Shown here one piece after another: positions 1 through 32,000 of a stretch of 32,000 nt of DNA. Under the pieces are notes generated by a model. It saw nothing but the letters and a program-made list of their open reading frames with translations, was not told the DNA's origin and did not search any database. The stretch is from positions 240,001 through 272,000 of the forward strand of contig NC_014735.1 of NCBI RefSeq assembly GCF_000172995.2, in the 5' to 3' direction. Numbering within the stretch: position 1 is the first letter of the stretch; each line of letters starts with the position of its first letter. Origin of the DNA: Halogeometricum borinquense DSM 11551. Lineage in GTDB: Archaea > Halobacteriota > Halobacteria > Halobacteriales > Haloferacaceae. The translations under genes were made by a program, and so were the position numbers.

Positions 1-129
1 GGCGCTGGAACCGACGACCAAGCATCGGCACTCCAAGAGTTGCGTGCGGCACAGCAAGAACAAGAAGAGAGGAACGAAGCGCAGACGAGCGATGGACTTC
101 TCGGCAGCATTCGTTCGTTGTTCCGATAA
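1..129 (+). CDS. 3' end of a CDS entering from the left edge (hypothetical, Gln/Glu-rich C-terminus)
   Basis: Frame 1 is open from base 1 to TAA at 127-129. It reads GAGTDDQASALQELRAAQQEQEERNEAQTSDGLLGSIRSLFR*. The composition fits a halophile protein, but only 42 codons are visible and no family can be assigned. Confidence 0.3.
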   Translation, partial: GAGTDDQASALQELRAAQQEQEERNEAQTSDGLLGSIRSLFR

Positions 130-430
130 CGTTCTTCGTTCTGATTCTTAGACTCGCAGTCCAAATCTGTTGCTTGGCCGATTATTGACGGATTTTGATC
201 ATTTCATCTCACCGCCTATCATGAGTGAGAACTCTCTCACGAACTGACTGATCGGTTTCCCGTGATTCATTCTCTAGTCGCGGTACGGCGGCGGGATAAA
301 TCGTTTCTGGGTGCCCCCGCCAACCGGCCGCGAACGCGAGTGAGGAGCGACGGTAGATCCCGTACGAGACCTATTTATGTAGCCATTCAGTATAATCAAG
401 ATTTTTGTACAGTCACTATGACTTACATAT

Positions 431-1618
431 ATGGCCAAAGGTCTAGACGTCGGTACCATGAACATCCTCTCGTCCACGCCGGACGAGACGGGGACGAAGT
501 TCGTACAACAGCGGAATTCGTTCGTCGAAATCGAGTACAGCGACATGGCTGAACAGATGCTGTCGCGCAGTGACGTTTTGCACATCCGCAAGGACGACAA
601 AGTCTACGTCGTCGGCGACGATGCGCTCAACTTCGCGAACATCTTCAACAAAGAGACGCGGCGGCCCATGGAGCAGGGAATCCTTTCGAGCGAGGAGGCC
701 TCTGCAATCCCGATGATCAAGCTCATCACCGAACAGGTGGTCGGGACGGCGAACCAGCCCGGCGAAAAGCTGTTCTTCTCGTCACCGGCGGATCCTATCG
801 ACTCGGACGTCTCTACACTGTACCATCAGAAAACGCTCGAATCTATGCTCTCGGAGATGGGATTCGATCCGGAACCGATCAACGAGGGGATGGCAGTAAT
901 CTACAGTGAACTGGCTGATAACAACTTCACTGGACTCGGTGTCTCCTTCGGTGCCGGGATGACGAACATCTGCCTTTCGTACTACGCCGTCCCCGTAATG
1001 AAGTTCTCCATCGCCCGCGGGGGCGACTGGATCGACAAGCAGGCGGCGCAGGCGACGGGCACGCCGGTTGACAAAGTTACCTCGATCAAAGAAGACGATT
1101 TCGTCCTCGACTTCCGAACGGATGTCGGCGGAATTGAAGGTGCGCTCTCCATCTACTACGAGAATCTTCTCGATTATGTCGTCGAGAATATCGCAGCGCA
1201 GGTGGACGAAGGAGACGTTGAGGAAGAACTCGACGTCCCCGTCGTCGTTACCGGCGGGACGTCCCGCCCCGATGGCTTCGAGGAACTGTTCGCAAAGCAC
1301 CTCGAAGATGTCGAGATCCCCTTCTCGATAAGCGACGTTCAGAGCGTCGATGACCCACTGTACAGTGTCGCACGTGGTGCGCTCGTCGCGGCTCGCTCCG
1401 AAGAAGGATCTGACGAGCCAGCGGCACAATCGACGTCGTCTTCTGGCACGCGTTCGTCGTCCGGCAAGCGTTCGTCTGCCAGCAAACGTTCGTCGTCTAC
1501 GAGCACGAGTACGTCATCTAGCAGTACGTCGTCTACGAGTACGCCGTCTACTAATTCATCGTCTGCCGATAACAGCACGTCTACCAGCGAGAGTGCATCG
1601 TCCGGCGGCGAGGACTAA
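431..1618 (+). CDS. Actin-fold ATPase; haloarchaeal actin homolog (volactin/salactin-like) with a C-terminal Ser/Thr-rich tail
   Basis: 395 aa. Phosphate-1 motif GLDVGTMN (res 4-11), phosphate-2-like [10 protein letters not shown] (res 170-179) and adenosine motif VVVTGGTS (res 271-278) occur in the order and spacing of actin/ParM/MreB-fold proteins. A TATA-like cagtataatc lies about 30 nt upstream of the ATG. The core is acidic. Residues ~334-391 are almost only S/T with a few K/R. Confidence 0.8.
1445..1498 (+). repeat. Three tandem 18-nt units inside the actin-homolog tail, encoding [G/S][T/K]RSS[S/A] x3
   Basis: ggcacgcgttcgtcgtcc / ggcaagcgttcgtctgcc / agcaaacgttcgtcgtct encode [19 protein letters not shown] degenerate (ACG/AGC/TCG)n Ser/Thr tract follows, up to ~1603. 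Confidence 0.7.
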
Positions 1619-1687
1619 CTCTCGTCAGCTACCGCCCTCACTGCGGTTTTCGCGTGGGTTCGAGGAGAAGCGCCGATTCGGTATGAA

Positions 1688-2053
1688 TCACTGACCGTCA
1701 CGTTCTTCGATCGAATTCGTGTCGCCTTCGGATATCGCTGATGTCATCTCGGAACGGCCGGCTGGCAGCGCTTTCGTCCGCGGTATCATCGCTATCGGTT
1801 CGTTCCGTTTGACTGGCTCCGACGGCGTGCGTTCTGTTTCGTTGACCTCTTCGGTTCTTGCTGGGGAAGCGCCCGCGTCGATATGGCGGTTTTTGAACCG
1901 TCGAATCGCATCGTCCCACGTCTCACGGGGTGTATCTGACGGTTCGTACTCGGATTCTACGTCGGCGTAGCGACATCGTTTACAATACACGGCCTCGCCT
2001 CCTCCTTGAATCACGATTGTGGAGAGCGAGTTCTCACAGCGCGGACAGTCCAT
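1688..2053 (-). CDS. Small zinc-ribbon protein with a disordered acidic tail
   Basis: 121 aa. The N-terminus MDCPRCENSLSTIVIQGGGEAVYCKRCRYADVE carries CxxC-x17-CxxC. The rest is low-complexity and acidic. It is convergent with the actin homolog and divergent from the Bat-type regulator. Confidence 0.6.
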   Translation of the reverse strand: MDCPRCENSLSTIVIQGGGEAVYCKRCRYADVESEYEPSDTPRETWDDAIRRFKNRHIDAGASPARTEEVNETERTPSEPVKRNEPIAMIPRTKALPAGRSEMTSAISEGDTNSIEERDGQ

Positions 2054-2186
2054 GTGGTTGGCTTCGATTGCTCGCTAATTTAAACTAACCACTCGAAGAG
2101 CAAGACAGCGCCGTCCGTGGTCGTAAAACAAACCCAATAGTATAATGTCAGGGGAAGGTCAACTGTGACTTGCGACACGCGGTAAT

Positions 2187-4280
2187 TTGACGTTTCGTAG
2201 GGGCCGGTACGAAGAGCGACGCAACGCGGGTGACAACGTGCAAAATACACAGTCAGCGCACGAACGTGAAGCGACCTATTTAGCCGATGGAATCGTGGAG
2301 ATAGATGACAATCTCGTTATCGTCGATGCCGACGAAAAAGCGCGCGCACGGTTGGAAGCGTCGGGGATACCGTTCGGGGGACTGCCGGTGTCCGATGTTT
2401 TCGACTTCTCTACCGCTGTCGTTACAGCACTCAAAGATGGGGACAGGCGTGACATCTACGGCGACGAATTCAACACCTCGATACGATACAGCAAACGCGA
2501 GAACCTTCCGGTTACGGTGACCATTCTACCGGGAACGGAACGCTCGTATCTCCGCCTCGCTATCAGGGATAGAACCGAACGGCACGAACTCCAACAGCGA
2601 CTCTCCGGGTTGTACAATCTGGCTCGCGAGTTACTTCGAGAGCGGGACGATGACCGACTAGCCGAGTTAGCGCTTGATGCAATCGTCGGCGACTCGAATG
2701 CGCTGTCCGGTCGGATTTATCTGGCTGACTGGGACGAAACAGAGCGTCGTTCGGAAGTCACACTTCGGGCCGCGGCGACGGTTGGCGACGAGCAGCCGTA
2801 TCCGGACCCAATTGAACGGGGAGAGAGCGTCATCTGGGAGGTACTCAAACTCGGCCAACAGCGATATCGTTCGTTGTCGGCAGATGTGAGTTCCGAACCG
2901 GATGCAGCAGAACTATTCGTTCCGATTGGACGCTACGGCGTCCTCGTCCTTCGATCCTCGTCCGAACAGATCACCTTCGAACAACACGAACATGCGACGT
3001 CGATTGTCGCTTCACTCACCGCCGCACTCGAAACAGCGGGACACGAACGTCAGTTGAGAGAGCAGCAGGCGGTGTTGGAGCGCCAGAAACGGAAGCTGTT
3101 GACGGTCGCCAGACTCAACGAACTGCTCCGGGAGGTCAATCGCTCGATTATCGGGGCAGATCGAATTGATGAGTTACTCCAATGCGTCGTTGAGCAACTT
3201 TCGGATACGGAGACGTACTACGCGTCGGCGTTTGCGAGATACGACCCGGTAAGTGAAACGCTCAGTTACGTCACCTCATCGGGTGCGCTTTCGTTCACTG
3301 ACGACGAAATCGCGCTTGCAGACGAGACGCCGCTTTCTGATCTCGGTCAACGGGCTCTCGACCGTCAGTCCGCTGTCGTTGCACAAAACGCCGTATCCGT
3401 CGAAGAGTGGAAGCGTATCGAAACGACTGACACGGCTGCGGTCGAAAGCGTTGCCGCGCTTCCGGTCGTCCATCACAATCTCGTGTATGGCGTTTGTTAC
3501 TTGTTCGCTGAAACTGATTCGTTCACCGAGCGAGAGCTTTCGGTGCTGAACGAACTCAGCTCGATGCTCGGGTACGCCGTTATCTCCCGACTCCGACGCG
3601 ATCTCAACCAGTCCGGAGAATGTATCCAACTGAAGGTTCGCGTCAACGACGATACCCATCCACTTGTCGAAGTCTCTCGTTTCGACGAGACGGATATCGT
3701 TGTCGATCACATCGAATTCGATCACGCGAACGGTATCCAAGTGTACTTCGATACCGCAGGTGAGCGGGCAGAGCGGTTCCTTGATGAACTCGGAGAGCAC
3801 GACGCTGTCGCCGGTTCGGAAGTCGTCACGAACCGCCGTGACGGTGCATTGGTGAATCTCGTCCTCACCGACGACCTGTTGACGGCGCTCATCTCCTTGG
3901 ACTTGCATATCGCATCGGTAAAAGCGGACGAACAGGGCGTCATCGTTACCCTCACTGTCCCGCAAAACGTCTCGCCACGAGGCATTCTCACAGCGTTAGA
4001 AGAACAGTTCAGCGACGTATCGCTCGTGTCCCGTGGGCGCACACCGATCAACGGGGGGACTGTCGGCCGAATGCGATCGTTCGTTCGAGAGGCACTGACT
4101 GACCGCCAATACGAGGTTCTTCGGTGTGCCTTCGACAACGGGTACTACGACTGGCCACGTAACAAATCTGCAAAAGATGTGGCCGAGATGCTCGATATTA
4201 GTCAGCCGACGTTCAGCCAGCATCTCAGAGCGGCCGAGCAAAAATTACTCGACCAGTTGTTCACCCCCGATGAACTCTGA
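2187..4280 (+). CDS. Bat-type transcription regulator (PAS-like, GAF, GAF, HTH_10)
   Basis: 697 aa. The C-terminal HTH_10 signature is LTDRQYEVLRCAFDNGYYDWPRNKSAKDVAEMLDISQPTFSQHLRAAEQKL. The upstream regions look like GAF domains, and the N-terminus looks PAS-like (GIVEIDDNLVIVDADEKA). There is no in-frame ATG near the 5' end, so the start is TTG 2187 or GTG 2238. A TATA-like aatagtataatg lies ~45 nt upstream of 2187. Confidence 0.85.
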   Translation: MTFRRGRYEERRNAGDNVQNTQSAHEREATYLADGIVEIDDNLVIVDADEKARARLEASGIPFGGLPVSDVFDFSTAVVTALKDGDRRDIYGDEFNTSIRYSKRENLPVTVTILPGTERSYLRLAIRDRTERHELQQRLSGLYNLARELLRERDDDRLAELALDAIVGDSNALSGRIYLADWDETERRSEVTLRAAATVGDEQPYPDPIERGESVIWEVLKLGQQRYRSLSADVSSEPDAAELFVPIGRYGVLVLRSSSEQITFEQHEHATSIVASLTAALETAGHERQLREQQAVLERQKRKLLTVARLNELLREVNRSIIGADRIDELLQCVVEQLSDTETYYASAFARYDPVSETLSYVTSSGALSFTDDEIALADETPLSDLGQRALDRQSAVVAQNAVSVEEWKRIETTDTAAVESVAALPVVHHNLVYGVCYLFAETDSFTERELSVLNELSSMLGYAVISRLRRDLNQSGECIQLKVRVNDDTHPLVEVSRFDETDIVVDHIEFDHANGIQVYFDTAGERAERFLDELGEHDAVAGSEVVTNRRDGALVNLVLTDDLLTALISLDLHIASVKADEQGVIVTLTVPQNVSPRGILTALEEQFSDVSLVSRGRTPINGGTVGRMRSFVREALTDRQYEVLRCAFDNGYYDWPRNKSAKDVAEMLDISQPTFSQHLRAAEQKLLDQLFTPDEL

Positions 4281-4332
4281 TACCGTCCGCCCCCGACCGG
4301 TTTGATCAGAGTTCGACTGTCTTCTTCAGTTG

Positions 4333-4650
4333 TTACGCGTCGGTCCCAACGACGCGAATCATTCCGATGGCATCAACCGTCACGCGTACACCGTCGTACG
4401 TGAAGGTTAGTTCTCCGCGGTTGATTTTTGGTTGCTGCGGTCCCTCCCCACCGAAAAGCGAGTTGAGAGCGCTCCGATTGATTCGATCTGAGAGTGGTGG
4501 GAGATCGTTTTTGTCGCATGCTTTTAGTTCACTCACTGCTTCAATAACGGCTTCGCTGACAGGTTCGGGGGTTTCGAAGTCGTGCCAATGGATGAGACGT
4601 TCTTTCGTCCTACCTTTGGTCTCATGCACGCTTCGGTGCCTGGTTGCCAT
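4333..4650 (-). CDS. Stand-alone HalOD1 (halobacterial output domain 1) protein, at the position ddfA occupies next to sph3 in Haloferax
   Basis: 105 aa. EPVSEAVIEAVSELKACDKNDLPPLSDRINRSALNSLF...ELTFTYDGVRVTVDAIGMIRV matches the HalOD1 pattern as I remember it (secondary-site peptide, PPL..xIdxdALd.LF, then f.y.g..VtV). It has its own 234-nt AT-rich upstream spacer. Confidence 0.7.
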   Translation of the reverse strand: MATRHRSVHETKGRTKERLIHWHDFETPEPVSEAVIEAVSELKACDKNDLPPLSDRINRSALNSLFGGEGPQQPKINRGELTFTYDGVRVTVDAIGMIRVVGTDA

Positions 4651-4884
4651 GTCAGTAAAAGATGCACTTGGCCTAATAATATTATCTACTTATAGTACAT
4701 GTCTACCAATTGATTGTTGACGAAGTTCTTCCGATCCTTCTTTCCTGATTTTAGCTATAATCCGTGAGTCTCCTCCTCTCGTGACGGATCTGCATCAAGT
4801 TTATTGTTAACACATCTGGGGAAATCTCCGATACACACCACTGTCAGACATAGAATATAATTGGGTGAAAAATATCCCCGCTGG

Positions 4885-6813
4885 TTACCACTCGACGTAT
4901 TGGTGCTGTTCGTCGAGTGCTTCTGCGTCTTCGGGGAGTAAGGCGACGACCAGATAGTCCGGGAACTGCGAGAAGTATTCCACCAGTTCCGAGATACGTT
5001 CGGAGTCGATTGCTTCGACTGAATCGAGAAGCATGAACGGAACGGTGTCGTGGACTTCGTGGACGAGATACCCCGCGAGCGCGAAGACGAGGCCGATTAC
5101 CTCCCTTTCACTCTCGCTCAGGTTATCTATCGTATCCTCGTACACTGCACCCGATTCGTTCGTCCGGACGATGTGTAGCTCGAACGCCGACTGGGAGTTT
5201 CGGTTGGACTTCCCGGAGCCGATGTTTTTACGTTCGATCCACACTCGATCGATGTTCTCGTAATCGAGCAAGTTTAAGACCGTCTCCATCTCCTCGTTGA
5301 ACGCCTCGATCGCGTTCGTCTCGATCGATTCGATGCGAGATCGGGTCTCCGCTAATTGCTCTTTGACTTGCTCTCTGCGCTGTTTCAGTTCTTCACGACG
5401 TTCGAGTTCATCCTGTTTTTCCGCTAACTCGGCCGTGATGTCCTCTAGTTCGTCGCGTTTTTGGTCCAGTTTGAACTCGTATTCGTTTCGCTGTTTGTGA
5501 CGTTCGATCAGTTCCGTCTGCGTCTGGTCTCGAAGTTCGTCGGCCTCTGACTCCAACGATTCGACCTGTTCTTGTAACTCGTCGCGTTCGTCTTGTAGTT
5601 CCTCGACCGTCGCCGTCCGCTCTTCAATCTCGTCTTCTAACCTCGAAAGTCGGTTCGTTAATTCCTCTTGGCGGCGCTCCTGTTCGTTTACTTCTCGGAG
5701 TTCCGAGTCTAACTCTTCGAGGCGATTCCGGAGTTCCTCGCGTCGCTCGCGGTGTTCGTCGCGAAGTGATCGGAGGCGGTCGGTCGTCTCTTCGACCTGC
5801 GACTGTTCGACGTTGGTACCGCAGGTCCAACACGTGATCGTCGAATCGACGAGTTGGTCGGTGACCGACCCAGCAGCATCTTCGTCTAAGGCGTCTGCGA
5901 CGACGTCGCTTTTGCCGGCCAGTACGTCACTGTTGTACTCGATGATGGTTTGCAGATCCGTGATCGTCCGATTCAACTCGTCTATCCGCCCACGCGTCTG
6001 CTCGATTTGAGATTCGATTTGTTTCGTCTCGTAGTCCGTCTCTGAGAGCGCGTCGAGTTCGTCCGAGGTTTCCGTTCGTTCGTCTCGAAGCGATTCGATG
6101 CTTTCGCGTTCGGACTCGAGTCTGAACCGGACGGATTTGAGATCCGAACGAGCGGACTGGAGCTTTTCGAGGATTTCATCAAGTTCCGCTTTGTTCTCCG
6201 TCTGTTCGCTGAGCGACCGGTCCTCAGCCTCGATTTCTGCGGTCAGTTCGTCCCGTTTGTCCGCTAACTCTTCGATCGTCTCTTTGATCGAGTTCCGTCG
6301 CTGCTCCAGAGTGTGTATCTCGTCTTCGACCGACGAAAGCTGCTTGATCTCGCTGTCGATTTGATCGCGCTCCGATTTGAGAGACTGAATCTCTGATTCG
6401 ATGGCGACCGTGTCCACCGGCCGCATCAGAATCTCTCGGAGGTCCGCTCCAGCGACGACGGCACGGCGCGCTTCGTTAGACCCGAGCAAGAATGCAAACA
6501 GGTCGGCGATAGTCGAGTCTTCGAGGTACGGGTCTCCGTCGAACGTGACCGTACCCCTTTTTTGAGTGAGCGACCGCGTATAGCTCTCGCCGTCGATTTT
6601 GAGTTCGACGTGACCGCTGTCTGCATCGCTCTTCAGACTAACGTCGTCGCTTCCGAGTCCCGCGGCAATACTTCTGAGAAACGAGGTCCGGTTCGTCGCG
6701 TTCCGCCCGGTTAGCACCGTAATTCCCTGTTGGAACTGAACGTCCGCATCCTCGATTCCCCCAATGTTCTCTACATCCACCTGTGCCGTTGTGTCACGTT
6801 GAGTTTCTGCCAT
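4885..6813 (-). CDS. sph3: Archaea-specific SMC-related coiled-coil protein (Sph family) with a central CxxC hook
   Basis: 642 aa. The N-terminal head is VENIGGIEDADVQFQQGITVLTGRNATNRTSFL. Residues ~130-500 form a long E/R/L/Q-rich heptad-like region. CWTC sits at residues 328-331, the midpoint. The C-terminal head carries LSESERE and FMLLDSVEAID. The sph3 symbol rests only on adjacency to the RdfA-like gene. Confidence 0.8.
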   Translation of the reverse strand: MAETQRDTTAQVDVENIGGIEDADVQFQQGITVLTGRNATNRTSFLRSIAAGLGSDDVSLKSDADSGHVELKIDGESYTRSLTQKRGTVTFDGDPYLEDSTIADLFAFLLGSNEARRAVVAGADLREILMRPVDTVAIESEIQSLKSERDQIDSEIKQLSSVEDEIHTLEQRRNSIKETIEELADKRDELTAEIEAEDRSLSEQTENKAELDEILEKLQSARSDLKSVRFRLESERESIESLRDERTETSDELDALSETDYETKQIESQIEQTRGRIDELNRTITDLQTIIEYNSDVLAGKSDVVADALDEDAAGSVTDQLVDSTITCWTCGTNVEQSQVEETTDRLRSLRDEHRERREELRNRLEELDSELREVNEQERRQEELTNRLSRLEDEIEERTATVEELQDERDELQEQVESLESEADELRDQTQTELIERHKQRNEYEFKLDQKRDELEDITAELAEKQDELERREELKQRREQVKEQLAETRSRIESIETNAIEAFNEEMETVLNLLDYENIDRVWIERKNIGSGKSNRNSQSAFELHIVRTNESGAVYEDTIDNLSESEREVIGLVFALAGYLVHEVHDTVPFMLLDSVEAIDSERISELVEYFSQFPDYLVVALLPEDAEALDEQHQYVEW

Positions 6814-6864
6814 GTGATCACCTAGCTGAGTTGTCTACCGCTTGCTGCGGGCGAATGACCGGAA

Positions 6865-7485
6865 TCATTCGCACCGACATCCCCCTTCGACGAACTCGTC
6901 GGGTGTAAGTCGGACATCGCAATCTGTACAGACGATTCGCACGTCCACCGAGACCTCCGGCGACCCCACCGTCACATCCTCGTTGGCTGCGACCCGGTCT
7001 ACGGCGTCCTCAGTCACTGACCGAAGACGATTTGAGATCTTCTTTACCGTCCTGAACCCGTCTCCGTTCGTCGATGAACCGTCGTCTTCTCGTTCGACGT
7101 TCCGATGGCGCTTTAGATAGTTATACACCGATTGGTACGAAATAAAATCCGCCTCGAGACGCTCGGTGTCGATGTTTTTCGAGGCGAGTGTGTTGCGCGC
7201 ATCGGTCTGGTTCCCCGCGGTTACGTCGTCGCTGGTCAGTAACCGATAGAAGTTTTCTGCCTCTCCATCGACCGGGTGTTCGCCGGCTTGACGTAGTGCG
7301 GCCTCGATAATTCGCACGTTAACGTCATCTGCGAGCGTGCGAAGACTCTCCTGTTCCCCCTGATCCCCCCGCCACCGTTCGACGAGCTCGTCACCGAGTC
7401 CGGTAATACTGTACCGCTCGGCGACTCGCTCGATCTTGGGACCTTTCCCTCCCCGCCGAGACGGGGACGTAGAAGATTTACCCAT
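6865..7485 (-). CDS. rdfA: RdfA-like protein (rod-determining factor A family)
   Basis: 206 aa from ATG 7485. The ORF-track start at 7548 is a TTG and adds 21 unlikely residues. KIERVAERYSITGLGDELVERW...SLRTLADDVNVRIIEAAL...DGEAENFYRLLTSDDV matches my recollection of RdfA proteins. The C-terminus is CTDC-x13-CRC. Its stop is 51 nt upstream of the Sph start on the same strand. Confidence 0.65.
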   Translation of the reverse strand: MGKSSTSPSRRGGKGPKIERVAERYSITGLGDELVERWRGDQGEQESLRTLADDVNVRIIEAALRQAGEHPVDGEAENFYRLLTSDDVTAGNQTDARNTLASKNIDTERLEADFISYQSVYNYLKRHRNVEREDDGSSTNGDGFRTVKKISNRLRSVTEDAVDRVAANEDVTVGSPEVSVDVRIVCTDCDVRLTPDEFVEGGCRCE

Positions 7486-7868
7486 ATTTTGTCCACCTAT
7501 AAATATTAGATCACCGTATTTAATAATTACTGCATTTGAGTCTGTCAATGGATGATCATGATTGCATTCTCAAACGAGTAATATTCCCAAATTTCGGAGA
7601 GTAAACCGATTATTCGAACGAATCGATGATGGTATGTCATCCGAGGACTACAATGAAAGTAGTTGGAATCCAATTCTCAGATTTTGATATACCTGTCTAG
7701 TTGTGTACTCTCGCATCACTGCTGTTGGAGTATCCGTCGTACAAAGAACGGGTCGGTACCGGAGCAGTGGCATGGGTATGCGCCAACGAAATCTGCATAA
7801 ACTGAAATCGAAGCAAACGGCGGACTGCGTCCGTCTTCTACTGGTCCGCTGGCGTCCCGCTACTGAGG

Positions 7869-8492
7869 TTAGCGTTGCTCGCTACCGCTGTTTGCCTCTT
7901 TCAGTAGCTTGTTCAACTGCTTGCGTTCTTGCGACTTGACACGTGCTTGGGTCACGACATCGTCGAACAGTGATTCGATAGTCGCAACAGTACTCGGTGC
8001 GTGACGAGATGGGTCGCACGTGAACAGGCCGAAGTGGCCGCCCACGCGAACGCGCTCAGTTATCAGTTGTAGAAAGCTGAATACGGCTTCTTCGTCAGTC
8101 GTTTCGATCAGGTCGGAGACCGATTCGAACACGACGCGAACGGTTGCGCCGTCGAGTGTCTCGAACGCGCCGACCATTCCGATACCGATATCGGTGAGGT
8201 CGGCCGCGACGTGGACGCTATGGAATGGGTGTGATGCAGGCATCTGCTCGTCGTCGGTCGTAATCAGACAGATCGGCTCGGCCTTCGCCAGTTCCTGGTA
8301 CTTCGACGTACGCTCCCAGTTCCCGTGGGTATCGACGACGACGATGCCATCATCACGGTCGTGTTCTAACCCGAGTGCTGTCATCAGCAGTTGCTCTTCG
8401 TGGGCAGGATCGAACTCGTCGTACAGCAGGAGATTTACGCCCGTACACTCGCCGGGACTGGAACCACTGTCTGAATCGCGTGACGATGTCAT
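7869..8492 (-). CDS. Hypothetical protein, possibly a degenerate RecA/KaiC-like fold without a P-loop
   Basis: 207 aa from ATG 8492. That ATG overlaps the TGA of the upstream response-regulator reading frame (ATGA). The protein is acidic with alternating beta/alpha-like segments (GVNLLLYDEF, GIVVVDTHG, VRVVFESVSDLIE, HFGLFTCDP). No GxxxxGK[ST] is present. The upstream 134 codons of the 341-aa track ORF overlap the real REC-HalX frames and are rejected. Confidence 0.6.
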   Translation of the reverse strand: MTSSRDSDSGSSPGECTGVNLLLYDEFDPAHEEQLLMTALGLEHDRDDGIVVVDTHGNWERTSKYQELAKAEPICLITTDDEQMPASHPFHSVHVAADLTDIGIGMVGAFETLDGATVRVVFESVSDLIETTDEEAVFSFLQLITERVRVGGHFGLFTCDPSRHAPSTVATIESLFDDVVTQARVKSQERKQLNKLLKEANSGSEQR

Positions 8493-9078
8493 TGCTCCGT
8501 CTCCGAGATAGATTCTTCGATGTCCCGGATCTGTGAGATAAACTCGTGATCGTCTGCAAGCCGTTCTCTTTCCGCGTCGAGCGACGACTTTCGCTCTTCG
8601 ATAGCCGCCTGCAACTGACTGTAAGCGAGACTCTGTTTCAGTTCCGCCTCCGACTTCGATTCCCGGAGAACCGCTGCTTTGTTCTGTAGCGCGTAGAGGC
8701 TCCGTATCTCGGCCGCAAATTCGCTGCGGGAGAGCAATTGCTGCACGAGGTCTCTGAGTTCCTGTCGTTTGATCGGCTTCGTTAGGTATGCGTCGAATCC
8801 CATCTTGAGTATCTCCCACCGGGGTCCACCGCCGAAACGATTGCAACGTAACAGTCGATATCGCGCTCGTGAATTCGTTCGAGGACTTCGTCACCTGACA
8901 CTCCTGGCATCCGACGATCGAGGAGAATCACGTCAATCGCGTCGTGAACAGCATCGAGCGCTTCTCGCCCACCCATCGCTAACTCTACTCGGTAGTCAGC
9001 AGAAAGCCAGTGTTCGTACGTCTTGGCGACTTGTAAGTCGTCCTCGACGATCAGCACTCGATGCCGGTTATCACTCAT
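8489..9078 (-). pseudogene. REC-HalX response regulator interrupted by a 1-nt deletion (or an assembly error) near 8819-8824
   Basis: Frame A (9078->) reads MSDNRHRVLIVEDD...ILLDRRMPGVSGDEVLERI...CYVAIVSAVDP and then runs into nonsense and a stop. The frame shifted by one nt continues as WEILKMGFDAYLTKPIKRQELRDLV, followed by a coiled-coil HalX-like segment ending at 8489. The total span is 590 nt (3n+2), consistent with one missing base in the run CCCCGG. Confidence 0.75.
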
Positions 9079-9545
9079 CTACTCTTTCGTACGAACTGAT
9101 ATGTATGAACGTTTCCTTTGCGGAGCGGAAGTTCACCACGCTCTATCGCTGAATGTATGTCAATATATTATCAATAGGGGTATGTAGTCAATCAACCTGT
9201 ACGGCCCTATCTCTAGGAGAGCTAGTCGAAACCATATTGAAACTTAGTTAGTGAAACTTTGGTTTTATATCTCCCAATTTATTCATAAATAACTCGATTA
9301 TCTCCCTTTTCACCTATATTTACTCCAGATTCTCAGTATAGATATCGCACGCACGAATCTATATCTGCATCTCTTGTATACAAGACCTCATTCTCCTCCT
9401 GTCTCTTTCTGGTCGAACTCAACAGCGTGCGGCAAATACGACGCTGTTTTTGCTGCGGCGGTTGCCGCGGACTGCTGATCACTTTGTTTCGATGTGAGCC
9501 TCTCGGTCGGTGAACACTCACGGTGTTGGGGAACACATCTCCGCT

Positions 9546-10394
9546 ATGGGCTCGAAAACCGTTCGCCGGTGGCTTCCAGTCACCGCTCTCACTGTCGCTG
9601 CCGCCGCCTCACTTCGGCGCGTTCGGTACGACCAGACGACGAAAAAGCGTATCGAGGACCTCCTTTCGGCCGCCAAGCCGACCTCGAAGCTGACCTATCA
9701 GCGGGAAGATGTCGAACACCTTCCTGAGCCTGTGAGACGATACTTCGAGGCCGTTCTCGAAGATGGACAGCCTCGTGTTCGCGCCGCCCGTCTGTCACAA
9801 CGCGGGGAGTTCAGGTTCGGTGGCCGGTCAGGTTCGTGGAAGCCACTGCGGGCTACCCAGTACTACACAGTTGACCCACCGGGATTTGTTTGGGACGCTG
9901 ATATCGAGGTACTCCCGTTCGTTTCGGTTCGTGTCGTTGACGCCTACGAACGCGGCCGCGGATCGCTTCGGGCGATGCTTCTTTCGGCGTTCTCTGTCGC
10001 TAACGCACCCCCCGGTGAAGCGATGAACGAAGGAGAGTTACTTCGGTATCTGGCAGAAGCTGTTTGGTTCCCGACGGCACTGCTTCCCGGTGAGCACGTC
10101 GAGTGGGAGCCAATCGATGAGTACGCCGCCAGAGCGACGATTGAGGACCGGGGCAACACTGCCTCGCTCGTCTTTCACTTCGATGATGACGGTCTCGTCA
10201 GGCGTGTGTCTGCAGCGGCGCGCTATCGGCAGGAGGACGATAGTCTCGAACGGTGGACGGGGTACTTTTCGGAGTACGAGTGGCACGACGGAATACGGAT
10301 TCCGACTGAGGCATCCGTCGAGTGGACGCTTCCCAGCGGCGACATGCCGTATTGGCGTGCGAGTATTGAGTCGGTTGGGTATCGACAACGCTGA
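9546..10394 (+). CDS. Conserved hypothetical protein with an N-terminal membrane anchor (resembles the family I recall as DUF6544)
   Basis: 282 aa from ATG 9546 (GTG 9510 is an alternative). The N-terminus is hydrophobic: MGSKTVRRWLPVTALTVAAAASL. Conserved-looking blocks follow: LPEPVRRYFEAVL, GEFRFG, PGFVWDA, LLRYLAEAVWFPTALLP. The family name is from memory and unverified. Confidence 0.65.
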   Translation: MGSKTVRRWLPVTALTVAAAASLRRVRYDQTTKKRIEDLLSAAKPTSKLTYQREDVEHLPEPVRRYFEAVLEDGQPRVRAARLSQRGEFRFGGRSGSWKPLRATQYYTVDPPGFVWDADIEVLPFVSVRVVDAYERGRGSLRAMLLSAFSVANAPPGEAMNEGELLRYLAEAVWFPTALLPGEHVEWEPIDEYAARATIEDRGNTASLVFHFDDDGLVRRVSAAARYRQEDDSLERWTGYFSEYEWHDGIRIPTEASVEWTLPSGDMPYWRASIESVGYRQR

Positions 10395-10444
10395 CTTTCA
10401 GATACTGCTAGTGCTTCGGCTCGCCGGGAACGCTCCCGTCGTCG

Positions 10445-11815
10445 CTACGCGGCTTTCGGGAGTGTAACCGAAAAGACGGCTCCTTCCGGCTCGTTGTCTT
10501 CGACTTCGATACTCCCACCGTAGCCTTCGACGAGCGTTTGGACGAGGTAGAGACCGATACCGGTTCCCTCGCTGTCGAGTCCTTTCTCGCCCTTTCCGAA
10601 GATTTTCTCCTTTTGGTTGTCGGGAATCCCCGGTCCGTTGTCCGCGACTCGGACGATGATCTCGTCGTCGCGTTCGTCGATAGTAACAGTAATCTCCGGC
10701 ACTTGCTTGTCGTTGTGCAGGACAGCGTTCTTTAGCAGGTTGCGGAAAACCGACGGAAGCATATCGTCGGCCGACACCGTTACGTCCGGAACCGGTTCAT
10801 CGACCGTGACAACCGCGTCCGAATTCGCCGCACGGATATCTTCGACCTCACTCAGTAGACTCTCTTGAAGCTCCTCTGTACCGGTCTCGCTCACGTCTGC
10901 GAACAGGACTTCCGAAATCTCTCGGGCCGTTCGGGTGAGTTCGACAGCGTGTTCGGCACGCTTCTGAATCGTCTCGACGTACGCTTTGTCTTCCTCGTCG
11001 AGTTGTTCGGCGATTAAATCGGCGTAGCCGGAAACCATCTGGAGGTCGTTGCGGATGTCGTGACGAAGAACTTGATTGAGAATATCGAGTGTATCGCGCT
11101 GTGATTCAAGCTGTTGCTCGTACTCTTTTCGCTCCGTAATCTCCCGCGAGTAAACGGACAGTCCGTCGTCGTCGGCGAACATACGGATTTCGACCCAATA
11201 GCCGAACGGCTCTGGAAGATACTGTTCTGTTTCCGCCGGCTCTCCGGTTTCCATCACGCGACGGAATTGTGCTTTGAGTTCCGTCGGGATGCGCTCCTCG
11301 TAGACATCCCAGATGTTCTCTCCGACGATTTCACCGGGTTCGATGTCGGTCCGCTCTGCAATTCGTTCGTTCCAGAACGTCACGTTCCAGTCGGAATCGA
11401 CCGTGAAGACGGAATCGGTCGTCCGTTCCAGAAACTGGTACTGCCCCGAGAGGTCGATTGCGGCGCACATCGCCCCTTCGAGCTTGTCGTCAGTGTCGTA
11501 GATCGGCTCTGCGGCTATTCTGTAGCGGTTCTGTCTCGATGAGTGGATTGATGTGAACTCCCGTTCGACGTGTGATTCTGTCTCTATTGCTTCCCGCTTG
11601 GCCTCCATTACCGGTCCAGAAACAGCGTCCGTGAACAGTTCTGCATCCGTTTTCCCGATTATTTCTTCTTTAGACACCCCGAGTGTCGGTTTGGCGACCC
11701 ACGTGTGTCGCAGTTCGGTGTCAACGAACGACCCGTTCATCCGACCAGTTTCGAGTACTAACTCCAAGAAGCGCTCTGTCCTCTGGAGTTCCCGGCGTAA
11801 CGCATTCTCTGTCAT
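10445..11815 (-). CDS. Sensor histidine kinase (PAS, PAS, H-box, HATPase_c)
   Basis: 456 aa. It has two PAS-like modules (..DITERKEYEQQL at the end of the second), the H-box LNQVLRHDIRNDLQMVSGY, the N-box FRNLLKNAVLHN, and G-boxes DNGPGIP and GTGIGLYLV. Confidence 0.9.
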   Translation of the reverse strand: MTENALRRELQRTERFLELVLETGRMNGSFVDTELRHTWVAKPTLGVSKEEIIGKTDAELFTDAVSGPVMEAKREAIETESHVEREFTSIHSSRQNRYRIAAEPIYDTDDKLEGAMCAAIDLSGQYQFLERTTDSVFTVDSDWNVTFWNERIAERTDIEPGEIVGENIWDVYEERIPTELKAQFRRVMETGEPAETEQYLPEPFGYWVEIRMFADDDGLSVYSREITERKEYEQQLESQRDTLDILNQVLRHDIRNDLQMVSGYADLIAEQLDEEDKAYVETIQKRAEHAVELTRTAREISEVLFADVSETGTEELQESLLSEVEDIRAANSDAVVTVDEPVPDVTVSADDMLPSVFRNLLKNAVLHNDKQVPEITVTIDERDDEIIVRVADNGPGIPDNQKEKIFGKGEKGLDSEGTGIGLYLVQTLVEGYGGSIEVEDNEPEGAVFSVTLPKAA

Positions 11816-12032
11816 TTGTTATCGAATATTAAGCTTTTTTTTTTGCGACCGGTGATCGCATCCTTCCACCGTTATTCGTCGTCGAATGCGCGTTCTCCCC
11901 CTTCTGAGCCATCTCTGGTATGATATAGTGGATTAGTCTAATAAGTATGAATGTCAGCGTATCGATTATGATTCTTAAATAATAGATAGTTGACACATAC
12001 TGCGACAGAGAACTCGGAGGGAGCTTTCGACT

Positions 12033-13376
12033 TCAGTTGCTGGTGGTGGACGCCCGCTCGGACACTCGAATCTCGATGTCCTCTGCGGGTTTGAGGTTCG
12101 AGCTAGCGATTAGTTCCGGGTCGGGGTCCGAGACTAACTCGAACTCGTACCGGCGGAGTATCGACGCGATAACCGTTTTCATCTCCATGCGAGCGAATCG
12201 CATCCCGATGCAGTGACGCGGGCCACCGCCGAACGGGAAGTAGGCGTACTCCGGACGGTCTGACTCCCCGGCGAAGCGATCCGGTCGGTAGGTCTGCGGA
12301 TCGTCCCACCACGCCGAATCGCGGTGGACCACCCACGGTGACAACACCAGCGTCGTTCCGTTCGGAATTCGATATCCCGCCAATTTGACGTCTCTCGCCG
12401 TCTCTCTGAAGAACAGGTACACGGGTGGGTAGAGTCGCAGTGCTTCGTCGATAGCGCGTCCGGTCTGTTCGAGTTCCGGCAGGTCTGCGGCAGTCACGGA
12501 CCCGTCACAGACAGAATCGACTTCAGCGCGAATTCGTTCCTGTTCGTCAGGGTTCCGAGCAAGACAGAGGACCGTGTAGGTAAGCCCGAGCGCTGTCGTC
12601 TCGTGGCCGGCGAACAGGAACGTAATCAGATTGTCGCGGAACTCCGACATCGTCAGGTCGCCCGACTCGACGAACCCGACGAGAATCGACAGTAAGTCGT
12701 CGCCGCGTTCTTCTCGCGGCCGACGACGACGCTGGTCTGCCAACCCGTCTACGAACTCCCGTAGCCGCTCGATCTCCCGCCTGTAGCGTCGATTCGTCGG
12801 CGTCGGAACGCTGTCCGGGAGGAACGACCAGAACCGGTTGGTATCGAATCGAGCGAGGATGGCATCGGACGCGTCCGTAACGACCGGTTCGTCAGCCACG
12901 TCCACGCCGAACAGCGTCCGTCCGAGTACGTCGATAGTCATCGCCGTCATCGCGTCGTTCACTTCAATGACGGCTTCGTCGTGCCAGTCGTCGAGCGACT
13001 GTGACGCGGTATCGCGCATCGCGGGTACGTAGGTGTCTAACCGTTCCCGATAGAACGCCGGTTGCATCCGCGTTCGCTGGCGGTGCCACTGCTCACCCGC
13101 TGAGAGAAACAACCCGTCGCCCATCGCATCGCCCAGACTTCGAGTTAGCACGTCTCCTTTCTCGTAGGCATCGTGGTCTTCGAGGAGGATTTGCCGAATC
13201 GCTTCGGGGTCTGCAACCATGCACGCGTCGGTACCGAATACGCGGTAGCTGGCGATACGACCGTACTCGTTCCGCAGACCCTCGTAGAACTCGAGGATAT
13301 CGCGGCTCAACTCGACCGTGTTGCCGACGACTGGGAGTCCGCCATCCCCGGGCGGGTAGCCTCCTTCGGTGCTCAT
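12033..13376 (-). CDS. Cytochrome P450
   Basis: 447 aa. The heme-thiolate loop is FPFGGGPRHCIGMRFA, the I-helix motif is FLFAGHETTA, and the ExxR motif is EALRLYPP. Confidence 0.9.
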   Translation of the reverse strand: MSTEGGYPPGDGGLPVVGNTVELSRDILEFYEGLRNEYGRIASYRVFGTDACMVADPEAIRQILLEDHDAYEKGDVLTRSLGDAMGDGLFLSAGEQWHRQRTRMQPAFYRERLDTYVPAMRDTASQSLDDWHDEAVIEVNDAMTAMTIDVLGRTLFGVDVADEPVVTDASDAILARFDTNRFWSFLPDSVPTPTNRRYRREIERLREFVDGLADQRRRRPREERGDDLLSILVGFVESGDLTMSEFRDNLITFLFAGHETTALGLTYTVLCLARNPDEQERIRAEVDSVCDGSVTAADLPELEQTGRAIDEALRLYPPVYLFFRETARDVKLAGYRIPNGTTLVLSPWVVHRDSAWWDDPQTYRPDRFAGESDRPEYAYFPFGGGPRHCIGMRFARMEMKTVIASILRRYEFELVSDPDPELIASSNLKPAEDIEIRVSERASTTSN

Positions 13377-13459
13377 ACGTATCGATTTTGACGCTTGACC
13401 AACGTTGTTGTGTCGGACACGTCCGTGCTTTTATTATTAGCTGGTCGGTTCATCGGACG

Positions 13460-14137
13460 ATGCGGTATCTCCAACTTCGACTTCACCTCCCGTCGGAGGT
13501 CCGTCATCCGATGCACCAGTTTCTCAGCGAGCAAGAGTTAATTCGTCGCGCCTACCTCAGACATTGGAACTTCTCGGACCCATCTGCAGTTACGACGCTG
13601 TTCCACGTCGTCGGCGATGTCGCCGAAGGGAGCGATGAGTACATCGATGCGCTCGATGCAGTCGATACTATCGTCGAATACGACATTACGCCGGTTGACG
13701 ACCGCAGTTTCTACGTCTACGTCACCGAGGCAACGAACGGCATCGCACGAGAACTTCGAACGCTGCTCACAGACACTGATCTCCTCGTAGTCCCGCCAAT
13801 CGTGTACGGGCCAGATGGGGAGATGCAACTCGAAATCGCCGGTCACGATTCTGAACTCCAAGCGGTTGTCGCTGGCTTGCCAAGCCACGTGTCCGTCTCG
13901 GTGGACCGACTCGGCGAGTACGACGCCCACCGGGAGTCATCCGTTGCAGTCCTGACCGAACGACAGCGAGAAGTGGTCTCTGTCGCCCGCGAAATCGGTT
14001 ACTACGATGTGCCTCGCAACGCGGGTGTGCGCGATGTTGCAGACCGGTTAGACTGCTCGAAAAGTACCACGGCGAATCACTTGCGGAAGGCGGAGGCACG
14101 ACTGGTGGCGCTGTACGGTGACGGTAACACGACTTGA
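13460..14137 (+). CDS. HTH_10 (Bat/DmsR-like) transcription regulator, divergent from the P450 gene
   Basis: 225 aa from ATG 13460. The C-terminal signature is LTERQREVVSVAREIGYYDVPRNAGVRDVADRLDCSKSTTANHLRKAEARL. The 153 upstream codons of the track ORF are antisense to the P450 gene and Arg-rich, so they are rejected. Confidence 0.8.
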   Translation: MRYLQLRLHLPSEVRHPMHQFLSEQELIRRAYLRHWNFSDPSAVTTLFHVVGDVAEGSDEYIDALDAVDTIVEYDITPVDDRSFYVYVTEATNGIARELRTLLTDTDLLVVPPIVYGPDGEMQLEIAGHDSELQAVVAGLPSHVSVSVDRLGEYDAHRESSVAVLTERQREVVSVAREIGYYDVPRNAGVRDVADRLDCSKSTTANHLRKAEARLVALYGDGNTT

Positions 14138-14431
14138 CAATCTTTGACTGTGAGCTCGTTCGGGACAGATTCACATACGTGAGTTTCTGCCAGTTCACCG
14201 CGCAGTCTTGCGCTTTTGCACTCCTGTCTGCTTTTCTATTCTCCCCGCTACGAGAACAGTCTCGCACGATGGTCTAACAGACGAAATGAGGGGGGACTCC
14301 TTCGAACATCTGTCTTCTCCGACGCCGTTCCTTCACGCCAGTTCCTGATCTCACGAGAAATCTCTCCGTTCTGTTGGTGGTGACTCCGACGTGGTTCGCT
14401 CCATCTGCCTTCTGATTCACTGCCAACTCAT

Positions 14432-14451
14432 GGATTAGATTAATCTAATCC
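14432..14451. promoter_or_regulatory. Perfect 20-bp palindrome GGATTAGATTAATCTAATCC, a candidate DtxR-family operator upstream of the metal ABC operon
   Basis: The sequence equals its own reverse complement. It lies 54-73 nt upstream of ATG 14505 and 16 nt upstream of a TATA-like gtattatataatta (14468-14481). The TTAG/CTAA half-site cores resemble the DtxR/IdeR box. Extra ATTAG half-sites occur at 14456, 14479 and 14494. Confidence 0.5.
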
Positions 14452-14504
14452 TTATTTTAGATGGCAAGTATTATATAATTAGCTAGGACACCGATTAGTC
14501 GAAG

Positions 14505-15608
14505 ATGGACGATACGAACCAATCACGTTTGCAGAAGCACTTCTCACGGCGGCAAGCTCTTACTGCAGGTGCAGGTCTTGTTACTACTGGTCTCGCTGGC
14601 TGCATGGGGAGCGGCACCGCTGAAAACAACGAATCGAACGGCTCCGTTACCGGTTCGCCAAGCGGTTCTGATGATTCTGAATCGCAAACGCTCTCTGTCG
14701 CGTCGTTCTTCAGTTTCTACGACTTCGCACGCAAGGTCGCACGCGACACGCCGGTCGAGATAGAGAATCTCATTCCGACGGGTCTGCACGGACACGGATG
14801 GAAGCCGAACGCGAGCATTACGAAGAAGATTATCGAGGCTGACGCCTTCATCCACGTCGGTGAGGACTTCCAGCCGTGGGCTGACCGAGCGATCAAGACG
14901 ATCAAAGGAGACAACGTCGATACCCAACTTATCAACGTCCGCGAGGGTATCGAACTGGTTGATCTCGCTGCCAGTCTCGATCCTGAAGAAGAGGGTATCG
15001 GTGAGAATCGCGGAAAGGACCCGCATTTCTGGCTTGACCCGAATCGTGCGGCTCAATCGGTCGATAACATCGCCGATGGGCTTGCGAAACTCGCACCCGA
15101 GCACGAGGACGCCTTCCGGAAGAACGCCGAGACGTACAAGACGGACGTTCTCGACCGCATCGATCAAGACTACGCGGACATTTTCGACCGCGCAGATCGA
15201 GATGTCGTTCAGTTGGCAGCGCACAACGCCTTCCAGTACCTCGGCGTCACCTACGGCGTCGAGATGCGGCCCTTGGTCGTCAATCTCGCCGCCAGCGGCG
15301 ACGTCAAACCGACGGATATCACCGAAGCCAAGCGCGTCATCCAGGAAAACGATATCAACCACATCGGTGCCGCAGTGTTCGAAACGCGTCGTCCAGCCCA
15401 GCAACTGCTTACCGAGACGGATGTCGAATCGTACTTCCCGGTAACGCCGTACGCTGGCGTCCGCAAAGACTGGGTCGAGATGGGCTGGGGGTACGAGGAA
15501 ATCGCCTACAACATCAACATGCCCACCTTCGAGGTCGTCCTCGGTAACAAGGCGCCCAAAGAGGTCGGTCCCGACGGCTGGGCGGACCAGTGGAGGAACT
15601 TCGAATGA
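14505..15608 (+). CDS. Metal (Mn/Zn-type) ABC transporter substrate-binding lipoprotein, TroA/ZnuA family
   Basis: 367 aa. The Tat-like signal plus lipobox is SRRQALTAGAGLVTTGLAGC, followed by a Ser/Gly/Asp linker. Family motifs are GLHGHGWKPN and DPHFWLDP. The inter-lobe loop is acidic rather than His-rich. Confidence 0.9.
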   Translation: MDDTNQSRLQKHFSRRQALTAGAGLVTTGLAGCMGSGTAENNESNGSVTGSPSGSDDSESQTLSVASFFSFYDFARKVARDTPVEIENLIPTGLHGHGWKPNASITKKIIEADAFIHVGEDFQPWADRAIKTIKGDNVDTQLINVREGIELVDLAASLDPEEEGIGENRGKDPHFWLDPNRAAQSVDNIADGLAKLAPEHEDAFRKNAETYKTDVLDRIDQDYADIFDRADRDVVQLAAHNAFQYLGVTYGVEMRPLVVNLAASGDVKPTDITEAKRVIQENDINHIGAAVFETRRPAQQLLTETDVESYFPVTPYAGVRKDWVEMGWGYEEIAYNINMPTFEVVLGNKAPKEVGPDGWADQWRNFE

Positions 15609-16390
15609 GCACGCAGAACGCCGAGAACGCCGCAAGTACCGGCATCGTAGACAGTTCCTACCCGGTTATCGAACTCTCAGAGGTTGATTTCGGCTACACG
15701 GCAGCCTCGGTCGTCAAGGACATCTCGCTTCAGATAGACTCCGGGGAGTACGCCGCAGTCGTCGGACCGAACGGGTCGGGCAAATCGACGCTGATGAAGT
15801 TGATGTTAGGGTTGCTCCGTCCGGACAAAGGTGTCACCAAACTGTTTGGCGAGCCCTCGCATCAGTTCGACGACGGCTCCCGAATCGGCTACGTCGCTCA
15901 ACACGCGAGCGCGTCCAAGGATATGCCGATAACCGTCCGCGAGGTCGTCAAGATGGGCCGATTCCCACACGTCGGCTTCGGCCGCCTTTCCGATGAAGAC
16001 TGGCAGATTGTCGATCGTGCGCTCGACACAGTCGGTATGACGGCGTTCGCAAACCGTCGTGTGACGCAGTTATCGGGTGGCCAGCGTCAGCGAGCGTTCA
16101 TCGCTCGCGCACTCGCCAGCGAGGCTGATCTGCTCGTCCTCGACGAACCGACCGTCGGCGTCGATATCGAATCTGTCGAGTCGTTCTACGACCTCCTCGA
16201 CTCGTTGAACGAGGACGGAATCACCATCCTCCTCATCGAACACGACCTGAGTGCAGTTACCGAACACGCAGACCGAGTCATCTGTCTCAACCGCGAGATA
16301 TACTTCGACGGGCCGACGTCGGAGTTCGTCGAAAGCGATGCGTTGGCTCGCGCGTTTGGGACGGCAGCGAACTTCCTGGGTGATCTCTGA
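15605..16390 (+). CDS. Metal ABC transporter ATP-binding protein (ZnuC/MntB-like)
   Basis: 261 aa from ATG 15605, which overlaps the SBP stop (ATGA). Walker A is GPNGSGKST, the signature is LSGGQRQR, and Walker B is LLVLDEP. Confidence 0.9.
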   Translation: MSTQNAENAASTGIVDSSYPVIELSEVDFGYTAASVVKDISLQIDSGEYAAVVGPNGSGKSTLMKLMLGLLRPDKGVTKLFGEPSHQFDDGSRIGYVAQHASASKDMPITVREVVKMGRFPHVGFGRLSDEDWQIVDRALDTVGMTAFANRRVTQLSGGQRQRAFIARALASEADLLVLDEPTVGVDIESVESFYDLLDSLNEDGITILLIEHDLSAVTEHADRVICLNREIYFDGPTSEFVESDALARAFGTAANFLGDL

Positions 16391-17400
16391 TGCTGGGGAT
16401 GGGTCTGTCTCCGCTTCAGACCGGGACGCCGGATTCCCTTCTCGCCCCGCTGTATTGGATTCTCCAGTTCTGGTCGGGGATTATGACGTGGCTCGCACAA
16501 TATACCGGCCTCGAGTTGCTTCAGTACGGGTTCATGCACCGCGCCATTCTCGTCGGGTTGTGTATCGGCGTGATGGCACCGCTTATCGGGACGTTCCTCG
16601 TTCACCGTCAGTTAGCGTTGATCGGTGATGCGCTCGCCCACACCGGTTTCGCTGGGGTCGCTGTCGGATTGTTCCTCAACGCCGTCCTCGACCTCGGCGT
16701 CTCGCCGTACCTGACCGCGGTTATCGTCGCCATGATTGCCGCCTTGCTCATCGAACTTATCTCGGAGGCCACAGACGCCTACAACGACGTTTCGATGGCA
16801 ATCGTCCTCTCGACTGGATTCGCTTTGGGGACGACCTTGATCAGCATCAACGCCGGCGGTCTCGCCGTCGGTGTCAAGCAGTTCCTCTTCGGCAATCTCT
16901 CGACGGTTTCGCCCGACAGCGCCGCAATATTGCTGGTGTTGTTCGCCGTCATCATCGGCGTCGTCGGACTCACGCGTAACCAGTTGCTGTACGTCACGTT
17001 CGACGAGACTGCGGCGGCGGTTTCGGGACTCTCGGTAAGTTGGTACAACCGAATTATGGTGATGCTGACCGCGATGGTTGTCGTCGGCGCGATGCAGATC
17101 ATGGGTGTCATCCTCGTTGCGGCCATGCTCGTCGTTCCCGTCGCCGGTGCAGCGCAGGTCTCCCGCAGTTTCAACGAATCGTTGCTCGTGTCGGTCGTTC
17201 TCGCCGAACTGGCCGTCATTCTGGGAATCGGTGCCTCCTACTACGGCAAAGCGACGGCCGGGGGCGTGATTGTCCTCACTGCGGTCGCTATCTACATCGT
17301 CACTATCCTCTTGGGCAAACTTCAGACCGCCGTCGGTGAGGAATCGACGCCCGAAATGGGCAGCATCGACGTCGGACAGACCGAATCGGCCGGAGACTGA
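16390..17400 (+). CDS. Metal ABC transporter permease (ABC-3 / ZnuB family)
   Basis: 336 aa, highly hydrophobic and multi-pass. The ATG shares one nt with the upstream TGA. The hydrophobicity pattern is typical of ABC-3 permeases (LIGDALAHTGFAGVAVG). Confidence 0.9.
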   Translation: MLGMGLSPLQTGTPDSLLAPLYWILQFWSGIMTWLAQYTGLELLQYGFMHRAILVGLCIGVMAPLIGTFLVHRQLALIGDALAHTGFAGVAVGLFLNAVLDLGVSPYLTAVIVAMIAALLIELISEATDAYNDVSMAIVLSTGFALGTTLISINAGGLAVGVKQFLFGNLSTVSPDSAAILLVLFAVIIGVVGLTRNQLLYVTFDETAAAVSGLSVSWYNRIMVMLTAMVVVGAMQIMGVILVAAMLVVPVAGAAQVSRSFNESLLVSVVLAELAVILGIGASYYGKATAGGVIVLTAVAIYIVTILLGKLQTAVGEESTPEMGSIDVGQTESAGD

Positions 17401-17467
17401 AACGGTGTCTGCAACCAGACAGTAGGTGTATCGAGCCTCCAAACACCCGCCGTTCAGACAAATTGAG

Positions 17468-18187
17468 ATGAGCGAACCCGACTCAGATCCTCCGAATGCG
17501 ACGGACTCTACGCCCCCGCTGACGCCGAAGATGGAGGACTATCTCCGTCATATCTATCGACTCGAACAGGAGAGTAACAGTCGGGTTTCGAATTCGGATA
17601 TCGCTGATCGCCTCGGCGTTACGAGAGCAACAGTTTCGAGCATGCTCGACACGCTCTCGGAGTCCGGACTGATCGAACGCGAACGGTATCGTCCGATCCG
17701 ACTCACAGACGACGGGGTCGAGCACGCACTGGGGGTGATCCGGAGGCACCGATTGGTCGAAACGATGCTCTCGGAACTGTTCGATTACACGATCAGTGAA
17801 GTTGACGCCGAAGCCGACGTTCTGGAACATCACCTCAGTCCTCGGCTTTGCCGAGAGATCGAACGGGAACTCGATATGCCGGATATCGACCCACACGGAG
17901 ACCCGATACCGGATGCGAATCTCGATATCCCCCACGCGGAGGACGCCACGTCGCTGGCTGAAGTCGCAGAATCGTCGTGCGTCGAAGTGACCCGGATCTT
18001 GACGCAGGACGACGAGACGCTCGAATATCTCGTCTCGGCCGGCATCGAACCGTCAGTTCGTCTCTGTCTCGACGAGAAGACTCCAATCGGCATGCTGACT
18101 GTCACTGTCGTCGAGACCGGACGACAGATGGGCCTTCCGCGACCGGTCGCCTCGCAGATTCTCGTCACCGCGGTCGATGGCGACTAG
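17468..18187 (+). CDS. DtxR/SirR/MntR-family metal-dependent transcription repressor with a C-terminal FeoA/SH3-like domain
   Basis: 239 aa from ATG 17468 (GTG 17426 is an alternative). Motifs: MEDYLRHIYRLEQ, wHTH NSDIADRLGVTRATVSSMLDTL, and dimerisation/metal region RRHRLVETML...HHL. The C-terminus VEVTRILTQDDETLEYLVSAGIEPSVRL looks FeoA-like. Confidence 0.85.
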   Translation: MSEPDSDPPNATDSTPPLTPKMEDYLRHIYRLEQESNSRVSNSDIADRLGVTRATVSSMLDTLSESGLIERERYRPIRLTDDGVEHALGVIRRHRLVETMLSELFDYTISEVDAEADVLEHHLSPRLCREIERELDMPDIDPHGDPIPDANLDIPHAEDATSLAEVAESSCVEVTRILTQDDETLEYLVSAGIEPSVRLCLDEKTPIGMLTVTVVETGRQMGLPRPVASQILVTAVDGD

Positions 18188-18331
18188 GCTGATTCTTGCG
18201 GTCAGAAATTGCGTGGAACTGCTGGATCGGATGATTTCAGGTTCTACGGGTCGGATTTACCGTTGTTGATTCGGTTTGTCGTCACTGCTCTAGCCGACAT
18301 TACTTCCCTCTAACCACATTTTTAGACTAGT

Positions 18332-18345
18332 CTAATCTATAATAT
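18332..18345. promoter_or_regulatory. Perfect 14-bp palindrome TTAGACTAGTCTAA, a second candidate operator with the same TTAGA-N4-TCTAA architecture
   Basis: The sequence equals its own reverse complement. A TATA-like ctataatata (18347-18356) follows immediately. It sits 145 nt downstream of the DtxR-family gene and ~380 nt upstream of pgpA. Confidence 0.4.
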
Positions 18346-18726
18346 AGATGAATAGAATTAAGTTGTTGTATGCCTGATTACTGATTGCGTTCCGATGATC
18401 TCGGGACGCGAGCAGTATCGAGTGCCAAGTGAGTTCCTGCAACACGGGATGGTCGAGTTCGGACATTGGTTCCTCTCCCCGTGTTACTATCCTTTCCATG
18501 CAACAGACAACTCTCAACTCCGCACGTCGTTCGCTTGCTTCCCCGCGTTTTGCCTGTCCGCTGCACATGGGTGGACCGCAGACTGGTAGGCCGTTATGAG
18601 CGCCTTCGCTACTATCGCGGTGACCACCATCGCCACAGCGAAGCAGCAAAATACTCTGGGGCGAAGATCACAACCACGTCGTGGACTCGGTGTCTCCGAA
18701 CTATCGTATTGGGGAGGGATCTCGAT

Positions 18727-19239
18727 TTGAACCGACGTGAGTCTCTCTTGACCGTCGGTGGACTCGGGCACGCACCCGTCGCTCCGGGGACGTTTGGCTC
18801 GCTCCCGCCAGTTGCGGTCGCTCTGGTTTTTCTGACGACACCGCTTCCGATCTGGCAACTGAACGTGGTTCTGCCAACTCTCGCGCTCGTACTCTCGGTT
18901 GCGTGCGTTCGATTCGGTCACTGGGCGGAGGGATACTGGGGATGCAAGGACCCGCGGACGGTCGTCGCAGACGAGGCAATAGGACAGACGCTTCCGCTGC
19001 TCTTTCTCCCGTGGCATCATTGGGGCTACGGGGAGATGGCTCTCTGGAACGTACTCCTCTTGTTTACCGCGGTGACCACGTTCCGACTGTTCGATGTGAC
19101 GAAACTCCCGCCGATGCGAATGCTCGAACGCCTCTCCGGCGGATGGGGAATCTTGATCGATGATCTCGTTGCGGGCGTCTATGCGACAGTCTTCTCGCAC
19201 CTGCTCATCCGATTCGTCTGGCCGCCCGTACTCGGGTAA
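18727..19239 (+). CDS. pgpA: Phosphatidylglycerophosphatase A (PgpA family)
   Basis: The core motifs are GGLGHAPVAPGTFGSL, VVADEAIGQ, FRLFDVTKLPP and GGWGILIDDLVAGVYA. There is no in-frame ATG near the conserved N-terminus, so the proposed start is TTG 18727 (170 aa). The start is uncertain. The upstream part of the 257-aa track ORF is basic and not protein-like. Confidence 0.7.
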   Translation: MNRRESLLTVGGLGHAPVAPGTFGSLPPVAVALVFLTTPLPIWQLNVVLPTLALVLSVACVRFGHWAEGYWGCKDPRTVVADEAIGQTLPLLFLPWHHWGYGEMALWNVLLLFTAVTTFRLFDVTKLPPMRMLERLSGGWGILIDDLVAGVYATVFSHLLIRFVWPPVLG

Positions 19240-19243
19240 ACAG

Positions 19244-20068
19244 CTAGTGAGACTGTTCAGCCGATCTTCCTCGTTGTTCGATCAGTTCTCGAACTTCTTC
19301 GATGAGACTGACGAACTCCGGTGCGGTTCGGTCGCGGGGGCGTTCGACGTCGATATCGACCGTTGTGATGCTGTCGTCGGGATTCGATCCGAGGACGACG
19401 ATTCGGTCGGCGAGCGTCACTGCCTCTTCGATTTCGTGGGTGACGAAAAGAATCGTCTTTTCCGTCTCCTGCCAGATGTCGAGGAGTTCTCGCTGGAGGT
19501 GGTCGCGCGTCTGCGCGTCGATACTCCCGAACGGTTCGTCTAAGAGAAGGATTTCCGGGTCAACCGCAAGTGCGCGAGCGACGGCGACGCGTTGTTTCAT
19601 CCCGCCGGAGAGTTCCTTCGGGTAGGCGTCTTCGAATCCGGTGAGTCCAACCAGATCGATGAGTTCTTCGACGCGCGCTGTGCAGTCCGGGCAGTCGCAG
19701 GCTGGTTGTTCCAGACCGAATCGAACGTTTCCCTCGACCGTTCGCCACGGAAAGAGGTTGTACTCCTGAAACACCATCCCGCGGTCGATTCCCGGTCCGG
19801 TGACTGGACTCCCAGTGACGAACACGTCGCCGCTGGTTGGCGGTTCGAGTCCAGCGACGATGCGAAAGAGCGTCGTCTTTCCGCACCCGGATGGGCCGAC
19901 GAGGCAAACGAACTCCCCATCCTCGACCGTGAGCGAAACGTCGCGGAGCGCATCGACGGTTTGTCTGTTGTCGTACCGCTTGGACACACCGCTGACTTCG
20001 ATTACTGGTGTTCCGGAACCCGTCTCGTTACGCCCGTCGCTTCCGTTCAGGGATGCCACGCGAACCAC
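19244..20068 (-). CDS. ABC transporter ATP-binding protein, NitT/TauT (nitrate/sulfonate/taurine-type) family
   Basis: 274 aa. Walker A is GPSGCGKTT, the signature is LSGGMKQR, and Walker B is ILLLDEP. The start is a GTG (20068 or 20059) that overlaps the permease stop. Confidence 0.9.
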
Positions 20069-20892
20069 CTCGATTCGAGCGCCGCATATCCCCCATCAAC
20101 GCAGATGTAGACGGCACTGATCAACAGCATGTACGCCATGCTCCGCGCCATGTCGAGATTGTTCGAGGCGTTGAGAATCTCGTAGCCGACACCGGGCGCG
20201 CCGAACAGTTCCGCGCCGACGACGATCATGAGACACCGTCCGATGCTCGTCCGAAACCCGTTGACGATTGCGGGAGAGGCGGCGGGGAGAATCACGTAAC
20301 GGAGCATTCCGACGTGCGTCCGGATGCCGAGACTGGCAGCGACCTCCTTGTATCCGTCGCGGACACCGCGAACACCCGAGTACGCCGCATAGTAGTTGAT
20401 CCAGAGCGCGCCGATTGCGACGATAAACGTCGCACCGGTGTGACCGATACCGAACCAGACGATGGCGAACGCAATCCAAGCGAGTTCCGGAATCGGCCGG
20501 AGGACGCGGACGACCGGTGTCGCTATCGCGTCCGCTCGCGTGGCGTAGCCGATGACGAGACCGGCTCCGTTCCCGACGAACGCGCCCGCCAACAACCCCG
20601 GAACGAGGTGTAACGATGTCTGCGCGAGTCGCGTCATCGCGCGTGGGAGTTCGACAGTTCCGCCCGTCACCGGGAGTGAGAGTGGGGCGGTCGTGGTTAC
20701 CTCGGTTACGAGTGCCGAAAGAACCGGGAGCGGCCCCGGGAGGAGATACGTCGGTTCGACGAGCGCTGCGGCGAGCCACCATACGGCGAGGAAGCTGGTG
20801 AGTCCGATTGCACCCAAAACGGACTGGTTGACGTCCGCTTTGCGGCCGACGTTCAGTCCGCTCTCGACTGCCGGGCGTGTTCGGAGACTCAT
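20047..20892 (-). CDS. ABC transporter permease, NitT/TauT family (SsuC/TauC-like)
   Basis: 281 aa, multi-pass hydrophobic. It has an EAA-like loop region ([29 protein letters not shown]). Its ATG overlaps the SBP stop (ATGA). Confidence 0.9.
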
Positions 20893-21902
20893 GCGACGGT
20901 GTCGTAGACCGAAACGTCGAACAGTTCCGCTGCGCTCATGGCACCGTCGATGTTGCCGACCTCAGCGACGAACTTCGACATCGTCTCTGACTGGCTGGTA
21001 ATCTCGTGCGGGTCCGAGAGAAAGGCAGCGGCTTTCGACTGCATCGCACGCTCGGCGAGCGCTTCGTCGAGACCGAGAACTGCCGCTGCGTCCTGTGCGG
21101 CCCCAGTCGGGTCGTCGTACACGGCATTCGTCGCACGGATGTGCTGTTCCACGAAGCCTCGTTTCAGTTCGTTCGAGACGCTGTTTGCGACGAACGCGAC
21201 GGTCACGGGGTGGTCTGGGAGGACGGTGCCGGACCACTCGATTTGCCGATAGCCGTCCATTTCCGCAACCAACGTCGCGTACGGTTCTTGGACGGTCGTT
21301 CCGACGATATCGCCGGATTGTGCAGCCTGTGGCGTTTTCGCAGGTGGGACTTTCGCCTTGTTGACAACGTCTGTTGTCGCTCCGGCTTCGAGGTCTCGTT
21401 CGATCCAGTACCGGGTGATAATATCCGGAACGGAGCCATCAGGGGCGGTTCCCCAGATGGGCTTGGTTCCGTGATCGGCCGTATACGACTGGAAGGCGTC
21501 GCCACCGTCGTCGTCGTATCGGTCGGCAAAGCCGTCAGTTGCGATCATTTTGAAACCGTTCTTAGAGTTTGCGACGAGTACGTCGGCGTCTACGCCGTTG
21601 TCGGTGAGGACCATGGCGGGCGTGACGCCGAAGAAGCCGATGTCGAGGTCGCCGGCGGCGAATGCCTTTACTGCGGCAGGGCCAGAGGAGAACTCCGTCG
21701 TTGAGAGCTCCGCGTCGAGTTCGGCGTAGTAATCCCGCTCGCTCATGACGAAATGCTGGACGTTCGGATATATCGGCACCCAACCGACGTGTAACTGCTC
21801 GCTGTTTTCCTGCCCGCTTCCGAGTACTGTAGTACACCCGGAGAGCGCCGCTAGTCCTGCACCTGCCGCCGCTATCGTCTCGCGTCGTGACACTGTGGCC
21901 AT
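20889..21902 (-). CDS. ABC transporter substrate-binding lipoprotein (NMT1/THI5 / SsuA-like)
   Basis: 337 aa from ATG 21902 (GTG 21923 is an alternative). The Tat signal plus lipobox is MATVSRRETIAAAGAGLAALSGC. The body resembles SsuA/NMT1-type binding proteins. The substrate cannot be determined from sequence alone. Confidence 0.8.
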   Translation of the reverse strand: MATVSRRETIAAAGAGLAALSGCTTVLGSGQENSEQLHVGWVPIYPNVQHFVMSERDYYAELDAELSTTEFSSGPAAVKAFAAGDLDIGFFGVTPAMVLTDNGVDADVLVANSKNGFKMIATDGFADRYDDDGGDAFQSYTADHGTKPIWGTAPDGSVPDIITRYWIERDLEAGATTDVVNKAKVPPAKTPQAAQSGDIVGTTVQEPYATLVAEMDGYRQIEWSGTVLPDHPVTVAFVANSVSNELKRGFVEQHIRATNAVYDDPTGAAQDAAAVLGLDEALAERAMQSKAAAFLSDPHEITSQSETMSKFVAEVGNIDGAMSAAELFDVSVYDTVA

Positions 21903-22108
21903 CGGGTTATCAAATCCATCCACCTTTCTAATATATCTTATTACTTCATATCTTATTTTATTAATGCCGCTTGTTCTCTCCGAGCAGACTTCTACTGGCC
22001 GATAAGCATCGCCGAGACGAGTGACGATGGGGCAACGTGGTGATTCGCCTCCCCCTCACCCGTCTCCACTTCGGTTAATTCAAATTCGGCACGCCTGTAC
22101 GGAGGGCA

Positions 22109-23083
22109 ATGACAGACGACAGTAGTCGGGACCACGTTGTTCCCGGGAGTGACGAAGAGTTACAGACTCCGGACGTTCGTGGCTACGACTTCCGCGGGAC
22201 GTTCGATTTCGCTGAGATGCTCTCTTCCTACGAGACGACGGGCTTTCAGGCCACGCAACTCGCAGAAGCAGTCGAAATTGCAGAAGAGATGCAAGAGGCA
22301 GACGCGACGGTGTATCTCACGTTTACGTCGAATATCATCTCCTCAGGGCTCCGAGAGGCCGTTGCCTATCTGGTCCGAGAAGGCTACGTAGACGTTCTGA
22401 TCACGACTTCGGGGTCGATAACCGAGGACGTTATCAAGACGGCGAAGCCGTTCAAGATGGGCGAGTGGGATGCCGACGAAGCGGCGCTTCGAGAACAGGG
22501 AATCAACCGTCTCGGCAACATCTTCGTCCCCTCTGACCGATACGTCTGGTTAGAAGAGTACCTCTACGACTTCTTCGACGACTTCTTCGCGGAGAAGAAG
22601 ATCCGAACACCCACGGCGTTCGCACGCGAACTCGGCGAGACGTTGGACGACGAAGATTCCGTGCTCAAGCAGGCCGCGGATAACGACGTTCCGGTGTTCT
22701 GTCCGGCGCTGACGGACGCTGAAGTCGGGAACTTCCTCTACTACTACCGACAGGGATACGACTCCGAGGTCGGCATCGAGATTCTCGATGATTACGACAA
22801 ACTCATCGAAAACGGACTGCTCTCCGATACGACGGGACTCATCGCGGTCGGCGGCGGCGTTCCGAAGCACCACGCAATCATGACCAACCTCTTCCGCGGC
22901 GGAGCGGATTACGCGATCTATATCTCGACGGGGATGGAGGGAGATGGGTCACTGTCCGGCGCTCCGCCGAACGAGGCGGTGTCGTGGGGGAAGATCAAAG
23001 AAGAGGACAAAAATTACACCCAAATCGAAGCTGAGGCGACGTTGGTCTTCCCGATGCTGATCGCTGGAGCGTTCAAACAGTAA
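22109..23083 (+). CDS. dys: Deoxyhypusine synthase
   Basis: 324 aa. Family blocks are GFQATQLAEAVEI, TFTSNIISSGLRE, GINRLGNIFVP and the catalytic-lysine block AVGGGVPKHHAIM. The length is typical of archaeal DHS. Confidence 0.9.
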   Translation: MTDDSSRDHVVPGSDEELQTPDVRGYDFRGTFDFAEMLSSYETTGFQATQLAEAVEIAEEMQEADATVYLTFTSNIISSGLREAVAYLVREGYVDVLITTSGSITEDVIKTAKPFKMGEWDADEAALREQGINRLGNIFVPSDRYVWLEEYLYDFFDDFFAEKKIRTPTAFARELGETLDDEDSVLKQAADNDVPVFCPALTDAEVGNFLYYYRQGYDSEVGIEILDDYDKLIENGLLSDTTGLIAVGGGVPKHHAIMTNLFRGGADYAIYISTGMEGDGSLSGAPPNEAVSWGKIKEEDKNYTQIEAEATLVFPMLIAGAFKQ

Positions 23084-23119
23084 TCTACGCTGGGTCCTCC
23101 CCCAATCTCGGCAACGGTC

Positions 23120-23125
23120 TTTTTT
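23120..23125 (+). terminator. Oligo-T tract downstream of the deoxyhypusine synthase gene
   Basis: A T6 run (ggtcTTTTTTcgg) lies 37 nt after the stop codon. Archaeal RNA polymerase terminates at oligo-T tracts. No other support. Confidence 0.3.
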
Positions 23126-23218
23126 CGGCACTGCGACGATGGTGTCACAGCACGCTACGCCCAGAAGCCGCCGGAGAGCATTACATTAATCTGCCGTAAG
23201 ATATGATAATTGTCCTAT

Positions 23219-24241
23219 ATGTGTCCCCACTCAAAACAAGCGCCCTCCCGGAGTGAATCCGTGTCAACGGCGGAAACTGCGGATCGAGAGTCTACGGCCG
23301 CCGTTGCGGTCGAGGGTCTCACGAAGACGTTCGGCAGCGGCGCTGAATCGGTCACTGCCGTTGACGGCGTTTCGTTTACCATCGAGTCGGGTTCCGTCGT
23401 TGGTTTACTCGGCCCAAACGGCGCGGGGAAGACGACTACTATCAAATCGATTTTGGGGTTGGTACGACCCGATGCAGGGACGGTACGTATCGACGGAATC
23501 GATACTGCAGAGAACCCACGACAGGCGTTCAACCGGGTCGATGCGATGTTGGAAGGTGCCCGAAACGACTATTGGCGACTGACGGTTCGGGAGAACCTCC
23601 GGTACTTTGCGGCTATCGGTGGTGACGACCCAGCGGCAGTTTCTGACCGGCACGATCAGTTGCTCGATACGCTTGAGCTATCCGAGAAAGCCGACGAACC
23701 TGTTCGTGATCTCTCTCGCGGGATGAAACAGAAAGTCTCGTTGGCGAGCGTTCTTGCGAGCGATGTCTCTGTCGCGTTTCTGGACGAACCGACGTTGGGT
23801 CTCGATGTCGAGAGTTCACTGACGCTCCGGCGAGAGTTGCGACGTATCGTCGATGAGCGAGACTTGACGGTCGTTCTGTCGAGTCACGATATGGACGTTA
23901 TCGAGGATGTTTGTGATCGTGTGATTATCATGAGCGACGGAGAGATCATAATCAACAGCGAGGTAGCCGAACTCCTCGAACAGTTCGAGACGCAGCGGTT
24001 CCGAATCAGTCTCAACGACGTTGACTCGGACACGTTGTCTCTCCTTCGTGAGCGCTACGACGTTTCGGACATCGACCAGTTCGACCGCCGAACCCGCTTT
24101 GAGGTGACAGCCGATAACGAGACGTTCTACCGGTTGATCGATGCGATAGCCGAGGCCGACGTTACGCTCGATTCAGTCGAGACGATTCAACCGGATTTAG
24201 AGGACGTTTTCCTCGAAATTACGGGAACGGGGGACTCCTAA
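23219..24241 (+). CDS. ABC-2 type exporter ATP-binding protein
   Basis: 340 aa from ATG 23219 (alternatives are TTG 23210 and GTG 23261). Walker A is GPNGAGKTT, the signature is LSRGMKQK, and Walker B is VAFLDEP. A C-terminal accessory domain is present. Confidence 0.9.
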   Translation: MCPHSKQAPSRSESVSTAETADRESTAAVAVEGLTKTFGSGAESVTAVDGVSFTIESGSVVGLLGPNGAGKTTTIKSILGLVRPDAGTVRIDGIDTAENPRQAFNRVDAMLEGARNDYWRLTVRENLRYFAAIGGDDPAAVSDRHDQLLDTLELSEKADEPVRDLSRGMKQKVSLASVLASDVSVAFLDEPTLGLDVESSLTLRRELRRIVDERDLTVVLSSHDMDVIEDVCDRVIIMSDGEIIINSEVAELLEQFETQRFRISLNDVDSDTLSLLRERYDVSDIDQFDRRTRFEVTADNETFYRLIDAIAEADVTLDSVETIQPDLEDVFLEITGTGDS

Positions 24242-25035
24242 TGAGCTCTTCGAATTCTGGCACCGCCGGATACGGATCGCTCGCGTATGCTATCCTCTCC
24301 CGCGAAGTCATCAACTGGGCCCGTTATCCGGTTAATGCGGCCAGTGTCGTTTTCGGACAGTTCTTCTTTTTCGCGTTGATATTCTTCGGTGGACAGGCAG
24401 TCGGTAGTCAAGGCTTTTCGGATTCGGCTGCCGGGCTCGTCGTCGGCTACTTCCTCTGGTCGCTCGTTGGCCAATCGTATCAAGGAACAATCGGTATCAT
24501 CACCGAAGAGGCGTCGTGGGGGACTCTCGAACGTCATTTCATCAGCCCGTTCGGATTCAATCGGGTGCTGTTCATCAAAGCCATCGCGCGCATGCTGCGA
24601 GCGCTGTTTGTGTCGCTGGCCGTCCTCGCCATGATGGTGATTCTCACTGGCACCCAACTGCAGATGCACGTTATCACCGTCCTTTCGATTCTGCTACTGA
24701 CGACCCTGTCTGTCGTCGGTCTCGGCTTTGCGATGGGTGGCGTCGCGGTACTCTACAAGCGTATCAGCAGTTTCTCGCAACTGTTCTCGCTCGTCATTCT
24801 CGGTCTCGTCGGTGCGCCCGTTCTCGATATTCCGTGGTTGCGAGTGCTTCCAGTCGTCCAAGGGAGCGCGATGCTTCAGCAGACGATGCGGAGTGGCGTT
24901 CGTCTCTGGCAGTTCGATGGCATCGATATCGGGATTCTCGTCGGGGTCACGCTCGTCTATTTCGGAATCGGGTTCGCCGTGTTCCATCTCACACAGCGTC
25001 GGGCACGGAACGTGGGCGTTCTCGGTGATTACTGA
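24241..25035 (+). CDS. ABC-2 type exporter permease
   Basis: 264 aa with about 6 hydrophobic segments. The ATG shares one nt with the upstream TAA, which suggests translational coupling to the ATPase. Confidence 0.85.
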   Translation: MSSSNSGTAGYGSLAYAILSREVINWARYPVNAASVVFGQFFFFALIFFGGQAVGSQGFSDSAAGLVVGYFLWSLVGQSYQGTIGIITEEASWGTLERHFISPFGFNRVLFIKAIARMLRALFVSLAVLAMMVILTGTQLQMHVITVLSILLLTTLSVVGLGFAMGGVAVLYKRISSFSQLFSLVILGLVGAPVLDIPWLRVLPVVQGSAMLQQTMRSGVRLWQFDGIDIGILVGVTLVYFGIGFAVFHLTQRRARNVGVLGDY

Positions 25036-25072
25036 GGCTCCTGTCTCACTCGCGCGGACCTTTTTGCTCTGA

Positions 25073-28000
25073 TTACGCACCTGTCTCGAACTCGAAGCGT
25101 GTACCTCCCTCCGAACTGGCCGTTAGTGAGATGGACCACCCGTGCGCGTTCGCAATGTCGGCTACGATTGCTAATCCGAACCCGGTCCCGCCTTGATTGG
25201 TGGTGTATCCGTACTCGAATACGTCCTCGCGTTTTTCCGGTGGTATCCCTGTGCCGTTGTCTTCGACGTAGAAACCGTCCGTACGGTCCAGTTTACCGAC
25301 GTTCACGGTTACATCTTCGCCGCCGTGTTCGACCGCGTTTCTGAACAGGTTCTCGAACAGTTCGGTAAGGAGGTTACACTCACCGTACACCAACGGTGTT
25401 TCATCAGCGATCTGGAGATTTGCATCCCCTGTCTCGACGTACGTCCATCCCTCGCGGGCGATCTCATTCAGTGGACACTCCGTCCCGTCTCCGATGTTGT
25501 CTCTTGCTTTTGAGAGTACCAAGAGATCCTCGATGAGTCCCTCCATCCGGTTGAGTGCCGAGTTGATTTTCTCGAAGTACTCTTTTTCACCCTTCTCTTC
25601 GGCCAGTTCTATGTACCCTCGTGCAACACTGAGCGGATTCCGGAGGTCGTGTGACACGATGCTGGCGAACTTTTCGAGTCGGTCGTTCTGTTTCTGTAGT
25701 TCGCGCTCGCGGTCGCGGAGGAGTTTACTCCGCTCTATCCGAGTCAACGCTCCGGTCAGCGCCTCACCGAGCAGCGTCACTAACGTCTGATCGACTGCGC
25801 TGAACGCGTCGGGAGAAAGTGATGAGACGATGACTACTCCGTGTTCCTCTAACGGATGTACGATTGCGCTCCGAACTGGTGTGTGGTCTGCGAGTGTACT
25901 CTGTTCGTTGATATCGTCGATCGTGCGTTGGTCACCCGTCTCGAAGACATCCCAGACGAGGCTCGACACGGGATCTCCTTCCGCTTCTCTGTCGTACGTT
26001 GACGGAGTGAAGTGTTCCGACCCCGTTGCGTCCGTGAACGCCGTTTGACGAAGTTCGCTACCCGTTTGCAGATGTATCCCGCAGAATTCCACATCGAGGA
26101 TGTCCGTGGCTGCTTCGACGCCCAACTCTGCCGCTTCGTCCGTACCTGAGGCGTCGATTAGGCGGCTGGTGTACTGCTGAAGGCGCTCCAGTTTACGTTT
26201 GTACTCTTCGGCACTCGTGACATCGGTCGAGATGCTGGCTATCTGTTTCACCACTCCGTCATCGTTCGTTATCGGGTGAGCCCGAGATCGGACCCACCGA
26301 ACTCCCCGCTCGGGATGCTGAATTCGGAATTCTTGATGCTGGGGCCACTCCGCTTCTGTCGTTTGTTGTGCCTCGATGTCGGACCGAACCGCTTCGATGT
26401 CGTCCGGGTGAATCCGCTCTAGCCACGCTTTGGGGTCTTGACGGAGTTGCTGTTCGGTGACGCCATACATCTCCTCGGTAGCTGAGTTCATAAATGAGAC
26501 TTCCGAGTAGTCGGGAGGCACGAGGAAGAAAGCGTGATCGACGTTTTCGGCGAATGTCCGGAACTGTTGGTGTGCTTGGCGGAGCGTTCGTTCTTGCTCT
26601 TTCAGTGTGGTGATGTCCTGAAGTACGCCACGAAGCACTGTCTCTCCGGATCGTTCTTTCTCGACGAGTTCGCACCAGGCCCGAACGTCGCGGACTTCCC
26701 CGTCTGCCCGAGTGATTCGCGTCTCGATGCTGTTCGTTTCCTGTCCTTCGAGTGCTTGATTGAAGAACGACGCAATCTGCTCTCTATCGTCTGGATGACA
26801 GAATTCGATCACGTCCTCGAGTGTCGGCTCGTACTCCAGGTCGATACCGTGAATACGATAGATTCCATCGGACCATCGCAGTTCCTCCGACTTGGGACAG
26901 TATTCCCAGATTCCGATTTCGGCGATCTCCTGGACGCGGTCGAACAGAAACTCCTGTCGTTGGAGTTCGGACTCACGCTTTTTCTGCTCGGTGATGTCAC
27001 GATACAACCAGATGTTGCCCCTCCCTTCTGGAAGTTGGTACGACACGTAGCTTCGTTCGACTGTCCGTCCGTCTGCAAGCGCTAATTCCTCGTTCAGTAC
27101 GGTCTCTTGATCTGCAAGAATCTCTTCGAGGCGGGTTATGAAGCCCTCCGGATCAGCAAACTGCTGTTTCAGATCCTCGGCGACGGCTTCGCAGTTCTGT
27201 CCAACGAGGTCATCGGGTGATCCAGAGAGGTCGATAATATCGTGCAGTGCCTCGTTGGCGGCGATTATCTCTCTCGTCTCGTCTTCGACTAACACGCCGA
27301 CCGGGAGGTTAGCAAGCAGTTCCGAGAGAATCGTGTTCGTCTCGGTGAGTCGTTCTTCCCATCGTTTTCGCTCCGTGATGTCGAGCGAGTAGCCCAGAAC
27401 GCCGAGGATTTCCCCATCCGGGTCGCCCCGCGGAACTTTCGAGGTGAGGAACCATCGATCTAACTCCTCGTTGTATTCCTCTCGATTCAGGATTGGGTTC
27501 TCCCTGTTCGATCACTCGTAAGCTCTCGGCGTGAGTGCGCTTGGAGAACTCCTCTGAAGCCCCGGCATCGGCTTCGACATCGGTTTTGCCGATGTACTGG
27601 TCGGGGTCGTCCACGAGGCCGCGACTCATCCACTGGTGACGACCCTCGCGGTCTTTGATGAACAGATGGATCGGGACGTACTCGAAAATCGTATCGAGGA
27701 GTTGCTTTTGCTCCGTCAGGGTTGCTTCCCGTTCGGCCCGTCCCATCGCCGCCTTGACGGTCGCCCCGAGAATTTTGAACAAACCGATCTGCCTCTCTGC
27801 GAACGTCTGCTCGGCCGTCGTCGCGGCCAGGAGAATTCCGTACTCGCCGAGGGGAACCACTATCTCACTGTGTATCTCGGTCCCGTGAGCGTACGACTCG
27901 TCCACGCTGGACACATCGGAACAATACTGCACTTCCCCGGATTCGAACGCTTCCCACGCGAGGCTCTCTCCGGGAGGTATCCGCGGAAGGGTGTCGAACT

Positions 28001-29354
28001 GTTCTTGTGCCGCCGCAGTTTCGGTTTCGGGAACGAGTTCGTTTTCACGTTCGTCGTACGTCCAAACGCCAGTAATCTCGAACTCGAGTATGTCTGCAAC
28101 CGCTTCGACCCCGATTTCTCCGACTTCAGCGGGCGACGAGGCGACGTTGAGGCGCCGTGCTGTCCGTTGAAGCGCCCAGAGTTGATGCTCCAACTGTTTC
28201 TGCTCGGTCACGTCTCGCGCAACCACGAGTACCTGTGGTTCCCCGTCCGCCTGAAGTGGTGTGAGTCGCGTGTCGAAACACCGCCGTTCCAGTGGAGTCC
28301 CCAGTTCGAAGTGAAGGTCACAGTCGTAGGGGGTAGCGCTGCTGTCGTCTTCTTCCGCCGCATGAAGTACTTCTTCAAATGCCTGATTGAACTCCCGTAT
28401 GTCAGAGCGAGAGACCGCGTCTCCGACGATATCTTTCAGTTGTTCTCCTTCTAGTTGATCCGGGCCTGTTCGGTCGAACGCCTGGGCCGCGGCGGCGTTT
28501 GCGAATTGGATTGTTGACGTTTCATCGAGGACGAACACCGCATCGTGGATGTTCTTGAGGACGGTTTCGTTTCGCTCTAACTCCTGTTTCCGTTCTCGTT
28601 CGTCCGTAATCTCATGAGAGAATACTGTGAGTCCGTTTTCGTCCGGAAACGCGCGCACCTGAACCCAGTAGTCGAGTGGTCCGCCGATATGCTGCTCGAA
28701 CGTGACTGGGGATCCGGTCTCTATGGCAGTTCGGTATTTTTCTTCCAGTTCAGTCCCCACGGTGAACGGAAACTCTTCCCAGAGATTCGCGCCGATAACC
28801 GCTTCGGGGTCACGGCCGACGCGCTCTGCCATCTGCTCGTTCATATACTCGATACGCCACTCTGTATCGACGGCGTAGATTGCGTCAGTCGTCCGCTCTA
28901 GTGTCCGTTGGACGTGGTTCTCTAATTGGCTCGCACGCTTCCGGTCCCGTGCCGCCTCCACGAACGTACGAATACGATTGATAAGGAGATTACAATCATC
29001 TACGTCCGAGCGAATTGGGATGTAATCCGTTACGTCCGCTTGTGTCGCCGCCGTCGCAACGTTCTCGTTTCCTTGCTCGGTGAGCAGAATTACTGGGAGT
29101 TCGTCGTCTTCGGCCCGTATCGATTCGATGAGATCGATTCCGGTTCGGTCTGGGAGTTCGTAGGCGGTGACGACGCAGTCGATGGGATGTGAGGATAGTA
29201 TCTCAAGCGCCTCCCCAACGCACTCGGCAGTAACGCAATTGATCTCTGAGTTGGTGGTCTCGATATCTTCACAGACCAAATCAGTGAACGCATAGCTGTC
29301 GTTCACATAGAGCACCTTGATAGGTGTCTCTAACTCAGTGTCCCAACTGCTCAC
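25073..29354 (-). pseudogene. Very large hybrid sensor (REC, PAS, PAS, GAF, PAS x3-4, GAF, HisKA, HATPase_c) split by a +1 nt frameshift near 27490-27511
   Basis: The upstream ORF (29354-27309) starts with a receiver domain (IKVLYVNDSYAF...VVTAYELPDRTGIDLI). It reads sensibly up to ...HAESLRVIEQGEP and then turns into Arg/Gly-rich nonsense. The frame of the downstream ORF is open from 27511 and continues the same PAS domain as (P)ILNREEYNEELDRWFLTSKVPRGDPDGEILGVLGYSLDITERKRWEE. It then runs through LVEDETREIIAAN to the H-box FASIVSHDLRNPLSVARGY and G-boxes DNGTGIP and GTGFGLAIV. The span is 4282 nt (3n+1). Confidence 0.8.
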
Positions 29355-29632
29355 AATACGGATATAATATGTGACTGTATAGATAAGCGTTTTTGCCGCA
29401 TTTCAGGCGCTGATACTCTCGTTTAACTGGCTAGAGAATCATTCAAGAATGGCAGAAATATCCGTGAATTTACTTTTTATTTGGTCGATGATTTTGATCC
29501 CATATGTCGGTGGCCTGAATTACTACCAACGAACTATCGCTCGCCATTTAATAAATCTAATTTCCGAATTTCCGCACGTGCGAGTGATGGCGATCACTAC
29601 CTGTTATTCCCATACTATATTCTGTTGACAAA

Positions 29633-29824
29633 ATGGCCACAAACGCAATCGATGTGGATGGGTTACTAGGAGTCATTGACCAGTACCCCGAATTCCAACA
29701 GTTCAAGCCTGGATCGGACGTTCTGGCCCATCAGTCTTGGTTTACTGTTCTCGTCTTGATGGTCTGGACCGTCGTCGCGCCCGCCGTGGGGTATCTGAAG
29801 TTCCGAACCATGGAGATTGTGTAG
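29633..29824 (+). CDS. Possible small membrane protein (63 aa) or a remnant of a permease C-terminus
   Basis: The ATG is preceded by a TATA-like ccatactatatt ~20-30 nt upstream. There is one clear hydrophobic helix, WFTVLVLMVWTVVAPAVGYL, followed by KFRTMEIV. No family was recognised. Confidence 0.3.
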   Translation: MATNAIDVDGLLGVIDQYPEFQQFKPGSDVLAHQSWFTVLVLMVWTVVAPAVGYLKFRTMEIV

Positions 29825-29849
29825 CCTCCGTTGCTCGGTCGCCGGAGGC
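29824..29849 (+). other. Stem-loop (7-bp GC-rich stem, 12-nt loop) overlapping the stop codon of the 63-aa ORF
   Basis: gcctccg (29824-29830) pairs perfectly with cggaggc (29843-29849). No oligo-T follows, so a terminator role is uncertain. Confidence 0.3.
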
Positions 29850-29910
29850 AGTTGAAATCCCGACGGAACAACAAAAATTGATATTTTCAAGCCTGCAAGC
29901 GGGCTAAAAC

Positions 29911-29947
29911 GGGGTCCTGAGGGGCGTGGTCGTGGGGTGCCCTGGGG
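29911..29947 (+). other. G-quadruplex-type motif, four GGGG runs
   Basis: GGGGtcctgaGGGGcgtggtcgtGGGGtgccctGGGG has loops of 6, 9 and 6 nt. It is in non-coding DNA ~130 nt beyond the stop of the minus-strand Bat-type gene. Confidence 0.4.
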
Positions 29948-30075
29948 CAAGTGTGTAACGCTAGCTGTTGTCACACTACCCATATGGACAATGGTTCTGA
30001 TCTCTTGTTAATTTTTCGTCATGAACGGTGCCGGTACGGTCGAGAGGATCGCCGGCGGTGTGCGAATCGCTCGTG

Positions 30076-32000
30076 CTATTCCGTTCGAGGCGACGGTGGT
30101 TGTGTCGGTAACACGGGTGACAACAGGTGATCGAACACCTTTTGCTCGGCTTTTCGAAGGTGTTGGTGGAACGTCGGCGGCGAGACACCTAACGATTCGG
30201 CCACGCCCTCGCCCGTCGTCTCCCGAGGCCACTGGAAGAACCCAGCGTGATAGGCGGCTTCAAGCGCCGTTCGCTGCCGCTCGGTCAGTTGGTTACGCAA
30301 GACGCGCTGGATTCGATTCGTCGTGTTATCCCGCCGGGTCACCTGTCGGTGTTTGAGCAACTGCGCCATCGGATACGTTTCCTCGATCGTTTTGGTTATC
30401 TGTCGAATGTCCGCCGTCGGTGCGACATGAACGGTGATGTTGTAGTCGCCGTCTTCGATGACAGCTTGCTTGATTGAACCGCCAGCCGAAGCGACCACCG
30501 AGAGAACAGGGGGATTTGAGAGTTGAGCCTCGAAATCCGTCTTCTTTCCTTCATCGTGGAATGAGACAGATTCCCAGTACGGGAGTTGTTCGACGATACT
30601 CCGAACGTTGTCGATTGCGTCCCCCGTCGCGCTCCCGTACAGCAGATATCTCTCGTCTTCGATAGGCATCATGTGGTCGAACGAGATTCGCCCGTTCTGG
30701 TTTGATTCGGCATTTAACGCCTCGAAGACATCAGGTATCTGAAATGCAATTTCGATCACGTCATCGCTCATGAGTGCCCGCTTTCGTTCCGTTGCGGCGA
30801 TGGCGTGGCCGATGATTTCACCGAGTTGTTCGACGACCGCCCGTTCTTCGCCTTCGAACGCATTGAGACGCTTACTGTAGACGTTCAAGACTCCGTATAT
30901 CGCGTCTTCGTGGATGATCGGAATTGCGGCAGACGAGCGGAACTCGTGCGCTTCGATGTGCTCACGCCACGGGTCGTGGCTGGGATCTTGGTCGATATTC
31001 TGCGTTGTCTGTATTTCTCCGGTTTTGAATGCTCTCCCCGTGGGACCGTTGCTCCGCTCGTCGTTTGGGTCCACGGAGATGACAATATCGTCCAGATAGC
31101 CTTTGGTTCCAGCTTTGGTTCGGACGTTGACTCTCTTCGAGGTCGTGTCCACGTCGCCGACCCATGCGAACGAGTACGAATCCGATTTGGCGAGGAACTC
31201 ACAGACGGTTTCCTCGATCTCTTCGCGGGTTGATTGGTTGATGACCACATCTGTCGTCTCCCGGACGACTTCGTTGAGGCTGTTCAACGCCGCTAATCGC
31301 TCGCGCTGACGCACGAGTTCTCGTTCGTCCGCGTGACGAGCAATCGCCGAGGCGAGGATGTTGGCGACCGACTGGACGAAGTTGACGTCGTGCGTGGAGA
31401 ACGATTTCGCCGCTGTATCGTGTGTTCCGAGGATACCCCACGGATCGTCACTCGGGCCAACGATGGTGCTGATACCGCTTCGAACGTCGTGCTCTCTGAG
31501 CAGGTCCGGCCCGCTGAATCTCGTTTCTGTCTCTAAGTCTGATACCACGACTGGCTGGTCGGTTCGCAGTGTGTGGGCCGCTTGGGAGTCGTCTGCGACG
31601 GCGGACACAGTCGCGGAGCCGACGATTCCGTCGTGCCACCCCACTCCTTGTCGAAGCAGTAGTTCGTCCGCATCGGCGTCGAGGTCGAGAATTTTACAGT
31701 AGTCGTTGCCGAGGGTGTTGGCGACCTGTCTTGTGGCTTCGGTCAGCAACGTATCGATATCCCGAACTTCGAGCGCTTGCCGACCGAGTTTCGTGATTGA
31801 CTTTTGCTGACGTATCCGTCGCTGTAGTTTCTGTTCGCGTTCGAGGCGGTCGGAGACGTCGCGGACGACACCACACCGCCCGTAGCTTCCTTCCAATGGG
31901 AACAGCGCGAACCGGCTCTCACACGGAACTTTCTCCCCGGATTTTGTCCTGATGTCAAGTTCGATCCTCGCTGACTCTCGGTCTGTATCGATGACCGTTT
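30076..32000 (-). CDS. Bat-type transcription regulator (PAS, GAF, GAF, HTH_10), 5' end beyond the right edge
   Basis: The C-terminal HTH_10 is LTERQRTALEAAYHAGFFQWPRETTGEGVAESLGVSPPTFHQHLRKAEQKVF. There are two GAF-like regions. The frame stays open upstream of the track start (a TTG at 31896) to base 32000, reading ..TVIDTDRESARIELDIRTKSGEKVPCESRFALFPLEGSYG, which is the end of a PAS domain. Confidence 0.85.
   Translation of the reverse strand, partial: TVIDTDRESARIELDIRTKSGEKVPCESRFALFPLEGSYGRCGVVRDVSDRLEREQKLQRRIRQQKSITKLGRQALEVRDIDTLLTEATRQVANTLGNDYCKILDLDADADELLLRQGVGWHDGIVGSATVSAVADDSQAAHTLRTDQPVVVSDLETETRFSGPDLLREHDVRSGISTIVGPSDDPWGILGTHDTAAKSFSTHDVNFVQSVANILASAIARHADERELVRQRERLAALNSLNEVVRETTDVVINQSTREEIEETVCEFLAKSDSYSFAWVGDVDTTSKRVNVRTKAGTKGYLDDIVISVDPNDERSNGPTGRAFKTGEIQTTQNIDQDPSHDPWREHIEAHEFRSSAAIPIIHEDAIYGVLNVYSKRLNAFEGEERAVVEQLGEIIGHAIAATERKRALMSDDVIEIAFQIPDVFEALNAESNQNGRISFDHMMPIEDERYLLYGSATGDAIDNVRSIVEQLPYWESVSFHDEGKKTDFEAQLSNPPVLSVVASAGGSIKQAVIEDGDYNITVHVAPTADIRQITKTIEETYPMAQLLKHRQVTRRDNTTNRIQRVLRNQLTERQRTALEAAYHAGFFQWPRETTGEGVAESLGVSPPTFHQHLRKAEQKVFDHLLSPVLPTQPPSPRTE

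Follow-up and report, generated by a model that had tools for sequence, protein, structure and literature searches.

The region at positions 431-9078 of the window (the whole 32,000-nt stretch of Halogeometricum borinquense DSM 11551 that was analysed, NC_014735.1, 240,001-272,000) is made up of two known haloarchaeal cell-shape modules lying side by side, a volactin unit (module A) and the rdfA-sph3-ddfA trio (module B). In our view the trio probably travels with a Bat-type transcription factor, a REC-HalX response regulator and an inactive KaiC-like protein (iKaiC), the proximity of the actin gene being incidental. All nine open reading frames (ORFs) claimed for this interval by the original prediction are present where it had placed them (Table 1).

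Table 1. Features of the two cell-shape modules and accompanying regulators (positions within the window).
Feature	Position	Strand	Basis or remark
CdpA-like membrane protein gene	just left of window		conserved volactin partner
volA, volactin orthologue, 395 aa	431..1618	+	Pfam PF25216 Volactin
volactin C-terminal tail	1406-1618		unusual, Ser/Thr-rich
Zn-ribbon protein, 121 aa, HVO_2014 orthologue	1688..2053	-	N-terminal CxxC...CxxC
divergent promoter region, Zn-ribbon gene/Bat regulator	2054..2186	.	133 nt between divergent genes
Bat-type transcription regulator, 697 aa	2187..4280	+	GAF-BAT-HTH_10 by Pfam
ddfA, DdfA orthologue, 105 aa	4333..4650	-	HalOD1 domain; NCBIfam DdfA, Pfam HalOD1
sph3, SMC-like protein, 642 aa	4885..6813	-	NCBIfam archaea-specific SMC-related protein (ASRP), 664 bits
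rdfA, RdfA orthologue, 206 aa, Group 1	6865..7485	-	Pfam RdfA, 217.6 bits
inactive KaiC-like protein (iKaiC), 207 aa	7869..8492	-	Pfam DUF7504, 97.7 bits
REC-HalX response-regulator gene	8489..9078	-	Pfam REC, HalX; 1-nt deletion at ~8818-8820

The predicted actin homologue is a true volactin, neither ParM nor salactin-like, since its product matched the full-length Pfam Volactin model (436.5 bits, residues 1-321), was 84% identical to Haloferax volcanii volactin (P0047), and is encoded between the same neighbours as VolA of that species, i.e., the CdpA-like and Zn-ribbon genes. Its tail comprises 70 Ser/Thr-rich residues, whereas that of Haloferax volcanii is short and acidic, and its length varies in frame among Halogeometricum borinquense strains (proteins of 395, 399, and 400 aa). 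The Zn-ribbon protein yielded only sub-threshold matches in Pfam; with an HMM constructed from its first 62 residues and homologues from volA loci, it was detected within ~3 kb of volA in 47 of 80 other-species loci, being convergent downstream of volA, as in the window, in 38 of them. The CdpA-like gene adjoins volA in 51 of the 80 loci, and in 49 it is directly upstream on the same strand. In Haloferax volcanii, the counterpart at the Zn-ribbon position is a convergent 166-aa gene; a zinc finger domain has been ascribed to HVO_2014, and the adjacency of HVO_2016 and HVO_2015 has been noted previously (Liao, 2025). Module A is, in fact, composed of the orthologues of HVO_2016 (CdpA-like), HVO_2015 (volA), and HVO_2014 (Zn ribbon), in an order identical to that of Haloferax volcanii-type loci and like that of the volactin region hvo_2013-2020 (CetZ5, Zn-finger HVO_2014, HVO_2015, and CdpA-like HVO_2016). 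The Zn ribbon, formerly read as a piece of the regulatory wiring of one shape-switch module, is instead a conserved volactin partner and not part of rdfA-sph3-ddfA.

The ground shared with Haloferax volA regions stops at the promoter region between the Zn-ribbon and Bat genes. To its left lie the common CdpA-like, volA, and Zn-ribbon genes, and to its right no match to Haloferax volA or rdfA flanks was found except for the trio itself. Divergent from the Zn-ribbon gene, Haloferax volcanii-type loci carry CetZ, whereas Halogeometricum borinquense carries the Bat-type regulator and, beyond it, the trio. An extra upstream block is common to Halogeometricum borinquense and the volA regions of four Haloferax species, in which it stands downstream of the Zn-ribbon gene.

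Regarding module B, family profiles and sequence identities identified the 206-aa, 642-aa, and 105-aa proteins as Group 1 RdfA, Sph3, and DdfA orthologues, in keeping with the proposed rdfA/sph/HalOD1 trio. RdfA shares 60% identity with HVO_2174 (vs 38% with the pHV3 paralogue), and Sph3 shares 56% with HVO_2175 (615 bits), while DdfA is 44% identical to Haloferax volcanii DdfA (68 bits, vs 13-37 bits to unrelated HalOD1 proteins) and reached 73.3 bits against NCBIfam DdfA (cutoff 70), with Pfam HalOD1 also matching. Furthermore, the degenerate Walker A (GRNATNRTS) and the LSESERE signature are common to Sph3 of both species, as is a central CWTC, at residues 328-331 of the Halogeometricum borinquense protein and 329-332 of its Haloferax volcanii counterpart. 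The rdfA-sph3 pair is already known as a Group 1 orthologue pair, listed as Hbor_31810/Hbor_31800, "serial-R-S, +51, Group 1" (Schiller et al., 2024, Suppl. Table 2), in agreement with the 51-nt gap observed. Trio order and strand are identical to those of HVO_2174-2176 (Schiller et al., 2024), including the position and strand of ddfA after sph3, the short rdfA-sph3 gap, and the longer gap before ddfA; unlike in Haloferax volcanii, ddfA has an ordinary ATG start. The flanks also differ: REC-HalX, iKaiC, and Bat-type genes surround the trio in Halogeometricum borinquense, whereas in Haloferax it is bordered by DUF1616, DUF58, and MoxR genes at one end and by ThiS and MoaD genes at the opposite end. 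Moreover, a CsmR operator precedes rdfA in Haloferax volcanii and in a second lineage (L157) but is absent from that position in Halogeometricum borinquense, so that regulation may differ.

The RdfA-Sph pair could alternatively be primarily a DNA- or replicon-organising system (an SMC/Rad50-like protein and its adaptor) with indirect effects on shape, the actin beside it serving the maintenance of a secondary replicon. RdfA-family genes on 133 plasmid records, plasmid-type locus tags on most paralogue pairs tabulated by Schiller et al. (2024), the Rad50-like central CxxC motif and SMC head of Sph, and the action of the related actin salactin in DNA partitioning are consistent with such a role. 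However, the pair belongs to Group 1, which is chromosomal in Haloferax volcanii and whose members there give clean rod-less phenotypes with no growth defect, and the actin is a volactin with conserved chromosomal neighbours rather than a ParM, which makes this explanation very unlikely.

The original prediction regarded the whole 9 kb, actin included, as one selected, co-regulated shape-switch module. On this reading, expression of volactin (disk) and of rdfA-sph3 (rod) would be coordinated by the Bat factor encoded between them. Indeed, all four genetically defined Haloferax shape determinants occur within 7 kb, in an arrangement identical in three Halogeometricum borinquense genomes and the window; the Bat and Zn-ribbon genes diverge from a common control region, and Bat and ddfA converge. 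In the same direction point the description of Halogeometricum borinquense as highly pleomorphic, the naming of both hvo_2013-2020 and hvo_2160-2176 as shape regions in Haloferax volcanii, and the altered expression of HVO_2014 in a qarA deletion strain. However, volA-trio adjacency was found only in Halogeometricum borinquense strains, and strains of one species are non-independent observations. An RdfA/Sph pair lay within 10 kb of volA in just 1/80 other-species volA loci (L040), and this pair is a paralogue, judging from its identities of only 31%/42% and its S-R order. Conversely, neither volA nor the Zn-ribbon gene was near RdfA in any of 63 metagenomic RdfA loci. With 2.25 RdfA genes per genome, a span of 20 kb, and a genome of ~3.7 Mb, ~1.2% per genome (~1 in 80) would be expected by chance; since the observed 1/80 matches this value, volactin/rdfA proximity across genomes has the frequency expected by chance. 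In addition, L157, which has the full regulator set, carries no volA within the 19 kb examined. The 80 volA loci retrieved included no close relative of Halogeometricum borinquense, and unsampled sister species could therefore share the adjacency. Taken together, a consolidated actin-trio module is unlikely, restriction to this species having been named beforehand as an outcome that would speak against it, and the simplest explanation for the juxtaposition of modules A and B is that rearrangement brought them together incidentally, without selection for them as a unit.

In contrast to the actin gene, the regulators beside the trio recur. In L157/L158, a Bat gene divergent from REC-HalX and DUF7504 (in that order) is followed by one small opposite-strand gene and then by rdfA, sph, and ddfA. 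The L157 genes are the best homologues of the Bat, REC-HalX, DUF7504, rdfA, sph, and ddfA genes of the window (identities of 33%, 49%, 42%, 56%, 53%, and 48%, respectively), and all three regulators of this roughly equidistant lineage stand beside the trio despite rearrangement, with Bat at the opposite end and no further gene common to both regions. The association of the regulators with rdfA-sph3-ddfA is conserved in a second lineage, and the proposal that the flanking sensory genes are non-random neighbours thus held. The full set accompanies the trio in two independent lineages only; L159 has a PAS-GAF-HTH_10 regulator directly 3' of ddfA, in Haloferax (L082/L083, L161/L162) and the L089 lineage, none of the regulators accompanies the trio.

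It might be argued that all neighbours are incidental, the trio having ended up in a region that is rich in signalling genes, lower in GC, and possibly part of a megaplasmid, where neither volactin nor the local regulators act on it. At least seven genes in the window are for signal transduction (among them two further kinases, another Bat-type factor, and one REC-PAS-GAF protein), so that neighbours of this kind are more likely to occur by chance; its GC content, ~56%, is below the 60% of the whole genome, locus-tag numbering (Hbor_318xx) hints at a secondary replicon, Bat-type and REC-HalX genes are multi-copy in haloarchaea, and the Haloferax trio lacks any adjacent regulator. We nevertheless consider this reading improbable, since the three regulators stand beside the trio in L157, each as best homologue, in different surroundings and order, REC-HalX followed by DUF7504 is a recurrent operon (L153, L156), and DUF7504 is repeatedly linked with HalOD1 (the DdfA domain), as HalOD1-DUF7504 fusions in L149 and L151 and as a DUF7504-HalOD1 gene pair in L150.

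Concerning the individual regulators, the Bat-type protein had been described as PAS-GAF-GAF-HTH_10. Pfam confirmed one GAF (GAF_2, residues 326-464) and HTH_10 (637-688), and added a BAT domain (479-616), but detected neither a PAS nor a second GAF in the N-terminal half, even at E<=10; for that half, NCBIfam gave only one weak match, to the AtoS PAS region. Among homologues of the whole protein, the L157 regulator scored highest (310 bits; 33% identity across 673 aa), ahead of the best plasmid match (166 bits) and the other Bat paralogue of the window (127 bits). The supposed P-loop-less RecA/KaiC-like protein belongs to the DUF7504 family, and a search for the Walker A motif GxxxxGK[ST] in it was negative. 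Pfam KaiC (PF06745) also matched 10/52 DUF7504 homologues, while others matched DUF835, PAXNEB, or MEDS. Outside the species, its closest homologue is the L157 gene at the same position (92 bits, vs <=55 for all others).

The REC-HalX gene, which had been taken as a single ORF, is broken in the window: REC (9078-8782) and HalX (8803-8489) are matched by Pfam on two ORFs in different frames, and alignment with two other strains (L001 and L084), where an intact 196-aa gene is found, revealed one missing base (CCCCGG-TGGG vs CCCCGGGTGGG and CCCCGGATGGG). The intact protein is the one compared with L157 REC-HalX above. The ATGA overlap between the REC-HalX end and the DUF7504 start is real, and from this arrangement the two genes are predicted to be translationally coupled. 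Because of the frameshift, the REC-HalX input in DSM 11551 has either been lost, or the missing base is a sequencing error.

The wiring of the locus had been thought undescribed. This stands for the gene cluster itself, since no description of rdfA-sph3-ddfA with REC-HalX, DUF7504, and Bat was found in the literature searched, but not for its components. The HalOD1-iKaiC architecture has been published (Galperin et al., 2018); in that census, REC-HalX is the standard haloarchaeal response regulator, and the DUF7504 protein of the window agrees with the "divergent, possibly inactivated KaiC-superfamily domain" reported alongside HalOD1. There the two domains are fused, whereas here iKaiC and DdfA have a gene each, 3.2 kb from one another, and rdfA-sph3 occupies the space between; the census draws no connection from these families to cell shape. 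Likewise, in the QarABC two-component system of Haloferax volcanii, QarA is a REC-HalX-GAF-BAT-HTH_10 protein whose deletion raises rdfA/sph3 expression (Cote et al., 2026). The same domains, also tied to rdfA/sph3 control there, form one chain in QarA and two proteins beside the target genes here; the likeness is one of domain composition only, and iKaiC is missing from QarABC.

In this context, RdfA and the SMC-like Sph3 would drive rods and DdfA, the HalOD1 protein, would drive disks, with volactin filaments presumably aiding the rod-to-disk transition, all as in Haloferax volcanii. A histidine kinase may phosphorylate REC-HalX, which might work via iKaiC; the latter probably binds DdfA, because members of its family are fused or adjacent to HalOD1 domains. 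The Bat-type factor could give the trio ligand-dependent transcriptional control, and, judged by their domains, REC-HalX and the Bat factor would between them contribute what is united in one chain in QarA, the Haloferax volcanii repressor of rdfA/sph3. Since HalOD1-iKaiC fusions and the QarA domains are published, it is plausible that this regulator set represents a dedicated input to the rod/disk switch.

The open reading frames (ORFs) named in the original prediction are present where it had placed them, and the families proposed for them are backed by profile searches against Pfam and NCBIfam. The window proteins were 94-100% identical to those of two other H. borinquense assemblies, in which the gene order is the same, and no Rfam or tRNA match to an RNA gene was found in the window. 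A location of the window on a plasmid of the PLSDB collection was also considered, and is unsupported, since no Halogeometricum record gives a near match. The species itself has been described as highly pleomorphic, with rods, squares, triangles and ovals.

Features of the shape-gene region of the window, with profile search evidence
Feature	Position	Strand	Evidence
Volactin, Pfam PF25216	431-1618	+	436.5 bits, model positions 1-321 of 321
Small CxxC...CxxC Zn-ribbon protein	1688-2053	-	Pfam matches all sub-threshold
Bat regulator: GAF_2, BAT, HTH_10	2187-4280	+	47.5, 70.1, 79.2 bits, domains in that order
HalOD1 protein; NCBIfam DdfA equivalog (NF053557)	4333-4650	-	73.3 bits vs cutoff 70, marginal
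NCBIfam archaea-specific SMC-related protein (NF045487)	4885-6813	-	664 bits vs cutoff 300
RdfA (Pfam)	6865-7485	-	217.6 bits
DUF7504 protein (Pfam)	7869-8492	-	97.7 bits
REC + HalX	8489-9078	-	two separate ORFs

In H. volcanii, genetics has shown that rod formation depends on RdfA and Sph3, disk formation on DdfA, and a timely transition to disks on volactin. The 206-aa and 642-aa proteins of the window match the RdfA and Sph3 families, as had been proposed, with 60% and 56% identity to HVO_2174 (P0127, the H. volcanii RdfA) and HVO_2175 (Sph3), respectively. Group 1 pairs have been defined by >55% identity to HVO_2174 / HVO_2175 (Schiller et al., 2024); the window RdfA has the Pfam match, exceeds this identity and is directly followed by the SMC-like gene (serial R-S), and the window Sph, with 615 bits against Sph3, lies barely above the 55% line. 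Moreover, the degenerate Walker A GRNATNRTS, the central CWTC and the LSESERE signature are common to Sph and Sph3. A paralogous RdfA-Sph pair is ruled out by these identities, against 38% between the window RdfA and the pHV3 copy, and by the Group 1 listing. Indeed, the H. borinquense orthologue pair is already on record, because Schiller et al. (2024) list Hbor_31810 / Hbor_31800 in their Supplementary Table 2 as a serial-R-S pair of Group 1 with a spacing of +51, and the window rdfA-sph gap is likewise 51 nt (6814-6864). No RdfA nearer to that of the window than the Haloferax RdfA was found in the protein database searched. The assignment of the HalOD1 protein to DdfA also held: beside its marginal equivalog match, it is nearest to H. 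volcanii DdfA (HVO_2176; 44% identity, 68 bits, vs 13-37 bits to other HalOD1 proteins) and its gene has the same position after sph3 as in H. volcanii.

The confident AlphaFold2 model of RdfA (pLDDT 82) combines a helical N terminus with a C-terminal Cys4 ribbon and has no significant PDB fold match (Foldseek best E-value 0.21, TM ~0.2). RdfA-family genes were further detected on 133 haloarchaeal plasmid records of PLSDB, of which several hold multiple copies; every one of these genes is annotated "rod-determining factor RdfA", although identity to the Group 1 protein is only ~36-42%. Haloquadratum-type contigs (L094-L100) carry RdfA homologues of 46-49% identity with no SMC-like partner within 10 kb.

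The actin homologue is volactin, as anticipated. A ParM- or salactin-type actin is ruled out by the full-length match to the volactin model, the 84% identity to H. volcanii volactin (P0047) and the conserved volactin-type neighbours. These neighbours were surveyed in the best 80 of 398 volactin loci, all from other species, with no H. borinquense sister species among the 80. A gene for a CdpA-like membrane protein adjoins volA in 51 of the 80, in 49 of them immediately upstream and co-oriented, and in H. borinquense the corresponding gene (CdpA_N in the strain loci L001 and L084) is likewise upstream of volA, ending ~300 nt left of the window. Furthermore, the Zn-ribbon gene lies within ~3 kb of volA in 47 of the 80 loci, convergent downstream as in the window in 38, divergent upstream in 5 and otherwise arranged in 4. 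The adjacency of HVO_2016 and HVO_2015 and the description of HVO_2014 as a zinc finger have already been published. The conserved partners of volactin are thus the CdpA-like membrane protein and the Zn-ribbon protein. In H. volcanii-type loci the gene order is pentapeptide protein, CdpA-like, volA, Zn-ribbon and CetZ.

Several details of this unit were recorded besides. In L001 the CdpA-like gene (8800-9699) encodes a four-helix membrane protein (Pfam CdpA_N, HVO_2016 orthologue) and stands directly before volA. The window volactin has a Ser/Thr-rich tail of ~70 residues (1406-1618) replacing the usual short acidic one, and the length of this tail varies in frame among H. borinquense strains (volactins of 395, 399 and 400 aa). 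In the H. volcanii-type loci L165-L167, a CetZ tubulin-like gene (11120-12928) is divergent from the Zn-ribbon gene, in the place of the H. borinquense Bat regulator. In several Halorubrum species (L021, L031, L035, L037, L040, L047; ~11320-11760), volA is followed directly, on the same strand, by a short ORF that matches the BAT C-terminus and HTH_10, and in the majority of these loci no Zn-ribbon gene is nearby. Among the plasmid records of PLSDB, just 4 carry volactin, and none of these is from Halogeometricum.

The original prediction had joined actin, trio and sensory genes in one consolidated shape-switch module, and for the actin this was not borne out. Among the other-species volA loci (best 80 of 398), an RdfA/Sph pair lies within 10 kb of volA in 1 of 80, the Halorubrum locus L040, and that pair is a paralogue, as its 31%/42% identity and opposite gene order indicate. 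Conversely, none of 63 metagenomic RdfA-family loci carries a volactin or Zn-ribbon gene. With ~2.25 RdfA-family genes per genome, a 20-kb target and ~3.7 Mb, chance alone gives ~1.2% per genome, or ~1 in 80; the actin-to-trio linkage is not more than chance. A block of genes left of the Zn-ribbon gene in H. borinquense is common to the volA regions of four Haloferax species, where it is placed on the opposite flank of the volA unit, and the likeness to Haloferax volA regions ends at the Zn-ribbon gene. Rightward of that gene, the trio aside, there is no match to Haloferax volA or rdfA flanks, and the remaining window (9-32 kb) has no synteny with them either. The actin gene inside the cluster is no evidence of a functional unit.

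Of the sensory genes, the regulator first read as PAS-GAF-GAF-HTH_10 retains one GAF, a BAT and an HTH_10 domain, and neither a Pfam PAS nor a second GAF was found in it; its residues 1-330 have no Pfam match at E<=10 and a weak NCBIfam AtoS match at residues 18-141. The DUF7504 protein is without Walker A (no GxxxxGK[ST] motif), and 10 of 52 of its homologues also match Pfam KaiC (PF06745), with others matching DUF835, PAXNEB or MEDS. As judged from its sequence, it fits the "iKaiC" proteins of Galperin et al. (2018), whose list includes a HalOD1-iKaiC architecture. Such combinations were also seen on plasmids, as HalOD1-DUF7504 fusion proteins (L149, with the pNVE500 protein at 2437-3300, and L151), as separate consecutive genes, DUF7504 first and HalOD1 second (L150), and as REC-HalX-DUF7504 operons (L153, L156). 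The AlphaFold2 model of DUF7504 (pLDDT 38) was too low for use, no PDB sequence match was obtained, and a word-indexed search recovered the same-species copy alone. Between H. borinquense strains the iKaiC protein (window 7869-8492 vs L084 8996-9619) differs by 6%, whereas the neighbouring RdfA shows no difference and Sph is 99% identical, which suggests that the iKaiC gene is evolving faster.

The REC-HalX response regulator, originally taken for one gene, is frameshifted in the window. Its REC and HalX parts lie in different frames and form 98-aa and 104-aa ORFs, split at 8810-8830 (minus strand), one base being missing at ~8818-8820 in the alignment with two other strains. The 1-nt deletion falls after residue 87, so that the Asp pocket and the conserved Lys (YLTKP) become separated. 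A single polypeptide with complete receiver and HalX is encoded in L001 and L084, as an intact 196-aa protein, and not in the window. The break is either a strain-specific loss of input, with a real pseudogene, or a homopolymer error; the H. borinquense genome was sequenced partly by 454. A REC-HalX gene on a Haladaptatus sp. DYSN1 plasmid (L156 1587-2206), likewise preceding a DUF7504 gene, is also frameshift-split, and its frameshift is an independent event because it is located at the phospho-acceptor Asp region.

The proposal that regulators stand beside the trio gained support when other genomes were compared, with Bat, REC-HalX and DUF7504 recurring in a second lineage. Its contigs (L157, L158) were found by look-up of an RdfA 56% identical to that of the window, and have a Bat-type regulator divergent from REC-HalX and DUF7504, one small opposite-strand gene, and then rdfA, sph and HalOD1. 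Each L157 protein is the best available homologue of its window counterpart: Bat, with 33% identity over 673 aa and 310 bits (next best 127 bits for the window's other Bat and 166 bits for the best plasmid protein); REC-HalX, with 49% and 182 bits (next best 152 bits); DUF7504, with 42% and 92 bits (next best <=55 bits); and RdfA, Sph and DdfA, with 56%, 53% and 48% identity. The two regions have no further gene in common, differ in GC (67% in L157 vs 56%) and carry Bat at opposite ends, and the distance between L157 and H. borinquense is about equal to that of either from Haloferax. The same six genes kept together at this distance, despite rearrangement, argue for a functional link.

In a third, metagenomic lineage (L159), a PAS-GAF-HTH_10 regulator lies directly after ddfA. 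In Haloferax and the L089 lineage the trio has none of these regulator neighbours. A plasmid search with the Bat regulator gave no close homologue, the best being 29% identical. A second stand-alone HalOD1 gene follows the L159 regulator (6684-7016, minus strand).

An exact copy of the published CsmR operator, TATCA-N4-TGATA, precedes rdfA by ~45-70 nt in H. volcanii (L083 9932-9945) and in the L157 lineage (8636-8649). Upstream of the window rdfA (7486-7868) nothing matched even with 2 mismatches allowed, and the window as a whole has 7 matches (<=2 mismatches) vs 5.4 expected, which is chance level; a CsmR operator at the window promoters is thus unsupported.

In this context, REC-HalX probably signals to DdfA, the HalOD1 protein, by way of iKaiC, with which it is translationally coupled, and the Bat-type factor would control trio transcription. 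Jointly, REC-HalX and Bat would supply, from beside the target genes, the domains of H. volcanii QarA (HVO_1357; REC-HalX-GAF-BAT-HTH_10), whose loss raises rdfA and sph3 expression. In QarABC the response regulator has all domains in one chain and adjoins a kinase and a stand-alone REC, whereas in the window, compared by domain composition, the domains are divided between two genes separated by 4.2 kb, with no stand-alone REC; a PAS kinase near the cluster (10445-11815) is not conserved in L157. We consider unlikely the broader scenario in which REC-HalX, iKaiC and Bat are the ancestral dedicated input of the RdfA-Sph3-DdfA switch, iKaiC binds DdfA directly, Haloferax QarA is a fused and relocated descendant of REC-HalX and Bat, and the H. 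borinquense volactin unit was drawn into the regulon via a shared Zn-ribbon/Bat control region. Elsewhere in the window (25073-31896, minus strand), a second signalling cluster, with a PAS-GAF-HisKA kinase (740 aa), a REC-PAS-GAF protein (681 aa) and a GAF-GAF-BAT-HTH_10 regulator (606 aa), is reminiscent of QarABC in make-up.

All components of the locus are members of families already described, and the rdfA-sph3 orthologue pair had been tabulated before. The searchable literature yielded no account of Bat, REC-HalX and iKaiC as conserved neighbours of the Group 1 trio, of the trio's species-specific juxtaposition with the volactin unit, or of how far the CdpA-like, volA and Zn-ribbon genes remain linked, and no paper naming the Hbor_3176x-3181x genes or tying DUF7504/iKaiC to rdfA.

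The phenotypes of RdfA, Sph3, DdfA and volactin are established, and the known regulators QarABC, CsmR and CirA are encoded elsewhere in H. volcanii. To our knowledge, no biochemical connections among these four proteins are known. In brief, the locus bears on the question of how haloarchaea decide between rod and disk, in that two lineages retain, beside the trio, genes for a response regulator, an inactive KaiC-like protein and a transcription factor with a GAF domain. The locus is of use chiefly in naming testable candidates, both as partners of DdfA and for the regulation of the trio: iKaiC with DdfA, REC-HalX with iKaiC, and the Bat factor at the trio promoters.

Follow-up and report, generated by a model that had tools for sequence, protein, structure and literature searches.

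Probable operators on both sides of a metal-uptake operon

We asked what two palindromes of the same TTAGA-N4-TCTAA architecture do on either side of a metal-uptake operon in Halogeometricum borinquense DSM 11551. In the window, the whole 32-kb stretch of DNA that was analysed, the first of them (O1, GGATTAGATTAATCTAATCC) is a perfect 20-bp palindrome at 14432-14451, exactly where the initial annotation had placed it. Its strand-neutral core, TTAGA-N4-TCTAA, occupies 14435-14448, and its centre lies 63.5 bp upstream of the ATG that opens the substrate-binding protein gene. The second (O2, TTAGACTAGTCTAA), a 14-bp palindrome that is likewise strand-neutral, was also correctly noticed but placed 10 nt too far right, at 18332-18345; it lies at 18322-18335, 135 bp past the repressor stop codon, and the TATA-like box reported directly after it is indeed there (tcTATAATATAGATG, 18336-18350). 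The exact sequence TTAGANNNNTCTAA occurs twice in the 32-kb window, at O1 and O2 only, as had been claimed for the full inverted pair, while dinucleotide-preserving shuffles of the 32 kb gave a mean of 0.01 matches per shuffle and none of 100 shuffles reached two. We consider it likely that O1 and O2 are SirR-type operators and that O2 drives a separate rightward transcript of about 200 nt. The operator core would be TTwGA-N4-TCwAA, a predicted box for a Mn-sensing member of the DtxR family.

The order substrate-binding protein, ATPase, permease and repressor was borne out by Pfam, with all four genes on the forward strand. The operon begins with a ZnuA/TroA-family metal ABC substrate-binding protein (14505-15608; PF01297, E = 5.5e-46), for which the NCBIfam Zn and Mn substrate-binding families match only below their cut-offs, followed by the ABC transporter ATPase (15590-16390; PF00005) and an ABC-3 family permease (16390-17400; PF00950, E = 9.9e-56). 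The last gene encodes a DtxR-family, Mn-type repressor of 239 aa (ATG at 17468, end at 18187). Because the 67-nt gap between the permease and repressor genes carries no conserved promoter or box, the repressor appears to be co-transcribed with the operon. An HTH_10 regulator gene upstream ends 295 bp from O1. The repressor is 100% identical to the 'Mn-dependent transcriptional regulator' of H. borinquense DSM 11551 and combines PF01325 and PF02742 with a C-terminal FeoA/SH3-like domain (Pfam). Its top NCBIfam model is MntR, and its nearest solved structures are Mn sensors, namely the M. tuberculosis MntR-like 5zr4 (4e-36), D. radiodurans DR2539, 6o5c, SloR and ScaR. The transported metal of the operon is probably Mn.

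The box is fixed in orthologous operon promoters

A SirR-type box was found in 14 of 14 orthologous operons, centred 58.5-63.5 bp ahead of the point where the substrate-binding protein gene starts (Halogeometricum borinquense, Halogeometricum limi, Haladaptatus, Natribaculum, Halocatena, Halomontanus, Natrinema, Halorubrum, Halomicrobium, Halobellus, Halobacterium pNRC200, Halopiger, Halovenus and Halanaeroarchaeum). Across these operons the half-sites are near-invariant and of high information content, whereas the spacer of 4 bp and the sequence flanking the box upstream carry almost none. Within the orthologous loci of about 9 kb, the box is essentially confined to the operon promoter. Three distant metal-ABC paralogues, on Hfx. 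volcanii pHV4, on Hfx. mediterranei pHM500 and in Halorientalis, have no box, which speaks for its specificity. Counting against the operator reading, the Natronomonas pharaonis sirR promoter has no SirR-type box.

Two promoter blocks follow O1 on the forward strand. Box A (TTATTTTAGATGG, 14452-14464) is a T-rich/TwGAT(A/G) block starting 16.5 bp past the palindrome centre, and its position does not change among the 14 operon promoters or among four promoters of the element described below. It may be a TATA box, in which case the right half-site would occupy its BRE position. Alternatively, it may serve as a third half-site, repeating TTAGAT in direct orientation at a distance of 22-23 bp from the left half-site. 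Box B (ATTATATAATTA, 14470-14481), a second TATA-like block 24-35 nt before the ATG, is kept as CTATAT among orthologues; a leaderless operon mRNA would make this block the TATA box.

For protein binding, metal dependence and mechanism, we infer the following course. When metal is plentiful, a metal-loaded repressor dimer would sit on O1, and since a TATA-like box directly adjoins the right half-site, binding should hinder the recruitment of TFB/TBP or RNA polymerase. Occupancy of O1 would then shut off both uptake and repressor synthesis, giving negative autoregulation, and O2, with the same box and geometry before a second TATA-like box, would control a separate rightward promoter. One consideration counts against repression at O1. 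Were the mRNA leaderless, with Box B as its TATA box, the centre of O1 would fall near -63, upstream of BRE/TATA, where archaeal activators are more usually found; for repression, Box A would then have to bind a second dimer, or some other mechanism would have to act.

Relation to known metal-responsive boxes

The operator reading is well supported, and the box, already published, is not new. ChIP-seq of SirR-HA in Hfx. volcanii gave the common motif TTTwGAnnnnTCwAAA for the peaks at sirR, mntH and MtsABC (Martinez-Pastor et al. 2023, PMC10783522), so the ATTAGA half-site had been presented too generously as a new haloarchaeal definition. The authors state that this motif agrees with the regulon that Leyn & Rodionov 2015 had predicted (PMC10783522). 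The Hfx. volcanii box and the window boxes are the same inverted repeat, with TTwGA half-sites and a 4-bp spacer, and they share like targets (a Mn/Fe ABC transporter) and the same family of DtxR plus SH3-like regulators. The gene arrangement differs: Hfx. volcanii has a sirR-TMEM165 unit, whereas in the window the regulator is a SirR-like paralogue encoded last in the transporter operon.

The Halobacterium operon (L009) is orthologous to the window operon, with 74% nucleotide identity, and its box, ATTTGATACATCTAAA, stands 63.5 bp from the start codon, just as O1 does. Judged by replicon and gene products rather than by a locus-tag table, it is very probably the orthologue of zurM/zurA/ycdH (VNG6262G/6264G/6265G), whose mRNA is reported to rise with Mn in a sirR deletion strain (Kaur et al. 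2006, as described in PMC1779511 and PMC3600143). The regulator there is encoded away from the transporter and acts in trans, whereas that of the window lies inside the operon. We take the locus tag of Halobacterium sirR to be VNG0536G. The statement that a Halobacterium regulator adjoins the Mn transporter has to be corrected, as the transporter has VNG6xxx tags and its orthologue stands on pNRC200 with no repressor gene beside it.

The iron regulon of Hfx. volcanii TroR has the box TTTAGGC-NNN-CCTAAA, from which TroR represses at sites well upstream of start codons (PMC10783522). This box is of the same family and spacing (TTAGG-N4-CCTAA) as the window boxes and differs at half-site position 5, where TroR boxes have G and those of the window have A. 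The Halomicrobium locus (L007) carries a TroR-type box, TTAGGCCAGCCTAA, 200 bp from its SirR-type box, indicating that the two coexist as distinct sites. The DtxR/IdeR iron box, for example the tox operator TTAGGATAGCTTTACCTAA, spans 19 bp (PMC524172). It resembles the window boxes in its TTAG-containing inverted half-sites and in being read by a metal-loaded dimeric repressor of the DtxR family; however, its TTAGG and CCTAA are 9 bp apart, against a 4-bp spacer and a TTAGA half-site in the window, and DtxR/IdeR bind iron through Met/Cys ligands whereas the window protein is of the Mn type. The 19-bp box binds two dimers. The proper comparator is thus the N4-spaced SirR box and not the 19-bp TTAGG-N9-CCTAA box to which the palindromes had been likened.

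Operons that encode their own repressor are known elsewhere. In work attributed to Bell et al. 1999, the Archaeoglobus fulgidus MDR1 operon reportedly joins a metal ABC transporter to its own DtxR-family repressor, with operators said to lie at or after the start site. Treponema troABCDR, a metal ABC operon, encodes its own DtxR-family repressor TroR and has a dyad operator at the promoter (PMC2628430). In both, a self-encoded repressor and a promoter dyad give negative autoregulation, as proposed for the window operon. Their operator sequences differ from the window boxes, and while Treponema TroR acts on a bacterial sigma-70 promoter, the window box lies upstream of TATA-like boxes, unlike in MDR1.

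Which protein reads the box

In three orthologous operons (Halomicrobium, Halobellus and Halobacterium pNRC200) the box is present although no repressor gene accompanies the transporter genes, indicating that the operon-encoded paralogue is not the sole possible binder. The proposal that both palindromes are operators of the 239-aa repressor thus stands in its operator part, which is backed by the conserved half-sites, the free spacer, the fixed TATA-adjacent position and the match to the ChIP-seq motif. It goes too far in naming the protein, as canonical SirR acting in trans may be the binder just as the 239-aa paralogue from the operon may be. That the boxes are real SirR-type operators bound in vivo by a separately encoded canonical SirR, leaving the paralogue a different or redundant role, seems unlikely although plausible. 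The three operons just named are in its favour, as are the Halobacterium case, where sirR is the regulator and the pNRC200 transporter orthologue has no adjacent repressor gene, the presence of the O2-type element apart from such operons in two Haloferax genomes, and the identity of just 46-48% between the window repressor and named SirR proteins. However, the paralogue is the last gene in 11 of the 14 box-bearing operons. Moreover, the stretch around the recognition helix (TxxTVSSM) is common to the 239-aa repressor and canonical SirR, so that either protein could recognise this box, and the two explanations are compatible.

O2 heads a conserved unannotated element

Directly after O2, the TATA-like stretch TATAATATAGATG (18338-18350, forward strand) places TAGATG at +16.5 from the palindrome centre, the identical offset to that at O1. 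The box, this stretch and about 230 nt of sequence are kept, by alignment, in four species of three genera: Halogeometricum borinquense, Halocatena marina, Haloferax mediterranei and Hfx. mucosum. Conservation begins at the box, with the spacers CTAG, CTAG, TACC and CATA, and both Haloferax copies sit away from any such metal-uptake operon. These data support the second rightward promoter that had been predicted and redraw the unit behind it, which had been given as 18380-19239: the conserved unit is an unannotated element (18316-18565, forward strand) made up of operator, promoter and a putative transcript of about 200 nt, predicted to start at about 18365-18390. An nhmmer profile of the element gave five matches (E = 1e-60 to 1e-72), of which the scores of the four copies used to build it are circular and the fifth is a second Halocatena marina strain; no other strong match was found in the loci examined. 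Independent support comes from a blastn match (E 4e-26) and the alignments.

Within the element, a hairpin on the forward strand (GCGTTCCGA-tgatc-TCGGGACGC, 18387-18409) keeps its stem in all four sequences with G-U/A-U swaps, while loop sequence and length are free, and a core (AGTTCCTGCAACAC, 18432-18445, forward strand) is identical in the four species. A search of Rfam with the element gave no match, its overall predicted fold was not more stable than that of shuffled sequence (z = -0.23), and no pairing better than background emerged when the element was searched for duplexes with the 5' region of the mRNA for the substrate-binding protein. We suggest that the element probably gives rise to a small transcript under SirR control, of unassigned role and more likely non-coding than coding. 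Against the favoured explanation as a whole, the element is known from four species only and its transcription is putative. Bacterial metal repressors control small genes in the pairs MntR-mntS and Fur-RyhB. By analogy only, and with no sequence relationship, O2 would likewise be an uptake repressor's box guarding a putative short stand-alone, unannotated transcript.

It is distinctly unlikely that the element encodes a small protein instead of an RNA. The candidates are a forward 64-aa ORF (18395-18589, MISGREQYRVPSEFLQHG...) and a reverse 44-aa ORF (MSELDHPVLQEL...), the latter called by a gene finder. The His/Cys-rich pattern (P)(D/S)EFLQHG(V/M)VEFGH..(P/S).CYY recurs in forward frames of Hgm., Hfx. 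mucosum and Hfx. mediterranei, and in the reverse-frame HPVLQEL all three Halocatena substitutions read from the alignment are synonymous, although three such changes are not significant over six frames. However, no ORF is consistent across the species: starts, frames and lengths differ, and a frameshift separates the two Haloferax copies. No protein homologues were found for either candidate, neither for the forward ORF among 1.84 billion representative proteins, where its only matches were a repetitive spurious ORF and a cadherin-like protein, nor for the reverse ORF in 5.8 billion clusters. The reverse ORF would also leave the conserved hairpin and promoter unexplained.

Less probable again is that O2 is a functionless relic, a copy left by duplication or decay of either the operon promoter or the 5' end of a lost gene. 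The promoter part of the element is weakly like the operon promoters (nhmmer E = 0.08-0.55), its ORFs are inconsistent between species, and it is rare, with two genome matches and no true metagenome match. Yet about 230 nt are kept across three genera in differing genomic contexts, and half-sites and hairpin stem are intact where spacer and loop have diverged, indicating selection rather than decay.

Genes flanking the two boxes

That O1 is no operator but an intrinsic-terminator-like hairpin (stem plus TTATTTT) ending the upstream HTH_10 gene is hardly credible: a scan does flag 14432-14451 with its T-run, but that gene ends 295 bp away, three terminator-like sites were observed against 4.4 expected, the palindrome is kept where the upstream genes of orthologues differ or diverge while the adjoining T-run is not, and to our knowledge archaeal termination does not need an AT-rich stem.

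On the right, a PgpA-like gene (18709-19239, forward strand; PF04608 at residues 95-247 of a long ORF) has only TTG start codons, at 18709, 18727 or 18748. It was considered as the conserved product of the O2 promoter and rejected, being absent beside the element in other genomes (loci L003, L010 and L011); it is not a conserved partner of the element. In the window, it could lie within reach of read-through from O2.

Two palindromes in the window match the published SirR operator

The exact pattern TTAGA-N4-TCTAA was found at only two places in the window. The first palindrome, O1 (GGATTAGATTAATCTAATCC, 14432-14451), is a perfect 20-bp palindrome with the core aTTAGA-TTAA-TCTAAt, and its centre lies 63.5 bp upstream from the start codon in a ZnuA-family substrate-binding protein gene, whose operon ends in a SirR-like gene. 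The second, O2 (TTAGACTAGTCTAA, 18322-18335), has the core tTTAGA-CTAG-TCTAAt, lies 135 bp after the stop codon of this repressor gene and is directly followed by tcTATAATATAGATG. The presence of the pair, its architecture and its restriction to two places were thus as described in the initial annotation, except that site 2 is positioned 10 nt further to the left. Dinucleotide-preserving shuffles of the window gave a mean of 0.01 exact matches, and two or more matches in 0 of 100 shuffles. When up to two mismatches were allowed, 13 matches were counted against 6.8 expected, which is unremarkable. A one-mismatch copy (TTAGACTGCTCGAA, 14048-14061) within the coding region of an HTH_10 (HVO_0513-type) regulator (13001-14137) is probably a chance match. 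A reading of palindrome 1 as a terminator was rejected.

Both sites are composed of inverted TTwGA half-sites separated by exactly 4 bp, as in SirR-type operators. In Hfx. volcanii, SirR-HA ChIP-seq peaks were reported at its own promoter, at mntH (HVO_2674) and at MtsABC (HVO_2397-99), a Mn/Fe ABC system (Martinez-Pastor et al. 2023, PMC10783522). The motif common to these peaks is TTTwGAnnnnTCwAAA, which, as stated by the authors, agrees with the earlier predictions of Leyn and Rodionov 2015 (PMC10783522). As read from their sequence, the O1 and O2 boxes are instances of this motif with w = A. The interpretation of the palindromes as operators is well supported by comparative and published evidence, and the half-site proposed as new for haloarchaea is one already described in that study.

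The TroR (iron) motif of Hfx. volcanii, TTTAGGC-NNN-CCTAAA (PMC10783522), has the same spacing as the boxes studied here, but position 5 of its half-site is G instead of A. The classical DtxR box, the tox operator, is 19 bp long and has 9 bp between its TTAGG and CCTAA (PMC524172), whereas O1 and O2 have a 4-bp spacer and half-sites ending in A rather than G, which sets them apart from DtxR/IdeR iron boxes. A TroR-type box (TTAGG-N4-CCTAA; TTAGGCCAGCCTAA, 2536-2549) was observed in the locus from the Halomicrobium sp. LC1Hm plasmid pLC1Hm-01 (L007), where it adjoins the gene of another ABC substrate-binding protein (1310-2530, minus strand) in a divergent intergenic region. A SirR-type box is located at 2754, about 200 bp away, and the two coexist in this one intergenic region.

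In Halobacterium NRC-1, deletion of sirR raised the mRNAs of zurM/zurA/ycdH (VNG6262G/6264G/6265G) in the presence of Mn (PMC1779511), a derepression also summarised in PMC3600143. In the sole pNRC200 match of our comparison (L009), the box is ATTTGATACATCTAAA and its offset equals that of O1. We take VNG6xxx tags to denote pNRC200 genes, and L009, being the only match on this replicon, is very probably the zurM/zurA/ycdH operon. Binding of the boxes by a SirR-family protein, and their metal-dependent repression, thus have indirect support, from the Hfx. volcanii ChIP-seq peaks and from the raised mRNAs of the Halobacterium orthologue in the absence of sirR.

The box is conserved in orthologous operons

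Orthologous operons were gathered from haloarchaeal plasmids and from contigs encoding orthologous repressors, covering 14 species from 13 genera (two Halogeometricum species, Haladaptatus, Natribaculum, Halocatena, Halomontanus, Natrinema, Halorubrum, Halomicrobium, Halobellus, Halobacterium pNRC200, Halopiger, Halovenus and Halanaeroarchaeum). The box (a/g)TTAGA-N4-TCTAA(t/a) is present in each of the 14 operons, and its centre precedes the start codon of the substrate-binding protein gene by 58.5-63.5 bp. Its half-sites vary little or not at all, its upstream flank shows no relation from one species to the next, and the 4-bp spacer is free (TTAA, CTAG, TGAG, CGAA, TCAG, CGGT, TGTG, TACA, CAGG, TTCT, ATAT, TAAG). 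Within the loci of about 9 kb, the box is essentially confined to the operon-promoter position. Three distant metal-ABC operons, on Hfx. volcanii pHV4, on Hfx. mediterranei pHM500 and in Halorientalis marina, lack the box, indicating that the box is peculiar to this operon clade and does not belong to AT-rich haloarchaeal promoters in general. These distant paralogues instead share an AT-rich inverted repeat, AATAAT...CTTATTAyC, 20-70 nt before the start codons of their substrate-binding protein genes (L017 ~2830-2890, L018 ~2650-2720, L019 ~2100-2165). This repeat is a candidate for the operator of another regulator, perhaps one that responds to zinc.

Together with the four promoters of the conserved element headed by O2, the box is carried by 14/14 operon promoters and 4/4 element promoters, which gives an 18-site alignment. 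Each of these 18 promoters also has a third conserved block, TwGAT(A/G), which begins exactly 16.5 bp downstream of the palindrome centre, at 14458-14463 for O1, at 18345-18350 for O2 and at an equal offset in the 16 other sites. At O1 this block is part of Box A (TTATTTTAGATGG, 14452-14464; consensus TTTnGAT(A/G)G), a direct repeat of the left half-site 22-23 bp away, or about two helical turns. Further downstream, Box B (CTATAT; ATTATATAATTA in the window) occupies 14470-14481, 24-35 nt before the ATG.

The TwGAT(A/G) block could serve as the TATA box or, alternatively, as a third half-site that receives a second dimer, and the usual archaeal positions of TATA box, BRE and start site underlie both readings. 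With Box A as the TATA box, the right half-site would lie where the BRE is expected, a bound dimer and TFB/TBP would be in competition, and the operon mRNA would carry a leader some 20 nt long; the conserved CTAGCCGACG in front of the ATG would then also be accounted for. With Box B as the TATA box, the mRNA would be leaderless, the box would be centred near -63, and repression would need a second dimer on Box A. We favour Box A as the TATA box over the Box B reading. The 18-site alignment, with its third block at a fixed offset, could serve as a guide for footprinting and for work on the geometry of repression in archaea.

The operon encodes a repressor of probable Mn-sensing type

Pfam searches assigned the gene run to a ZnuA-family substrate-binding protein (14505-15608), an ABC ATPase (15590-16390), an ABC-3 permease (16390-17400) and a DtxR-family repressor (ATG at 17468, end at 18187). 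Neither a conserved promoter nor a conserved box lies in the 67 nt that separate the permease gene from the repressor gene, so the simplest reading is that the repressor would be co-transcribed from O1 and would thereby exert negative autoregulation.

The repressor, 239 aa long, matches a Halogeometricum borinquense DSM 11551 protein with 100% identity. Its N-terminal winged-helix (PF01325), dimerisation/metal-binding (PF02742) and C-terminal FeoA/SH3-like domains all scored above the Pfam cut-offs, a domain set like that of the Mn-sensing DtxR-type proteins having an SH3-like domain (SirR, TroR, ScaR and M. tuberculosis MntR type). The closest solved structures were 5zr4 (E = 4e-36), D. radiodurans DR2539, 6o5c, SloR and ScaR, all of them Mn sensors, with IdeR and DtxR ranking lower; the matches to 5zr4, which we take to be M. 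tuberculosis MntR, to 6o5c, presumably MtsR, and to SloR and ScaR were full-length. The best NCBIfam model was MntR, below its cut-off (163 vs 350 bits). In Mn-type proteins, the metal ligands differ from those of DtxR in that an acidic residue replaces Met10 and Cys102, and they include a conserved E-H pair. Candidate ligands are present in the segments MEDY (D24) and EADVLEHH (D117, E120, H121), which align with Mn sensors, the positions being presumptively assigned by reference to DtxR and MntR structures and not from structural superposition.

The repressor shares 60-78% identity with operon-linked orthologues and 46-48% with named SirR proteins (Natronomonas), and the TxxTVSSM segment around the recognition helix is common to it and the named SirR proteins. 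The box is retained in three orthologous operons that contain no repressor gene; evidently it can be served by a SirR whose gene lies elsewhere, and there may be cross-talk in Hgm. borinquense. The 83-bp gap upstream of the canonical sirR of Natronomonas pharaonis (L020 2918-3000) contains no TTwGA-N4-TCwAA box. This promoter was uninformative for the comparison of boxes; its lack of one would mean that SirR autoregulation is not universal among haloarchaea.

Other genes of the window (431-1618, 2187-4280 and 12033-13376) encode a homologue of volactin (archaeal actin), a GAF/HTH_10 regulator of the Bat type and a cytochrome P450. These neighbours are not metal-related, so the operon forms an island in an unrelated context. 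Many of its copies, found on plasmids and longer contigs of at least 14 species, reside on megaplasmids in several haloarchaeal families, and transposase or integrase genes often flank the operon (L005 83-1759, L006 6012-7688, L025 5775-7385; also L003 1-540, L005 8135-8424). The frequent mobile-gene flanks and the many megaplasmid copies suggest horizontal spread of the whole box-operon-repressor cassette.

O2 heads a conserved unannotated element

The operon operator uses a known motif and adds little new, extending the published Mn-repressor box to an operon-linked SirR paralogue; the sole novelty is the orphan element behind O2, which is rare. The part worth following up is O2, as a box heading a conserved, unannotated element of about 230 nt in three genera. 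In 4/4 species, conservation starts at the box and extends about 230 nt rightwards (about 18316-18565 in the window), the box spacers being CTAG, CTAG, TACC and CATA. At O2, TAGATG occurs at +16.5 from the palindrome centre, as at O1.

A blastn search of window positions 18300-18720 against plasmids gave Hfx. mediterranei pHM300 as the sole match, and a scan of the genome collection with the element core AGTTCCTGCAACACRGGRTGKTC, a pattern that was probably too strict, matched only Hfx. mucosum and Halocatena marina. An nhmmer profile built from these same four copies detected five places with E = 1e-60 to 1e-72 and no other strong match in the compared loci. A metagenome scan for GCGTTCCG-N30-45-AGTTCCTGCAACAC returned three matches in unrelated coding sequence, which were discarded as chance matches.

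Halocatena marina has a box identical to O2, 175 bp after its own repressor gene. In both Haloferax species, the element is flanked by a DUF7847 gene and a convergent bioD, with an extra small hypothetical gene on the DUF7847 side in Hfx. mediterranei, and no SirR-type operon was found near it. Since the Haloferax copies are far from SirR-type operons, the box travels with the element and not with the repressor gene.

Nature of the element and of its downstream gene

The element contains a hairpin, GCGTTCCG-loop-CGGRRCGY, whose stem survives U-A/U-G swaps in 4/4 sequences, whereas both the sequence and the length of the loop differ completely among the four species, only this 5' hairpin being conserved; its invariant core is AGTTCCTGCAACAC. 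Rfam 15 gave no family at gathering scores in the whole window and none at E <= 1 in 18250-18750, a tRNA scan found nothing, and the predicted fold of the whole element was no more stable than shuffles. The published sRNA catalogue of Hfx. mediterranei (PMC5852579) has no entry at pHM300 82.2-82.4 kb. On the sequence evidence, the most likely reading of the element is a small non-coding transcript controlled by a SirR-type operator. That it encodes a micro-protein is a weaker alternative: a reverse 44-aa ORF, unnamed, was called by the gene finder and is the sole candidate small ORF with an exact look-up match, but candidate ORFs differ in frame, start and length between species, the homologue search with the reverse ORF was empty, and a forward 64-aa ORF had no true homologue among 1.84 billion representatives, only spurious matches. 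A decaying relic is an unlikely reading. Duplexes predicted between the element and the substrate-binding protein mRNA, in its 5' region, were no better than background windows, and the idea of this mRNA as a target was dropped.

As a tentative and rather doubtful proposal, O2 might control an undescribed Mn-responsive small RNA or His/Cys-rich micro-protein in Halogeometricum, Halocatena and Haloferax, made when Mn is scarce and SirR is off the DNA. In that case, haloarchaea would have a counterpart of Fur-RyhB or MntR-MntS, and the SirR regulon would extend from transporters to a post-transcriptional or small-protein effector. Should the element prove transcribed and Mn-responsive, it would join the very small number of short archaeal transcripts for which the transcription factor and the signal are defined.

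The initial annotation had also predicted a second regulated promoter reading into the gene to the right of O2. The promoter is supported, and the gene as its product is not, since this PgpA-like gene is absent beside the element in other genomes. No recognisable Mn gene was found downstream of O2. The PgpA-like gene is accordingly not a conserved target of O2, and may be reached by read-through from the O2 promoter. Its PgpA domain begins at about 18748 within a long ORF (18466-19239), of which some 80 N-terminal codons overlap the element and are not coding-like. The gene has only TTG starts and no ATG, and its true start is probably the TTG at 18709, 18727 or 18748.
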